The notes under the pieces were generated by a model, which saw only the letters and a list, made by a program, of their open reading frames with translations, had not been told where the DNA came from and ran no database searches. Below are positions 1-64,000 of a stretch of DNA of 64,000 nt, piece after piece (the first letter of the stretch is position 1; each line of letters starts with the position of its first letter). Source of the stretch: an uncultured Syntrophales bacterium (GTDB lineage: Bacteria; Desulfobacterota; Syntrophia; Syntrophales; JAAYKM01); assembly GCA_964494155.1 (NCBI GenBank), contig CAZBQX010000005.1, positions 7,713-71,712 of the forward strand. The letters run 5' to 3'. The position numbers were made by a program, and so were the translations under genes.

Positions 1-794
1 GGGAACCAGGATATGCGCATTTTCAGATATAAAAGCCAATTCGCTTCCAGTGCTGCAAGGGAAAGTCCTGTCGCCCTGCGAAGCGCGCCTTCGGTGTCGC
101 CATGACGGCTGTAGTCCAGGAGAAAGCGATGAAAGGCGTCCCGCCCGATACGATTAATTAAAAAGGAGATAAACATGAAACTCTCTGCGTAAGCAAGTTG
201 CGCCCGCTCGTTTTCGGAGGGAAACGCGGTCGTCAATTGCCGGAGCGGGATCAGTCGGCCTGTCAGAACGCCCCGCACCAACACCGCCGTACGGGAAAGA
301 TCCCATTCCCGCGCCTGGTACATCGCAAGACCCTCGGCAAGCCATAAAGGTCCCGTTTGTCCAGGTAAAGTTTGCCCCAGGGCGATATGACTGAACTCGT
401 GTGCAAAGGTTTCGACGACATCCGGATGGCCTGTCTTTACGGAAAAGGGGGAGCGCAGGATCATCAGGTTTTGCTCCGGATAGGCAACGCCGGCAGCCCA
501 CAGAGGAATTCGCGCTCCTGCGGGTTGGAGCTTCTGGAAGGATTCAATGGTGGGGGCTATCAATACGATGGTTTTCCCCGGGAAATCATGGCCCGTGTCG
601 CGGATGATCGCTTGACGGATCTTTTCGATTTCATGAATCAGACGTGCCGCGATTTTTTCATCCTGAGTGGTAAAGGTGAGGATGAAATGCTCCGTCTGCC
701 TGCTGAGGAATGTTTCAGCCCCGGCGTTTGATGGGAGGATTCCTCCCCAGAGGAGGATCAAGGCAGTCAGTAGGAACCGGTACATCTTGCTCAT
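1..794 (-). CDS. Secreted zinc metallopeptidase, peptidase-MA-like (N-terminal part only; C-terminus lies beyond the window start)
   Basis: Absent from the ORF track because no stop codon falls inside the window. Translating the minus strand from the ATG at 794 gives MSKMYRFLLTALILLWGGILPSNAGAETF..., a signal-peptide-like start, and the frame stays open to position 1. It contains HExxH (FAHEFSHIALG) followed by LAEGLAMY, a gluzincin-type third-ligand Glu context. Confidence 0.55.
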   Translation of the reverse strand, partial: MSKMYRFLLTALILLWGGILPSNAGAETFLSRQTEHFILTFTTQDEKIAARLIHEIEKIRQAIIRDTGHDFPGKTIVLIAPTIESFQKLQPAGARIPLWAAGVAYPEQNLMILRSPFSVKTGHPDVVETFAHEFSHIALGQTLPGQTGPLWLAEGLAMYQAREWDLSRTAVLVRGVLTGRLIPLRQLTTAFPSENERAQLAYAESFMFISFLINRIGRDAFHRFLLDYSRHGDTEGALRRATGLSLAALEANWLLYLKMRISWF

Positions 795-916
795 TCCTGG
801 CCCATGCAACTATAATATACGTAAAGTTTGTAAAGCCAAATCCTGTACACGGCGGAAGCAGGGGGGCTGTGGCCTGTTTTCGGGATGGGGCGGAAGGTTT
901 ATTAAAACGAAACCGA

Positions 917-2110
917 TCAGTTACGCGCCATGAGATGCTTAACTGCTTTTTCCAGACCGTCCAGGGTCAATTCAAACATGGGAAAGATCTGTTCGATGAC
1001 ACCGATGGTCCAAGTGTAATGCCATTCTTCTTCCGCCTGCGGGTTGAGCCACACCGCGTGACGAAACATCGATGCCAGAAATTTCAGCCGCTCAATGCTG
1101 GGGATTGTCTCGCGCTGGTCAAAGTAAATGGCGCCGTTTCTGTGCATGAGCTCTGATGGGGCCATGCTGGCATCGCCGACGATGATCAGCCGCGTCTCCG
1201 GGTCCTTCCGGATGAACTCGTCCACCGGCTCCGGTTTATACCGGCGGTGTGGGTCCGACCAGATGTAAGTATAGATCGAGTTGTGGAAATAGTAAATCTT
1301 CAAATCCTTGAACTGGGAGCGGGCGTAGTTGAAGAGGGTCTGGACAATATCAATGTACGGGTCCATGGACCAGCCGCCGTTGTCGATCATAAGAATGATT
1401 TTCAGGCGGTCAGTCAGACGCCGGTCGAAGACGATTTCCACTTCTCCGGCGTTGCGCATCGTTTCGTAGATCGTTTTATCGACATTGACCACGTCCTTGG
1501 GACCATGGGGGACCATCCGGCGGAGACGCTTGAGGGCTTCCCCCATCTGGGCTTCCGTGATGGGACCGTCGAGTGAATAATCGCGGTAGCGCCGCTCCAT
1601 GGCGACTTTAATAGCGGATTTGCTCCGGGAGAAGCCGCCGACCCGCATACCGCCGGGGTGGTAACCCGAATGACCAACCGGGGAGGTGCCGCCGGTGCCG
1701 ATCCACTTGTTGCCCCCGTGGTGTTCCTCCGTCTGGTCCTTGAGGCGGTCCATAAAATACTGAAGGAGTTCTTCCGGAGTCATCTTTTTGAGTTTTTTTT
1801 CATCAATCCCCAGGGCCGCGGCGATCTCTGCCGGGTTCTTCAGCCATTCCTGAAGGAGCGCCCGGGCCACTTCCGTCAGTTCGACCTCCTGAGGATCCAC
1901 CAAGGGTACACCCTTGAAATGATTGGCAAAGATTTGGTCGTAGAGATCGAAGTAACGTTCGCTCTTTATGAGAATTGAGCGGGCGGCGGTGTAGAAATCC
2001 TCGATGGAGGTGATGAGTCCCATCCGCATGGCCTTATGCAGGCGCAGAAAAGACGTCGGCGTGATCGGAATGCCCCGCTCCCGGAGAGTATAGAAAAACT
2101 GGACAAACAC
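917..2110 (-). CDS. VWA-domain protein of the CoxE-like, MoxR-partner type
   Basis: 397-aa ORF with the N-terminus MFVQFFYTLRERGIPITPTSFLRLHKAM, which I recognise as CoxE-like VWA. It lies 10 nt downstream of a MoxR-type AAA+ ATPase gene, the usual pairing. Confidence 0.7.
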   Translation of the reverse strand: MFVQFFYTLRERGIPITPTSFLRLHKAMRMGLITSIEDFYTAARSILIKSERYFDLYDQIFANHFKGVPLVDPQEVELTEVARALLQEWLKNPAEIAAALGIDEKKLKKMTPEELLQYFMDRLKDQTEEHHGGNKWIGTGGTSPVGHSGYHPGGMRVGGFSRSKSAIKVAMERRYRDYSLDGPITEAQMGEALKRLRRMVPHGPKDVVNVDKTIYETMRNAGEVEIVFDRRLTDRLKIILMIDNGGWSMDPYIDIVQTLFNYARSQFKDLKIYYFHNSIYTYIWSDPHRRYKPEPVDEFIRKDPETRLIIVGDASMAPSELMHRNGAIYFDQRETIPSIERLKFLASMFRHAVWLNPQAEEEWHYTWTIGVIEQIFPMFELTLDGLEKAVKHLMARN

Positions 2111-2120
2111 AGCCGGTCAC

Positions 2121-2969
2121 CTAGAACCGAAGGCGATTGAGCGATTGGGACACGATGCTCATGTCGCCGCTTTTCTTGAACAGGACTCCCAGGTAGGGAA
2201 CGCCCTTCGCCAGCATCTTGGGTTTGAAATCCGGGTCGGCTTTCAGGGCCCGGATCCAGTTGATCAATTCCCGGGTCGCCGGTTTCTTTTCCACCCCCCG
2301 GATGTCCCGCAGGCGGTAGAAGCTTTCGATACAGGCGTTCAGGACCTCCGTACTCTGGTCCGGAAAATGAACCGCCAGGATACGGCGCATCATTTCTGCG
2401 TCCGGAAAGGCAATGTGATGGAAGTTGCACCGCCCCAGGAAGGGGTCCGACAGATCCTTCTTGGCGTTGGAGGTAATGACGATAACCGGCCGGTGTTTGG
2501 CCCGGATCGTTTTATCGATTTCAATGATGTCGAACTGCATCTGATCGAGAACGTCCAGCATGTCGTCCTGAAAGTCCGTATCGGCCTTGTCGATTTCGTC
2601 GATCAAAAGGACGGTTCTCGTATCGGCGGTGAAGGCCTGGCCGATTTTCCCCATCTTGATGTAGGCCTCGATATTGCTGACATCCCGCTTTGAATCGCCG
2701 AAGCGGCTGTCGTTTAACCGGGTCAGTGTGTCGTACTGGTAAAGCGCCTCCAGCAGTTTCATGCTCGACTTGACGTTGAGGACCAGCAGGGGCATTGACA
2801 GACTTTCCGCAATGGCATGGGCGAGCATGGTCTTTCCCGTACCGGGTTCGCCCTTCAAAAGCAGGGGCATTTCGAGGGCCATGGAGATGTTGACGATCTG
2901 GGCCAGTTCGTCATCGAGGACGTATTTCGCCGCTCCGCTGAACGGGGTGTTGGGTTTTTCCTGGAACAT
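2121..2969 (-). CDS. MoxR-like AAA+ ATPase
   Basis: Walker A LLLKGEPGTGKT, Walker B VLLIDEIDKA, and a sensor region VIVITSNAKKDLSDPFLGRC. Both size (282 aa) and the VWA partner fit the MoxR family. Confidence 0.85.
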   Translation of the reverse strand: MFQEKPNTPFSGAAKYVLDDELAQIVNISMALEMPLLLKGEPGTGKTMLAHAIAESLSMPLLVLNVKSSMKLLEALYQYDTLTRLNDSRFGDSKRDVSNIEAYIKMGKIGQAFTADTRTVLLIDEIDKADTDFQDDMLDVLDQMQFDIIEIDKTIRAKHRPVIVITSNAKKDLSDPFLGRCNFHHIAFPDAEMMRRILAVHFPDQSTEVLNACIESFYRLRDIRGVEKKPATRELINWIRALKADPDFKPKMLAKGVPYLGVLFKKSGDMSIVSQSLNRLRF

Positions 2970-3202
2970 GGTAACTCCTTGTATATGTTGTATATATTCG
3001 GTTCTGTAAGATGCTGTTCACGCGGAGGTCAGAGGTGAAACGCGCAATTAGTCAAAAATGTTCCGTGTGCTTCCTGACGTCTCTGGGGTAGCAAAAAACA
3101 CCCGAAAAAGCCACTTTTTTTATGCAGTTACGGTTGATAGAAACAGCCCGGCATGCTTGATGGAAAAGCGGAAGAATGGGGTAAATTCTTCTCTATGGTG
3201 GA

Positions 3203-4546
3203 TCAGAATAAACGGCGCTCCGTCGCTTCTTTCAGGTGAATGAGGGCGTCCGATATCGCGACCGGATAGCTTCCTGTCCCGGTTAAGCGTCGAAGTGACG
3301 GGGGTATGAGGTGTAACTGTTCTTTCGTGCGGCGGGCCAGCTCCCGCAGCGGTTCCGGTTTCTCAAGTCGTTTCCCCCCAGCCATGACTTTTCTGATCAG
3401 GGGGGTGCCGTCCTGGCGTTCCGTTTCCAAACCGATGGTATCGCCGATTATTTGCTTGTCCTGCACGATACGGAAGATCTGCTTGCGTCCCGGGTAGGTC
3501 GCCTTGCCGCTGGACTTTTTCAAGCGTGGTTCTCCGGCATATTCCATCAATTTATAAGCGCATTCCAGGTAGGGGACATCGGCAGAGGTGTCAAGTTTGG
3601 TGCCGATGCCGAAGCCGTCTATCGGGGCACCCTGCATCAGCAGTTCCGCCACACTGTACTCGTCCAGGTTCCCACTGGCAAAAATCTGGATTTCCGGGAA
3701 CCCTTTTTTATCAAGAATGGCCCGAACCTCCTTCGATAGGGTAAGCAGGTCACCGCTGTCGAGGCGGACGGCCCGGACACGGATATTTTTAGGGGACAGC
3801 TTGGCTGCCACAAGGGCTGCCGTTCTGGCGCCCTCGATGGTGTCATAGGTGTCGATTAAAAGGGTCACATTACCGGGATTGGCCTCGGCAAACTTCAGAA
3901 AGGCCGTTTCTTCATCGGAATGTGCCTCGATGTAGGAGTGGGCCATGGTTCCAAATATGGGGATGCCGTAGAGCAATTCGGCAGGAACCGTGGCGGTGCC
4001 GATAAACCCGGCCATGTAGCAGGCCCGGGCGGCCAGAAGCCCTGCCTCGGCGCCGTGGGCTCGACGCAGGCCGAAATCGATCAAACTGGCCCGCCCCCGA
4101 GCCGCCAGGATACAGCGGGCGGCCTTGGTGGCGATCAGGGTTTCAAAGTGCAGAAAGTTAATCAGACGTGTTTCGATCAACTGGGCCACCGGCAGGGGGG
4201 CGGTGATGCGCAGAAGGGGTTCATTGGGGAAAAAAACCGTGCCCTCCGGCAGGCCGTGGACGTCACCGTTAAAACGCAGTGCCCGGAGATAATCGATGAG
4301 GGCGGAAGAAAAGCGTTTGGTTTCATCCAGATAACGCAATTCCTCTTCCGTAAAGGCTAGGTTCTCCAGAAAGCCAAGGCAGGATTCCAGCCCCGCTGCA
4401 ACGAGAAAAGAGCGATTTTCCGGCATCTGGCGGATATAGAACTCAAACACGGCCTCACCGTGAAGTCCCTCCTCTATATAACCCTGGAGCATCGTGAGCT
4501 GATAGAGGTCGGTCAGAAGCGGACTCTTTAGAATATCCATGTTCAA
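3203..4546 (-). CDS. pncB: Nicotinate phosphoribosyltransferase
   Basis: 447 aa. LLTDLYQLTMLQGY at the N-terminus and the GTMAHSYIEAH motif are typical of NAPRTase. A 4-nt overlap links it to the upstream nicotinamidase gene. Confidence 0.85.
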   Translation of the reverse strand: MNMDILKSPLLTDLYQLTMLQGYIEEGLHGEAVFEFYIRQMPENRSFLVAAGLESCLGFLENLAFTEEELRYLDETKRFSSALIDYLRALRFNGDVHGLPEGTVFFPNEPLLRITAPLPVAQLIETRLINFLHFETLIATKAARCILAARGRASLIDFGLRRAHGAEAGLLAARACYMAGFIGTATVPAELLYGIPIFGTMAHSYIEAHSDEETAFLKFAEANPGNVTLLIDTYDTIEGARTAALVAAKLSPKNIRVRAVRLDSGDLLTLSKEVRAILDKKGFPEIQIFASGNLDEYSVAELLMQGAPIDGFGIGTKLDTSADVPYLECAYKLMEYAGEPRLKKSSGKATYPGRKQIFRIVQDKQIIGDTIGLETERQDGTPLIRKVMAGGKRLEKPEPLRELARRTKEQLHLIPPSLRRLTGTGSYPVAISDALIHLKEATERRLF

Positions 4547-5214
4547 GCCTCAACCGCATCCGATTTAACCATTTCCGCACCCCGGGCGGTCATGTTCGCG
4601 AGAGCCCGGTCACCGTCACCGGGATGGACGTTTACGGCATAGACTGCATCCGTTAGAACCACGACGGCATAACCCGCATTGCGTAAATCCAGCGCCGTGT
4701 TCAGGACACAATAGTCGGTGGCCAGACCGCCGATCCAAACCCGTTTGGTATTCGATTGCTCAAGCCATGTCTGAAGCGTCAGCCCCGAATCGCTTTTCGC
4801 GTGAAAAGCCGAGTACTCCTCACGGGTTTTATCCGTCGCCTTGGAAAAGATGACCGCTGTCGCAGGCATGATTAATTCGGGCGAAAATGCTGCGTCGGCC
4901 GTGCCGGCGACGCCGTGGGCCGTCCAGGGTCCGCCCTGTTCCTGAAAGGAGATGTGATCGGGAGGATGCCAGTCTCGCGAGAAGGCAATGGGAAGGCCCT
5001 TCCGCTCAAATATCCGGATCATCCGGTTGATGGGTGCGATAATGCGATTGCTGCCGGCAATGCCGAGCTTGCCTCCCGGAAGAAAGCAGTTCTGCATATC
5101 CACGGCCACCAGGGCGTCACCCGTCTGCAAACGATATCGCTCTCCCATGCCATCCTCCTTAAAAAAGTTTGGGTTATGTGGATCATCATAAAGGGAAAAC
5201 CGCCGTGATTTCAA
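4543..5214 (-). CDS. pncA: Nicotinamidase (isochorismatase-fold hydrolase)
   Basis: DALVAVDMQNCF (catalytic Asp context), WPPDHISF, and GGLATDYCV (catalytic Cys context). Translationally coupled to pncB. Confidence 0.8.
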   Translation of the reverse strand: MKSRRFSLYDDPHNPNFFKEDGMGERYRLQTGDALVAVDMQNCFLPGGKLGIAGSNRIIAPINRMIRIFERKGLPIAFSRDWHPPDHISFQEQGGPWTAHGVAGTADAAFSPELIMPATAVIFSKATDKTREEYSAFHAKSDSGLTLQTWLEQSNTKRVWIGGLATDYCVLNTALDLRNAGYAVVVLTDAVYAVNVHPGDGDRALANMTARGAEMVKSDAVEA

Positions 5215-5261
5215 GAGGAATATGCGTTATCACCCCATGGTCTTCCGCTATGGTGTCCGGG

Positions 5262-6296
5262 CTATTCGTTTTCCTTGTGTTCCGTTTTTGTCGAAATGGC
5301 TTCCCGGTGCAGCCGGCTGACGAGGTCTGGGAAAATCGCCTTTTCTTCCCGCCAGGTATAAATCAAGAGATCGACGTTCATTTTACTCAAGCGGCTCCAG
5401 ACCTCCGCTTCCGGAGGTGCGGGCACGGCCAGAAAAAGTCGCGTTCGGTGAGGGATATTCAGACTCTGGAGTAAAAGCTGGGTTACACCCTCCTGAAGGC
5501 TTATCGGCAGGGTATCTGTTTTGACGTGAAAAATGGTGCGAATCCGGTCCTCGTTATCGACAAGGTACAGATCACGAAAAGGGTCGTTCCCGACCCGGAA
5601 GCCTGCAGTCTTTAAGGTATGGTAGAGATCCCGGATAACAATCCCCTGATCGCACAAACCCGCCATGTCCCGGAAAAAATCACCTTGCCTGTTGCCTGTC
5701 CATTCCTCGCGGAAGGAGACTTCTGCGAAGGACAGAATGGTCTGGGGCGACGCGGTATTGGCTTCCGCTTTGATGTGTCCGATTTTATGCACGAAGTGCG
5801 CGAGCTGGCGGGGGAATCGCTCCGATTTCAAAAGCCCGATTACCGCCACAACGGTTTCCTGATCGCCGTCGTCCATCAAAGCCCAGACACCGCGATAATG
5901 ACTGTCGAAAAGCGACTTTCCGATGCCTTTCCGTCCACCGCCGATCTTACCCCGGTGGACAACAAAAATCTGGCCCCGCCGATCCCGGGCAAAAGCCCCT
6001 CCTATGCGCCGGTCGATGCCGCCGACGGGGAAATTAATCTCGCATGAGGCTGCCAGGAAACTTCCGGGAAGAGGTTTCCCTATACCGAAGGCGTGATTGT
6101 AGGGTGAGGCTTTCCCCTTCTCGTGGGCCATCCAGATGCCGAGGTTCTCCGACCAGAGGACCTGCGAGGCGCTGCTGGCGCCGAGGTGTCCCAGACGTAC
6201 CTGGATCTTTTCAACCATGAGCGCCTTCAACCTCCGGACAAAGAGGTTCCGGTATTTACGGACAGGATCTGCCTCAGTGATAATTTTAAGAAACAT
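5262..6296 (-). CDS. Hypothetical protein; Walker-A-like glycine loop in the N-terminal half and a PD-(D/E)xK-like core in the C-terminal half
   Basis: 344-aa ORF in the same orientation as its neighbours, 12 nt downstream of the second ABC-2 permease. It has ordinary amino-acid composition. I recognise no family. See the finding for this gene for motif details. Confidence 0.6.
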   Translation of the reverse strand: MFLKIITEADPVRKYRNLFVRRLKALMVEKIQVRLGHLGASSASQVLWSENLGIWMAHEKGKASPYNHAFGIGKPLPGSFLAASCEINFPVGGIDRRIGGAFARDRRGQIFVVHRGKIGGGRKGIGKSLFDSHYRGVWALMDDGDQETVVAVIGLLKSERFPRQLAHFVHKIGHIKAEANTASPQTILSFAEVSFREEWTGNRQGDFFRDMAGLCDQGIVIRDLYHTLKTAGFRVGNDPFRDLYLVDNEDRIRTIFHVKTDTLPISLQEGVTQLLLQSLNIPHRTRLFLAVPAPPEAEVWSRLSKMNVDLLIYTWREEKAIFPDLVSRLHREAISTKTEHKENE

Positions 6297-6308
6297 CGTT
6301 ATGTCACC

Positions 6309-7436
6309 TCAATCCAGTCTCTTGCGGAAAAAACCCACGGCCCCTGAAAAGACGACGATACCGAGCAGAGACAGAGCCAAATACTGGGGCCAGAGCACGT
6401 CCAATCCCACACCCTTAAGGAAGAGACCACGAATAATAACCAGGAAATACCGCATGGGATTAAGATAAGTCAGCCATTGCACGAATTCGGGCATGTTGGC
6501 AATAGGAAAAACGAAGCCGCTCAGCATGAAAAAGGGGAGGAGGAAAAAGAAAGTCGTCATCACCGCCTGCTGCTGGGTGGATGAGACGGTGGAGATGAAG
6601 AGTCCGATGCCCAGGGTGCTGAGCAGGAACAGGCAAGAGGCGAAAAACAGAGCGGCAATACTTCCTTCCAGGGGGATCTGAAACCATAAAACGGCAAAAA
6701 TGGTGACAACGGCCATCTGGGCTAAGGAGATGAGGATGTAAGGAATGGTTTTACCCACGATGAATTCAAAAGGCGTCAGCGGCGTCACGATGAGCTGCTC
6801 CAAGGTTCCCGTTTCCTTTTCCCTGATGATGGCGATGGATGTCAGCAGCAGTGAGATGACCATGATAATCACGGCAACGATGCCGGGAACAAAAAAATAC
6901 TGGCTGTCCAGGTTCGGGTTATACCAGGTCCGGATCCGGGGATCGATCCGGCCGTACCGGACGGCATGGGGGTGAAGTTCATGCAGCAGGGTGTTGTTAA
7001 TCTGCTGCAAAACCGCAACCGCATAGGAAACCCGGATTGAGGCCATATTGCTCATACTGCCGTCCGCGATCAACTGAACCGCGGCACTTTTCCCCTGTTT
7101 CATTCTTTCGCTCAGATCCGGTCCGATTTTGAGTACCAGATCCGCTTCTCCTCGGATCATCAGGGGTTCGATATCATGGTCGTGATGGAGAAACCGGGTT
7201 ATGCTGAAGATGCCGTTTCCCCGAAAGGTTTCGACGATCAGGCGGCTTTCACGGGTTCGTGCTTCATCCAGAACGGCCATGCGGATATGCCGGATGTCGT
7301 AGTTGACGACATAGCCGAAGATCAGAATCTGAATCAGGGGCGCCACGATGAGAATCGGCCGGATCTTTTTGTCCCGGAAGAGTTGAATAAATTCCTTGCG
7401 GACGAGTTCGCGAATACGAATCCGGTCGATCTTCAA
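6309..7436 (-). CDS. ABC-2 type transporter permease (YbhR/YbhS/YhhJ-like)
   Basis: 375 aa. Topology is one N-terminal TM helix, a large extracytoplasmic loop, then five C-terminal TM helices. Contains the family-typical IREKETGTLEQLIVTPL segment. Confidence 0.85.
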   Translation of the reverse strand: MKIDRIRIRELVRKEFIQLFRDKKIRPILIVAPLIQILIFGYVVNYDIRHIRMAVLDEARTRESRLIVETFRGNGIFSITRFLHHDHDIEPLMIRGEADLVLKIGPDLSERMKQGKSAAVQLIADGSMSNMASIRVSYAVAVLQQINNTLLHELHPHAVRYGRIDPRIRTWYNPNLDSQYFFVPGIVAVIIMVISLLLTSIAIIREKETGTLEQLIVTPLTPFEFIVGKTIPYILISLAQMAVVTIFAVLWFQIPLEGSIAALFFASCLFLLSTLGIGLFISTVSSTQQQAVMTTFFFLLPFFMLSGFVFPIANMPEFVQWLTYLNPMRYFLVIIRGLFLKGVGLDVLWPQYLALSLLGIVVFSGAVGFFRKRLD

Positions 7437-7437
7437 A

Positions 7438-8571
7438 TCAGAGCCCTTCCTTTCTCAACTGGAGCCAGTTGGCCATCAGGAGGGTTAGGAACATGACAGT
7501 CAGGACGGCAAAGGAGACCCAGAGCTGTAAAAAATTAAGATTTTTCAGATAGATTCCCGTTAAGATATCAATGTAGTAGGTGGCCGGAACAAAATGGGTC
7601 AGGCCTTGCAGGATCGCCGGCATGTTTGAAACGGGAAAGACGAAATTGGACAGTAAAAGCGATGGCAGATAGGTTATAAGGAGCGCGATCTGGTTGGCGA
7701 CCAGTTGTGATTTCGTCAAGAGGGAAATCAGAAGCCCCAGAGTCAAGGCGACGGCCAGGTACAAAGACGATGCCGCCATCATGAGCCAGAAACTTGATTT
7801 CATGACGATGCCAAACAGGATCTGGGCCATGAGAATGGCCGCCAGGACATCCGTCAGGCCGATCAGAAAATAGGGTATGGCCTTCCCCATAAGAAATTCC
7901 CCGGCGGAAAGAGGCAGGGCACGGATCGTCTCCATGGTTCCGTTCTCGTATTCCCGGGCGATGACCAGCGAGGTCAGCATGGCACCGACAATCATGATGA
8001 TGACCGCGATGATGCCGGGGATGATGAAATTCCGGCTCTCAAGGTCTTCGTTGAACCAGATACGGATACGTCCTTCAACAGGTTGTGCGAGGGTGTTTTT
8101 CCCCTGTCGATTCAGGAATAAGCCAAGCCTTTCCTGATTATACCGATCAAAAAAGGCGGTGACGTAGGCCCGGGCGATGTTCGAGAAATTCGGATCGCTG
8201 CCGTCCAGTAGCAACTGAATGGCTGTTTCCCGCTCATGTTTTATCCCCGCCGTTAAGCCCGCGGGGATAATCACCGCCAGGGTGGCATCGCCCCGATCCA
8301 AGGCTTCTCCCGCAACTTTCGTGTCCGGCAGAATAGTCCGAACCGTGAAATAAGTGGATGCATCCAACCGGCGGATAAGGTCGCGGGTCAGGGCGGTCCG
8401 GTCGTGATCGACAACGACCGTGGCAATCCGGTCCACATCAAGACTCAGGGCGTATCCGAACAACAGGATCAAAAGGAGCGGAATGGCGAAGGCCAGATAA
8501 AGACTCCGGAAATCCCTGACCAGATGATAAAATTCCTTGCGCGCGACAGCCTGGATCCTTCGCCGATTCAA
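7438..8571 (-). CDS. ABC-2 type transporter permease (YbhS/YbhR-like), TTG start
   Basis: 377 aa, paralogous to the neighbouring permease with the same topology (AREYENGTMETIRALPL segment). Only 1 nt separates it from the downstream permease. Confidence 0.85.
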   Translation of the reverse strand: MNRRRIQAVARKEFYHLVRDFRSLYLAFAIPLLLILLFGYALSLDVDRIATVVVDHDRTALTRDLIRRLDASTYFTVRTILPDTKVAGEALDRGDATLAVIIPAGLTAGIKHERETAIQLLLDGSDPNFSNIARAYVTAFFDRYNQERLGLFLNRQGKNTLAQPVEGRIRIWFNEDLESRNFIIPGIIAVIIMIVGAMLTSLVIAREYENGTMETIRALPLSAGEFLMGKAIPYFLIGLTDVLAAILMAQILFGIVMKSSFWLMMAASSLYLAVALTLGLLISLLTKSQLVANQIALLITYLPSLLLSNFVFPVSNMPAILQGLTHFVPATYYIDILTGIYLKNLNFLQLWVSFAVLTVMFLTLLMANWLQLRKEGL

Positions 8572-8679
8572 TTTTGTTACCCGAAGATTGCCGTTGATAA
8601 ACGCCCCGTCGGTGTGGTGACCGGAGAGGCGTTCAAATCAGGTTTGGTTTTTCTTCTTGGAGTAGCGAGAAGAAGGTCC

Positions 8680-8793
8680 TTATTTTTTTGCGGAATCGGC
8701 CGCGTTTTCCGTTTGTTTGGTCTTGGGGCGTGTTTTGCCGTGGGTGCCCCGCCAGATTTTACCTCGTTTCGAACGTTGATCCCCTTTTCCCAT
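8680..8793 (-). CDS. 30S ribosomal protein bTHX (Thx)
   Basis: Below the ORF-track size cut-off. The minus strand reads GGAGGAAGCAGC-ATG, then [37 protein letters not shown], then a stop (37 codons). The [22 protein letters not shown] core matches my memory of Thermus Thx and Pfam Thx. The Shine-Dalgarno is strong. Confidence 0.7.
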
Positions 8794-9063
8794 GCTGCTT
8801 CCTCCTTAATAATATGATTGACTTTTTTCGGAAACGCATTACATTGGCCCCAATCGTTTCCTCAAGTTCATCGCATCTTTTGCCGATGGTATGGGGTGTA
8901 TCTATCAAAGAATGGACCGGATGGAAAGCCGAAAGATCAACACGATCATCAAAGGACGCAAAATTATTGATCAGTTTACTTTTTCGTAAGCGCGGCCCTC
9001 TGGTGGTTGTCTTACAGTCCTGTCTGTCGGTGTTGGGATGGTTTTCTCTGCGGAGGGAAGCGC

Positions 9064-10041
9064 GTGGTAAAAGCATTACCCGTCAATAAACTGAAAATCG
9101 GCATGTTTGTCCTGATGCCTGTGTCATGGACGGACCATCCCTTCTTAAAAAGTCAATTTCTTTTAACCTCCCAAGACCAGATCCAAAAGATTATCGGGGC
9201 GGGTATGAAGGAAGTACGGGTGGACTTCAGTCAGAGCCGCGTGGCCGATGAAGAGCCGAAACCCGTACCGGTCGTACCGGAGAAACCAAAGCAAGCGATC
9301 GTACCGGAAGGATTGCGGGAAAGCATTTTCGACAAGAAGCTGCCCCCTCTGACGAAGGCAAAACAGGTTCATGAATATTCGGGGGAAATGATCAAGAATC
9401 TTATGGACAATCCCTCGGCAGAAAATATTCGTGAGACGAAGCGCGCGGTTAACGATGTGGTCGATCTCATCCTGGACGATATGGAAACGAGTCAGCACCT
9501 GATGATGATCACGGACCACGATTACTACACCTACACCCATTCCGTGCATGTCGGCGTCCTTTCCGTTTGCCTTGCGCGTAATCTTTTCCGGCGCTCCAAC
9601 GCCCACGATCTCCACGAACTGGGGGCCGGATTTTTCCTTCATGATCTGGGTAAGGTCCGGATCGATCAGGGAATAATCAATAAGCCGGGGAAGTTGACGG
9701 ACGAGGAAATGGGGGAGATGAAAAGGCACCCCAACCTGGGATTTAAGATCCTGCAGGAAACCAAACAGATGACGCAAGAGTCGAAGATTATCGTCCTGCA
9801 GCATCATGAGCGCTTTGACGGCACCGGCTACCCCAAAGGCATTCGGGGAAATGACCTGCATGTTTATGGGAAGATCTGTGCCATCGCCGATGTCTACGAT
9901 GCCCTGACGACGGATCGTCCATACCGGAAGAAAATGCAACCCTTCGAAGGGCTGAAAATCATGAAGGAGCAGATGCTCCACCATTTTCAGCAGGATATGT
10001 TCGAACAGTTCGTCCTCATGATTGCGGGCTGGAAGAATTAA
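9064..10041 (+). CDS. HD-GYP domain c-di-GMP phosphodiesterase with a DUF3391-type N-terminal domain
   Basis: HDLGK...HHERFDGTGYPKG motifs; N-terminus LPVNKLKIGMFVLMPVSWTDHPFL is DUF3391-like. I prefer the GTG at 9064, which sits 6 nt after GGAGGG, over the track's TTG at 9007. Confidence 0.85.
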   Translation: MVKALPVNKLKIGMFVLMPVSWTDHPFLKSQFLLTSQDQIQKIIGAGMKEVRVDFSQSRVADEEPKPVPVVPEKPKQAIVPEGLRESIFDKKLPPLTKAKQVHEYSGEMIKNLMDNPSAENIRETKRAVNDVVDLILDDMETSQHLMMITDHDYYTYTHSVHVGVLSVCLARNLFRRSNAHDLHELGAGFFLHDLGKVRIDQGIINKPGKLTDEEMGEMKRHPNLGFKILQETKQMTQESKIIVLQHHERFDGTGYPKGIRGNDLHVYGKICAIADVYDALTTDRPYRKKMQPFEGLKIMKEQMLHHFQQDMFEQFVLMIAGWKN

Positions 10042-10148
10042 TTCCGCCGAATTGTCCCCATCGGAAAGTTATCATTACCAAACCTTCACTTTTCTTCTCT
10101 TTTTCCCATTTATCCCATTTTGACAAACTATCACCCATTATTTTCCTC

Positions 10149-10176
10149 TAAAGTTATTTGTCGATAATACCGACAA
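10149..10176 (+). promoter_or_regulatory. Candidate sigma-28 (FliA) promoter upstream of the HTH-MCP genes
   Basis: TAAAGTTA-N12-ACCGACAA, which is TAAA-N16-aCCGAcAA against the consensus TAAA-N15-GCCGATAA. The spacer length equals that of the cheW promoter in this window. The -10 match is imperfect (6/8). Confidence 0.3.
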
Positions 10177-10296
10177 TATGATCAATACGGAATAAGGGAG
10201 CATTGGGCTTATTTCTGTTTGAGCATGCAAGGGTAAAAGGAGAAAAACCATGTCAAAACACTTTTCGGTTCACCAGAGCTAAGCGGGGGACGAATT

Positions 10297-10509
10297 ATGG
10301 CAAGAATAGTGACAGCGAAGGAAGTAGCGGAATATCTGCGGCTGAATCAAAATACGATCATTAATCTGGCCGTTAAGGGCGATTTGCCAGGATTTAAGAT
10401 CGGGAAATCCTGGCGCTTCGATATGGATGAAATTATTGCAACGATTGAAGAATCGAAGGAAAAATCGCGGAACAGTCATCCTTTAACGAAAGCTGATGAA
10501 AACGATTAG
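10297..10509 (+). CDS. Small HTH DNA-binding protein (excisionase/MerR-like HTH_17 type)
   Basis: 70 aa. TAKEVAEYLRLNQNTIINLAVKGDLPGFKIGKSWRF is the classic HTH_17 pattern. The gene lies 45 nt upstream of the MCP gene. Confidence 0.7.
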   Translation: MARIVTAKEVAEYLRLNQNTIINLAVKGDLPGFKIGKSWRFDMDEIIATIEESKEKSRNSHPLTKADEND

Positions 10510-10554
10510 GCACGGGGGGCCACAACTAATTCTTCTTAAGGACGAGGTGCGTTT

Positions 10555-12180
10555 ATGAAAAAAATGAAATTGAGTGTCAAGTTGATCGGCAGTTTCTGTC
10601 TTGTCTCCCTGATGTTACTCGTTGGGGGATTCATCGGCGTTTCCAACATCATGTATCTGAATAAAAACATCACAACACTCTATACCATCAACACCAAACC
10701 CCTGGTGGCGATGGGTGACATATCCGAATTATGGCAAGAATTACGCGCTGAAATTCGCAATGCCTATATTCAGAGATTTGTGTACGGCAAAGATATTGCG
10801 CGCGAACTGGAAAAAATCGCCGTCATCAACGAACGGGGAAAGAAGGATTTGGCCGAGGTCGGCGCGACGTTAACGGAGGGAGAAATCAAAAAGGAATATG
10901 ATCATCTGATCAGTCTGTTTATGCGCCAGAATCCGAACTTGGAAAAGCTCATCAAAATGATTAACGATAACATGAAGGACGAAGCCATGGCCTTCATGGA
11001 GGGCGAAGTCACGACGGTGGAAAACCAGATTACCGATTCGTTCCATAAAATCATAAACATGGAGGTCCAGCAGGCCGACGCCACCATGCAGGCCAGTACG
11101 TCCCGTGCTAACATGGCCACCTGGTTTGCCTCGGTGTCGACGATCCTGGCATTTATTGTGGCGGTTGGGATCGGTATCTTTATGAGTCTCATGATTACCC
11201 GTCCTATTGGCCGGGTGATTGATGGATTGAACGAGGGCGCGGAGCAGGTCACCGCCGCTGCCTCGCAGGTGGCGACATCGAGCCAGCACCTGGCAGACGG
11301 CAGTTCTAATCAGGCGTCGGCCATTGAAGAGACCTCGTCTTCCCTGGAAGAGATGTCGTCCATGACCCGTCAGAATGCCGATAATGCGCAACTGGCCAAT
11401 GACATGATGACGAAGGAAGCGGCCACCAATTTCCAGTTGATATCGGAACGGATGGGGACGATGGAAAAGGCCATGCAGGCCTCGGTCGGGGCCAGCGAGG
11501 AGACGGCCAAGGTTATCAAGACGATTGACGAAATTGCTTTCCAGACCAATTTGCTGGCTTTGAATGCCGCCGTGGAAGCGGCCCGGGCAGGTGAGGCCGG
11601 CGCCGGGTTCGCCGTTGTCGCAGATGAAGTCCGTAATCTGGCCATGCGTGCGACGGAGGCGGCGAAAAACACCCAGGATTTGATTACCAATTCAACCGGT
11701 CGGATCAAGGAAGCGACCTCTTTGTACGGACAGGTATCCGAAGCGATGGGTAAAAACGGTGAAATTGCGCAAAAGGTGACGGAACTGATCGGCGAGATCG
11801 CGGCGGCATCCCGAGAGCAGGCTCAGGGAATCAGCCAGGTCAATTCTGCGGTTGTGGAGATGGACAAGGTGGCCCAGCAGACGGCGGCGTCGGCTGAGGA
11901 ATCGGCGAGTGCGGCGGAAGAGTTGAACGCCCAGGCCGAGCAGATGAAGAGTTATGTTGGTGATCTGGTTATGCTGATCGGCGGTGGGGAACAGGACGGC
12001 GCACCGGCGCCGGTGAGACGCCAAGCGGCGATCCGGAAGGTCTTGGCGCGCAGTAAGTCGCCGAAGACGAAGAGCCTGGTTAAGCATCAACACCAAGCGG
12101 GAATATCCTCCGGTAAGGATAAAGTCGTCCGGCCGGATCAGATTATCCCTCTGGAGGACGGCGATTTTAAGGATTTTTAG
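10555..12180 (+). CDS. Methyl-accepting chemotaxis protein
   Basis: Two TM helices flank a helical periplasmic domain of about 170 aa. A HAMP domain follows, then a signalling domain with the conserved hairpin tip [38 protein letters not shown]. Confidence 0.9.
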
Positions 12181-12258
12181 GCACTGCTGTCGGGAGAGCA
12201 GGCCGTTGCAGGTAAATTAGGATGATTTCATAGAGTCTTGCATGCAATAGGGGCGAAT

Positions 12259-13119
12259 ATGCTTACACCGCAGGAATTGATCGTCAAGGTTAACGGATCG
12301 GACATCGCGTCTATTCGGGGAATATTGAACAAAATTATCGATGTTGCCCTTGATCCGAATTCAAATGCCATTGATTTGAAAAACCTGATCGAAACCGATC
12401 CGCCCCTGACGGCCAAGATCCTGCGGCGGGCAAACTCGGTCTATTATGGGATGCCGCGAAAAGTAGCCGACATCCTGGAATCGATCATGTTCATCGGTTT
12501 CGAATCGGTCAAGGAATTGGCAATCAGTCAGGCCGTGGTCGATCTGTTCCAGAACGGGGCAGTCAGTTCGGGACGCTATTCCCGGAACGCCCTGTGGGTG
12601 CATTCCGTGGCAGTTGCCAGTTGTGGAAAACTCATCGCCAGAAGGGAGTTGCGCAAAAACGGCAACGAGATTTACACGGCGGGGCTCCTTCACGATATCG
12701 GCCTGATTGTAATCGATCAGTTTCTGCGGAATGATTTTCTTAACATGATCAAAGCAATGGAACACCAAAATCATCCCATCTGGCAGGCGGAAGAAGATGT
12801 TTTCCAGTTCTGCCATGACGAGATCGGCGGGCTGCTGCTTAAGGAGTGGAATTTTCCCGACAGCATCAGCCTCGCGGTCCGCGATGCCGAAAGGCCCACG
12901 CAGGATCATTTGGACCGGCACGAAGCGACGGCTCTGCTTCATATGGCGCACTTTTGCTGCCGGGAAAGAAAACTGGGTTATATTGAAGCCATGCCACTGG
13001 ACGACGAATTATATCAATTTTGTCTCGAGAAATTCGGCATCGAGGAACGGGCGATGGATTTCATCATGGACGATGTCGAAGAGCAGATTCACCAGATGGT
13101 TGAGCATGACTGGTTCTAG
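12259..13119 (+). CDS. HDOD domain protein
   Basis: ILNKIIDVALDPNSNAIDLKNLIETDPPLTAKILRRANSVYYG...AGLLHDIGLIV is typical of HDOD. The ATG at 12259 is preferred to the track's TTG at 12238. The 3' end overlaps the next gene by 14 nt. Confidence 0.8.
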   Translation: MLTPQELIVKVNGSDIASIRGILNKIIDVALDPNSNAIDLKNLIETDPPLTAKILRRANSVYYGMPRKVADILESIMFIGFESVKELAISQAVVDLFQNGAVSSGRYSRNALWVHSVAVASCGKLIARRELRKNGNEIYTAGLLHDIGLIVIDQFLRNDFLNMIKAMEHQNHPIWQAEEDVFQFCHDEIGGLLLKEWNFPDSISLAVRDAERPTQDHLDRHEATALLHMAHFCCRERKLGYIEAMPLDDELYQFCLEKFGIEERAMDFIMDDVEEQIHQMVEHDWF

Positions 13120-14566
13120 AAAGAGAAAAAAACCGGAAGGCCGGCCCTCCATCCATGAACTGGAGACAAAGCTCCAGGATATGGAGATTCAGCTTCGGCA
13201 TATCGAAAATGAAAACCGGCTGTCCAAAAGTGAATCACGCGCGGCAACACTCAAATATATTGAAATCATGGAGGAGCTGCGTCGGAAAAATGAATCCCTT
13301 GAGGCATTGAAAAATGAGCTGGAGGAGCGGGTTAAAGTCCGCACGTCTTCCCTGGAGGCTTCCAATAAAGCCCTCATGGAAGAAATCGAGAAAAATCGCG
13401 CCATTCAGAATGAATTAAGGGAAAAGGATAAAAAACTTCTTTATGCCCAGAAAATGGAGGCCGTCGGCACCCTGGCCGGAGGGATTGCTCATGATTTCAA
13501 TAATTTGCTGATGTGTGTTCAGGGAAACATTTCTCTGGTGCTTCTGGGAATGGATTCAGCACATTTGCATTACGACAAAATCAGAAATATCGAAGAGCAG
13601 GTGAAAAGCGGCGTTTCCCTGACCCGCCAACTCCTGAATTTTGCCGTTCAGCGGGAACAGGAATTCTCTCCCGTCGACCTCAATGAAATCATTTCCAAAA
13701 CCGCGGCCATGTTTGCCAGAACGCGCAAGGAAATCGCCATTGAAATGCATTTCGATGACGATATAGGCTTGGTCAATGCGGATAAAGGACAGATTGAACA
13801 AGTCCTCCTCAATCTTTATGTGAACGCTTCTCAGGCGATGCCCGGCGGCGGCCAATTGACCCTGCAGACGGAGAGCGTTTCCCTCTCTGCGGAGGAAGCC
13901 CGTCTGTTCTTTGTGGAGGAGGGGTCTTACGTTAAGGTGTCTGTCGCGGACACGGGAGTGGGCATGGATGAAAAGACCCGGGAACGGATTTTCGATCCCT
14001 TTTTCACGACCAAGGAAATGGGCCGCGGGTATGGTTTGGGTTTGGCGTCGGTTTACGGCATTGTCAAGGGACACCACGGTTTTGTCGATGTGCAAAGTCA
14101 GAAAGGCAAGGGTTCGACTTTTCTCTTTTACCTGCCGAAAAGCACCGCAGCTTATAAAGAGCAGGAAACACCCGTCAAGGAAGCGATCTTGAAAGGACAA
14201 GAAACCGTTCTTTTCGTGGATGACGAGCAGACGATTATTGAAGTCATGCAGGACATTCTGGAAGCCTTGGGTTACCGTGTCCTTACGGCGAACAGCGGGG
14301 AGGACGCGGTGAAAATCTACGATTCGATGAAAGGGGAGATCGATCTGGTGATTCTGGACGTCATCATGCCGGGGATGGGCGGTATGGAAACCTTTGAGGC
14401 CATCAAGGCCAGAAATGCCGATGTGAAGGTCATTCTCAGCAGCGGCTACAGTGTCAACCACATTGCCAAAGAGATCATGGACCGGGGGTGTCGGGCGTTT
14501 ATCCAGAAACCTTTCAACATTGAAACCATTTCCAAGAAGGTCAGGGACGTTTTGCAGGAAGCCTAA
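13106..14566 (+). CDS. Soluble hybrid histidine kinase (coiled coil-HisKA-HATPase-REC)
   Basis: H-box GIAHDFNNLL, N-box LLNLYVNASQAM, G-boxes DTGVGM and GRGYGLGL, and a C-terminal receiver VLFVDDE...LVILDVIMPGMGG...FIQKPF. The track's ORF start at 12797 overlaps the HDOD gene out of frame, so the ATG at 13106 is the likely start. Confidence 0.85.
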   Translation: MTGSRKRKKPEGRPSIHELETKLQDMEIQLRHIENENRLSKSESRAATLKYIEIMEELRRKNESLEALKNELEERVKVRTSSLEASNKALMEEIEKNRAIQNELREKDKKLLYAQKMEAVGTLAGGIAHDFNNLLMCVQGNISLVLLGMDSAHLHYDKIRNIEEQVKSGVSLTRQLLNFAVQREQEFSPVDLNEIISKTAAMFARTRKEIAIEMHFDDDIGLVNADKGQIEQVLLNLYVNASQAMPGGGQLTLQTESVSLSAEEARLFFVEEGSYVKVSVADTGVGMDEKTRERIFDPFFTTKEMGRGYGLGLASVYGIVKGHHGFVDVQSQKGKGSTFLFYLPKSTAAYKEQETPVKEAILKGQETVLFVDDEQTIIEVMQDILEALGYRVLTANSGEDAVKIYDSMKGEIDLVILDVIMPGMGGMETFEAIKARNADVKVILSSGYSVNHIAKEIMDRGCRAFIQKPFNIETISKKVRDVLQEA

Positions 14567-14583
14567 GAAACGTACATAAGGCG

Positions 14584-15963
14584 TTAATCACCCAACTGGA
14601 ACCGTTTCAGCTTTTCCACCAGGGTGGTGCGATTCAAGGCCAAGAGTTTTGCCGCCTTATTCTTGACCCCACCGCTCAATTCCAGCGCTTTCAGGAGCAG
14701 GTCTTTTTCAAACTGTGTGACCGCTGCATTGTAATCGAAGCCTTCTTCCGGCAGATCCAGGATTTGGGGCGCCTTTTCCGTCCGGTATTGATGGCGGATT
14801 TTGTCGGGAAGATCGTCTATCGTAATCTCATCGCTGGTTTTCATCACGACGAGCATTTCCATCAGGTTCTGTAACTCCCTGACATTACCCGGCCAGGGAT
14901 ACTGGATCAGGCAGGCCATCGCTTCCTGTGAAACGACGCCCGGTCTTTTCCCCTTTTTCGCGCTGATCTCATGGAGAAAATGATTGGCCAGGATGGCGAT
15001 ATCCGGTCCTCTTTCCCTTAGCGGGGGCAGGTAGATGGGAATGACATTGATCCGGTAGAAGAGATCTTCCCGGAATTTCTTTTCTTCCACTGCTTTTTCC
15101 AGGTTCTGGTGGGTGGCGGCAATAATCCGCACATCCGCCTCAAAGGTTTTCACCCCGCCGATTCTTTCATACTGCTTTTCCTGGATCGCCCGCAGCACCT
15201 TGACCTGAAGCGACGGACTCATGTCGCCGATTTCGTCAAGGAAGAGGGTGCCTCCCTGGGCCAGCTCGAATCTTCCGGCGCGGCTGCGGATTGCACCGGT
15301 GAAGGCGCCTTTTTCATGGCCGAACAGTTCGCTCTCCAGCAGATCTTCGGGGATGGCGCCGCAGTTGACCGGAACCAGAGGGTTGTTTTTGCGCGAACTG
15401 TTGAAATGAATCGCCTTGGCCACCAGTTCTTTGCCGGTTCCGCTTTCGCCGTAGATCAGCACGGTGCTGTCCGAATCGGCGACTTTCTCGATCGTCGAGA
15501 ACACTTTTTTCATGCAGTCGCTGTAGCCCAGGAGTTTTCCCAGATCGTATTTTTCCTTCAGATGATCCCGAAGATGAACGTTTTCCTCCCGAAGCTGCGC
15601 ATAGGATACGGCTCTTTGGACGGTAATACGTACCAGATCGTCTTTCAACGGTTTGGAGATAAAGTCAAAGGCCCCCAGTTTCATTGCCTCCACGGCATTG
15701 TTGACGGTGCCATAACCGGTAATGATGATGACCACATGATCCGGCGCCATTTCCTTGGCGAAGCGCAGCAACTCCAGACCGTCCACATGGGGCATCTGCA
15801 GATCCGTAATGGTGATGTCGTAATGGTCTTCAAGGAAGGCTTTCATTGCTTCCCGGCCGTCTTCAACGGTTTTTACATCATAACCGCTGGCGGTCATCAG
15901 TTCGGACAGATTCTGGCGGCTGAGTTCGTTGTCGTCAACGATGAGAATTTTGGCTTTTTTCAT
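14584..15963 (-). CDS. Sigma-54-dependent response regulator (NtrC family: REC-AAA+-Fis HTH)
   Basis: REC domain (KILIVDDNE...[13 protein letters not shown]), Walker A GESGTGKE, the sigma-54 contact loop GAFTGA, and a C-terminal [22 protein letters not shown]. The likely start is MKKAKILIV at 15963. Confidence 0.9.
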
Positions 15964-16063
15964 GCAGTTTTCCTGGGTGCAGCATTTATTTAATGACAAA
16001 GGCTAAAAAACAGCCGAAACGTCGCGCCGCGGTGCATATTACTAAAATATTGGCAAAAAAGAG

Positions 16064-16091
16064 TAAAGTTTTTTCTTTGCTGTGCCGATAC
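16064..16091 (+). promoter_or_regulatory. Sigma-28 (FliA) promoter upstream of cheW
   Basis: TAAAGTTT-N12-GCCGATAC (TAAA-N16-GCCGATAc) against the consensus TAAAGTTT-N11-GCCGATAA. It sits about 140 nt upstream of the cheW ATG, and fliA is encoded in this window. Confidence 0.55.
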
Positions 16092-16233
16092 TTAAAATAT
16101 CGTTACATTGGATTATATGGTAACACCATCGCGCCCCATTTAAGGAGTCTAACTTAACAGAAATATGACGTCTTTAAAAGGTGAAAAGAGCCAAAATACT
16201 AACTCATGTCAATAAATTTATGAGAGGTAGAAA

Positions 16234-16752
16234 ATGAATGAAACGGAAGAGATCGTAAATCAGGTCAGGAAATCGGGATCGGACAGAGAAGGCAAATATC
16301 TGACTTTTTCCCTGGCGGGAGAGGAATACGGCATCGGCATTCTCAAGGTCAAGGAAATTATCGGGATGATGCCGATTACCCATGTGCCGCAGACCCCCGA
16401 TTATGTCAAGGGGGTGGTGAATCTGCGCGGCAAAGTCATCCCCGTTGTCGATCTGCGCCTCAAATTTGGTATTGAACCCATTGATTATACGGAGAGGACC
16501 TGCATCATTGTCGTCGAAATCATCCATGCCAATAAGACGATATCGATGGGCATTGTGGTGGATTCCGTTTCCGAAGTGCTGAATATCAAAAGCGGCGATA
16601 TCGAGGATACCCCCTCTTTTGGTACGAAACTCAAGACGGAATTCATTTTGGGTATGGCCAAAACGGGATCGAACGTCAAAATTCTGTTGGATATCGATCT
16701 GGTGCTGGCTGATGAAGACGTGGCCGCCATGGAGAAGGCGGACCTCGTCTAA
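16234..16752 (+). CDS. cheW: Chemotaxis coupling protein CheW
   Basis: GKYLTFSLAGEEYGIGILKVKEIIGMMPITHVPQTPDYVKGVVNLRGKVIPVVDLR is a canonical CheW domain. Confidence 0.9.
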   Translation: MNETEEIVNQVRKSGSDREGKYLTFSLAGEEYGIGILKVKEIIGMMPITHVPQTPDYVKGVVNLRGKVIPVVDLRLKFGIEPIDYTERTCIIVVEIIHANKTISMGIVVDSVSEVLNIKSGDIEDTPSFGTKLKTEFILGMAKTGSNVKILLDIDLVLADEDVAAMEKADLV

Positions 16753-16872
16753 ATTTCTGCAGACGGGAATAATGCTGGCCACAGATGGACCTGTAAAACA
16801 ATGAGTCAGCGGATCGCCCCTCACAGAAAGGGGCGGGACACCGAATCAATCATCGCAAATCGCGGGTAAGTT

Positions 16873-17139
16873 ATGGAGAAAACATTTTTTTCGACATCAG
16901 AGGTTGCTGATCTGTTCGGTATAAGCCGTGTTACGGTTTATCGCTGGGTCAAGGACGGAAAGATTCAGGCCTTTGGGTTGGGGAAAAATTTGAAGATTCC
17001 TCTGTTTGAAATTAAACGCCTCCTGCAAGATTTCGGCATTGCCGATCTTTCGTCCAACGATCTGGACGGCATTCTGAAGGATCATGGTGTGCGGGAAATT
17101 ATCCAGGCAACGGCGAAGGACGGCAAGCCGGATCTTTAG
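16873..17139 (+). CDS. Small HTH DNA-binding protein (excisionase/MerR-like HTH_17 type), second copy
   Basis: 88 aa. FSTSEVADLFGISRVTVYRWVKDGKIQAFGLGKNLKI matches the HTH_17 pattern. The gene sits between cheW and the cheR operon promoter. Confidence 0.65.
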   Translation: MEKTFFSTSEVADLFGISRVTVYRWVKDGKIQAFGLGKNLKIPLFEIKRLLQDFGIADLSSNDLDGILKDHGVREIIQATAKDGKPDL

Positions 17140-17213
17140 CCGCCTGTTTGGCGACCCGCTGATTTCATCCAGGCCAATGTCCAACCGGGCACGTGAAAAG
17201 AAATGATAACGGC

Positions 17214-17229
17214 TGGTTCGTATTTTGCT
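17214..17229 (+). promoter_or_regulatory. Sigma-54 promoter upstream of the cheR operon
   Basis: TGGTTCGTATTTTGCT, with the GG and GC elements 12 nt apart as in the TGGCAC-N5-TTGCW consensus. The -12 element lies 59 nt upstream of the cheR ATG. Confidence 0.5.
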
Positions 17230-17286
17230 TATAGAAGTTGTCCATTCTTGAGGGGTTGTTTTAACTGATTAAAGGTTGCTTTGAAT

Positions 17287-18117
17287 ATGGCGATGCTTGC
17301 GGAACTTAAAGAAACGGATTTTCAGAAAATCAGCCGTCTTGTCTACGAGCAATGCGGTATCAATCTGCATGACGGGAAGAAAGAACTGGTCAAGGCCCGC
17401 CTGGGGAAACGCCTCCGGGAAGGGAATTTTGCTTCCTTTTCCGAGTATTATAAGTATGTGACAACCAACGAAGGTCAAGATGAACTGGTCATGATGATTG
17501 ATTCTCTCTCCACGAATCTGACCTATTTCTTTCGGGAGGCAGCGCATTTTGACAAGTTGCGGGCGGTCCTGCCCGAGATGGTCAACAATCATCAGGCAAG
17601 TCGGAGAGGGGCGCCCTTTCAGATCTGGAGCGCCGGCTGTTCTTCCGGTGAGGAGCCCTATTCCCTCGCAATCATTGTGAAGGAAATCCTGGGGGACAAA
17701 AATCCGGCTGTTTCGATTTTGGCCACGGATATTTCGACCCGTGTGCTCCAGACGGCGATTCGTGGGGTCTTCCCGCGGGAGCGGATGAAAAATGTGCCCG
17801 ATGCCATCATCAGGAAGTATTTCCAGTACGGTTCCGGTAAATGGAGCGGGTTTTATCAGGTTAAGAAAGAAATACGGGATATGGTGCGTTTTTTGAGATT
17901 CAATCTCATGGAGCCGCCGCCGGCGGATTTCGTCTCCGACGTCATTTTTTGCCGGAATGTGATGATTTATTTTGACAAACCCACACAGGAAATGCTGGTC
18001 AACCGTATTCACCAGATCCTGAACAAGGGCGGTTATTTTTTTGTCGGTCATTCGGAAAGTTTGACAGGGTTAAACCATTCTTTTAATTATATCGAACCGA
18101 GTGTTTATCGAAAATAA
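17287..18117 (+). CDS. cheR: Chemotaxis protein methyltransferase CheR
   Basis: N-terminal helical domain followed by a SAM-dependent methyltransferase fold (FQIWSAGCSSGEEPYSLAI, ILATDIS, DVIFCRNVMIYFD). Confidence 0.9.
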   Translation: MAMLAELKETDFQKISRLVYEQCGINLHDGKKELVKARLGKRLREGNFASFSEYYKYVTTNEGQDELVMMIDSLSTNLTYFFREAAHFDKLRAVLPEMVNNHQASRRGAPFQIWSAGCSSGEEPYSLAIIVKEILGDKNPAVSILATDISTRVLQTAIRGVFPRERMKNVPDAIIRKYFQYGSGKWSGFYQVKKEIRDMVRFLRFNLMEPPPADFVSDVIFCRNVMIYFDKPTQEMLVNRIHQILNKGGYFFVGHSESLTGLNHSFNYIEPSVYRK

Positions 18118-18121
18118 ACTT

Positions 18122-18604
18122 ATGGCTGATTTGATCGTTGGAATTTCGGATTTGAAGGTTAGCAACAACCCCGGCGATATCCTGGTAACCTTTGCTTTGG
18201 GGTCCTGCATTGCCGTCGCCATTTATGATCCCCTGGTGAAGGTGGGAGGATTGCTGCATTATATGCTGCCGGATTCGACGCTGGATTTAAAAAAAGCACA
18301 GGACCAACCGGGGATGTTTGCCGATACGGGCGTGCCTCTGCTGTTTAAGTCCTGTTATCGTTTGGGCGCGGAGAAAAAGAGGATGGTCGTAAAAGTGGCC
18401 GGCGGCGCCAGCATTCTTGACGACACCAATTTCTTTCGAATCGGGCAGAAGAACATTACGGCCCTGCGGAAGATATTCTGGAAAAACAACGTCATGATTG
18501 AAGCGGAAGACACCGGCGCCAACTACAACCGGACCGTGCGCTTGGACCTGTCGACCGGGAAGTTCCTGGTTAAAAGTTCAATGGGAATGATGAAGGAATT
18601 GTAA
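18122..18604 (+). CDS. cheD: Chemoreceptor glutamine deamidase CheD (copy 1)
   Basis: ILVTFALGSCIAVAIYDPLVKVGGLLHYMLP contains the catalytic Cys context. The ATG lies 4 nt after the cheR stop. Confidence 0.85.
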   Translation: MADLIVGISDLKVSNNPGDILVTFALGSCIAVAIYDPLVKVGGLLHYMLPDSTLDLKKAQDQPGMFADTGVPLLFKSCYRLGAEKKRMVVKVAGGASILDDTNFFRIGQKNITALRKIFWKNNVMIEAEDTGANYNRTVRLDLSTGKFLVKSSMGMMKEL

Positions 18605-18606
18605 TC

Positions 18607-19452
18607 ATGATAGAGAAGATCATACGTTCGGTTCAGAGCATACCGGCCTTTCCGATGACCGTCCAGAAAGTTGCGGAACTGGTTTCCCGCGAAGATTATG
18701 CCGTGACCGATCTGGTCAACCTGATCAAATACGACCAGGCGATTACGGCCAATATCTTGAAGATGAGTAATGCGGCCTATTTTGGTTCTCGCCACAAGAT
18801 CAAGAGCATTCAAGAGGCCGTCCTCTATTTGGGCCAGCAGAATCTCCTGCGGGCGGTTCAGACGGCCGGCGTATCCCGGTTCTATCGTAAAGTCGGCGGC
18901 GGTTATGTCACGCAGGCGCAGGAACTCTGGAAACACTCCGTTGCGGTGGCCATGATGACACAGATTCTGTCACAGAAAGTGTTTCATTGCGACGATTCGG
19001 TTCTCTACACCGCGGGTCTGCTCCACGATATCGGTAAAGTCTTCCTGGGTGAGTATGTTCAGGAATCGTTCAGTAAGATTGAAGACCTCGTTACCAACCA
19101 GGGTTACTCCTTTCTCGATGCGGAAAAGGAAGTGCTGGGGATCGACCATGCAGGTCTGGGCGGTTTGATCGCCGAACACTGGCATTTCCCTCCGGAGATC
19201 AAAGACGCGATCGCCTATCATCATCGTCCGGATCTTCTGGACAAGGAGGGGGACCATATTTCCTGGCTGGTGTACCTTTCCGATCAGTTGTGTCTGATGA
19301 TCGGTGTTGACGGGGGCATCGACGGTCTGGCCTATAAGGGATTGGAGGAGGCTCTGACGCGGTTCCATCTGCGGGAGCAGGATTTGGAACAGGGAATGGT
19401 TATGCTGCTGGAAGCGCTGGAAGCGGCGGAAGACGTAATCAATATTGTATAA
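18607..19452 (+). CDS. HDOD domain protein embedded in the che operon
   Basis: IPAFPMTVQKVAELVSREDYAVTDLVNLIKYDQAITANILKMSNAAYFG...AGLLHDIGKVFL is typical of HDOD. It starts 2 nt after cheD. Confidence 0.8.
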   Translation: MIEKIIRSVQSIPAFPMTVQKVAELVSREDYAVTDLVNLIKYDQAITANILKMSNAAYFGSRHKIKSIQEAVLYLGQQNLLRAVQTAGVSRFYRKVGGGYVTQAQELWKHSVAVAMMTQILSQKVFHCDDSVLYTAGLLHDIGKVFLGEYVQESFSKIEDLVTNQGYSFLDAEKEVLGIDHAGLGGLIAEHWHFPPEIKDAIAYHHRPDLLDKEGDHISWLVYLSDQLCLMIGVDGGIDGLAYKGLEEALTRFHLREQDLEQGMVMLLEALEAAEDVINIV

Positions 19453-19472
19453 ATGAGGATTGAGGGCACACC

Positions 19473-19895
19473 ATGTCGTTTAATGTACTGATCGTGGATG
19501 ATTCCAATGCCATGCGATCCGTGGTCCGCAAGGTTATCCAGTTGTCGGGTTTCCGGATGGATAACTGCTATGAAGCCGGCAACGGGAAGCAGGCCCTGGA
19601 GGTTTTGTCCAGTGAATGGGTCGACGTTATCCTGTCTGATATTCATATGCCGGAAATGGATGGCTTCGAGTTACTGAAGGAAGTGCATCAGCATGATGTC
19701 TTCAAGAACATTCCCGTCATCATGATCTCAACGGAAGGAAGCCTGGAGCGGGTGAACGAAGCCTATACCTTGGGTGCGAAGGGGTTTATCAAAAAGCCTT
19801 TTCTGCCGGAAGAGCTGAAACGTATTCTGCATGAAGTGATAGGAGTGGGAGATGAAGGAGAATATCAGGCAGACAGTGACGAAGGCGACTTTTGA
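19473..19895 (+). CDS. cheY: CheY-like single-domain response regulator with an acidic C-terminal tail
   Basis: VLIVDDS, ILSDIHMPEMDG, MISTEG and FIKKPF, so all phosphorylation-pocket residues are present. The C-terminal tail reads GDEGEYQADSDEGDF. Confidence 0.85.
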   Translation: MSFNVLIVDDSNAMRSVVRKVIQLSGFRMDNCYEAGNGKQALEVLSSEWVDVILSDIHMPEMDGFELLKEVHQHDVFKNIPVIMISTEGSLERVNEAYTLGAKGFIKKPFLPEELKRILHEVIGVGDEGEYQADSDEGDF

Positions 19896-20316
19896 AGTCT
19901 TCGAGAAAATGTTCTTTGTGTTTCTGGAACCTGTTGAAGATACCCAATCCAAGTATGATTCGGTGTCTTACATCGATTTCGGCGGCCGGGCCGCGGGGGA
20001 ACTTAGTCTTATGATGTCCCGGGGCCTTACGGCGATGATGGCTGAGAACATGCTCGGCTGCGAGCCGTCGGAAATCACGGAACAGATGATCGAGGATTGT
20101 TCCAAGGAGGCGGCGAATATGGTTTGCGGCAATTTCCTGCGCAAAATGAGTGAACAGGATGTTTTTAATCTGAATTTACCCCAATACGCGCCGATGGACC
20201 AGGCGGCAGGCAAGGGACTGATTTTATCCGGCCCCGATGATGTTGTCGTTCATTTCGAATCGGAAGACGAGCATCTCCAGGTACGGTTGGCCTGGAAAGA
20301 AGCGGGTGAAGCTTAA
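19852..20316 (+). CDS. CheX/CheC-like chemotaxis phosphatase-family protein
   Basis: 154 aa with a CheX-like layout: N-terminal helix TKATFEVFEKMFF, then GELSLMMSRGLTAMMAENMLG and DCSKEAANMVCGNF. A good RBS (GGAGTGGGAG) precedes it. It overlaps cheY by 44 nt. Confidence 0.6.
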   Translation: MKENIRQTVTKATFEVFEKMFFVFLEPVEDTQSKYDSVSYIDFGGRAAGELSLMMSRGLTAMMAENMLGCEPSEITEQMIEDCSKEAANMVCGNFLRKMSEQDVFNLNLPQYAPMDQAAGKGLILSGPDDVVVHFESEDEHLQVRLAWKEAGEA

Positions 20317-20327
20317 AGGGTGCTGTC

Positions 20328-21864
<1,537 letters not shown>

Positions 21865-21865
21865 A

Positions 21866-24106
21866 ATGACTCATCAAGCGCTCACGACAATGATTGACGG
21901 TATGGCTTCTGATTTTCTTTTCCTTGACGACCGGGATATAGACATCGCTTCGGCGGGGAAATTCCTGAATCATCTTGACCAGATCCTTGCGGAAGGAGAA
22001 AAAATAGGCGCAATGCCGGTCCTGAAGGTTTCACGATCCCTGAGCCATATTCTCGGTAAATGGCTCATCGACCAGGTGAAGGATAAGGAGGCCGGATTCG
22101 GCATGATTGAAAAGGGGATTTCCCTCATGCAGGAAGTGGCCGAAGCGTATAAAAATACGGGCGCCTACGGTGGCGATATCGGTCCTTTTGTGGCCGATTG
22201 TGCAAACTTGCTCGGGGAAGACATTCCTGCCACGGGGGGGTCTCCGGAAGCCGTTTCCACATCGGCCGGTGTAGAAACAGGGGCTCCTGCCGCCGAAAAA
22301 GCCGCAGCGGCGCCACCGAGTGAAGCCGCCGCGCCGGTCGATCAACTGCAGGATGATTCCCTCTTGAAGGATTTTATTGTCGAAGCATCCGAATATATTG
22401 ACGAAATTGAAGTCAACATTCTCAATCTCGAACAGGAACCGGAAAACAAGGAATACATCAATGCCATCTTCCGGCCTTTCCATTCCATCAAGGGCGTGGC
22501 AAGTTTTCTGAATCTCACCATCATCCGGGATCTGGCCCATAAACTGGAAAACCTCCTGGACAAAGCGAGAAACAGCGAACTGGACGTGACCCCACCGGTG
22601 ATCGATGTCGTCCTTGACGGTGCCGATGTCCTGAAAGTTTTGGTCGGCAAGCTGAAAACCGAACCGGAAAACAGCCAGAAGATTCCGGAAGGGCTGGATC
22701 TGGACGAGTTGAAAAAACGCATTCAGATGGTGGAGGAAGGGCGTGTTGATATACCGGCCAAGAAAAAGCTGGGCGAAATCCTGGTGGAAGACGGCGTCAT
22801 CAGCCAGGAGACCCTGAAAAAAGGTCTCAAAGCGGTTGAGAAGGAACCGGGGGCGAAAATCGGCGAGGTGCTGATCAAAGAAGGAGAAGTAACCCCCAAA
22901 CAGGTCTCGCAGGCCCTGCGCAAGCAGGTCGATCAGGTGTCCGATGCGTCGACGATCCGCGTGGATACAAGAAAACTGGATGATATGATCGACATGGTGG
23001 GCGAGTTGGTCATTACCCAGTCGATGGTACAGCAGGACCTGAACACGAGCCTCCATGCCGACCGAAACCTCACGCGGGACATTGCACAACTCTTCCGCAT
23101 CACGTCGGGCCTTCAGCGGGCGTCCATGGGGCTACGCATGATCCCCATCAAGCAGACCTTCCAGCGCATGTCTCGACTGGTCAGGGACCTCTCGAAGGCC
23201 GCCGGCAAGGCGGTTTCCGTCGAAATGGAAGGGGAAGACACCGAGATTGATCGGAACATGGTGGACGAAATCTATAACCCTCTGGTCCATATGATCCGCA
23301 ATTCCATCGATCATGGTCTGGAAGTGCCTGCCGACCGGCTGCGGGCAGGGAAACCCGAAAAGGGTCTCATCCGTTTATCTGCTTATCACCGCGGCGGGAA
23401 CATCGTCATTGAAATCACCGACGACGGTCGCGGCCTGAACAAGGAGAAAATCCTGGAAAAAGCGATCAAGAACAGAGTTGTGCAGAGTGGTGAAGGGCTG
23501 ACAGATGCTGAGATTTATCGGCTCATTTTCCTCCCGGGCCTCTCGACTGCGGAGAAGGTGACGGATATCTCCGGTCGCGGCGTCGGCATGGATGTGGTCA
23601 AGCAGGCTGTGGAAAAATTGCGGGGGAAAATTGAAATTGAAAGTAAAATCGGCGAGGGCACAACCTTTATCACCAGATTCCCCTTGACGATGGCCATCAT
23701 TGACGGAATGATTGTCAAAGTGGGACCGGAGCGCTACATCCTGCCGACTACGGCCATCCGCCAGGCCTTGCGGCCGACGCGGGAATCCTATAACAATGTT
23801 GTGGGGAAAGGGGAGACGATTAACGTTATGGGGCACCTGATGCCGTTGGTCCGTCTCTATCAGCTTTTTGGCATTGAGCCGGAGTATAAGGAACCCTGGG
23901 AGGCCATTGGTGTCGTTGTTGAGGGAGAGGATCGTTCAAAATGTCTTTTGGTGGACAAAATTGTCGGTAAGGCCGAGGTGGTCATCAAAAGTCTGGGTGA
24001 GGGATTCAAGAATATCAAAGGTATTTCCGGCGGTGCGATTCTGGGCGACGGCCAGGTGGGATTGATCATCGATCCGGAAGGGTTGTTTGACTTCAGTGAA
24101 AAATAG
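21866..24106 (+). CDS. cheA: Chemotaxis histidine kinase CheA (atypical: N-terminal extension, no recognisable P2)
   Basis: Hpt His in FRPFHSIKGVA, P3 at IRVDTRKLDDMIDMVGELVI, P4 at HMIRNSIDHGLE...DDGRGL...GRGVGMDVV, and a P5 CheW-like C-terminus. Confidence 0.9.
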   Translation: MTHQALTTMIDGMASDFLFLDDRDIDIASAGKFLNHLDQILAEGEKIGAMPVLKVSRSLSHILGKWLIDQVKDKEAGFGMIEKGISLMQEVAEAYKNTGAYGGDIGPFVADCANLLGEDIPATGGSPEAVSTSAGVETGAPAAEKAAAAPPSEAAAPVDQLQDDSLLKDFIVEASEYIDEIEVNILNLEQEPENKEYINAIFRPFHSIKGVASFLNLTIIRDLAHKLENLLDKARNSELDVTPPVIDVVLDGADVLKVLVGKLKTEPENSQKIPEGLDLDELKKRIQMVEEGRVDIPAKKKLGEILVEDGVISQETLKKGLKAVEKEPGAKIGEVLIKEGEVTPKQVSQALRKQVDQVSDASTIRVDTRKLDDMIDMVGELVITQSMVQQDLNTSLHADRNLTRDIAQLFRITSGLQRASMGLRMIPIKQTFQRMSRLVRDLSKAAGKAVSVEMEGEDTEIDRNMVDEIYNPLVHMIRNSIDHGLEVPADRLRAGKPEKGLIRLSAYHRGGNIVIEITDDGRGLNKEKILEKAIKNRVVQSGEGLTDAEIYRLIFLPGLSTAEKVTDISGRGVGMDVVKQAVEKLRGKIEIESKIGEGTTFITRFPLTMAIIDGMIVKVGPERYILPTTAIRQALRPTRESYNNVVGKGETINVMGHLMPLVRLYQLFGIEPEYKEPWEAIGVVVEGEDRSKCLLVDKIVGKAEVVIKSLGEGFKNIKGISGGAILGDGQVGLIIDPEGLFDFSEK

Positions 24107-24169
24107 TGGCGTCGGTTGCGCCCAGAACAGCCGGGACGGGAATTATTTTAAGGAGAGGAAGGAAGAGGT

Positions 24170-24550
24170 ATGGATAAGAGCATTAAAATATTGATCGTAG
24201 ATGATTTCGCGACGATGAGAAAGGTGATCCGGAATCTGCTGAAACAAAGCGGTTATGAAAATATTGTTGAAGCGGAAGACGGTGTGAACGCCCTGAAAAT
24301 TCTGAAGTCCCAGAAAATCGACTTTATCGTATCCGACTGGAACATGCCGAACATGAGCGGTTTGGAACTGCTCAAGGCGGTTCGGGCCGACGAGGATCTG
24401 AAGACCCTGCCTTTCTTGATGGTCACGGCGGAAGCCCTGCAGGAAAACGTCGTGGCCGCCGTTAAGGCGGGTGTGAGCAATTATATCGTGAAGCCTTTTA
24501 CGTCGGAAACACTGGACGAAAAGATCAAAAAAATCATGGAAAAGATGTAA
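24170..24550 (+). CDS. cheY: Chemotaxis response regulator CheY (canonical)
   Basis: [13 protein letters not shown]...[18 protein letters not shown]...MVTAEA...YIVKPF resembles E. coli-type CheY. Confidence 0.9.
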
Positions 24551-24576
24551 CCCACTAATCTGAAGAGGAAAAGAAG

Positions 24577-25044
24577 ATGAACGTCAAATTTATTAACCCA
24601 TTTTTAGAAGGAACGACCAGTGTCCTGAACACCATGGCTTTTATCTCGCCCCGTGCAGGGAAACCCTATTTAAAAAAAGACAGCATGGCCGTGGGTGATA
24701 TTTCCGGCATCATCGGTTTGACCGGTGCCGCCCGGGGGTCTCTGGCGCTCAGCTTCAGCAAGGGTTGCATCCTGAAAATCGTTTCCAACATGCTGGGTGA
24801 GGAGATTAACGAGATCAACGGGGATATCAAAGATGCCGTAGGGGAGTTGACCAACATGGTTTCCGGGGTGGCCCGGAAAAAACTCGAAGCGGAAGGCCTG
24901 AATGTCACCGCCGCCATCCCCACCGTTGTTTCGGGTCCGAGCCATTCCATCGTCCACGTGCTGGGAGGCCCCAGCATCATCATCCCCTTTGAGATCGATG
25001 AGGGGCCCTTCGTTGTTGATATCTGTCTGTCCGATGGGACTTAA
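24577..25044 (+). CDS. cheX: CheY-P phosphatase CheX
   Basis: INPFLEGTTSVLNTMA...GDISGIIGLTG...DAVGELTNMVSGVA is a typical CheX pattern. Confidence 0.8.
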   Translation: MNVKFINPFLEGTTSVLNTMAFISPRAGKPYLKKDSMAVGDISGIIGLTGAARGSLALSFSKGCILKIVSNMLGEEINEINGDIKDAVGELTNMVSGVARKKLEAEGLNVTAAIPTVVSGPSHSIVHVLGGPSIIIPFEIDEGPFVVDICLSDGT

Positions 25045-25970
25045 GGACGTCCGGAGAGCGGCGGCATGACAGGCGGTGGAAGCACCGCCGGAGGTGCCGC
25101 CGCCGGAGCCGCTGCCGTTTCAACCTTGTTCTGAATCAAAATAATACTAATTCTCCGGTTGCGGGGATCCCGGGGATCTTCTTTGACGTAAAGCTCCTGA
25201 TCTGCGTAGCCGACTACCCGCGCAATCCGGGAGGGTTCGATGCCGTTATCCTCCAATTCACGGCGGGCGGCGGATGAACGCGATGTGGACAGTTCCCAGT
25301 TTGTAATTTGACCGCCCCGGAAGGGCGCCGAATCCGTATGGCCTTCAATGGCAACGCGGTTCGGCACATCGCGGATATTTTCGGCCACGATTGCCAGGAT
25401 CTGCTTGGCCTTGACCGTCGGATCCGCGCTTCCCAGTTTGAACATGGGGCTGCCCTCCATATCCACGATCTGGATCCGGACGCCCCCTTCGACCACGTCG
25501 ACAAATATTTGATTCTTAACGAATTTTAACTTTTCCTCGATGGCTGTCTTCAGCTTTTTGACCAAGTCTTCCGAAGAGATGCCCTGTTTATCCGATTTGA
25601 CCACACTGAAGCCCATCGATCCCTTGACCTGTCCCTGGGAATCCTTGGCAGCGCCGGCGCCGTCTTTATTTAAGCCTTTGGCGGACATCTGTGCCCCCAT
25701 CCCCTGCTTGTCCAGGACCTTGGCGGATTGGGCCATAAAGGACTGGCCGGACCCGGTCATTTCCTTGAAGATATTGAAGTTTTTAAAATATTCGGACAGG
25801 GCGAGACGTTTTTCCGGCGAGACCATGGTAATCAGCCACAAAAGCAGAAAGAAGGCCATCAAGGCCGTCACGAAATCGGCGTAAGCGACTTTCCACGAAC
25901 CGCCGTGATGCTCCGCATGAACCTTTTTCTTTCTCTTGATAATAATGATAGGAGAGGAGCGATCGTCCAT
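25041..25970 (-). CDS. motB: Flagellar stator protein MotB (canonical)
   Basis: WKVAYADFVTALMAFFLLLW carries the channel Asp. The OmpA-like C-terminus reads GHTDSAPF...NWELSTSRSSAARREL...GYADQ...NRRISIIL. Confidence 0.9.
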   Translation of the reverse strand: MDDRSSPIIIIKRKKKVHAEHHGGSWKVAYADFVTALMAFFLLLWLITMVSPEKRLALSEYFKNFNIFKEMTGSGQSFMAQSAKVLDKQGMGAQMSAKGLNKDGAGAAKDSQGQVKGSMGFSVVKSDKQGISSEDLVKKLKTAIEEKLKFVKNQIFVDVVEGGVRIQIVDMEGSPMFKLGSADPTVKAKQILAIVAENIRDVPNRVAIEGHTDSAPFRGGQITNWELSTSRSSAARRELEDNGIEPSRIARVVGYADQELYVKEDPRDPRNRRISIILIQNKVETAAAPAAAPPAVLPPPVMPPLSGRP

Positions 25971-26827
25971 TATTTTTTCACCTGACGGAACGCTTCTTCC
26001 ACTTCGGCAAAGGTCGGCCTGGCTTCCAGGGGGATAACCCGCCGGCCGAATTCCACGGCGACCTTGGGCGCCGCGCCTCCGATGAAGGACAGAAGCGATA
26101 CCTTAAGTACCATGAGATACTGGAGATGTTCGCCTGCCTGGTGTTCCAGGTTCCGGCCCATGGGACCCACAAAGCCGTAACACATTAATACGCCCAGAAA
26201 CGTCCCGACCAGAGCGGCGCCGATGTGCTGCCCCAAAACCTCCGGGGGCTCACCGATATAGCCCATGGTGATGACGACACCCAAAACCGCCGCGACAATT
26301 CCCAATCCCGGCAGGGCGTCGGCGACGAAATTGATGCTCTTGGAGGGATGGGTCAATTCCTCCGAGTGGGTTTCCAGTTCGCTTTCCAGGAGGGCGTCCA
26401 GTTCATGGGGAGCAATCGTCGTGGTCATGACGGTGCGCAGGGTATCGGTAATCAGATTAATGGCCCGCTCATTCTTTAGAATCCGGGGATATTTGCTGAA
26501 CACAGGGCTTTCTTCCGGCCGGTCCACATCCGATTCAATGGAGACCAGTCCCTGCTGTCGGATTTTATAGAAAATTCCGTTCAGAAGCAGCAGCGCCTCC
26601 AGATAATCATCCTTGGAAAGATGTTTGCCGACAAAAATGCCCACAACGGCGCGGGCGACCTTGCCGACCAGCTTAAGGGGGGAAGAGATGAGAAACCCGC
26701 CGATGGCGGCGCCGAAAATGATGATGACCTCCGCCGGTTGAATCAGAACCGACAGGTTTCCATGGGCGATGAGGTAACCTCCGATCACGCAGGAAAGAAC
26801 GACAACAACACCGATGATCGCATTCAT
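25970..26827 (-). CDS. motA: Flagellar stator protein MotA (long, E. coli-type)
   Basis: 285 aa with four TM helices and a large cytoplasmic loop. Its stop overlaps the motB start. Confidence 0.9.
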   Translation of the reverse strand: MNAIIGVVVVLSCVIGGYLIAHGNLSVLIQPAEVIIIFGAAIGGFLISSPLKLVGKVARAVVGIFVGKHLSKDDYLEALLLLNGIFYKIRQQGLVSIESDVDRPEESPVFSKYPRILKNERAINLITDTLRTVMTTTIAPHELDALLESELETHSEELTHPSKSINFVADALPGLGIVAAVLGVVITMGYIGEPPEVLGQHIGAALVGTFLGVLMCYGFVGPMGRNLEHQAGEHLQYLMVLKVSLLSFIGGAAPKVAVEFGRRVIPLEARPTFAEVEEAFRQVKK

Positions 26828-26829
26828 GA

Positions 26830-27381
26830 TTAATCCAATCCCCCTCTTTTAGCCCTCAGGATTTCCCTTTCCTTCTCAAAGACAAAGCGCACGATTTCAT
26901 TCCGAATATGGTCATCCATATCCAGAAACTTCAGGGCAACACGATATTCATTTTCGCTTTTCGCGCAGGACAGCACCTGTCCATAGAGTTGAACGGCTAC
27001 CGGAGGAAGAGAAAAAAGAATGATTTTAACTTCCACGATGGCGCCGACGGCCAGGGCGGCGTCGGAAAGAAAATCCATGCCGTTTGCGCTGATTGTGACG
27101 GGTTTCGACGGCAGTGCTTCGAAGCCGCCCTGATAAACCGCAATCATCCGCATAACCGCATCAAGTTTGGCGTTGATGGTCTTCAACCACACGGATAAAT
27201 GGGCGTCGGCGATTTCGGGTAAAGTGGAAAGTTCACTGTAAATCGGTTCTCCGAACAGTTTCGCTGTGGGTACAGGTCGTTCTTCCGAAGAGAGAACCCG
27301 CGAACTGAAAGGGAGCATGGTATGAACGCGCGAAAACTCTCTTTTGTTTGCCGATGCTTCTTTCTGACTCTGTTTTTTCAT
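26830..27381 (-). CDS. PilZ domain protein (putative c-di-GMP receptor), first gene of the pilZ-motA-motB operon
   Basis: RxxxR motif (REFSR, aa 14-18) and a [D/N]xSxxG-like motif (TISANG, aa 96-101). It ends 2 nt before motA. Confidence 0.65.
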   Translation of the reverse strand: MKKQSQKEASANKREFSRVHTMLPFSSRVLSSEERPVPTAKLFGEPIYSELSTLPEIADAHLSVWLKTINAKLDAVMRMIAVYQGGFEALPSKPVTISANGMDFLSDAALAVGAIVEVKIILFSLPPVAVQLYGQVLSCAKSENEYRVALKFLDMDDHIRNEIVRFVFEKEREILRAKRGGLD

Positions 27382-27511
27382 CCTTTAACCTACCCCCCAG
27401 GGTCTGGCCCCGTCTGTGTTTTCATGATGTCCCATGTTTTGCATGAATGTTTTGCCCCTGTTACCGTCCACTGGGAAACGGAATCCGGTGATTCATGATT
27501 TATCGAATGCC

Positions 27512-27528
27512 TGCAAGAGTGATACCGA
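27512..27528 (-). promoter_or_regulatory. Candidate sigma-54 promoter for pilZ-motA-motB
   Basis: The minus strand reads CGGTATCACTCTTGCAG, with GG and GC 12 nt apart. The -24 element has C instead of T before GG. It lies about 130 nt upstream of the pilZ ATG. Confidence 0.4.
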
Positions 27529-27658
27529 ATTGGCATGCTCCGGGGTGTCAAATGCGGAAAAAACGTCCGCGTATTATAAAATATGAAGCCTCCGGAGGCG
27601 TTGCACGGCTGAGAAAGGCTGGTTTTCCCGAAACGAAAAGCTGTTAAGGGGTGGTAAT

Positions 27659-27671
27659 TGTCAAATAATTG
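27659..27671 (+). promoter_or_regulatory. IHF-like site / 13-nt motif TGTCAAATAATTG (copy 1)
   Basis: Contains TCAAnnnnTTG, the core of the IHF consensus WATCAANNNNTTR. It lies about 100 nt upstream of the sigma-54 promoter at 27760, and an identical 13-mer occurs at 49751. Confidence 0.25.
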
Positions 27672-27759
27672 GCTCTTCTGCGACGCATCGACAAAAAAAA
27701 GACCCATGCAGCGGCGTGACAAGATGGGGCATCCGGGAAAAAAGATCTGCCCGGCTTTC

Positions 27760-27775
27760 TGGTACGTAACTTGCT
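27760..27775 (+). promoter_or_regulatory. Sigma-54 promoter upstream of the SPOR/TPR gene
   Basis: TGGTACGTAACTTGCT against the consensus TGGCAC-N5-TTGCW, with correct spacing. The -12 element lies 65 nt upstream of the ATG at 27839. Confidence 0.55.
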
Positions 27776-27838
27776 CTTAAAGCTGGGAGATGAACTTGGC
27801 AAGAGGTATGGGGATTCAATCCTGTTGCTGCGATTTAC

Positions 27839-30745
27839 ATGAAAGGCATTCAATCGATCATGAAACCAGTTATACCTGAGGGGGGCAACCCGTCGCTTTT
27901 TCCCTTATTTACATCCTGCTGTGTCAACCGCCTTGTTGCTGTCTTGCTGGTGCTGTTCAGCCTAATCATCCTGCAGGAGATCTTCTGTCCGTTTTCCTGG
28001 GCGAAAACCCAGGACAAACAGGACAAGAAGGGGGGATATTATCTCGGGTTCTCTTCCTATCAAGATCAGAATATGGCCCTTTCCGAGGTGGCGCGTTTAA
28101 AAGAGCAGGGCTACCGCGCTTTCTATCAGACCCAGGGACAGGGAACGGGAAGCAAATATGTTGTCATGCTCGGACCTTATCCCTCAAAAGCGAAAGCGGC
28201 CGCACAGGGGGAAAAGCTCAAACAAGACGGACTGATCGACAAGATCAAGGTCATTGCATCGACCAGCGCCGTGTCGGCCGGGGAAGATTCCACTGCGGCG
28301 CAGAAGGAGCCGGGTGCACCCATTCAGAAAGAAAACGTTCAGACTGCCGGAAAGAAAAATGTCAAGACATCGGGCGCGGCATTAACAACAACATATAAAA
28401 CGGCAACGCCGCCGGAGAAGCCTCTGACCGCTACGGATCAGAATAAAAAGTCAGCAAAGACCCTTACGGAGTCGGTTTCTGCGTCGTTGACGAACACGAA
28501 GAAACTCGCAAAGGTTGAACAGAAGGTGTCATCATCTCCTTTGAATCCTGCCGACAAAACAAAGGTTGTGCCGCCTACTCTGACGGCTAAGGCAGAGAAG
28601 AAGACGTCTTTGAACACCCTACCGACCAAGACACAGATCCCCGCCGGTTCGGCGAAAGAAACGGCAAAACCCGGACAGAAGACGGCTGCCAAAGACATGA
28701 CGGCTTCGGACGGTCAGCCTGCTCCCCTGGCGGAAATCAAGCTCTCGCCGGTCATGGAACCCCCGATCCCGGCCGCCCCCGCCATGCCCCCCCCGCCGGT
28801 TACCCCCTCATGGCCGTTTTTCGATGGAGCAATGCAGGATTTCCAAAAGGGACGTTACGCAAAAGCCCGGCCGATCTTCCAGGATATCATGACGAGACGC
28901 GAAATCGCCCCGCTTTGGCGTGAACTCGCCGAGAGACGCCTGGCGGACTGTAATTATTTCTTAAAGGAAAGCAACAGCAACGAAATTTTATCGGAAATCG
29001 TCTATCAGTATAAGAATATCCTTTTTAAATATCCCGATATCAGAAACGGCAACGATCTGGCCTACTGGCGATTGGGGCATTTATACAAGGGAATGACGCT
29101 TTATGTGGATGCCGTTGACGCCTACAAAAATTTGCTGGGTAAGTATCCCGCCTCTTCCCTGGCCGAGGAAGGCCTTTATCAGATGGCGGAAATCCTTCGC
29201 CTGGACAAGAAGTATCCCGAAGCCATTGAGGCCCTGCAAACCTTTTACGCCAAGTACCCCGGGAGCGCCTTGTCCCGCCCGGCCATCTTTGCTCTGGCCG
29301 ATACCTATTACCGCATGGGGCGCTTGCAGGCAGCCGATATGTGGTACAACAATGCGCTCCAGCGATGGCCCGACCTCTACGGTTTGCCGGACGGTATTTT
29401 CCTGAATACAGGTTACCATTTTTACAATACCGGAAATTACCGGAGGGCGTTTCAGGTATTTTCTTATTTTTACAGCCTCTATCCGAAGAGCCGCTACGCC
29501 GCCTCGGCGGCACGCGCCATGGCCCGCAGCCTGGCCGCAATGGGACAGGTGCCGTCGGCGGTGCGTCTGCTGAGTATGGTTCTGGAGAAAGAGAAGGGGA
29601 AAAAGGAAGTGCTGCGAACGCGGCTCCTTTTAGCGGAGTTGGGAAGCGGTCATCCGGGGGCCAGAACCTCCGTCTGTTTCCGGGGGGTCGAAAATTACCG
29701 GGAGCCTCTTTTAAGTTGTGCGCAAATGGTCGCGGAACTTAAGGGGGATGCCTTGACCGAGGAGGTGTTGTACCGGAAAGGGAAAATTCTGAAAACCATG
29801 AATAATCCCCGGGAAGCCTTTGATACCCATGCCGCGCTGTTACGTCTTTATCCCAAGAGCGCCTATCGGGCCTCTTGTCAACAGGATATGGAAGAGACCC
29901 GGAACGCCCTGGTCGGCGATTATTATAACAAAGGAGATTACCTGGCCGTGGCCGATTTGTATTTCACCGAAAGTGGTTTTAAGTACCACCGGGATTGGGA
30001 CGTATTGTTCAAGGTGGCGGACAGTCTTAAACAGTTGGGTCTATATCAGGAAGCGGCCAAAACGTTCCAGGATTTGAAAAATACGCAGGAATATCGTGAT
30101 CCGGACAGCCTCGATCTGGCGATCGCAGAAGCGGAAATGAAAGCCGGAAGGATCCGGGAAGCCCAGTCCCGGCTGGTCATTCTCCTCGGTCAGAAACGCG
30201 CCGGCGCCGCTACGGTGAAAAAAGCCCACCGGATCCTGGCTGATTCGTACTACCGGGAAATGAAATACGACGCCGCCATTGAGTCCTATGCGGCGGCCAT
30301 GCCCGTTGATCGGACGGAAAAGGACGCCGCCCTCGCCTTGTATCGCTATGCGGATGCGCTTAAACGGCGGGGGCTGGGGACCCTGGCCCTTCAGTATTAT
30401 CAGGACGCCCTGAATGCGGCAGCACAGCAGGAAGACACGTTACCTGCATCCCTGAAGGGCGAATTGTTTATGAATCTGGGTGAGTGCTATTTTGCCGCCG
30501 GCCAGTACGACAAGGGCATTTCCCTGTTTACACAGTCCCTGTCTGCCCTTCCGAAGGGTTCGGATCAGCGGTGGGCGCTGTTTCGGCTGACCGGGGGCTA
30601 TATCAAAACGAACAACCCGGATCTGGCGGAGCAGTCGTCCGGACGGGTGAAGGAAAACACGGAAGATCCCTTCTGGGAAAAGATGGCCGATTATGGCTTG
30701 AATGACGGAATCTGGTTTGCGACCTATGATGACTTTCTTAAGTAG
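27839..30745 (+). CDS. Membrane-anchored SPOR domain + low-complexity linker + multi-TPR (YbgF-like) protein
   Basis: 968 aa. N-terminal TM helix (LVAVLLVLFSLIIL). A SPOR-like segment follows (GGYYLGFSSYQDQNMALSEVARLKEQGYRAFYQ...YVVMLGPYPSKAKAAAQGEKLKQDG). Next comes a K/T/A/P-rich linker of about 190 aa, then about 630 aa of TPR-type repeats (for example YQMAEILRLDKKYPEAIEALQTFYAKYPGSALSRPAIFALADTYYRMG). Confidence 0.8.
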   Translation: MKGIQSIMKPVIPEGGNPSLFPLFTSCCVNRLVAVLLVLFSLIILQEIFCPFSWAKTQDKQDKKGGYYLGFSSYQDQNMALSEVARLKEQGYRAFYQTQGQGTGSKYVVMLGPYPSKAKAAAQGEKLKQDGLIDKIKVIASTSAVSAGEDSTAAQKEPGAPIQKENVQTAGKKNVKTSGAALTTTYKTATPPEKPLTATDQNKKSAKTLTESVSASLTNTKKLAKVEQKVSSSPLNPADKTKVVPPTLTAKAEKKTSLNTLPTKTQIPAGSAKETAKPGQKTAAKDMTASDGQPAPLAEIKLSPVMEPPIPAAPAMPPPPVTPSWPFFDGAMQDFQKGRYAKARPIFQDIMTRREIAPLWRELAERRLADCNYFLKESNSNEILSEIVYQYKNILFKYPDIRNGNDLAYWRLGHLYKGMTLYVDAVDAYKNLLGKYPASSLAEEGLYQMAEILRLDKKYPEAIEALQTFYAKYPGSALSRPAIFALADTYYRMGRLQAADMWYNNALQRWPDLYGLPDGIFLNTGYHFYNTGNYRRAFQVFSYFYSLYPKSRYAASAARAMARSLAAMGQVPSAVRLLSMVLEKEKGKKEVLRTRLLLAELGSGHPGARTSVCFRGVENYREPLLSCAQMVAELKGDALTEEVLYRKGKILKTMNNPREAFDTHAALLRLYPKSAYRASCQQDMEETRNALVGDYYNKGDYLAVADLYFTESGFKYHRDWDVLFKVADSLKQLGLYQEAAKTFQDLKNTQEYRDPDSLDLAIAEAEMKAGRIREAQSRLVILLGQKRAGAATVKKAHRILADSYYREMKYDAAIESYAAAMPVDRTEKDAALALYRYADALKRRGLGTLALQYYQDALNAAAQQEDTLPASLKGELFMNLGECYFAAGQYDKGISLFTQSLSALPKGSDQRWALFRLTGGYIKTNNPDLAEQSSGRVKENTEDPFWEKMADYGLNDGIWFATYDDFLK

Positions 30746-30843
30746 GGTCATTTACGGCGAATGATCTGCAGTGATAGGCGCAAAGAACACGAAAACGTGG
30801 GCAGGTAAAGCAAACCGTCATGAGTTTGACATAGGAAAATGAT

Positions 30844-32056
30844 ATGGAGGATATCCATCTTTTAAAAGAGTCTTTTGATGCCTTTCAGGAGTCGTCCACC
30901 CGCCTGCAGGAGGTTTACGCCGCGCTGCAGGAGAAAATCGTCCAGACCGGCGTCGAATTGGAAGCGAAGAATGCCGAACTCACGCGCATCAGTGCGGAAC
31001 GGGAAGATATGAAAAATTATCTTCAGCGAATTCTGGAGAGTTTGACGACGGGCGTGCTGGTTACGGACAGCCGGGGCAGGGTTAAAATCGTCAACCGTGC
31101 CGCCGAGAATTTTCTTGGCATGCGGGCGGTGGAACTGCAGGGTACACCTGTGAGTCAAATATTTGGCGACAGGGATGCCGCTTCCGTTGAAGCAGAGTCA
31201 AATGCCCGCCGCCGGATCACGCTGCACGGCCGGGTGCTGGAAATATTCTCTGCCGCGATTCATGCCGTTGATGGGTCGCCGGGAGATACCGCCTGGGTCA
31301 TCTACGACATGACGGGAACCTTGAAACTTGAAAAACAGGCCCGTCACCTCGAAAAAAACGCGGCCATGCTGGAAATGGCCGCCCGAATTGCCCATGAGGT
31401 CAGGAACCCGCTGGGGAGCATCGAACTTTTTTCATCCCTTTTACTGCGCCATATCCGCGAACCCAGACAGCGGGATTGGATAGACCAGATCATCCAATCC
31501 GTCAAAAATATCGATCAGAAGATTGAGGAACTGCTGCAACATGCCAGGACCGTGGAGCCCCTCATGGAGATGATGAATATCCACGATATTCTAAGGGAAC
31601 TGCTGCTTTATTCCGACCGGATCGCCGACGGCGGCCACATTTTTCTCTCCGTGGAATACGCCGGACAGGAACCGTTTATCCGGGGAAATCCGGCGATGAT
31701 CCGCCAAATTTTTCTGGGCATGGTGCTCAACGCCCTCAAAAGCATGCCGGAAGAGGGACACATCCGGATCCGTACAAAGATCGAGGGCAGCGGCACGCGG
31801 GAACCGACCGTTCGGGTCAGTCTCGCGGATACGGGTACGAACGGTTGCAGCGATCCCATCCGCCGTTTTTTTAATCCCGACGACGACGATGATCGCTTGG
31901 CCGGTTTTAATTTTGCCGTGATTCAGAACATTGTAACGATGCACAAAGGCTCTCTCCAGGCCGAGAAAGGCCCCGGGGATACCATGTCATTCAGCCTGGT
32001 TTTTCCCGTGGTTCGGGTCCAGCCAAGGGAAGTGAATCCGGAAGCGGGTGGAAAAG

Positions 32057-32067
<11 letters not shown>
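30844..32067 (+). CDS. Soluble PAS-histidine kinase (FlrB/FleS-like) with an atypical ATP-lid region
   Basis: Coiled coil, then a PAS-like segment (ILESLTTGVLVTDSRGRVKIVNRAAENFLG) and the H-box ARIAHEVRNPLGSI, with N-box MVLNALKSM. The G1/G2 regions are unusual (DTGTNG; DDDDDRLAGFNF). It overlaps the downstream activator gene. Confidence 0.8.
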
Positions 32068-33472
<1,405 letters not shown>

Positions 33473-33502
33473 TCCGAATCGATACCGGAGATCGGGTATG
33501 AT

Positions 33503-33518
33503 TGGTATGCTGCTTGCA
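33503..33518 (+). promoter_or_regulatory. Sigma-54 promoter of the flgB operon
   Basis: TGGTATGCTGCTTGCA has correct GG/GC spacing. The -12 element lies 43 nt upstream of the flgB TTG start, which is preceded by AAGGGGAGG. Confidence 0.65.
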
Positions 33519-33559
33519 AAATAATCAGCATCTTAAAAAAATAAAGGGGAGGATGCATT

Positions 33560-33940
33560 TTGGATTTTCTCTTCGGCAAGACGATACCCATGTTGTCTTC
33601 GGTGCTGAGTTACCGGTCGGAGCGGCAGAAATTGATCACCGGCAACGTGACCAACCTCGATACGGAAGGTTACCAGCCCCAGGAATTACACTTTAAAAAT
33701 CGCCTTCTGGATGCCATGACGAAGGAACAAACCGTCAATCTGGTCCGGACGGATAGGAAACATTTGCCCATGCCGGATCCTTCGGGCAACCAATATAAGG
33801 TGGAAGAGTCGGCTGAGAAGGTCTCCCTGGATCAGGAGATGACCAATCTTGCGGAAAATCAGTTAATGTACAACGTTACTGTGGATATCCTGGCCAGAAA
33901 ATTCAGGAGTATCAGCACGTTTTTAAAGGATGTAAGATAA
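33560..33940 (+). CDS. flgB: Flagellar basal-body rod protein FlgB (TTG start)
   Basis: LSYRSERQKLITGNVTNLDTEGYQP is the rod N-terminal motif, and the C-terminus reads MTNLAENQLMYNV. Confidence 0.9.
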   Translation: MDFLFGKTIPMLSSVLSYRSERQKLITGNVTNLDTEGYQPQELHFKNRLLDAMTKEQTVNLVRTDRKHLPMPDPSGNQYKVEESAEKVSLDQEMTNLAENQLMYNVTVDILARKFRSISTFLKDVR

Positions 33941-33941
33941 A

Positions 33942-34367
33942 ATGGATTTCACAACAAATTTTCAAATTTGCGGTTCCGGTCTGTCGGCCCAGCGGGCCAA
34001 GATGGATGTGATCACCAGCAACCTGGCCAACGCGGGAACGACCAAAACTGCCGAAGGCGGTCCCTACCGGAGAAAGACGGTGGTCTTGAAGGCGGAGGAT
34101 GTCGATGAACCCTTCGACAAAACCCTGCGCGGTGCCCTTGCGGAGGTGAAAGTCGATCAGGTTACGGAAGATCCCTCACCCATGAAAAGTGTTTATGATC
34201 CGGCTCATCCCGATGCGGATGAGAAGGGCTTTGTGCTCCTGCCGAATGTAAACGCCATTACGGAAATGGCGGATATGATCAATGTGGGCAGAAACTACGA
34301 AGCCGTGGTCACGGCTTTTGACGCGACAAAGAGTATGGCCCTGAAGACCTTAGAAATCGGTAAGTAG
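33942..34367 (+). CDS. flgC: Flagellar basal-body rod protein FlgC
   Basis: SGLSAQRAKMDVITSNLANAGTTKTAEGGPYRRK at the N-terminus, and PNVNAITEMADMINVGRNYEA at the C-terminus. Confidence 0.9.
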   Translation: MDFTTNFQICGSGLSAQRAKMDVITSNLANAGTTKTAEGGPYRRKTVVLKAEDVDEPFDKTLRGALAEVKVDQVTEDPSPMKSVYDPAHPDADEKGFVLLPNVNAITEMADMINVGRNYEAVVTAFDATKSMALKTLEIGK

Positions 34368-34387
34368 GAAAGAAAAGGAGAAAAATC

Positions 34388-34687
34388 ATGACGGACATGA
34401 TGATCAGAAATCAACCAATCCAGGTTCCGGGCAGCGCCTTACAGCCTGGCGCCGGAACGCCCGCCGCCGACGGAGGCTTTAAATCCGTATTGAAAACAGC
34501 CATTCAGGATGTCAACACCCTTCAGGTCCAGGCGGACGATGCCGTTGCCAAGTTGCAGGCGAACAAGGGAAGCATGCATGAGGCGTTGATTGCTATGGAA
34601 AAGGCCAGCCTGTCCTTTCAGACGATGCTGCAGGTCCGCAACAAGATTGTTGATGCCTATCAGGAAGTCATGCGCATGCAGGTATAG
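34388..34687 (+). CDS. fliE: Flagellar hook-basal body complex protein FliE
   Basis: 99 aa. FKSVLKTAIQDVNTLQVQAD...LIAMEKASLSFQTMLQVRNKIVDAYQEVMRMQV is typical of FliE. Confidence 0.85.
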   Translation: MTDMMIRNQPIQVPGSALQPGAGTPAADGGFKSVLKTAIQDVNTLQVQADDAVAKLQANKGSMHEALIAMEKASLSFQTMLQVRNKIVDAYQEVMRMQV

Positions 34688-34742
34688 ACCTTTGCTGCGG
34701 TGAGAATCCACGGTATGGATGCCAAATCAATAAGGAAAATAA

Positions 34743-36281
34743 ATGGATAACATTTCTCAACTCCTCACGAATCTCTGGAAAGGGTTTGCCGTCCTATCCG
34801 CCTCCCGGAAACTGACCATTCTGATGGTTGTTGCCGTGACGATTGCCTCCATTTGGGGTTTGGTCTACTGGGCGAATCAGGCGGACTATAAGGTCCTGTT
34901 TACCAATCTTTCCACGGAAGATGCGTCGGGTATCGTGGCCAAGCTCCAGGAAAAGAAGATTCCTTATGAGTTGTCCGGCGGCGGGAACACCATATCCGTC
35001 CCTGCGGCCAAGGTGACGGAGGTGCGTCTGGAGTTGGCCTCTTTGGGCTTGCCCCAGGGGGGCGGCGTCGGCTTTGAGATCTTCGATCAGAAAAATCTCG
35101 GTGCCACGGAATTCGAACAGCAGTTGAACTATCGGCGGGCCCTCCAGGGAGAACTGGCCCGGACAATCAAGGGCCTGGAAGAAATCGAGCAGTGCCGCGT
35201 CCATCTGGCTCTGCCCAAGGACTCTCTTTTTGTTGAAGAACAGAAAAAAGCGACCGCGTCGGTAACCATCAAACTGAAAGGTGGCCGAACACTGCGGCCC
35301 GACCAGGTTGAGGGAATCGGCCATCTGGTGGCGAGCAGCGTCGAAGGCTTGAATCCGGTTGATGTCATGGTGGTGGACAGCAAGGGCAACATCCTTTCCC
35401 GGAAGCAGGACGACTCTCGCCTGGGAAAGATGACAGCCTCCCAGGTAGAATATCAGAACAATATTGAGAAGGATATGGGAAACCGTATCCAGACCATGCT
35501 GGAAAAGGTCGTGGGTCAGGGTAAGGCCGTGGTGCGGGTGGCCGCCGATCTCGACTTCAGTGTGATGGAGAAAACGGAAGAAATCTACGATCCGGAATCC
35601 CCCGTCATCCGCAGTACCCAGAAGCAGACGGAAAAAAGCACCCCGCCCGCCGGGGCGACCAACCCCAAGTCCGCCGAGGAAAAAAGTGACGAGGTCATCA
35701 ATTATGAAATCACCAAGACCATCAATAAAACCGTCATGCCGGTCGGAGAAGTTCAGAAGCTGTCCATCGCCGTTCTGGTCGATGGGACCTATGTGAAGGA
35801 TAAGAAGGGGGAGGAGGTCTACCAGCCCCGGGATAAGAAGGATCTGGACAATATCTCGGAACTGGTGAGAAAGTCGGCCGGCTTTAACGCCACGCGGGGT
35901 GATCAGGTGGTGGTGACCAACATGCCATTCCGGACGGCGGCCGATGATGAACTGAATATGTCCGTCCCCTGGACGGAGCGCGTTTCGAATTTCACGCCTT
36001 ATTTCAAATATCTGGTTATTTTAGGCGTGATGGTTTTCCTCTTCCTCTTTGTCCTGAAACCCATGCTCGGTCTTGTGGCCGATCTGGGTCGGAGTCAGGC
36101 GGCCGAGGTCAGGCAGGTGGCGGCGGAGCAGCACCCCCTGGAACTTCGGGGGCAGGCCGCAGCACCGATGCTGATGAATCCTCTGGAAGAAAGGGCGATG
36201 AATGAAACGGAGCTCACCAAGCAACTGGCTGACGCCGACGCCAAGAAATTTGCGGAACTGTTGCGGAACTGGATTCGCTAA
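34743..36281 (+). CDS. fliF: Flagellar MS-ring protein FliF
   Basis: 512 aa with an N-terminal TM helix, then DYKVLFTNLSTEDASGIVAKLQEKKIPYEL and the LELASLGLPQGG motif, and a C-terminal TM helix. Confidence 0.9.
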   Translation: MDNISQLLTNLWKGFAVLSASRKLTILMVVAVTIASIWGLVYWANQADYKVLFTNLSTEDASGIVAKLQEKKIPYELSGGGNTISVPAAKVTEVRLELASLGLPQGGGVGFEIFDQKNLGATEFEQQLNYRRALQGELARTIKGLEEIEQCRVHLALPKDSLFVEEQKKATASVTIKLKGGRTLRPDQVEGIGHLVASSVEGLNPVDVMVVDSKGNILSRKQDDSRLGKMTASQVEYQNNIEKDMGNRIQTMLEKVVGQGKAVVRVAADLDFSVMEKTEEIYDPESPVIRSTQKQTEKSTPPAGATNPKSAEEKSDEVINYEITKTINKTVMPVGEVQKLSIAVLVDGTYVKDKKGEEVYQPRDKKDLDNISELVRKSAGFNATRGDQVVVTNMPFRTAADDELNMSVPWTERVSNFTPYFKYLVILGVMVFLFLFVLKPMLGLVADLGRSQAAEVRQVAAEQHPLELRGQAAAPMLMNPLEERAMNETELTKQLADADAKKFAELLRNWIR

Positions 36282-36337
36282 GCAATGGAATCGATAAAGG
36301 ATTAGAACGATATCATATAAAATGGGTAGAGTCCGTT

Positions 36338-37333
36338 ATGACCAATGAAGAAAAAGCCGCCATCCTGCTCTTATCGCTGAAGGAAGATACGGCGGCGCAA
36401 GTCATGAAGAATCTGCGTCCCTCGGAAATCCGGCGCATCGGTAAGTACATGAACCGCATTTCGGATATTCCGTCGGAAACCCTGAACGCGGTGGCCAAGG
36501 AGTTCTGTACCCTGGCCCGGGAGAAGGGCGGTACCATTTCGGTCGGACACGAACAGCCCAAAAATATCGTAATCAAGGCATTGGGCGAAAAGGCGGCCCA
36601 AGACATCATCGCCGATGTCGAAAACGCCAAGCGCAACGACAACCCCATTATCGACAAGCTTCAGGATATTGATCCCAAGGTTCTGGTAGATTTTACCCGG
36701 ACCGAACATCCCCAGACCATTGCCCTGATTCTGGCGCATCTCAAACCGGAACAGGCGGCTGAGATCCTTAACGATTTCTCTCCGGCGATGCAATTCGAGA
36801 TCACCAAGCGCATGGCCACACTGAAAAGTGTCCCCTATGAGTTTATCGAAGAGGTGGCCAAAACCCTGGAGAAGGAGATTGTTATCGGTCAGGGTGGAGA
36901 CCAGCAACTCGGTGGTCCCCAGCTGGCGGCGGAAATATTGAACCGGCTTAACCGGGCCAATGAGAATTCGATCATGATTTCCCTGGAGGAGACCGACCCG
37001 GATCTGGCCATGCAGATTCGCAACTTCATGTTCACCTTCGAAGACGTTCTCAAACTTGACGACAAGAGTCTCCAGGAACTGCTCCGGGAAGTCAGCGGCG
37101 AAGATCTCGCCCGGGCGCTCAAACTCGTTGATGCGGGACTTCGGGAAAAGATATTCAAGAACATGTCCAAACGCGGTGCGGAAATGCTTAAGGAAGACAT
37201 CGAGATGATGCCGCCCATTCGCCTGTCCGAGGTCGAGGCCAGTCAACGGACCATCCTGGAAATCACCAAACGGCTGGAAACGGAAGGGAAAATCACCATT
37301 TCCCGAGGGGACGAACAGGATGAGTTCATCTAA
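36338..37333 (+). CDS. fliG: Flagellar motor switch protein FliG
   Basis: EEKAAILLLSL...MFTFEDVLKLDDKSLQELLREV...MSKRGAEMLKEDIE is canonical FliG. Confidence 0.9.
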   Translation: MTNEEKAAILLLSLKEDTAAQVMKNLRPSEIRRIGKYMNRISDIPSETLNAVAKEFCTLAREKGGTISVGHEQPKNIVIKALGEKAAQDIIADVENAKRNDNPIIDKLQDIDPKVLVDFTRTEHPQTIALILAHLKPEQAAEILNDFSPAMQFEITKRMATLKSVPYEFIEEVAKTLEKEIVIGQGGDQQLGGPQLAAEILNRLNRANENSIMISLEETDPDLAMQIRNFMFTFEDVLKLDDKSLQELLREVSGEDLARALKLVDAGLREKIFKNMSKRGAEMLKEDIEMMPPIRLSEVEASQRTILEITKRLETEGKITISRGDEQDEFI

Positions 37334-37997
37334 GGGCGTTATCAAATCCACGTCCGTCAAGGTTGTGGAAAAGGTTCTGCACAGAGATTGTCCTGCGGGC
37401 GCCAAGACGGCCTTCCAGACCAATCCGCTGATTCTGGAAGCCCAGAAAAGCCGCGGGGGTCTGGCCCAGGAACAGAAGGCGGAACTGGAAGAAAGAATCA
37501 ACCGGGCCAAACAGGATTCCTACGATCAGGGTTTTGCCGAGGGGCTGAATAAGGGTATTGCCCGCCAGAAGGAAGAGGCCCGGCGCGTCATTTCGGCGAT
37601 GACCGATCTTACGGCCGAGCTGACCCGGCTGCGCAAGGGAATCATCGAACAGACGGAGCAGCAGATCATCCGGCTGGCCTTTTCCATTGCGGCGAAAGTG
37701 ATCCATCAGGAGGTCAAACAGGACACGGCCGTGGTGGCCTCCGTCCTGCGCGAAGCGGTTCGGAGTGTGACAGACCGGGACGGGATGAAAGTCCACCTAA
37801 ATCCCCAGGATTTTCGGTATATTATAGAAATAAAAGAGGATTTCCTGAAGGAAATGGATGGTGTCAAAAATATTGTCTTTGAGGAAGATCCGGCGATTAA
37901 AGCAGGGGGCGTCATGGTGGAAACCACTTTCGGCGAAGTGGATGCGCGTTTGGAGCAACAGTTTAATGAAATCAAGGCAGGATTCGGACTGTCCTGA
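37320..37997 (+). CDS. fliH: Flagellar assembly protein FliH
   Basis: Its position between fliG and fliI fits FliH. The protein has a central coiled coil and a C-terminal FliH/YscL-like region (LAFSIAAKVIHQEV...IVFEEDPAIKAGGVMVETTFGEVDARLEQQ). Confidence 0.75.
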   Translation: MSSSKGVIKSTSVKVVEKVLHRDCPAGAKTAFQTNPLILEAQKSRGGLAQEQKAELEERINRAKQDSYDQGFAEGLNKGIARQKEEARRVISAMTDLTAELTRLRKGIIEQTEQQIIRLAFSIAAKVIHQEVKQDTAVVASVLREAVRSVTDRDGMKVHLNPQDFRYIIEIKEDFLKEMDGVKNIVFEEDPAIKAGGVMVETTFGEVDARLEQQFNEIKAGFGLS

Positions 37998-38017
37998 TTG
38001 CGGGTGTTAAGGAACCG

Positions 38018-39334
38018 ATGTTCACGGATTTTGAAAAATATCACCGCGTGCTGGAACGGATCAACCCGATCCGCGTGAACGGAAAGGTGAGTGAAATCAT
38101 CGGTCTGGTGGTGGAAGGACACGGACCGGCGGCTTCTATCGGCGAGGTATGCGGTATTTACCCGACGGGCAGCGACAAGCCCGTGAACGCCGAGGTGGTT
38201 GGATTCCGGAAAGGGAAAGTGCTGCTCATGCCCCTGGAAAATATCCGGGGTCTGGGGCCGGGCTGCCGTATCGTGGCCATTCACAAGAAAGCCGGTATTC
38301 ACGTCGGCGAAGCGCTCCTGGGGCGGGTCATCGATGGTCTCGGCAATCCGATCGATAATCGGGGTCCTATCCAGTGCGATGAGGAGTATCCGATCTACGC
38401 GGATCCTGTGAATCCACTGAAAAGGGGCCGCATCCGGGAACCGATGGATTTGGGGGTTCGGTCCATCAACGGCCTTCTAACCTGTGGGAAAGGTCAACGG
38501 ATGGGCATTTTCGCCGGTTCCGGCGTAGGGAAAAGCGTCCTTTTGGGCATGTTTGCCCGCCATACCAAGGCCGACGTCAACGTCATCGGTCTGATCGGTG
38601 AACGGGGACGGGAAGTTCGGGATTTTCTGGAAAAAAATCTGGGGCCGGAGGGACTGGCCCGCTCCGTCGTCATCGTGGCTGCGTCGGATATGCACCCCCT
38701 GGTGCGGATGCGGGCGGCATATGTGGCCACGACCATCTCCGAATATTTCCGCGATCAGGGGCAGAATGTCCTTTTGATGATCGATTCTCTGACCCGTTTT
38801 GCCATGGCTCAGCGGGAAATCGGCCTCTCCGTCGGCGAACCGCCGACGACGAAGGGTTACACACCGTCCGTTTTCAGTCTGCTGCCCAAACTGCTGGAAC
38901 GAGCGGGCAGCATCGAGGCCGGAGGCAGTATTACCGGATTGTATACGATCCTGGTGGAAGGCGACGATTTCAATGAGCCCATTTCGGATGCCGCCCGATC
39001 CATTCTCGACGGTCACATTGCCCTGTCACGCGACCTGGCCAGTAAGAATCACTATCCCGCCGTGGATGTCCTCAACAGTATCAGCCGGGTGATGATCGAT
39101 GTGGTGGATGAGGAGCACCGGAAGAAAGCGGGGGAACTGCTCAATATCATGTCCGTTTATCGGAAAGCCGAGGATATGATCAACATCGGCGCCTATGTCA
39201 AGGGGAGCAACCGGGAGATCGACCGCGCCATCGATATGATCGACCGGATTAATGCTTTTTTACGCCAGGATATCGAGGCGAAAATCACCTTCCAGGATTC
39301 TGTCCGGGACTTGGATGCCCTGTTGAGGTCGTAA
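38018..39334 (+). CDS. fliI: Flagellum-specific ATPase FliI
   Basis: Walker A GSGVGKS, Walker B LLMIDSLTR, and overall F1/T3SS ATPase similarity. Confidence 0.95.
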   Translation: MFTDFEKYHRVLERINPIRVNGKVSEIIGLVVEGHGPAASIGEVCGIYPTGSDKPVNAEVVGFRKGKVLLMPLENIRGLGPGCRIVAIHKKAGIHVGEALLGRVIDGLGNPIDNRGPIQCDEEYPIYADPVNPLKRGRIREPMDLGVRSINGLLTCGKGQRMGIFAGSGVGKSVLLGMFARHTKADVNVIGLIGERGREVRDFLEKNLGPEGLARSVVIVAASDMHPLVRMRAAYVATTISEYFRDQGQNVLLMIDSLTRFAMAQREIGLSVGEPPTTKGYTPSVFSLLPKLLERAGSIEAGGSITGLYTILVEGDDFNEPISDAARSILDGHIALSRDLASKNHYPAVDVLNSISRVMIDVVDEEHRKKAGELLNIMSVYRKAEDMINIGAYVKGSNREIDRAIDMIDRINAFLRQDIEAKITFQDSVRDLDALLRS

Positions 39335-39337
39335 GCT

Positions 39338-39778
39338 GTGTTTACCTATAACCTGCAATCCGTTTTGGAATACCGGCAGAGCATCGAGGAGCAAAAACTG
39401 ACGGCATTCTCCGATGCGGAACGGAACCTGCAAAGAGAAAAGGACCTGCTGCAGGAAATCCGGGAGCAGCAGAGAGGCCTGGTGGACGAATTGAAGGCGC
39501 TGAAAAACAAGGAGTGCGACAGCCGGGATATCGCACTGACCCTCAAGTATTCGGAAGAACTTCAGAAACAGGAAAACCGCCAGATTGAGACAGTCCGGAA
39601 AGCCACCGATGTGTTCGAGGAAAAGAGAAAGGAACTCCTGGAGGCGGTTAAAAAGAGGAAAATGATGGAAACCCATAAAGAACACCAGCTTCAGGAATAC
39701 AAGACAGATCTGATTGCAGCGGAACGACGGGAAACGGACGATATGTCGATCCAGCGTTTCAGCAGGAGAGAGGCATGA
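39338..39778 (+). CDS. fliJ: Flagellar export chaperone-like protein FliJ (GTG start)
   Basis: 146-aa all-coiled-coil protein directly after fliI (LQSVLEYRQSIEEQKLTAF...). Confidence 0.7.
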   Translation: MFTYNLQSVLEYRQSIEEQKLTAFSDAERNLQREKDLLQEIREQQRGLVDELKALKNKECDSRDIALTLKYSEELQKQENRQIETVRKATDVFEEKRKELLEAVKKRKMMETHKEHQLQEYKTDLIAAERRETDDMSIQRFSRREA

Positions 39779-40380
39779 AAAATAATAAAATCATCGTAAC
39801 GGCGCTGATCATCGCAATCCTTTTTGTAAAACTTTTTTTAGCGGGCGAGTTATTTCAGGAACTCTCCGGCTTGGATACCTCCGCACTTTCGCTCAAGCGG
39901 GCCATGGCGGAGACGCCGAAAAACGGTTTGGTGAGTGTACCGGTCAAGGACGTGGTGGCGGATCATCTCTCCCAGGAACGTAGCCTCATGAAAACCCTCG
40001 AGGTGAAACAGCAGGAGTTGGATAACCGGGAAAGCCGGCTGGCGGCGGAGGAGCAGCGCATCCAGACATTGAAGCAGGAAATCGTGGCCAAAATCGATAT
40101 GTTGCGTGGACTGGAAGACCGTCTCGGTACGGTCATGGAGGGAGAGAAATCCTCGGAGAATAAGAAATACAAGGATCTGGCCAAGGTTTACGACTCGGCG
40201 CCGCCCGACAAGGTCGGATCGATGCTCGAGCAGATGGATGTCAAAACCGCCGCAGGGATTACGATGAACATGAAGCGCGACAAGGCCGGCGCCGTCCTGG
40301 GCCATTTAAGTCCCCAGAAAGCGATTGAAATAACAAGAGAAATTACCCGCGTTTCCGCCGCAGCCAAACCGCAGCCATAG
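39775..40380 (+). CDS. MotE/FlbB/YlxF-like protein (TM helix + coiled coil + MgtE-N-like domain)
   Basis: It occupies the same position as ylxF in the Bacillus fla operon. The C-terminus PDKVGSMLEQMDVKTAAGITMNMKRDKAGAVLGHLSPQKAIEI is MgtE_N-like. Confidence 0.6.
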   Translation: MKNNKIIVTALIIAILFVKLFLAGELFQELSGLDTSALSLKRAMAETPKNGLVSVPVKDVVADHLSQERSLMKTLEVKQQELDNRESRLAAEEQRIQTLKQEIVAKIDMLRGLEDRLGTVMEGEKSSENKKYKDLAKVYDSAPPDKVGSMLEQMDVKTAAGITMNMKRDKAGAVLGHLSPQKAIEITREITRVSAAAKPQP

Positions 40381-40420
40381 CAGAAAGCAAATATTCCGCG
40401 ATTGTGACGTAAAAAGATCA

Positions 40421-40456
40421 AAAACCGGAGACTTCCTGAAAGGTTTCCGGTTTCTT
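40421..40456. terminator. Bidirectional stem-loop between convergent operons
   Basis: AAAACCGGAGACTT-CCTGAA-AGGTTTCCGGTTT forms a stem of about 11-13 bp including G-U pairs. An A-run precedes it and a T-run follows it. Confidence 0.5.
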
Positions 40457-40554
40457 GCATTTAAAGCAAGGGAACAGCCTGCTGTATGAAATCCTGATGG
40501 AATTCTGACTTAAAATGAAAGGGTTGCGTATAAAAGTCCGGTCGTCGGGTCAGG

Positions 40555-41835
40555 TTAATACTCAACCCGGAATACGGTCAGCGGTTTCTTTTTCCCCTTG
40601 ACCCGAAGCGGCGGCAGGTCCTTGAAGGTCTTCAGCCCGGGTATGTCCGTGTCCAGTTCATCAATCGCGTCTTTAACCGCCTGGGTTATAAGAATTTCGT
40701 CATTCCCCGCCATGGACTCGATACGTTGCGCCACATTGACGGCGTCGCCGATGACCGTATAATTGATGTGATCTTCCGAGCCGATATAACCGGCAACCAC
40801 GTCCCCCGTATTGATGCCGATGCCAATTTTCAGGTCATCAGGCCATTTTTTATGGTGGTTCGCTTCATTCAAAAGATGCAATTCCCGGATGATTTCGATG
40901 GCGGTTTTGACGGCGTGGACAGGGTCCTGGGCCTGAGAAATCGGGGCGCCGAAAACGGCCATCACGCCGTCTCCGAGCAATTTGTCCAGGGTCCCCTCGT
41001 TTCTGAAAATAATGGGAGTGATATGTATAAAGAAATCATTAAGAATTTCAACGACTTTTTCCTGGTCAAGTTTTTCCGAAAGCGACGTGAAGCCATGAAG
41101 ATCGGCAAACAGGATCGTCGCACGTTTCCGTTCCCCACCCAGACGCAGAATGCCCTTGTTCTTCAGAATTTCACTGGTGATATTTTTAGAGAAAAAGCGA
41201 CTGAGAAGAAAACGCTGGTTCTCTTCCTTGAGCATCTGGGAATACAGGCGGGATAAAATAATGGACGTCACCATCTGATCGGCCACAAGACTGAAAAAGC
41301 TGATCTGGTTCTGATCGATGCTGTTTAGAGAAGGAAAGACCAGATTAAGTACGCCCATGGTCCGCCCGTTATGTGCCAGGGGAACGCTCAGCAGGGATTG
41401 GGCCCCGAATCGTTTCTTCTCTTCCGGAGAACAGGTTTCGGTGAGGTTTTTCTTGATAGTCACCTGATTCTGGACCACGGCCTGTTCCGCCGATTGCTGA
41501 TAGAGACGGTGATAATCCCCGGGTAGATTTGTTCGATCCTGGTCGTTGAGCGACGCCATGACCTCAAGTTGTTGCGACTCTTCATTGAGGAGCATTAAAG
41601 AGATGTGTTCCGTGGCGAAGTATTTTTTAATGATATGGAGTTGTTCCGTAAAGAGCATGATCTTGTCGGTAATACCCGTCAGGCGGAGCATATCCACCAG
41701 CTCTTTGATTACGGATAACTCCTTGATCTTATTTTCATAATTGCTCCTCATCTTGAGGAACTGTTTTTTAAACAACTCCGCTTCATCAACGACAGGCAAA
41801 GGATTGTTTTTCTGACTTCTGCGTTCCGGGGTCAT
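40555..41835 (-). CDS. GAF domain + class III adenylate cyclase
   Basis: ATILFADLHGFTSLSE, GTLDKLLGDGVMAVFGAP and YTVIGDAVNVAQRIES. The Lys in DKLLGDG and the Thr in YTVIGD suggest adenylate specificity (class IIIb-like). The N-terminal half is GAF-like. Confidence 0.85.
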   Translation of the reverse strand: MTPERRSQKNNPLPVVDEAELFKKQFLKMRSNYENKIKELSVIKELVDMLRLTGITDKIMLFTEQLHIIKKYFATEHISLMLLNEESQQLEVMASLNDQDRTNLPGDYHRLYQQSAEQAVVQNQVTIKKNLTETCSPEEKKRFGAQSLLSVPLAHNGRTMGVLNLVFPSLNSIDQNQISFFSLVADQMVTSIILSRLYSQMLKEENQRFLLSRFFSKNITSEILKNKGILRLGGERKRATILFADLHGFTSLSEKLDQEKVVEILNDFFIHITPIIFRNEGTLDKLLGDGVMAVFGAPISQAQDPVHAVKTAIEIIRELHLLNEANHHKKWPDDLKIGIGINTGDVVAGYIGSEDHINYTVIGDAVNVAQRIESMAGNDEILITQAVKDAIDELDTDIPGLKTFKDLPPLRVKGKKKPLTVFRVEY

Positions 41836-43736
41836 CGCGTTGCTCCGTCGGGGCCAAAAACCATGGAAGGCGAGTTTTCATCAATGATGCCCCGGATCTC
41901 TTTCACCATGCTTTCGATCATGTCTTGATCGAAGTGGTCGAATAAGCGAGACAGCAATAACCAGTGACCGTAAGTCATGCCATGGTGGATGTGGTTTTCA
42001 TCCGTCGGCAGGCGGTCGATATCCATGGCTCGGTAATAGAGGTAATTGGCCAGGCCCGTTACCGCGGCAAGATCGGAATGGTCCGGTGCGTTGAAAGGCT
42101 GATGATGGTAGGCGATGGCATGGACAAGCGTTTCCGGCAGGTTCCAGCGGATGGCCAGGGAACTCCCGACCATGGCATGGTCCATGCCGTAAAGATCTTC
42201 TTCCAGTTCGAAAAGCGATTGTCCCTCGATTTCCGCTTCCTGATACGTTTCTCGGTAAGTATCCGTAAAATGATCAATAAAAAAGATTTTCCCCACATCA
42301 TGCAGCAATCCGGCGGAAAAAACGCCTTCATCTTTTTGCCCGGACAATTTACGGTACAGGTGCTTCACGATCATGGCGGTGCCGAGGGAATGGTGCCAGA
42401 GCAACTGCGGGTCAATAATATCCCGGAGATGCTTTGAGTCAAAAACTCTTGCCGCTGCCAGCCCGAAAGCGATATCCACAATCTCATTGGTTCCCAGGAG
42501 AGAAATTGCATATTTTACCGAGCTGATTTTTTGTGGGTAGCCATAAAAAGCGGAATTGACCGTTTTCAGCAGTTTCGAGGTTAGGGCCGGATCTTTGAGA
42601 ATGATGTCGGCCAATTCGGATCCCGAAGAATAGGGATGGGATGCGATGTTGAATATCTGGCTGGCGACGGTCGGCAGAGTCGGCAGGTCATCCGACTGAT
42701 TAAGCATGGTGGCGATTTTATCCATCATGACGGATCGTTGAGCCATGACGGATTCGAGTTCCATCTGCTGAATGATGGCGCTGAAATGACGTTCCGCTTC
42801 CGAGGCGGGCGGAGGTTTTACCTGTTCTTTAATCATTTTTTCCAGCTCCGGTACCAGCGGTGAATCAAAAGGCAGACGGGCCAAAAATTCCTTCTGGTCC
42901 GTATGGGGGATCTGAACCAGACCCAGCCAGAGCATATCTGGCGTCATGCTGAGCAGCCGGTTGAAAATGCGCCCCCGGCCGCGGATGAAACAAAGCTGCA
43001 AAGGGGTCCATTGGTCTTCAGTGTGCGCTAACGGTATCGAGTTCGACACGACGGCTTTGTCAGCCCGGTCTTCCCCCGGAGTTGGACTGCCTTCCGTCGC
43101 GTCCCTGGATAACGTTGTCAGATAAAGCAGCTTCCCGAGTGTTTGACCTTCTTCCGGAAAGACGGCATATCCACAGGTGAAGGCCACATTTTCGCCCAGC
43201 ATTTTTTTCAGGCCGCGGATGGCCTTCTGCTGTATGGGGCCTACACCATGCCGGTCGGTCGCAAAACCAAGGACGACAAAGCGATAATCATCGATGCCGA
43301 TTAACGTATCGCTTTCCCGAAAGATTTCTCCCAACTGGTCCTCAATATTTCCCAGCATGGAGGGATAAACGGGGAGCGATGATCCTGAGCCCACGTGAAA
43401 TACCAGAATGGACATACTGCTCCGGCTCCGCAGCACCTTGCTGAGTTCGCCGCGGATACGGCGATCATGTTTTTGCGCAATGAAATAAGGCGTGTCGTCG
43501 TATTGCACGACCGGTTCCATCGTCGTAAGGCAGCCCATCTGTGCCATGGCCCGTTGTGCCGCCTCGGCTCGGCTTTGGGTGTCGAAAGTCCGGACGACCC
43601 GGGGGGCACTGGTTAACAGGGGACGGATTTCATCGATGGTAAGACCGATTTCTTTCTGAAGGGCGTATGCGACTTTTTTTATAGCCGTACCGGCTGCAAA
43701 ACCCTGAAATGTCAGGCGGTAGCGAAGATCATTCAT
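41832..43736 (-). CDS. Degenerate GGDEF-like domain + HDOD domain protein
   Basis: 634 aa. The middle region SILVFHVG...SDTLIGIDDYRFVVLGFATD looks like a GGDEF fold with GIDDY in place of GGDEF. The C-terminal HDOD region reads LPTLPTVASQIFNIASHPYSSGSELADIILKDPALTSKLLKTVNSAFYG...AGLLHDVGKIFF. Confidence 0.75.
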   Translation of the reverse strand: MNDLRYRLTFQGFAAGTAIKKVAYALQKEIGLTIDEIRPLLTSAPRVVRTFDTQSRAEAAQRAMAQMGCLTTMEPVVQYDDTPYFIAQKHDRRIRGELSKVLRSRSSMSILVFHVGSGSSLPVYPSMLGNIEDQLGEIFRESDTLIGIDDYRFVVLGFATDRHGVGPIQQKAIRGLKKMLGENVAFTCGYAVFPEEGQTLGKLLYLTTLSRDATEGSPTPGEDRADKAVVSNSIPLAHTEDQWTPLQLCFIRGRGRIFNRLLSMTPDMLWLGLVQIPHTDQKEFLARLPFDSPLVPELEKMIKEQVKPPPASEAERHFSAIIQQMELESVMAQRSVMMDKIATMLNQSDDLPTLPTVASQIFNIASHPYSSGSELADIILKDPALTSKLLKTVNSAFYGYPQKISSVKYAISLLGTNEIVDIAFGLAAARVFDSKHLRDIIDPQLLWHHSLGTAMIVKHLYRKLSGQKDEGVFSAGLLHDVGKIFFIDHFTDTYRETYQEAEIEGQSLFELEEDLYGMDHAMVGSSLAIRWNLPETLVHAIAYHHQPFNAPDHSDLAAVTGLANYLYYRAMDIDRLPTDENHIHHGMTYGHWLLLSRLFDHFDQDMIESMVKEIRGIIDENSPSMVFGPDGATR

Positions 43737-43910
43737 GGTGTCAGGCTATGCTGCAATGGGTTCGAATAATTGGTTGCATTTTCCCCCGGAAAATCAACAT
43801 GATAAGGGCCATTGGTAGATACAAACTCACGCCGCAGACTATAAGAGAAAAAATGTCTGGCGTCAAGGAGATAGACCGTCTTCGCAGGCCATTCCCGGGA
43901 TGGTTTCCCT

Positions 43911-45356
43911 TTAGACGACATCATCATTAACCTGAGTATCAATTTCCAGGGGATCGGTATGTCCATAAGCCTTAATTTCGCGTCCGCCGTCTTTTTTCGC
44001 CTCACGGATGAGTTGCTGCGCCTGGGAAATCATTTTTTCGGGGATGCAAGGCGCAATGCGGTCGTAGTGAACAACCGCAATGCTCGCAGTCAGTTTCCCG
44101 TGTTCCAGTTGTTCTACCCCGGCAAACTGGTAATTTTCTATGAACGCGAGGAGTCTCCGGGCGACAATAAAGGAGTCTTCTTCCGTTGTATCGGTTAACA
44201 GGATCGCAAATTCGTCGCTGCCGTATCGGACCAGGATGTCTGAACCGCGGGTGGTTTCACGCAGGAAATCAGCGATACTTTTAATACAGATATCGCAGTT
44301 TTGCGTGCCGTTGATCCGGGCAAATTCGTCGAAATGGTCGATGTCCGCCATCAGAATCGAGAAAACGATCTGATGACGGTCGGCACGGCAAATCTCCTGG
44401 GCCAGTCTGATCTGAAAATAGGATCGGTCAAACAGCCCGCTTTGCGTATCCAGAAGGCCAACCCTTACCGGAGAAGGTTTTTCAAGATTGCGGATGTGAT
44501 CCAGCAGATCTTCGTTGGTGCAATAATGCTTATGGACCAGTTCTTCAATTTGTCCGACCAGACTGAGCCGTTCGCCCATTGAAATGTCTTTACCCGTCAG
44601 GATGATGACGGGGACATCTGCTGTTTGGGGATTGTTTCTCAGGGCGGAAAACATCTCAAAATAGCCGATATCGGATACCGCGAGGTCAAGGATGATAAGA
44701 TCGGGTGTGGCATGAAACGCGTCGTCCAAACCTTCCTTGCCTGACTGCGCGCAGGTGATGCGATAACCGGCCGCGGTGAGCATGGCTGTCAAGGACTCCA
44801 GAAAGTCGCGGTCCTGGTCGATGCAGAGAATGTTGCGCACGCCTTTCTTTTTATGAGAAACGGTGCTGTTCAAAGCACGGCAAGCCGGATCGGATGTATC
44901 TGAAGGTTTCTCATCGACGGCTGCGGTCAGGTTTCCCGAAACCTCTCCGGTTCGCCTGCGCACTTGGCGTATTGTCTGAATACGACTATGGCGAATCATA
45001 TTGAGAAAGAAGCGAATTCCCTGGTATTCTATAATCTCAGCGTGGGGAGGTTTCAGGGCCAGGAGTTCAGAAGGGCTGATTCCACTTTCGGGAAGATGGA
45101 AAATGATTTCGGGCATGGTCCGCATGGCTTCGGAGAGGCTTGAGAAAATGGGAATATTCCTTGCGCCGGCCAAATCAAAACTGGAAAACTCGCCGTTCAC
45201 ATCAACAATCCCTGAAAGGATCATCCCGGATTCATCAACGATCGTATCAAATAAATACGTCCCCAAATCACCGGCGCCGACAATCATGACCTTGATCATA
45301 TCATTTTGATTCACCTGCCCTTTGTCCTCCTTACCTTTATATATATGGAGCAACAA
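43911..45356 (-). CDS. Rossmann-like N-domain + REC + GGDEF (GSDEF) diguanylate cyclase-type response regulator
   Basis: N-terminus KVMIVGAGDLG (GxGxxG). REC domain ILCIDQD...LIILDLAVSDIGYFEM...VIILTGKD. GGDEF domain DTQSGLFDRSYF...ADIDHFDEF...RGSDILVRYGSDEFAILL, with RxxD five residues upstream of GSDEF. The true start may be M20 (45299) or the GTG just upstream of it. Confidence 0.8.
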   Translation of the reverse strand: MLLHIYKGKEDKGQVNQNDMIKVMIVGAGDLGTYLFDTIVDESGMILSGIVDVNGEFSSFDLAGARNIPIFSSLSEAMRTMPEIIFHLPESGISPSELLALKPPHAEIIEYQGIRFFLNMIRHSRIQTIRQVRRRTGEVSGNLTAAVDEKPSDTSDPACRALNSTVSHKKKGVRNILCIDQDRDFLESLTAMLTAAGYRITCAQSGKEGLDDAFHATPDLIILDLAVSDIGYFEMFSALRNNPQTADVPVIILTGKDISMGERLSLVGQIEELVHKHYCTNEDLLDHIRNLEKPSPVRVGLLDTQSGLFDRSYFQIRLAQEICRADRHQIVFSILMADIDHFDEFARINGTQNCDICIKSIADFLRETTRGSDILVRYGSDEFAILLTDTTEEDSFIVARRLLAFIENYQFAGVEQLEHGKLTASIAVVHYDRIAPCIPEKMISQAQQLIREAKKDGGREIKAYGHTDPLEIDTQVNDDVV

Positions 45357-45650
45357 TCCATATGCAAATTTTATGCTTGCCGGATCACCTATATCACATG
45401 CCGCGTTTAAATTCTCTTATTTGATGAGGGGCGGGGTATAGTCCTTCATCTTGATGGCGACGTTTTGGTTGATCGCTGACACAAGAAAGGACGTTTGAGG
45501 CATGTCGGCATATCTTTCCTCCCTGAAGGGTCTTGCCGCCGTGTTTTGTCTTGGCCAAAAGGGGAATATTTTTCCCGGTGAAGGTTTTTCACAAAAGGAT
45601 GAATATTGCAACATATTGTTATTTATAGATATATATTTGTTATCCGCTCA

Positions 45651-45666
45651 TGGCATGGCTCTTGCT
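45651..45666 (+). promoter_or_regulatory. Sigma-54 promoter of the fliK-flgD-flgE operon
   Basis: TGGCATGGCTCTTGCT has correct spacing. The -12 element lies 37 nt upstream of the ATG at 45702, which is preceded by GGGAG. Confidence 0.65.
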
Positions 45667-45701
45667 CTTTCCTGTACAAAGAATCATTCAGGGAGACGAA
45701 G

Positions 45702-47423
45702 ATGATCCATATCGCCCCACAAAATAACGGAAAAGTGACGGTCGCGGACCTGTTCGGCGGATCGGGAAAAGACAAGACGCAGCACGCTGCCGCGGATATG
45801 TCGAATCAGGGTGCGAATCTTCTGCCGTTTGGCGTGATTTTAGCAAAAATGGCAAACCGGGCCTCCCAGGGCCAGGATGCAGTGTCAGCGGCCGCCGGCC
45901 GGAAAGCCGCACAGGTGGAAGATATGGCCGCAGGATGGGGCGTCGACATGAAGCAGCATGCACCGCTTGTCCTGTTAAAAATGAAGGACAACCTTTCGGG
46001 GCAGGAAGAAGACGTTTTCGCCGTGGAAGTCGATCTTCAGGCGTTGCTTCAGGCGTTGCAGAGTGGAGAAGGGACGGGGGATGATCCGGCCCAGACGGAA
46101 AACGCTGCTGCTGCATTGTCCGCATATCTGTCGGCGCTCGTTTCGACCTTACAAAACCGGACCGATGCCGGAACTTCCACGCAAACGGCGCTTGAAGATG
46201 CCGGCAGCCAGGGAGACGTTCATCCGAAAATCCAGGTGAGTGCTGAAAAGACAAAAGAGCTCATGAATCAATTATTGAACCACAGCGCTGACAATTCCAG
46301 TGAGGCAACGGATAAGGGTCATAAAATTCTGCTGACCCTGCCGCAGGAGTTGCTCAAAGGATTTGTGATCAACAAAAACGGTCAGCCCCATTTTTCAGTG
46401 AATGGGATGGATGATACCACCGCTGTGCTGCTTCCTGCCGATGGGGTTGATAAGGCCGTTACGGGTCAACCGCTTTCCATGACAAATACCGCCGGGAGCT
46501 TGGATAAGGAAGGGACACCTTTCCAGGTTATTCGGTTAAATGTGCAGGCGTCCTCCGCCTCGCCACAAGGATCTTTGGCTGCAGCAGCTCAGGAATTGCA
46601 GAAAAATAATCAGGCAACCCCGGCAACCCCGGGCGCCGATGCGGCGATTACGGACAAAGAAGGAGACCTGACAGATAATCCTTTCCGTCATGAAATACTG
46701 GTAAAAAACGCCGGGGAGCGTGAGGCGCGGAACATCCTGACCACTGCGGCGCCCGTCGCCGACGGGGCGTCTTCCGAAAAGGGGAATCCCCAAAATGCGG
46801 CGTCGGCCGAGCAGGATCCGATGACGGCCGCCAAAGGTACCGGGACGTTGGACGACATGGTCCTGCAAGGGGAAGAGAAGGCGAAAAACGCACCCATTGT
46901 ATCAGGCAAGGAAAGCACGCATTGGGTCCCCTTTGCCGGGGCGACGTCCCCACAGTTGGCCCCCGAATCCGGAACCGCCCTGAAAGGCGTTTTCATCCCC
47001 ATGGATCGGGTGATCAGTGAGGCCGGCAAGATTCTGGAAAGTGGTGCGGGAAAGGTACAGATGACCCTGCAGCCGCCGAACCTGGGGACGATCAACATGG
47101 AAGTCGTTGTCCGTAACAACCGGGTGGATCTGGTCCTGACGGCGAATCAAGCTGATGTGCAACAGATCCTCCAGGCCAACGCCGACCAGCTTAAAAATGC
47201 CCTCAGCAACCAAGGGTTCCAGATCGATCAGTTGTCCGTCCTGTTGAAGCGGGAGAGTTTTGGTTTTAACCTAGGGGGCCATTCCCTCTGGCAGGACGGC
47301 ACAGGGCAGCAACCCAGCCACGGCAACGGATCAACCGGCCGTGACGCCATATCGGTGCCGGAGGCGGAAACAATGACTCCCCGCTGGGACTATGGCAACG
47401 GCACCATCAGCATCTTTGTCTGA
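45702..47423 (+). CDS. fliK: Flagellar hook-length control protein FliK
   Basis: C-terminal Flg_hook domain LQPPNLGTINMEVVVRNNRVDLVLTANQADVQQILQANADQLKNALSNQGF, with a low-complexity A/Q/G-rich N-terminal ruler. The ATG at 45702 is preferred to the track start at 45606. Confidence 0.8.
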   Translation: MIHIAPQNNGKVTVADLFGGSGKDKTQHAAADMSNQGANLLPFGVILAKMANRASQGQDAVSAAAGRKAAQVEDMAAGWGVDMKQHAPLVLLKMKDNLSGQEEDVFAVEVDLQALLQALQSGEGTGDDPAQTENAAAALSAYLSALVSTLQNRTDAGTSTQTALEDAGSQGDVHPKIQVSAEKTKELMNQLLNHSADNSSEATDKGHKILLTLPQELLKGFVINKNGQPHFSVNGMDDTTAVLLPADGVDKAVTGQPLSMTNTAGSLDKEGTPFQVIRLNVQASSASPQGSLAAAAQELQKNNQATPATPGADAAITDKEGDLTDNPFRHEILVKNAGEREARNILTTAAPVADGASSEKGNPQNAASAEQDPMTAAKGTGTLDDMVLQGEEKAKNAPIVSGKESTHWVPFAGATSPQLAPESGTALKGVFIPMDRVISEAGKILESGAGKVQMTLQPPNLGTINMEVVVRNNRVDLVLTANQADVQQILQANADQLKNALSNQGFQIDQLSVLLKRESFGFNLGGHSLWQDGTGQQPSHGNGSTGRDAISVPEAETMTPRWDYGNGTISIFV

Positions 47424-47450
47424 TCAAGTATATGAAGGAAGGTGAACACC

Positions 47451-48107
47451 ATGGCGAACGTCACGAACACAACCAATAATACCTCGTTAGCAAGTCAGCT
47501 CAGCAGTGTCACATCGAAGACTACAAGCTTGGGGAAAGACGATTTCCTGAAAATGCTGGTGGCGCAACTGAAGAATCAGGACCCCCTGAATCCCATGGAC
47601 GGGACTGAATTCGCGGCCCAGCTGGCCCAGTTTTCCAGTCTTGAGCAGTTGACCAACATGAATACGCAACTGACAAACCTGGGGCTTTACCAGAAAACGA
47701 TGATCAGCACCGAGGCGGTCAACCTTCTGGGTAAGGAAGTGACGGTAGGCCAGGGAAATCAATTCCAGGTGGAAGGAGATAACGGCGGTTTCAGCTACAG
47801 TCTTGCGGGAGATGCGGCACAGGTGTCCATCAGCATCCTGGACGAGTCAGGCAAGGAAGTTGATCGTATCGACGCGGGGAAACAGACGGCCGGTCAGCAG
47901 AATGTGACCTGGCAAAAAGGGACCAACAGCAACGGCTTGTATTCCTACAAGGTAGCAGCCGTGGACGCAAATGGAGATGATGTGACGGTCACGAGTATGA
48001 CAACGGGGAAGGTCACGGCGGTTCAGTACAAGGATAACGCCATTTATCTGACGGTTAACGGCCAGGAAGTCGCTTTCAGTAACATTGTTTCCGTCAAGAA
48101 TGGATAG
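47451..48107 (+). CDS. flgD: Flagellar hook capping/assembly protein FlgD
   Basis: LGKDDFLKMLVAQLKNQDPLNPMDGTEFAAQLAQFSSLEQL is canonical FlgD. Confidence 0.9.
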   Translation: MANVTNTTNNTSLASQLSSVTSKTTSLGKDDFLKMLVAQLKNQDPLNPMDGTEFAAQLAQFSSLEQLTNMNTQLTNLGLYQKTMISTEAVNLLGKEVTVGQGNQFQVEGDNGGFSYSLAGDAAQVSISILDESGKEVDRIDAGKQTAGQQNVTWQKGTNSNGLYSYKVAAVDANGDDVTVTSMTTGKVTAVQYKDNAIYLTVNGQEVAFSNIVSVKNG

Positions 48108-48163
48108 AACAATTTTTATAAACAGAAAGACATTTAAGATTAACAACTGACAGGAGGATTATC

Positions 48164-49696
48164 ATGTCGAGTGCACTTTGGATCGGAACAACGGGTTTAA
48201 CGGCCAGTTCAAAACAGATGGATGTCATCGGCAACAATCTGGCCAATTCCAATACCCTGGGTTTTAAGGCCGGGAACACCTATTTTGCCAGCATGCTCAA
48301 TCAGAGCCTCTCCGGCGGTTCGAGCGGAACCATGCAGGTCGGTCAGGGGGTTGCGATTGCGGCCGTGGCGACCCAGTTCGGCCAGGGGTCTTTCGAGTCG
48401 ACGGGAAACGCGACGGATCTCGCCATCGACGGGGAAGGCTTTTTCATTCTCAGGGATACGGAAGGCGCCCAGTATTTCACCCGGGCCGGAGCATTCCATG
48501 TGGATAACGAGGGTTATCTGGTCGATATGACCGGTTACCGGGTCCAGGGGTATAACCTCTACATTGCCGGCCAGGAAGAGGTTGAGACCGATATTCGTCT
48601 GCAGAATGTTCAGTCCGCCCCCCGGCCTTCGACGACCATCGGCGTCGGCGCCAACTTAAATGACGCCGCCGATCCTGGAGAACGGTTTAATGTGACTCAG
48701 ACGGTCTTTGATTCTCTGGGACAGTCCCACAGTCTGGCCATCAACTTCATGCGGACCGAGGGCACCGGCATGTGGGGATTCGGTACAACCCTGGATGGAA
48801 GCAATAACGGCACCAACTCGACGAACGGTGTGATATTTGATGCCAACGGCAATCTGGAATCGTTTTACACGGGAGCCTTCGGTTCCGGACCGACCGTGGC
48901 AGGCGGCGGGGCGATCACGACGTCGACGATTAACCGGCCGGGCCAGATCTACAAGGATACGACGGGTAATATTGTTTTAACCCGCGGGGCAACGCCCACA
49001 AGCTGGGCGATTACCAGCAACGGCGGTTACAGCAATATGGCCATTGTTGAGAACACGGCAAGTACCTTATCTGTCGATCTGGATGGCAATGGCGGCGCGG
49101 ATATTACCTACGATCTCGGTGCAGGTTTTGCTGCCGGAAGCACGATTACCTTCACGCTGGATAACTCAGTAACCGCTGCGGCCAGTGATATCAGCATGAC
49201 TTTTGGCGCCTTGAGTAACGGCGCCACCATCGGCACGGGGAATCAGCTCACCTGGAATGTCGTAGGCGATGATGCACCGACCATCACAGGCTATGCCAGC
49301 TCCTCCGTGGTGAAGTCCTTAAGCGACGACGGGTACAGTTCCGGTGTTCTGAAGTCCCTTTCCGTTGACAAAGACGGGATTATCAACGGGTTCTTCACCA
49401 ACGGTCAGAGTGCGGCCCTGGGGCAGGTCCTGCTGGCAACATTCCCTGACTTGTCCGGTCTCCAGAAATCGGGGAATTATTTCATCGAAACCGTCCGGTC
49501 GGGTGAAGCCCTCCGTAATCGTGCCGGGTCGGGCGGTCTGGGACAGACCATGTCCAACTCTCTGGAAATTTCCAATACGGATGTGGCCAAGGAATTCATT
49601 AACATGATCAGTGCCCAGCGCGCCTATCAGGCCAGCGCCAAGGTCATAACGACAGCGGATACGCTCCTCAGCGTCCTGATGGATATCAAACGCTAA
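48164..49696 (+). CDS. flgE: Flagellar hook protein FlgE
   Basis: N-terminus MSSALWIGTTGLTASSKQMDVIGNNLANSNTLGFK, and C-terminus SNTDVAKEFINMISAQRAYQASAKVITTADTLLSVL. Confidence 0.9.
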   Translation: MSSALWIGTTGLTASSKQMDVIGNNLANSNTLGFKAGNTYFASMLNQSLSGGSSGTMQVGQGVAIAAVATQFGQGSFESTGNATDLAIDGEGFFILRDTEGAQYFTRAGAFHVDNEGYLVDMTGYRVQGYNLYIAGQEEVETDIRLQNVQSAPRPSTTIGVGANLNDAADPGERFNVTQTVFDSLGQSHSLAINFMRTEGTGMWGFGTTLDGSNNGTNSTNGVIFDANGNLESFYTGAFGSGPTVAGGGAITTSTINRPGQIYKDTTGNIVLTRGATPTSWAITSNGGYSNMAIVENTASTLSVDLDGNGGADITYDLGAGFAAGSTITFTLDNSVTAAASDISMTFGALSNGATIGTGNQLTWNVVGDDAPTITGYASSSVVKSLSDDGYSSGVLKSLSVDKDGIINGFFTNGQSAALGQVLLATFPDLSGLQKSGNYFIETVRSGEALRNRAGSGGLGQTMSNSLEISNTDVAKEFINMISAQRAYQASAKVITTADTLLSVLMDIKR

Positions 49697-49712
49697 ACCA
49701 GTCCCTCCTTTC

Positions 49713-49750
49713 GAGGCGTTTCCCGTCCCCTGGGGGACGGGAAACGCCTC
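49713..49750 (+). terminator. Strong stem-loop after flgE
   Basis: GAGGCGTTTCCCGTCC-CCTGGG-GGACGGGAAACGCCTC is a perfect 16-bp inverted repeat 17 nt after the flgE stop. No long T-tract follows it. Confidence 0.65.
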
Positions 49751-49763
49751 TGTCAAATAATTG
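49751..49763 (+). promoter_or_regulatory. IHF-like site / 13-nt motif TGTCAAATAATTG (copy 2)
   Basis: Identical to the 13-mer at 27659. It lies about 175 nt upstream of the sigma-54 promoter at 49925. Confidence 0.25.
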
Positions 49764-49924
49764 ACCTTTATGGTGTTCTTTCAGTATGGGTTAAGTCAAA
49801 AAAGTTCTATTTTCTTTCCTTCCTTGCCTTTGCGAAGCGTCTTCTCTCTACAAAATGGGCTTAATCACGACCGGTTTGGATGAAAAAAACGGTCCGGATA
49901 CTTTGCCGGGTATAATTTCCCCCG

Positions 49925-49940
49925 TGGTATGGTCCTTGCT
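49925..49940 (+). promoter_or_regulatory. Sigma-54 promoter of the second stator/fliL operon
   Basis: TGGTATGGTCCTTGCT has correct spacing. The -12 element lies 56 nt upstream of the GTG start at 49995. Confidence 0.6.
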
Positions 49941-49994
49941 TAAAAATGGCTGTATTGAACTCTGAGAGGGGTCCATCCGGCCCCGGGGGTATGT

Positions 49995-50756
49995 GTGGAT
50001 ATCGCGACCATTGTCGGAATTATTGGTGGATTCAGTCTGGTTCTTGTTGCCATGGGTTGGGGCGGAGGGCTGTCCTGGTTTTTTGACATCCCTGCTCTGA
50101 TGATTGTCCTGGGTGGCACCTTCGGGGCCGTGTTGATCAACTATCCCCTGTCGACGGTCTTTAAGGTGATACCGGCGGCGAGAAACATCTTCTTCAAACG
50201 GGAGACGGAAGTCCAGGATTTGATCAACCTTTTTGTCGAGATGTCCGGTATTTCCCGGCGAGAAGGACTGCTGGCCCTGGAACGGATGGAGGCGAAAATC
50301 AAGGATCCGTTTCTGTCGAAGGCGGTCGGTCTGGTGCTGGACGGTGTCGATCCGACGGATGTGGAAATCATTCTGGAGACGGAAATCCAGTCGGTTGCGG
50401 AAAGGCATCGCATTGGTGCGGAGATCTTTACAACCATGGGAAACTTCGCGCCGGCCATGGGACTTATGGGTACCTTGATCGGGTTGGTCAAAATGTTGAT
50501 GCAGATGAGCGATCCCGCTCAGATCGGTCCTTCCATGTCGCTGGCCCTGATTACGACTTTTTATGGGGTGATTCTGGCGAACCTCATCTTCCTGCCCATT
50601 GCGGGGAAATTGAAGACCCAGAGCAGTCACGAACTCTTCATAAAATATCTGATGATGAACGGAACCCTGGCCATGCAGTCGGGTGATCATCCCCGGATGG
50701 TGAAACAGAAACTGCTGTCTTTTGTCGCACCGCGGGAAAGGGGGGTGGCATTTTGA
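49995..50756 (+). CDS. motA: Flagellar stator protein, short MotA/PomA/MotP-type (GTG start)
   Basis: 253 aa with four TM helices. MotA_ExbB-type C-terminus APAMGLMGTLIGLVKML...SLALITTFYGVILANLIFLPIAGKL. Confidence 0.85.
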   Translation: MDIATIVGIIGGFSLVLVAMGWGGGLSWFFDIPALMIVLGGTFGAVLINYPLSTVFKVIPAARNIFFKRETEVQDLINLFVEMSGISRREGLLALERMEAKIKDPFLSKAVGLVLDGVDPTDVEIILETEIQSVAERHRIGAEIFTTMGNFAPAMGLMGTLIGLVKMLMQMSDPAQIGPSMSLALITTFYGVILANLIFLPIAGKLKTQSSHELFIKYLMMNGTLAMQSGDHPRMVKQKLLSFVAPRERGVAF

Positions 50757-51421
50757 GACCCAAAATGCCTTATACCAATCAAAGTGTTGGCAGTCGTGTT
50801 GAACACTGGCAAACGGTTTATTGTTCCTTTGCCCTGATCCTGGTCGTCTTCTTTGTCATGATGGTTTCCTATTCCATTGTGTCCGGGAAAGGCATGAAAG
50901 CCATCCGGAAACATTTTGCCCAGGGGTCGTCTCTGCACGCACCGGGATCGTCCATGAATCCCCTGTCGGGGATTCCCTCGGAGGAGGCGGGAGATGCGCC
51001 GGCTATTCTGATTCAAAATGCCACGACGCGGTTTGGTCTGGGCGACACGGTAAGTGTCAGGATGGCTGCCGGGGGGATCGATGTCGTCATGAAGGATCGG
51101 GTCCTTTTTGCGGAAGGTGCTGTGGACGTACAGAAGGGTATCTACCCTTATTTGAATGTGATTGCCGACGTAGCCGCCAGAAACGGGCTGCATGTTCAGG
51201 TGAAGGCCCGTGCCGCGGGGTTACCCGAGGGAAGCCAGACGGACCAATCCCCCTGGGCGTTGTCCTCCCTGCGGGCGGTGAATGTCATGCGGTATTTTCT
51301 GGCCTATGACCGGCTCGCAGTTGATCAGGTGAGCGCAGCGGGTTCGGCCGCCGTGACGGGGCCGCAGGGCACGCCCGGTGGGGACAATGAAATCGAACTG
51401 CATTTAAGCGTCAATGAATGA
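50753..51421 (+). CDS. MotB-like protein lacking the conserved channel Asp, with a degenerate OmpA-like domain
   Basis: The TM segment WQTVYCSFALILVVFFVMM aligns with the MotB W-x-V-x-Y-A-D-F motif, but Ser replaces the Asp. The C-terminus keeps PWALSSLRAVNVMRYF but lacks the GYG...NRRVE ending. Confidence 0.65.
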   Translation: MRPKMPYTNQSVGSRVEHWQTVYCSFALILVVFFVMMVSYSIVSGKGMKAIRKHFAQGSSLHAPGSSMNPLSGIPSEEAGDAPAILIQNATTRFGLGDTVSVRMAAGGIDVVMKDRVLFAEGAVDVQKGIYPYLNVIADVAARNGLHVQVKARAAGLPEGSQTDQSPWALSSLRAVNVMRYFLAYDRLAVDQVSAAGSAAVTGPQGTPGGDNEIELHLSVNE

Positions 51422-51434
51422 TTAGGGGTCAAGG

Positions 51435-52145
51435 ATGAACAAGCCGCGCATCGGGTATAAGAAAACCATGATCATCGCAGGGGCGGAGAATCTCGGCGGG
51501 AGGTGGCTGGTAACCTTCAACGATATGATCACCCTGATCCTGACGTTCTTTGTCCTGATCCTTTCCATGTCCGATATGGACAAGCCCAGCATCGATCAGA
51601 TATCCCAGTCCGTCAGTGAAGCGTTCGGCGTCGGGGGAATCCGCAAACCCCTGGTGACGCCGAGAACGGCTGAACCTTCTCCCGACCGTGGTCAGATTCA
51701 GGCAGATAGGAATCCGGATATGACGCGGATGGCGATCCAGATTGCCTCTCTTCCGGGCATGGAAGCCCTGACGACACCGGGGGGAATACGCATCACGATG
51801 AATGAAAAGATGCTCTTCGCGCCTGATTCGGATGTGCTCAGTGAAAACAGCCGGCAGATGCTTTTGGCATTGGCTCCGGTGCTGAATACATGCGATGCCT
51901 TGATTACGGTGGAAGGCCATACGGATAACCGGCCGGCAGAGGGCATACGGTTTCCTTCAAACTGGGAACTGTCTACGGCCCGGGCGGTGAGTGTTGTCAC
52001 CTTTCTGGCAGAAAGCGGTGGGGTTGCTCCCGAACGGTTATCCGCCGTCGGATATGGCGACACAAGGCCCCGTGCAGCGAATGATGATGAAAAGAACCGT
52101 CAAATGAACCGTCGGGTGGAAATTAAACTGAAATTTCAGAAATAA
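51435..52145 (+). CDS. motB: Flagellar stator protein MotB/PomB-type (canonical)
   Basis: WLVTFNDMITLILTFFVLIL has the Asp. The OmpA-like C-terminus reads GHTDNRP...SNWELSTARAVSVVTFL...GYGDTRP...NRRVEIKL. Confidence 0.85.
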   Translation: MNKPRIGYKKTMIIAGAENLGGRWLVTFNDMITLILTFFVLILSMSDMDKPSIDQISQSVSEAFGVGGIRKPLVTPRTAEPSPDRGQIQADRNPDMTRMAIQIASLPGMEALTTPGGIRITMNEKMLFAPDSDVLSENSRQMLLALAPVLNTCDALITVEGHTDNRPAEGIRFPSNWELSTARAVSVVTFLAESGGVAPERLSAVGYGDTRPRAANDDEKNRQMNRRVEIKLKFQK

Positions 52146-52158
52146 CGAGAGGGAAGCC

Positions 52159-52659
52159 ATGGCAAGGGAAAGGGAAGAAAAAAATGAAGAAGCCGTACAG
52201 GCTGAACCGGAGGTAAAGGGGAAAAAAGGACTGATCAAGTGGATCATTATCGGCGTTGTGGTCCTCGCGGTCCTCGGGGCCGCGGTCGGCGGCGGGCTGT
52301 ATGTGTTCAACAATATGATGGGGGATAAAAAACACGCGGATAAGGCCCCGCCGATCATCGGGACCATCTGGAGCCTGGATCCCTTTATCGTCAATCTCAT
52401 GGATAACAGTGGAGAACGCTATTTGAAGGTGGTCATGCAGTTTGAGGTGGCGGATCCGGCGATTATCCAGGAACTCGAACTGGTTAAACCGCGGGTACGG
52501 GACAGCATTCTGGATTTGCTGTCCTCCAAAACCCTGGCGGATTTGACTGACACGCCGGGCAAGCAGCGGCTCCGGGAAGAAATCATCCTGCGGGTGAACA
52601 ATTCGATTTCCCGGGGGCGGATTGCCAAAGTTTATTTTTCGGAATTTGTGATCCAGTAA
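52159..52659 (+). CDS. fliL: Flagellar basal body-associated protein FliL
   Basis: An N-terminal TM helix, then LDPFIVNLMDNSGERYLKVVMQFEVADP...VRDSILDLLSSKTLADL...KVYFSEFVIQ. Confidence 0.85.
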   Translation: MAREREEKNEEAVQAEPEVKGKKGLIKWIIIGVVVLAVLGAAVGGGLYVFNNMMGDKKHADKAPPIIGTIWSLDPFIVNLMDNSGERYLKVVMQFEVADPAIIQELELVKPRVRDSILDLLSSKTLADLTDTPGKQRLREEIILRVNNSISRGRIAKVYFSEFVIQ

Positions 52660-52696
52660 CAACTGGGCTAACGCGGAGCAAAGAAGGAAGCAATCC

Positions 52697-53698
52697 ATGT
52701 CACAGATATTATCTCAGGAAGAGGTCGATGCCCTGCTCCGGGGAATTGCCGGCGGCGATATCGAGACGGAGATCGAGGATATCCATGATCCATCGGCGGT
52801 AACCCTCTATGATTTGACCAGTCAGGATCGGATCATCCGGGGCCGGATGCCGACGCTGGAGATGACCAACGAAAAGTTCGCCCGGATGTTTCGCACCACC
52901 TTGTCCTCTCTGATGCGCAAAGTGATCAGTGTGAATTCCATGTCGGTCAACATGCTGAAATTCGGGGAATTTCTCAAAACCCTGCCGGTGCCGACCAGTC
53001 TGCACCTGTTCCGCATGGATCCGCTGCGGGGAAACGCGATCTTTGTCATGGAATCAAAGATTATCTTTACCCTGGTGGACATTCTCTTTGGCGGTACGGG
53101 GAAAGAATTTTTCAAGGTCGAAGGCCGTGAGTTCACGGCCATTGAGAACAGTCTGATTAAGAAAGTTGTATTAAATGCTCTGGTTGACCTGGAAAAAGCC
53201 TGGAAGACCCTCCTTGATATCAAGGTGCAGTATCAGAGATCGGAGATCAATCCCCAGTTTGCCCAGATCGTGCCGCTGACGGACGTCGTGGTGGTGGTGA
53301 ATTTTGAAATCGAAGTCGAGTACAACACGGGCATCATGTCCCTGTGTATTCCCTACGCCAGCCTTGAACCGATTCGGGACAAGCTTCAGGCGGGTTTTCA
53401 GAGCGAGCAGTTGGAAGTCGACAAGGTGTGGGCGGAGCGTTTCAAGCAGACGCTCACCCTGTCCAAGGTCGATCTGGTGGTCGAACTGGGGAAGGCGCAT
53501 GTTAAAAGCCGGGACGTCGTCGATCTGAAGAAGGGGGATGTCATTGTCCTGGACAAGTACGCGTCCGATCCCCTCTTTGTGCTGGTGGAAGGGATGCCCA
53601 AATTCATGTGCGTACCGGGTATTTCCAAGGGCAGTCAGGCCGTACAGGTATCACATGTTATCAGTCGTAATGAGGTAATTGATTATGGAACAGAATGA
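52697..53698 (+). CDS. fliM: Flagellar motor switch protein FliM
   Basis: N-terminal CheY-P binding peptide MSQILSQEEVDALLRG, followed by the FliM middle domain and a C-terminal SpoA-like domain. Confidence 0.9.
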   Translation: MSQILSQEEVDALLRGIAGGDIETEIEDIHDPSAVTLYDLTSQDRIIRGRMPTLEMTNEKFARMFRTTLSSLMRKVISVNSMSVNMLKFGEFLKTLPVPTSLHLFRMDPLRGNAIFVMESKIIFTLVDILFGGTGKEFFKVEGREFTAIENSLIKKVVLNALVDLEKAWKTLLDIKVQYQRSEINPQFAQIVPLTDVVVVVNFEIEVEYNTGIMSLCIPYASLEPIRDKLQAGFQSEQLEVDKVWAERFKQTLTLSKVDLVVELGKAHVKSRDVVDLKKGDVIVLDKYASDPLFVLVEGMPKFMCVPGISKGSQAVQVSHVISRNEVIDYGTE

Positions 53699-54149
53699 AA
53701 TCGATGCATTGATGAGAGAAATGGACGGAGGCGAGGGCGCATCAGCGGTTGCAGCGCCTGTGGAGGATGAAAATCTGAGCTGGGATGATGTTCAGGAGGA
53801 GATGGAAGCGACCCGGAAAGAGGACACGCCGACAGAGGTGGCCAGTGTCAGTTTCGGTGAATTTCAGTCTAACGCTGCCCCGAAGGCAAATATGGATATC
53901 GATTTCATCCTGGATATCCCGTTGACGCTGACGGTGGAGCTGGGGCGGAGCAAGATGCTGATCAGCGAACTGCTCCAACTGGGGCAGGGGTCTGTGCTGG
54001 AGCTATCCAAGCTGGCGGGAGAACCCATGGACATCTTCATCAACCAGCGTCTCATTGCCCGGGGCGAAGTGGTCGTCGTCAATGAGAAGTTTGGTGTCCG
54101 ACTGACGGACATTGTGTCGCCCGCCGAACGGGTCAACCGTCTCCGTTAG
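53679..54149 (+). CDS. fliN: Flagellar motor switch protein FliN (with an N-terminal EIDAL-type peptide)
   Basis: C-terminal SpoA domain LDIPLTLTVELGRSKMLISELLQLGQGSVLELSKLAGEPMDIFINQRLIARGEVVVVNEKFGVRLTDIV. The N-terminus reads MIMEQNEIDALMRE. Confidence 0.9.
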   Translation: MIMEQNEIDALMREMDGGEGASAVAAPVEDENLSWDDVQEEMEATRKEDTPTEVASVSFGEFQSNAAPKANMDIDFILDIPLTLTVELGRSKMLISELLQLGQGSVLELSKLAGEPMDIFINQRLIARGEVVVVNEKFGVRLTDIVSPAERVNRLR

Positions 54150-54169
54150 GATTTCTCCGCGAGGTAAGT

Positions 54170-54577
54170 ATGGAAACCGAAACGATTTCCTTTTTCCCTG
54201 CTCTGCTCAAGATGATCGCGGCCCTGGCCCTGGTGCTGGGTATCATGATCGGTCTGGCGTTTCTTGTCCGGCGCTTCTTTCAGCAGGCGGGCCTGGCGGC
54301 TCCGGACGGTTCGGCCATCAATATCCTGACGGTCAAGTATCTGGGCCCTAAAAGCAGCATCATGATTGTGGACATCTTGGGACAGGCCGTGGTCATCGGT
54401 GTGACGAATCAGCAGATGTCCTATATCACGACCATCGATGACGTGGTGTCCCTGGATAAGTTAAAGGCCATGAACCGTCTGCGCGGGACGAAGACCATGC
54501 CGATCGATCCTCTGGACCACTACAAAAATCTGATCAAATCCCTGGTCCGTTCGAAAAAGGATGACAAGCGTCCATGA
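54170..54577 (+). CDS. fliO: Flagellar biosynthesis protein FliO/FliZ
   Basis: 135 aa with a single N-terminal TM helix, then INILTVKYLGPKSSIMIVDILGQAVVIGVT. It sits directly upstream of fliP and overlaps it. Confidence 0.65.
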   Translation: METETISFFPALLKMIAALALVLGIMIGLAFLVRRFFQQAGLAAPDGSAINILTVKYLGPKSSIMIVDILGQAVVIGVTNQQMSYITTIDDVVSLDKLKAMNRLRGTKTMPIDPLDHYKNLIKSLVRSKKDDKRP

Positions 54578-55356
54578 AAAGGTTGGAAAACAATCTGCTG
54601 AAGAAGTTTGTTGTCACGTTGCTGCTTGTTGTCGGGGGCATGCTGTTTTTCACGTCACCCCTGTACTGCGCGCCCCTGGCCCTGCCGAATGTGAGCCTCA
54701 ATATCGGCGGCGCCGCGGACCAGCCCGGGCAGATGTCGGGGCTTTTGCAGTTGATGATCATCCTGACGCTCCTGACGCTTGCGCCGGCGATTCTCTTAAT
54801 GGTGACCTCATTTACCCGGATCGTGGTGGTCCTTTCCCTGGTCCGGAACGCCCTTGGAACCCAGCAGATGCCCCCCAACCAGGTGATTATCGGCCTGGCC
54901 CTCTTTCTGACTTTTTTTGTCATGGCGCCTGTCTGGAACAGAATCAATACCGAGGCCTTTCAACCCTATCAGGAAGAACAGATTTCCGGAGAGCAGGCCT
55001 TTGCCGCCGCCACGTTGCCCCTGAAGGATTTCATGCTCAAACAGACCCGGGAAAAAGATCTGGCCCTGTTCGTCAAGATTTCCCGTGAACCGCGTCCGGC
55101 CAAACCGGCGGACATCTCCCTGAGCGTTCTGGTGCCGGCCTTCATCATCAGTGAGCTAAAAACAGCCTTCCAGATCGGTTTCATGATCTACCTGCCTTTC
55201 ATGATCATCGACATGGTGATTTCCAGTATCCTTTTGTCCATGGGCATGATGATGCTCCCCCCCATCATCATGAGCCTGCCTTTCAAACTCCTTTTGTTCG
55301 TCCTGGTCGACGGCTGGTATCTGATCGTCGGTTCTCTCGTTCAGAGTTTCCACTGA
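54574..55356 (+). CDS. fliP: Flagellar export apparatus protein FliP
   Basis: LTLLTLAPAILLMVTSFTRIVVVLSLVRNALGTQQMPPNQV...ELKTAFQIGFMIYLPFMIIDMV is canonical FliP. Confidence 0.95.
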   Translation: MKRLENNLLKKFVVTLLLVVGGMLFFTSPLYCAPLALPNVSLNIGGAADQPGQMSGLLQLMIILTLLTLAPAILLMVTSFTRIVVVLSLVRNALGTQQMPPNQVIIGLALFLTFFVMAPVWNRINTEAFQPYQEEQISGEQAFAAATLPLKDFMLKQTREKDLALFVKISREPRPAKPADISLSVLVPAFIISELKTAFQIGFMIYLPFMIIDMVISSILLSMGMMMLPPIIMSLPFKLLLFVLVDGWYLIVGSLVQSFH

Positions 55357-55577
55357 GATAATCGCATCAGGTGTTTTGCCTTTCTGGTATCACCGCCTAA
55401 ACGACGACATGTTTGAATAAATCCTGTTGCTGCCCATATTGGCATGTGTTTTTCATGGCATAGAGATAAGAGCAGGCTTCTTGAGAAGCTACATGTGTGT
55501 AACATACTGAAAATAATCGGCTTATTTTAAAATGCTTCTGTCGGTTTTCCGGCATGGCAGCGTAAGGAGTTAAGAAA

Positions 55578-55847
55578 ATGACGGTGGATTTGGTTATCGG
55601 GATTATGGCGGAAGCCATCAAGGTGACGCTTTTGGTGGCGGCGCCGGTGCTGATTGTCGGTCTGATTGTCGGTGTGGCGATCAGTCTGTTCCAGGCGGTG
55701 ACCCAGATTCAGGAGATGACCCTGGTGTTTGTGCCCAAGATTTTGGCGGTCATGGTGGTCCTGATCGCAGCCCTCCCCTGGATGTTCAGTATTCTCTTGT
55801 CTTTTACCCATAATCTGTTCGTCAGCATTCCGGCCTATGTCCGCTGA
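55578..55847 (+). CDS. fliQ: Flagellar export apparatus protein FliQ
   Basis: 89 aa. AIKVTLLVAAPVLIVGLIVGVAISLFQAVTQIQEMTLVFVPKI matches FliQ. Confidence 0.9.
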   Translation: MTVDLVIGIMAEAIKVTLLVAAPVLIVGLIVGVAISLFQAVTQIQEMTLVFVPKILAVMVVLIAALPWMFSILLSFTHNLFVSIPAYVR

Positions 55848-55891
55848 AGGCTTGATGAGAACAAAGGAAGCTTGAGACGGGAGAAGGATCG

Positions 55892-56671
55892 GTGCAATTT
55901 CCAGTCATATCCGTCGAATGGGCGATTTCGTTTACTCTGGTGCTGCTGCGGGTCGGCGCCCTGATCGGCACCATGCCCCTATTCGGCGAGCAGATTGTGC
56001 CCGTCCGGGTCAAGGCCGGCCTGACCCTGGTCATCGCCGTCCTCTTGTACCCGACGGTGTCCTCATCTTTGCCGGCGGTGCCCACCGATTTTATGCCGCT
56101 TCTGTTCCGGATGGTCTCCGAAACCCTGATCGGGGTCGCCCTGGGTTTTGCCGCCCGGCTCATTTTCGCGGCAGCGCAACTGGCCGGAGAGATGATCGGT
56201 TTTCAGATAGGTTTTTCGGTGGCCAACGTGATCGACCCCGTTTCAAGCGTCAGCGTGTCCCTGATCGGGCAGGTCCAGTACCTGTTTGCCCTGCTGATAT
56301 TTCTGATCACCAACTCTCATCACATCTTTTTTGCCGCCATTGCGGACAGCTTCCGCCTCGTCCCGCTGTTTTCCTTCCATGTTTCGGGGGACTTCATGGC
56401 ATTAATGATGAGCCTTTGCCGGGATATGTTTGTCCTTTCGGTCAAACTCAGTATCCCGGTTATCGCGGTGATCCTGTTTACCAATGTGGGTTTGGGCATT
56501 GTGGCCAGGACGGTGCCCCAGATCAATGTCTTTATCGTTGGCTTTCCCCTGCAGATCACGATCGGCCTGATCTTTTTCGGCCTGTCGCTCCCGCTGTGCG
56601 GATCGCTCCTGCAGAGCGCCTATGGACACCTGGGAGAATCGGTTTACGCCCTCATGCGGGTGATGAAATAG
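55892..56671 (+). CDS. fliR: Flagellar export apparatus protein FliR (GTG start)
   Basis: 259-aa polytopic membrane protein (FTLVLLRVGALIGTMPLFG...AAQLAGEMIGFQIGFSVANVIDP). Confidence 0.9.
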   Translation: MQFPVISVEWAISFTLVLLRVGALIGTMPLFGEQIVPVRVKAGLTLVIAVLLYPTVSSSLPAVPTDFMPLLFRMVSETLIGVALGFAARLIFAAAQLAGEMIGFQIGFSVANVIDPVSSVSVSLIGQVQYLFALLIFLITNSHHIFFAAIADSFRLVPLFSFHVSGDFMALMMSLCRDMFVLSVKLSIPVIAVILFTNVGLGIVARTVPQINVFIVGFPLQITIGLIFFGLSLPLCGSLLQSAYGHLGESVYALMRVMK

Positions 56672-56755
56672 GGGACACGGGAGAAAGGATCGGGTCGTTC
56701 TTTTGTGTCTGGATAATTGACGCCATCGTCATAAAACGGATAGGAAGCGTGCCAT

Positions 56756-57832
56756 ATGGCGGAAGAAGATCAGGGCCAGGAACGAACTGAACAAGCTACA
56801 CCCAAAAGGCGGGACGAGGCGCGTGAAAAAGGCCAGGTTGCCGTCAGCCGGGAGGTGGCCTCTGCCATCGTACTGGGCGCATCGCTCATCTATTTCTATT
56901 TCGGAAGCGGTCATCTCATGGAAGGCATTGTCGAGATCATGAAGGCAACCTTCCGGGATGCGGGCCATGTGGCTCTCAGCCAGGAAAATTTCCATGCCCT
57001 CATGCTCACGCTGGTTTATAAGGTCTTTCTCCTGATTTTTCCGCTGCTCCTGGCGGTTTTTATCGCCGGGTTTCTGGCCAATGTGCTGCAGGTCGGTTTT
57101 ATGTTTTCCTGGGAAGCCGTCCAGCCCAAGCTCTCAAAGATTGATCCGTTCAAGGGACTTAAACGACTGTTTTCACTAAGATCTCTTGTTGAACTGGTGA
57201 AAAGCCTGTTCAAAATTTCTGTAGTCGGACTCATTGCCTACCTGGTGATTATCCATGAAATTCCGGCGCTTTTTCCCCTGGCGGACCAGTCGATCTGGGG
57301 GATGCTCGTGTTCATCGGCCGGGTTGCCTTCAAGATCATGATGCTCACCTGCTTTGTCCTGCTGGTCATGGCGCTGTTGGATTACCTCTATCAGCGCTGG
57401 GAGTTCGAGAAGAGCATCCGCATGTCGCGGCAGGAAATCAAGGATGAGTTCAAACATACCGAGGGCGATCCGCTCATAAAATCGAGAATCAAACGGCTCC
57501 AGCGCGATATCGCCCGGAAAAGAATGATGGCGGGCATCCCCAAGGCGGATGTGATCATTACCAACCCCACCCATCTGGCCATTGCCATCCGTTACGATCA
57601 GGAAAACATGAACGCCCCGGTTGTGGTGGCCAAGGGTGCGGGACATGTGGCGGAGAAAATCAAGGAAATTGCAGCAGAACACAAAATTCCCATCGTGGAA
57701 AACAAACCTGTGGCACAGGTATTGTATAAGATTGCCAATATAGGGGACATGATTCCCGCGGATTTGTATCGGGCCGTGGCGGAAATTCTGGCCTATGTGT
57801 ACAGACTGAAAGAAAAGAGTGCAATGGCATAA
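56756..57832 (+). CDS. flhB: Flagellar export switch protein FlhB
   Basis: N-terminus EEDQGQERTEQATPKRRDEAREKGQVA, and the autocleavage site ITNPTHLAIAI. Confidence 0.9.
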   Translation: MAEEDQGQERTEQATPKRRDEAREKGQVAVSREVASAIVLGASLIYFYFGSGHLMEGIVEIMKATFRDAGHVALSQENFHALMLTLVYKVFLLIFPLLLAVFIAGFLANVLQVGFMFSWEAVQPKLSKIDPFKGLKRLFSLRSLVELVKSLFKISVVGLIAYLVIIHEIPALFPLADQSIWGMLVFIGRVAFKIMMLTCFVLLVMALLDYLYQRWEFEKSIRMSRQEIKDEFKHTEGDPLIKSRIKRLQRDIARKRMMAGIPKADVIITNPTHLAIAIRYDQENMNAPVVVAKGAGHVAEKIKEIAAEHKIPIVENKPVAQVLYKIANIGDMIPADLYRAVAEILAYVYRLKEKSAMA

Positions 57833-57833
57833 C

Positions 57834-59912
57834 ATGGCAGCAGCGGAAACAACACAGAATTCATATAGTTGGGATTGGCTGAAGAGCAACAGCGCCATTG
57901 TGGCCCTGGCGGTGATCGGTATCCTGGCCGTCATGATCGTACCCCTGCCCAAGATTATCCTTGATATCCTTCTTTCTCTGAATATCACCATTGCCATGAT
58001 CATCCTGCTCATGGCCATGTATGTCCTCAAACCGCTTGATTTTTCGTCTTTTCCATCTGTCCTGCTGATTGCCACCCTGTTCCGTCTGGCCCTCAATGTC
58101 GCGTCCACGCGGCTGATTCTGCTCCATGGAGGAGAGGGAACTGATGCGGCCGGGCAGGTGATCAAGGCCTTCGGGACCTTCGTCGTCGGCGGTAACTACG
58201 TCGTCGGCCTGATCGTCTTTACGGTTTTGGTCCTGATCAACTTTGTCGTCATTACCAAGGGCTCGACACGCATCGCCGAAGTCGCCGCCCGCTTTACCCT
58301 GGACGCCATGCCGGGCAAGCAGATGAGCATCGACGCCGACCTGAACGCCGGCATGATTACGGATGTCGAAGCCAGGAGGAGACGAGGCGAAGTTGAGAAA
58401 GAGGCAAACTTCTACGGCGCCATGGACGGTGCGAGCAAATTCGTCCGGGGCGATGCCGTGGCCGGGATCATTATCGTGCTGGTGAATGTCATCGGCGGTC
58501 TCATCGTCGGGGTTCTGCAAAACGACATGTCAGTCGTGGACGCCGCGAAAAACTACACCCTGCTGACCGTCGGCGACGGTCTGGTCACACAGGTTCCGGC
58601 TCTGATTGTTTCCACCGCGGCCGGTATGCTGGTAACCCGCAATACGGCCTCGAGCGATCTGGGCGGTGAACTCCAGGCCCAGTTGTTCATGCATCCCCGG
58701 GCCATCGCCACCGCAGCGGGCATGCTCTTTGTCTTCGGCCTGATTCCGGGCATGCCGAAACTGGCCTTCTTTACCATTGCCCTGGTCATGGGCGGCCTGG
58801 CGATGAAACTTTACAAGGCCAAAGCCGTCACGCCGGAAATCGAGGAAGAGGACGTGCCGGCAGCGCCGCCCTCGGATGCGCAGGACCTGTTCGTGCCGAT
58901 CGATCCCCTGGGTTTGGAAGTGGGGTATGGACTGATTTCCCTGGTGGATACGTCCCAGGGCGGTGAACTGCTGCAGCGGATCAAGATGCTAAGGAAACAG
59001 CTAGCCCTGGAAATGGGTTTTGTCATGCCGGCCATTCACATCCGGGATAATCTGCAGTTAAAGCCGAACGAATACTCCTTCCTGATGAAAGGGGTGGAGA
59101 TAGCCCGCGGGGAGTTGATGCCGGGCCATCATCTGGTCATCATGTCCGAAGACAAGGGACCGAAGGTCCGCGGTATCGAAACCAAGGAACCCGCTTTCGG
59201 TCTCCCCGCTGTCTGGATTCCCGAACGGGAAAAGGAATCCATTCAGGCCAAGGGCATGATCGTCGTCGATCCGGCGACGGTTGTGACCACCCACGTCACG
59301 GAACTCGTCAAATCCCATGCGGATGAATTGCTGGGCAGACAGGAAGTACAGACCATGCTCGACCAGCTTGCTCAGACTTACCCCAAGGTGGTGGAAGAAC
59401 TCGTGCCGAAGGTGGTGCCTCTGGGGGTGCTGCAGAAAGTGCTCCAGCGGCTCCTGCGGGAAAGGATTTCCGTCCGTAACCTGATGACGATCATCGAAAT
59501 GCTGGCGGATTATATTTCCATCACCAAGAACGTCGATATTCTGACAGGCTATGTCCGCCAGGCGCTTTCGCGCGTCATCACCAAGCAGTACGAGGACGCC
59601 GAGGGCAATATCAATGTCATGATGGTTTCGCCTGAGATTGAGGACATCATCAATCGTTCGATTCAGCACACGGAATACGAATCCTTTGTTTCCCCCGACC
59701 CGAATGTCGTGCGCCAGATGGTCGGCAATCTGCAGAATTCGGTGAGCACGTTCACGGCCCAGGGGTTGCAGCCGATCGTGCTTTGTTCGCCTGCGGTGAG
59801 GATCCATCTGCGTAATATTCTGGAGCGGTTCTTTCCCAACATGGTGGTGCTTTCCCACAATGAAATATCCCGGGAGGCAAGTATCCGGTCATTAGGAATG
59901 GTGGAGTTGTAA
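57834..59912 (+). CDS. flhA: Flagellar export gate protein FlhA
   Basis: LLIATLFRLALNVASTRLIL...FVVITKGSTRIAEVAARFTLDAMPGKQMSIDADL is canonical FlhA. The ATG at 57834 is preferred to the track's GTG at 57819. Confidence 0.95.
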   Translation: MAAAETTQNSYSWDWLKSNSAIVALAVIGILAVMIVPLPKIILDILLSLNITIAMIILLMAMYVLKPLDFSSFPSVLLIATLFRLALNVASTRLILLHGGEGTDAAGQVIKAFGTFVVGGNYVVGLIVFTVLVLINFVVITKGSTRIAEVAARFTLDAMPGKQMSIDADLNAGMITDVEARRRRGEVEKEANFYGAMDGASKFVRGDAVAGIIIVLVNVIGGLIVGVLQNDMSVVDAAKNYTLLTVGDGLVTQVPALIVSTAAGMLVTRNTASSDLGGELQAQLFMHPRAIATAAGMLFVFGLIPGMPKLAFFTIALVMGGLAMKLYKAKAVTPEIEEEDVPAAPPSDAQDLFVPIDPLGLEVGYGLISLVDTSQGGELLQRIKMLRKQLALEMGFVMPAIHIRDNLQLKPNEYSFLMKGVEIARGELMPGHHLVIMSEDKGPKVRGIETKEPAFGLPAVWIPEREKESIQAKGMIVVDPATVVTTHVTELVKSHADELLGRQEVQTMLDQLAQTYPKVVEELVPKVVPLGVLQKVLQRLLRERISVRNLMTIIEMLADYISITKNVDILTGYVRQALSRVITKQYEDAEGNINVMMVSPEIEDIINRSIQHTEYESFVSPDPNVVRQMVGNLQNSVSTFTAQGLQPIVLCSPAVRIHLRNILERFFPNMVVLSHNEISREASIRSLGMVEL

Positions 59913-59913
59913 G

Positions 59914-61092
59914 ATGCAGATCAAACGTTACGAAGCAAAAAGCACACAGGAAGCCCTGGAAAAAATCAAAAAGGAACTGGGGCCGGATGCGATCATTCTT
60001 TCGAGCAAGCAGCTTTCCGGCGGTAAAAGTCCTCTGGTGGAAGTGGTTGCGGGAAAAGACCCGGGAGAAACCGTACAGCCCCGCCTTTCTCGCGGCAACC
60101 CTTACGGTGGGGTTAAAACACCCCCTCCCATCATTCCCGCTGTGAAAGACGAGAAACCGGAATGGGCGGGGCTGCGTGAGGATATCGACGAACTGAAGGG
60201 GCTATTACGGGAACTGAAAAAACGCGATGAAATATTTGATGAATTCGGAGAAGTCAAGGATCGCCTGAATGTGCTGTTCGATCTTCTGGGGTTAAAAGAC
60301 AAGGGCGAGAAAAATCAGCTTGCCCAGGTCTATTCACGTCTGGTTGCCCAGGGTGTTTCGAAAAAGAGCGCCTGCGTGCTCCTGGAGATGCTCAACCGGG
60401 GGGCAATGGCGGAGCGCATCGGCAAACCGGAAGAGGGATTGATGATGGTGGAGGAGTTAATCCGGACCCGGTTCAGACGGAAACAGACAATGCAAGGGGA
60501 AGGGCGGATCAAGGTTTTTGTGGGTCCGACCGGTGTGGGAAAAACAACGACGATCGCCAAACTGGCCGCCCATTATACCCTGGGCGGAAAGCGCCGGGTG
60601 GGACTGGCCACAACCGATACATACCGCATTGCCGCCCCCGAACAGTTGAGAACCTATGCGCGGATCATGGATATTCCCATGCAGATTGCCGCGGATGAGA
60701 ACGGCCTGCAAAAAGTGATCGAGGGATATGCAGACCGGGATATTATTCTGATCGACACCCCCGGTACGGGGCTGAATGATCTTTCTCATTTGAGCCGAAC
60801 GAAGAGCCTGTTCGATCATCGTGACGGCGTCGATGTAAGTCTGCTGCTCAGCATGTCATCCAGTCAGGAGAATTTGTACGATACACTCGCCCGTTACGAA
60901 GATCTGCGCATCGACCAGGTCATTCTGACAAAAGTGGACGAGTGCCGCCGGTTTGGTTTTCTTTTTGATTTGATGGAAAAAGCACAAAAACCCGTGCCGT
61001 ATGTCACAACGGGGCAAAATGTTCCCAAGGATATTCAGGCGGTGAACTCGGGGGATCTGGCAAAATTGATTGTAGGTGGAACGCTTCATTAA
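59914..61092 (+). CDS. flhF: Flagellar SRP-type GTPase FlhF
   Basis: NG domain with VFVGPTGVGKTTTIAKLA, ILIDTPG and LTKVDE. Begins 1 nt after flhA. Confidence 0.9.
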   Translation: MQIKRYEAKSTQEALEKIKKELGPDAIILSSKQLSGGKSPLVEVVAGKDPGETVQPRLSRGNPYGGVKTPPPIIPAVKDEKPEWAGLREDIDELKGLLRELKKRDEIFDEFGEVKDRLNVLFDLLGLKDKGEKNQLAQVYSRLVAQGVSKKSACVLLEMLNRGAMAERIGKPEEGLMMVEELIRTRFRRKQTMQGEGRIKVFVGPTGVGKTTTIAKLAAHYTLGGKRRVGLATTDTYRIAAPEQLRTYARIMDIPMQIAADENGLQKVIEGYADRDIILIDTPGTGLNDLSHLSRTKSLFDHRDGVDVSLLLSMSSSQENLYDTLARYEDLRIDQVILTKVDECRRFGFLFDLMEKAQKPVPYVTTGQNVPKDIQAVNSGDLAKLIVGGTLH

Positions 61093-61153
61093 AAAGGAAG
61101 CCGGTCGGCCGAATGAAATGTGCCATGACCGGAGAGAATGAGAGGTTGGAACA

Positions 61154-62053
61154 TTGGATCAGGCATCTGCACTCAGAGCAATTAGCAACAAGAGGGCTAT
61201 TCCCCCCGGTGAATTGGTTGCCCCTTTGGAGATGGAAAAACCTGCACGGTATAAACTGAAGAACCGGGTCCGGGTCATTGCCGTAACGAGCGGCAAGGGC
61301 GGCGTTGGGAAAACCAATATTTCCGCGAACCTGGCCTATCTTTTGGCGAAAATGAAAAAGAAAGTCCTGGTGCTGGATGCCGATGTGGGCCTGGCCAACA
61401 TTGATGTCATCCTGGGGCTGACGCCGAAATTCAACCTTTATCATGTGTTAACCGGAGAGAAGACTCTGAAGGACGTGATCGTGCCGGGACCGGGTGGATT
61501 TATGATCCTCCCCTCCGCTTCCGGCATTCAGGAAATGTCCGATCTGTCGAAGGGGCACAAGTTGACCCTGATCGACGAGATCAAGTCCCTGCGGGAAGAA
61601 CTGGATTTCATGCTCATCGATACGGGGGCCGGTATTGCGGGAAACGTTATGTACTTCAATATGGCGGCCCAGGAAATTATCGTGGTGACCTCTCCCGAAC
61701 CGACCGCCATCACCGATGCCTATGCCATGATCAAGGTGCTGAACCAGAGGCACGCCAAAGAACGATTCCGGGTGCTGGTCAATATGGTTAAAAGCGAAGC
61801 GGAGGCCCGGGAAGTTTTCGCCCGTCTGAATCAGGCGACCAGCCATTTCTTGAATGTGACGGTGGAATATCTGGGCCATGTTACCCAGGATGATCATATT
61901 TCGGACGCTGTGCGAAAACAGAAACCTTTCGTGAGCCTCTTTCCCAATTCCCCGGCCAGCAGATGTCTGCAAAGCCTTGCGGAGAAGATCGGTCGGGAAG
62001 AGCCCGAACACGACACGACGGGAACCCTTGGGTTTTTCTGGGATGCGATTTAG
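61154..62053 (+). CDS. flhG: MinD-type ATPase FlhG/FleN (TTG start)
   Basis: N-terminal FlhF-activating DQASALR motif and deviant Walker A SGKGGVGKTN, with MinD/ParA family similarity throughout. Confidence 0.9.
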   Translation: MDQASALRAISNKRAIPPGELVAPLEMEKPARYKLKNRVRVIAVTSGKGGVGKTNISANLAYLLAKMKKKVLVLDADVGLANIDVILGLTPKFNLYHVLTGEKTLKDVIVPGPGGFMILPSASGIQEMSDLSKGHKLTLIDEIKSLREELDFMLIDTGAGIAGNVMYFNMAAQEIIVVTSPEPTAITDAYAMIKVLNQRHAKERFRVLVNMVKSEAEAREVFARLNQATSHFLNVTVEYLGHVTQDDHISDAVRKQKPFVSLFPNSPASRCLQSLAEKIGREEPEHDTTGTLGFFWDAI

Positions 62054-62062
62054 TAAAAGGCC

Positions 62063-62773
62063 GTGACGAAAAAAGAACGCGATCAACTCATCATGAAGTA
62101 TGTGCCCCTCGTCAAAAACGTCGTGGGGAGAATCACGGCCCGGCTGCCCAGTCATGTCGTCGACCGGGAGGATTTGATTCATGTCGGGGTGATCGGGTTG
62201 ATGTCGGCTCTGGAAAAATATGATGTGAACCGGAATGTCCAGTTCGAAACCTACGCCCGTTTTCGCATTCGGGGCGCCGTACTTGACGAAATGCGTTCCC
62301 GGGACTGGGTGCCGCGTTCTACGCGGAGCAAGGACAATAAACTCGAAGCGGCATTTGAAAAGTTGCAGAGAAAATTAGGCCGTTCCCCTGACGAGGAGGA
62401 AGTCGCGGAATTCCTGAAGATGACAATGGAGGAATACTTCCAGCTTCTGGACGAATCCCGTTGTATTTCGATGATCAGCAGCGAGGATCTGCCCGGGGAT
62501 TACCTCGACAGTTTGAGCCGGGATGAAATGCTGGAAACCATTGATCACGGAAATCCTCTGGAGCTGCTGAAAAGCAGTGAACTGAGGGATGGGATGAAAA
62601 AGGCGGTCAATCAATTGCCTGAGAAAGAAAGATTGGTTCTTGCTTTGTACTACTATGAAGAGCTGACCATGAAAGAGATCGGGAAAGTGCTGAACCTCAC
62701 CGAATCACGGGTTTGTCAGCTTCACACCCAGGCGATCCTGCGGCTTCGGGGTGTTACGAGGCATCTGCATTGA
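62063..62773 (+). CDS. fliA: Flagellar sigma factor FliA (sigma-28) (GTG start)
   Basis: Region 2 DLIHVGVIGLMSALEKYD...FETYARFRIRGAVLDEMR, and region 4 LVLALYYYEELTMKEIGKVLNLTESRVCQLHTQAILRLR. Confidence 0.9.
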   Translation: MTKKERDQLIMKYVPLVKNVVGRITARLPSHVVDREDLIHVGVIGLMSALEKYDVNRNVQFETYARFRIRGAVLDEMRSRDWVPRSTRSKDNKLEAAFEKLQRKLGRSPDEEEVAEFLKMTMEEYFQLLDESRCISMISSEDLPGDYLDSLSRDEMLETIDHGNPLELLKSSELRDGMKKAVNQLPEKERLVLALYYYEELTMKEIGKVLNLTESRVCQLHTQAILRLRGVTRHLH

Positions 62774-62807
62774 GAAAAGAGATTTTTCGTCGGAAAGATA
62801 AAAAAAG

Positions 62808-63386
62808 ATGATGAGAAAAGCAGAACTTGATAAAATGGACCTTCCTCTCGAAACGGAGGAGGCCCTCATTCCGGAGGCGCCGGAAGAAGCCCCCGCGGCG
62901 GAGGTGGAGAAGAAAAGTTGGCTTTCCGCGCGCGGCAGGCGTTTCAAACTGGGGCTTTTCGGCGTGATCGGGTGTCTGCTCATTTCCGGTGTGGCCTTTG
63001 GGATTTGGAGTGCCGTCGGGATCTACAAAGAGAAGAAAGCGACTTTGGCCCGGGAAAAAGCTGCTACCGCACAGGCTCTCGCTTCTGCGTCGCCGCGGCT
63101 GGTCTTCAAGGATTTTTTGATTCCCCTGCCGGAGGGAAGCGGTTACCGCATCCTGATGATTAACTTTGTGGCCGAACTGAGTAAAAACAAAAAGCAGGCC
63201 GATCTCAACACCAACGCCGGTATCCGGCGCCAGGTCATGAACGCCATTCAGTTAAGAGGAAATGAACTCTTGTCCGCGGTAAACAACCGGGACCTGTTGA
63301 AGCAGGATTTGAAGGTTCTGATGAACCAGATCCTCGGCGAGGGCGCGGTGACGAATGTGTATCTTGTCGATTATACCTTTATTTAA
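62808..63386 (+). CDS. FliL-like membrane protein (second FliL paralogue)
   Basis: 192 aa with an acidic N-terminus and one TM helix. FKDFLIPLPEGSGYRILMINFVAELS...IRRQVMNAIQ...LLKQDLKVLMNQILGEGAVTNVYLVDYTFI then follows, paralleling the FliL pattern at 52159. Confidence 0.55.
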   Translation: MMRKAELDKMDLPLETEEALIPEAPEEAPAAEVEKKSWLSARGRRFKLGLFGVIGCLLISGVAFGIWSAVGIYKEKKATLAREKAATAQALASASPRLVFKDFLIPLPEGSGYRILMINFVAELSKNKKQADLNTNAGIRRQVMNAIQLRGNELLSAVNNRDLLKQDLKVLMNQILGEGAVTNVYLVDYTFI

Positions 63387-63440
63387 ACGTGATCGGATGA
63401 CCGGATCACCGGTTGTTGGAATATCGTGAGGAGAGGAACC

Positions 63441-64000
63441 ATGGAGAGAGCGGAATATTACAATGCCTTGCGGGAGCAGTTCCTGGCGACGATGTACGAC
63501 GAACTCATGCCCGGAATTCTTCACAATTTCGCCAATCCCCTGAATGGGATCATGGGCCGGGCCAAACTGCTCCAGCGTCGCCTCGACGATCATGTGCGCA
63601 AGATACGGGAGCGTTATCCCGATGTGGCGTTCGGATTGAAGGAAGATTATGAAAAACTCCTGAAGGATGTCGGTTCCATCAATCAGGAATCGGATAAATT
63701 TTCCGATCTTTTCTGGGATGTGGCGAGAAAGTTTCAGGGGATTGCCGAGGACCGGCCGGAGAAGATCAATCTGTCGCAATTGCTGACCGCGGAGATGCGT
63801 TTTACCGACTTTTATCTTTCCTTTAAACACGAGGTCAAAAAGAACCTGACGTTCAAGGAAGATCTTCCTGATGTAACAGGTTCCCTGGCGGATTACTCCC
63901 TGAGTTTTTTTGCCCTGATCCGCCGCGCCATGATGGCCATGAAAAACGGATCGACCCAAGAATTCTTCATTTCCACGGACAACGACGATCAGATGGTTTA
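63441..64000 (+). CDS. Histidine kinase-like protein (N-terminal part; continues beyond the window end)
   Basis: Not in the ORF track because there is no stop in the window. My translation from the ATG at 63441 gives MERAEYYNALREQFLATMYDELMPGILHNFANPLNGIMGRAKLLQRRL..., with an H-box-like HNFANPLNGI, and the frame stays open to 64000. An RBS (GAGGAGAGG) lies upstream. Confidence 0.5.
   Translation, partial: MERAEYYNALREQFLATMYDELMPGILHNFANPLNGIMGRAKLLQRRLDDHVRKIRERYPDVAFGLKEDYEKLLKDVGSINQESDKFSDLFWDVARKFQGIAEDRPEKINLSQLLTAEMRFTDFYLSFKHEVKKNLTFKEDLPDVTGSLADYSLSFFALIRRAMMAMKNGSTQEFFISTDNDDQMV

Follow-up and report, generated by a model that had tools for sequence, protein, structure and literature searches.

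We report a gene, motB', that lies between motA and an ordinary motB and encodes a naturally occurring MotB paralogue in which the channel Asp is missing; paralogues of this kind are widespread and under purifying selection. It was found in a window of 64,000 nucleotides (the whole stretch of DNA that was analysed) from an uncultured Syntrophales bacterium. The operon data suggest that the torque generator of the motor has a third component, so far undescribed. Every MotB is generally taken to need its channel Asp, and in the current rotary model the two Asp of the dimer act in turn; a natural paralogue that lacks this residue is a direct handle on whether both axle chains must bind ions. Sulfate reducers and syntrophs may also regulate or gear their stators in lineage-specific ways. 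Present annotations of the genes of this family (B' genes) read 'MotB', 'OmpA family protein' or 'hypothetical protein', so that comparative stator counts in these lineages are inflated or misread. The literature searched, which excludes most subscription journals, contained no account of a motA-motB'-motB operon with an Asp-less MotB.

The features of the locus are listed in Table 1. The module consists of three genes, with a single A gene (motA) and two B genes. The motA stop overlaps the TTG start of motB' (TTGA), GGAAAGGGGGG lies 7 nt upstream of this start, and motB' and motB are separated by 13 nt. The database gene call for motB' starts at Met5 and gives 218 aa, but the Shine-Dalgarno spacing, and the fact that this codon overlaps the stop of motA, led us to keep the TTG start (222 aa). 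Look-up found no database record of the exact 222-aa product. The first-pass annotation of this DNA had described the module as a second stator locus, and this was borne out by the E. coli-type motA-motB pair at 25041-26827 on the minus strand.

Table 1. Features of the flagellar and stator loci, in positions of the window.
Feature	Position	Strand	Basis or detail
flgE (hook protein)	48164-49696	+	Pfam Flg_bb_rod, LlgE_F_G_D1, FlgE_D2, Flg_bbr_C
Hairpin 3' of flgE	49713-49750	+	17 consecutive pairs, dG -40.1 kcal/mol
Sigma-54 type promoter consensus	49925-49940	+	TGGTAT-N5-TTGCT
motA, PomA-type A subunit, 253 aa	49995-50756	+	Pfam MotA_ExbB 103 bits
motB' (Asp-less MotB paralogue), 222 aa	50753-51421	+	Alignments, AF2 model, Foldseek
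motB, canonical B subunit, 236 aa	51435-52145	+	Pfam MotB_plug 55.8 bits, OmpA 66.7 bits
fliL	52159-52659	+	Pfam FliL 88.5 bits
fliM	52697-53698	+	3' of fliL, same direction
fliN	53679-54149	+	Same direction as fliL, fliM
pilZ, other stator locus of the window	26830-27381	-	
motA, E. coli-type, other stator locus	25970-26827	-	
motB of other stator locus	25041-25970	-	WKVAYADF
Sigma-54 enhancer-binding protein gene	32036-33469		

A strong stem-loop had been noted ahead of the stator genes, and the folding energy of the hairpin 3' of flgE (-40.1 kcal/mol; z -7.3, with 0/200 shuffles equally stable) confirmed it. The intrinsic-terminator scan did not call this hairpin, and an intrinsic terminator is unsupported by the scan because a U-tract is absent; without that tract the hairpin may be a terminator, an attenuator or a stabiliser of the mRNA end. 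Downstream of it, TGGTATGGTCCTTGCT at 49925-49940 is a perfect match to TGGYAY-N5-TTGCW, 55 nt upstream of motA. The window holds four such perfect matches, all on the + strand, against an expectation of 0.19. For two of the four (49925 and 27760) the downstream ORF was checked, and that of the match at 27760 is a TPR/SPOR ORF. The motif at 49925-49940 fits -24/-12 elements of the TGGCAC-N5-TTGCW type and is a predicted sigma-54 dependent promoter. The first-pass call of such a promoter before the stator genes thus agrees with an exact consensus, and a sigma-54 consensus also stands upstream of motA in 24/25 related loci.

The A subunit had been called PomA-type, and its nearest matches agree. 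MotA reaches the Pfam MotA_ExbB threshold, its best solved relative in the PDB is Vibrio PomA (E 3e-58), and its best NCBIfam match is PomA (the NF006527 equivalog) at 254.5 bits, albeit under the 341-bit cut-off. It keeps the Thr of the MIGT and LTT motifs, putative Na+-site residues that align with PomA, and its dN/dS is 0.015-0.055. In the TM3/TM4 stretch aligned to PomA (~150-205), an alignment read by eye, there is no Asp or Glu except the loop residue in MSDP. The second B gene is canonical, as had been proposed: its product has the TM-helix motif WLVTFND and the C-terminal motif NRRVEIKL, both Pfam domains (MotB_plug and OmpA) are above threshold, and in NCBIfam it matches the MotD/MotB family/MotS-like models.

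The TM helix of MotB' (residues 19-43) is WQTVYCSFALILVVFFVMMVSYS, with Ser25 at the position of the channel Asp. An HMM alignment placed Ser25 on the channel Asp of the solved C. sporogenes MotB (6ysf), and MAFFT/hmmalign alignments against >100 Asp-bearing MotBs placed it in the same column, which upheld the earlier reading of Ser for Asp. W19, Y23, F33-F34, S39 and S41 are in register with 6ysf MotB and the >100 MotBs, giving the W...Y...LIL..FF..S.S pattern of MotB. Another acidic residue at the functional position was also sought, and no D or E is present in residues 19-43. A substitute acid in the helix was rejected, as none occurs in the window protein and the residue after the Trp (Q, E or D across the family) is inconsistently acidic.

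Taken from sequence and model together, MotB' appears to be built throughout like a MotB, running from a short, basic tail in the cytoplasm through a single TM helix, a plug-like helix and a linker to an OmpA-like fold. The AF2 model (pLDDT 70) has a helix at 18-43 and a plug-like helix at 45-57, with pLDDT <50 for residues 44-67. The Pfam MotB_plug score is 23.3 bits (cut-off 24), a threshold that the Gly-type relatives described below pass, and the Pfam OmpA score is 19.8 bits (cut-off 27.2). Foldseek matched the model to the periplasmic domains of the MotB-like DVU_2228, MotS, MotB and PomB, with probability 1.0 and a TM-score of ~0.7 on the target. The OmpA-like fold spans ~100-219; it lacks the GHTD and NRRVE motifs and retains the Arg of L-S-x-x-R-A. 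The OmpA-like end had been described as degenerate, and for the MotB' of the window this holds, but it is a speciality of the Syntrophales clade of the window, which has lost these two peptidoglycan-binding motifs, and not a family trait: every one of the 140 members of the Gly type keeps GHTD and NRR, as do about half of those of the Ser type.

An exhaustive HMM search returned many 50%-identity clusters that are Asp-less. These Asp-less paralogues include a YCS type (Ser at the Asp position), a Y[ST]G type (Gly, with 110 further clusters) and a third type, the Asp position across the family being Ser or Gly and rarely Ala or Cys. All family members found come from metagenomes or MAGs, and a genome-collection scan with the narrow pattern YCSFALILV matched 5 Syntrophales MAGs. 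The gene arrangement was highly consistent: motA lies directly upstream of the Asp-less B' gene in 31/32 related loci and, among loci with enough flank, an Asp-bearing motB lies directly downstream of it in 32/32, fliL follows the module in 28/28 and flgE precedes motA in 23/23. The order in every related locus examined was flgE-(flbD)-motA-...-motB-fliL-fliM-fliN, and members down to ~26% identity keep the same operon position. Whether the motA-motB'-motB set recurs in related genomes had been raised as a check, and many sulfate-reducer and syntroph relatives carry it. The first-pass annotation had also described the stator genes as inserted into the fla order between flgE and fliL. This was wrong, because the arrangement is common to all related loci and, in operons of this type, the site is an ancestral one; the order flgE-motA-motB-fliL-fliM-fliN is found in spirochaete and clostridial fla operons too. 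For a large group of flagellar operons of the Desulfobacterota type, the three-gene module is the ancestral state. DVU0050-DVU0048 of Desulfovibrio vulgaris (motA, a gene for an OmpA-family protein, and motB) probably has the same layout as the window module. In that organism DVU0047-0043 is a sigma-54 flagellar operon (PMC4641369).

MotB' and MotB share ~19-22% identity and only MotB has the Asp. A neighbor-joining tree separated the B' clades from the clade of partner B proteins, which indicates an old, co-inherited pair; given this separation and the low identity, a recent tandem duplicate of the adjoining motB was rejected. The partner MotB of an Asp-less B' carries an F-N-D motif (W-L-x-T-F-N-D) in 32/32 cases, and each of three independently chosen F-N-D MotBs (3/3) was found after an Asp-less B'. 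One event, passed on by inheritance, may account for this link in place of co-adaptation.

The dN/dS of MotB' (0.11-0.20) was compared with that of MotB (0.12-0.14), and its degenerate OmpA-like part gave 0.08-0.23. Over 42 loci, mean pairwise identity of the TM helix was 0.69 for MotB' and 0.77 for the partner MotB, against 0.40 and 0.44 for the whole proteins, whilst the plug region of B' was poorly conserved (0.23 identity). In the narrow clade, 12 consecutive TM residues of MotB' are invariant, and Cys24-Ser25 is invariant throughout the YCS clade. The residue after the Trp (W+1) is Q, E or D in the B' family and hydrophobic in canonical MotB; it is Gln in the MotB' of the window and swaps freely with Glu among close relatives. 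The identity seen in the TM helix fits a helix packed against protein and not a lipid anchor, and such conservation makes a mere membrane anchor unlikely.

As MotB' is conserved and selected, an accessory or heteromeric role is reasonable; the earlier proposal of such a role stands in that MotB' is a real paralogue, co-encoded with a complete stator and under selection. The first-pass annotation had listed a regulatory or plug-like subunit, a heteromeric B subunit and an inactive placeholder, and the data are compatible with all three alike. We tentatively favor motB' being the functional third gene of a sigma-54-driven motA-motB'-motB set, encoding a B subunit that does not bind ions and sits in the MotA pentamer, most likely in a heterodimeric axle with MotB. 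Its helix would occupy the place of a MotB helix inside a pentamer of the single co-encoded PomA-type MotA, most likely beside one MotB chain (MotA5-MotB'1-MotB1), giving an axle with one ion-binding carboxylate. The neutral Ser or Gly would act like a permanently 'protonated' Asp, so that MotB' would conduct no ions itself, and the neutral chain may change the gating of the stator unit, its coupling of ions to rotation or its resting state. In the Syntrophales clade of the window, only the MotB chain would anchor well to peptidoglycan, because MotB' lacks two of the three conserved binding-pocket motifs. A more speculative form, which we regard as distinctly unlikely, is an obligate MotA5-MotB'1-MotB1 stator in energy-limited anaerobes, in which, with a single Asp in the axle, each turn of the MotA ring would take half the ions, or the neutral chain would gate the ring. 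If so, the 5:2 rotary motor would have an 'economy gear' of natural origin, and two carboxylates would be unnecessary for rotation.

Neutral replacements of MotB Asp32 in E. coli reportedly abolish function and are dominant-negative (Zhou et al. 1998, cited in PMC9389320), which argues against the turning of complexes with such a chain and counts against a heterodimeric axle, our best explanation. The poorly conserved and poorly modelled plug region also counts against it, as does the chance that the F-N-D link arose only once. The dominance of the Asp32 mutants favors inert stator units, a somewhat doubtful alternative in which MotB' homodimers in MotA pentamers (MotA5-MotB'2) conduct no ions and compete with MotA5-MotB2 for rotor sites, and so might brake the motor, idle there as placeholders, or form a sealed pool of spare MotA. 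The full MotB architecture and conserved TM helix of MotB' are in keeping with this, and most family members have an intact peptidoglycan-binding domain and so could dock like real stators. However, the clade of the window lacks the GHTD and NRRVE that a docking placeholder would need, MotB' has no regulatory domain, and it would be made along with MotA and MotB, from a gene that lies between theirs in one operon, whenever the stator is made; a constitutive, stoichiometric self-inhibitor is hard to rationalise. We also consider it unlikely that MotB' lies outside the MotA pore as a membrane-anchored OmpA-like accessory, comparable to MotY of the T-ring or to partners of FliL, that recruits or stabilises MotA5-MotB2 round the rotor. 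Such a scaffold would explain the retained OmpA-like fold and the fliL gene that belongs to the neighborhood, and lineage-specific OmpA-like accessory rings are said to occur in many motors (MotY, the Campylobacter disk proteins), but no part of MotB' is better conserved than its TM helix, and this helix follows a MotB-specific pattern, which is unexpected for a plain anchor, and known scaffolds such as MotY lack a MotB-type TM helix or plug.

The invariant Cys24-Ser25 pair of the YCS clade, or the polar W+1 residue that stands where canonical MotB has a hydrophobic one, could let MotB' couple ions non-canonically, as the B subunit of an alternative-ion stator sharing MotA. This is highly improbable: the Gly-type sister clade has Ser/Thr-Gly in place of Cys24-Ser25, the free exchange of Gln and Glu at W+1 leaves no conserved protonatable or cation-binding group, and the MotA TM3/TM4 stretch offers no Asp or Glu beyond the MSDP residue. 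The loss of the essential Asp, and in this clade of two peptidoglycan-binding motifs as well, is what would be expected of a functionless, decaying duplicate of motB, but we give this next to no credence: every locus keeps an unbroken reading frame, the dN/dS values are low even in the degenerate OmpA-like part, and the family is deep (~26% identity) with members at the same position and a strongly conserved TM helix. A motB' pseudogene was accordingly rejected on dN/dS, which indicates purifying selection.

The canonical MotA5MotB2 and PomA5PomB2 stators (6ykm, 6ysf, 8brd/8bri) resemble the window module in the PomA-like A subunit, the standard MotB and the MotB domain order and fold of MotB'. 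The module differs from them in having three genes and not two, in a MotB' without the ion-pathway Asp and, in the clade of the window, in the absence of GHTD and NRRVE from MotB'. Like MotB', the MotY protein of the Vibrio and Pseudomonas T-ring has an OmpA-like domain in the periplasm and is either encoded alongside stators or acts on them. However, MotY is a secreted periplasmic protein with no MotB-type TM helix or plug, whereas MotB' has a MotB-type TM helix and a plug-like helix. The neutral Asp32 mutants of E. coli MotB (D32N etc.) and C. jejuni MotB D22N (6ykr), which serves as a protonation mimic (PMC9389320), are alike in carrying a neutral residue at the Asp position of an otherwise intact MotB. 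Those are laboratory loss-of-function alleles, whereas motB' is a natural, selected gene beside a wild-type motB.

One motA with two motB genes in an operon is also found in Aquifex aeolicus, where motA is followed by motB1 and motB2 (PMC4525482). These two Aquifex proteins, MotB1 and MotB2, are 97% identical over their N-terminal and TM regions and differ in their periplasmic parts, and chimeras with either TM region rotated the motor with MotA in E. coli (PMC4525482), so both proteins presumably keep the channel Asp. In contrast, the MotB' and MotB of the window differ in their TM helices (~19-22% overall identity) and one of them is Asp-less. The gliding motor of Myxococcus likewise combines one MotA/TolQ-like subunit with two different B-type subunits, although AglQ and AglS are TolR-like, without an OmpA domain, non-flagellar, and both described with a mid-membrane Asp (PMC9389320). 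A heterodimer of AglQ and AglS is predicted within the AglR pentamer (AglR5-AglQ-AglS; PMC11761067), which gives a heteromeric axle of the kind proposed here for MotB' and MotB a predicted precedent.

The window encodes a stator operon in which motA is followed by two motB-like genes. The first of these, motB', specifies a MotB-like protein with Ser at the position of the channel Asp, the mid-membrane ion-binding residue of MotB (D32 in E. coli). The three genes probably form a tight, translationally coupled unit, as the TTG start of motB' overlaps the motA stop (TTGA), with GGAAAGGGGGG 7 nt upstream, and a gap of 13 nt separates the motB' stop from the motB start. They head a predicted sigma-54 operon continuing into fliL, fliM and fliN; the site upstream of motA (TGGTATGGTCCTTGCT) matches the consensus TGGYAY-N5-TTGCW exactly, and a sigma-54 consensus was also found 5' of motA in 24/25 related loci. 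Four perfect consensus sites occur in the window, all on the + strand (0.19 expected). The perfect 17 bp hairpin 3' of flgE has no U-tract and was not called by the terminator scan; most relatives also carry stable hairpins between flgE and motA, at varying distances. It may protect the end of the flgE transcript rather than terminate transcription.

Features of the window discussed in the text
Feature	Position	Strand	Remarks
cheX	24577-25044	+	adjoins pilZ-motA-motB
pilZ-motA-motB	25041-27381	-	E. coli-type; MotB WKVAYADF
sigma-54 site	27760	+	5' of TPR/SPOR ORF
TPR/SPOR protein	27794-30742	+	983 aa; N-terminal SPOR, many TPR repeats
sigma-54 activator	32036-33469		response-regulator type
sigma-54 site	33503	+	42 nt 5' of unannotated ORF start at 33545
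three signalling genes	40558-45356	-	upstream of flgD-flgE
sigma-54 site	45651	+	within long ORF 45606-47423
flgE	48164-49696	+	Pfam
hairpin	49713-49750		dG -40.1 kcal/mol, z -7.3
sigma-54 site	49925-49940	+	5' of motA
motA	49995-50756	+	253 aa; Pfam
motB'	50753-51421	+	222 aa, MotB-like ORF; Pfam
motB	51435-52145	+	236 aa; Pfam
fliL	52159-52659	+	then fliM and fliN; Pfam

MotB' fell just short of both Pfam thresholds (MotB_plug, 23.3 bits against 24; OmpA, 19.8 against 27.2) and met no NCBIfam cut-off. When aligned by profile to the C. sporogenes MotB structure (6ysf), MotB' had W19, Y23 and F33-F34 in register and Ser25 on the channel Asp; alignments made with MAFFT and with hmmalign to a set of over 100 Asp-bearing MotBs agreed on this placement. 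This confirmed the Ser reported in the first-pass annotation, and with no acidic residue in residues 19-43 (WQTVYCSFALILVVFFVMMVSYSIV) the helix offers no substitute acid. In the AlphaFold2 model (mean pLDDT 70) a TM helix spans residues 18-43 and a low-confidence helix (45-57) lies at the plug position, followed by a disordered linker and a well modelled alpha/beta domain. Residues 57-67 (RGSSLHAPGSS), right behind the plug-like helix, are conserved only in a narrow Syntrophales clade. Foldseek matched the alpha/beta domain with probability 1.0 to every periplasmic domain listed, namely those of a Desulfovibrio MotB-like protein (3khn), B. subtilis MotS, Helicobacter and Salmonella MotB and Vibrio PomB. 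The top match, 3khn, is a structural genomics entry for a periplasmic fragment only of D. vulgaris DVU_2228, a "putative MotB like protein". MotB' lacks the GHTD and NRRVE motifs and retains the Arg of L-S-x-x-R-A. It resembles a MotB in architecture, with a putative plug helix and an OmpA-like fold, but fails on the defining feature, the Asp.

MotA passed the Pfam MotA_ExbB threshold; its top NCBIfam match was PomA (under that model's cut-off), among solved structures it is closest to Vibrio PomA (E 3e-58), and it keeps the Thr of the MIGT and LTT motifs, so the earlier label "PomA-type" is fair. Coupling to sodium would be putative. MotB is an ordinary MotB, with both Pfam domains over threshold, the TM helix WLVTFND and the C terminus NRRVEIKL. 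The locus had been called a second stator locus, and the window does carry another, the E. coli-type pilZ-motA-motB. Its PilZ-domain gene lies immediately 5' of motA, which suggests that this stator has its own YcgR-like c-di-GMP brake. Between both stator loci, just 5' of kinase and sigma-54 activator genes, lies the TPR/SPOR gene with its own sigma-54 site; its product could be a periplasmic motor-associated scaffold. Of the three signalling genes, one encodes a REC-GGDEF protein whose motif is GSDEF in place of GGDEF, one an HDOD/HD protein and one a GAF-adenylate/guanylate cyclase.

Loss of the Asp proved more general than the single locus first described. A word-indexed search returned 26 close relatives of MotB', all from metagenomes or Syntrophales-like MAGs, among which YCSFALILVVFF is invariant down to 36% identity. 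We then aligned to the profile the best 150 matches of an exhaustive HMMER search over 1.84 billion cluster representatives. These comprised three close clusters, dozens of 50%-identity clusters in which Ser replaces the Asp (Ser-type, W-[QE]-x-x-Y-C-S-[LF]), others in which Gly does so (Gly-type, W-E-x-x-Y-[ST]-G-F), and a third Asp-less set also without the Trp (e.g., FVVMMTSLS, FIVSYTALA), which retains intact OmpA motifs. Another 43 and 110 Asp-less clusters came from two additional searches by profile or sequence. Those with source names came from Syntrophales, Syntrophobacterales, Desulfobacterales and Desulfobacteraceae MAGs, and existing annotations read "hypothetical protein," "OmpA family protein" or "flagellar motor protein MotB." Gly-type members keep GHTD in 140/140 cases and NRR in all but one; about half of the Ser-type members retain both, and both are gone from the window's clade and some neighbors. 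From this distribution, Asp loss is the trait of the family as a whole, and degeneration of the OmpA end, correctly noted for MotB' at first pass but clade-specific, is a later, lineage-specific step. The residue after the conserved Trp (residue 20 in MotB') is Q/E/D across the Asp-less family and L/M in canonical MotB, and this polar residue is a second signature of the family.

A metagenome scan seeded with the helix of B' (the Asp-less paralogue in relatives) gave 55 loci, parsed by script into 43 distinct Asp-less loci. Among loci with enough flank to be counted, motA lay directly 5' of B' in 31/32 and an Asp-bearing motB directly 3' in 32/32, confirming that motA-motB'-motB is conserved; fliL followed this motB in 28/28 and flgE lay upstream of the module in 23/23. 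The scan also caught 11 Asp-bearing matches, all of them simple motA-motB pairs lacking flagellar neighbors, which served as an internal control. Related Syntrophales loci share the order flgE-motA-motB'-motB-fliL-fliM-fliN, as do more distantly related members of both types, Ser and Gly, examined on long contigs; in some of these flbD follows flgE. Hence, although the first-pass annotation described the sequence of the locus correctly in every detail, its stator genes are not "inserted": as these constant neighbors show, the operon natively has this order in the group. The arrangement resembles the flgE-flbD-motA-motB-fliL order of spirochaetes and clostridia. The partner MotBs carry W-L-x-T-F-N-D in 32/32 loci, Asn immediately preceding the channel Asp in every one, and F-N-D MotBs picked only for long contigs lay directly after a Gly-type B' in 3/3 cases. 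This association may reflect co-adaptation, or merely shared descent.

Against three Syntrophales relatives, dN/dS ratios, which are rough because synonymous distances are near saturation, were 0.11–0.20 for MotB' (0.08–0.23 for its degenerate OmpA-like part alone), 0.12–0.14 for MotB and 0.015–0.055 for MotA. A decaying motB' gene was excluded. Across 42 B'/B pairs, mean pairwise identity was 0.69 (MotB') and 0.77 (MotB) over the 23-residue TM segment, and 0.40 and 0.44 over the whole protein. So constrained a helix probably packs against protein and is more than a mere anchor. In a neighbor-joining tree, indicative only as it is without bootstrap support, B' clades were separate from the partner-MotB clade and branching orders among loci were broadly parallel, which would fit an old, co-inherited pair and speak against repeated recent duplication.

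MotB' combines what appears to be a full MotB architecture and a strongly constrained helix with the absence of the ion-binding carboxylate. Its gene appears obligately to accompany a single motA and a single canonical motB, with which it is predicted to be co-transcribed, and the protein would sit at a MotB position inside the MotA pentamer. The assembly that we tentatively favor is a heterodimeric axle, MotA5-B'1-B1, in which the neutral chain could change gating or the ion-to-rotation ratio. The motB' gene lies between the genes of both putative partners, with probable translational coupling to each, B' was not found apart from them (motA 31/32, motB 32/32), and the partner MotB has the distinctive F-N-D motif. 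The predicted AglR5-AglQ-AglS complex is a precedent for a heteromeric axle (PMC11761067), and replacing the Asp by a small neutral residue has served experimentally to mimic protonation (C. jejuni D22N; PMC9389320).

Inert homodimeric MotA5-B'2 units, whether as brake, placeholder or reserve, seem to us rather unlikely: a constitutive, stoichiometric inhibitor of its own motor would be odd, and the peptidoglycan-docking motifs are gone in the window's clade, even if the reported dominant-negative behavior of E. coli MotB Asp32 mutants supports such units. We consider it doubtful that MotB' is a scaffold outside the MotA pore, a role that fits poorly with its conserved helix. Non-canonical ion coupling by MotB' is highly improbable, given its poor fit with both the Ser-Gly of the sister clade and the Q/E alternation beside the Trp. 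Leaving insertion aside, the accessory or heteromeric subunit proposed at first pass was a reasonable idea, and the heterodimeric axle is our preferred form of it.

In literature covering few subscription journals we found no account of a three-gene stator operon with an Asp-less MotB, so calling it undescribed is provisional. The words aspartate, D32 and Desulfo- are absent from the main text of a recent MotAB diversity survey (PMC12505986). The closest gene-order precedent is motA-motB1-motB2 of Aquifex, where the N-terminal and TM regions of MotB1 and MotB2 are 97% identical and chimeras built with the TM region of one or the other supported rotation in E. coli (PMC4525482). The closest architectural precedent is AglRQS, in which both B-type subunits are described as retaining the Asp (PMC9389320). 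MotB' is most aptly classed as a putative third subunit of B type, one that does not bind ions, in an otherwise known machine.
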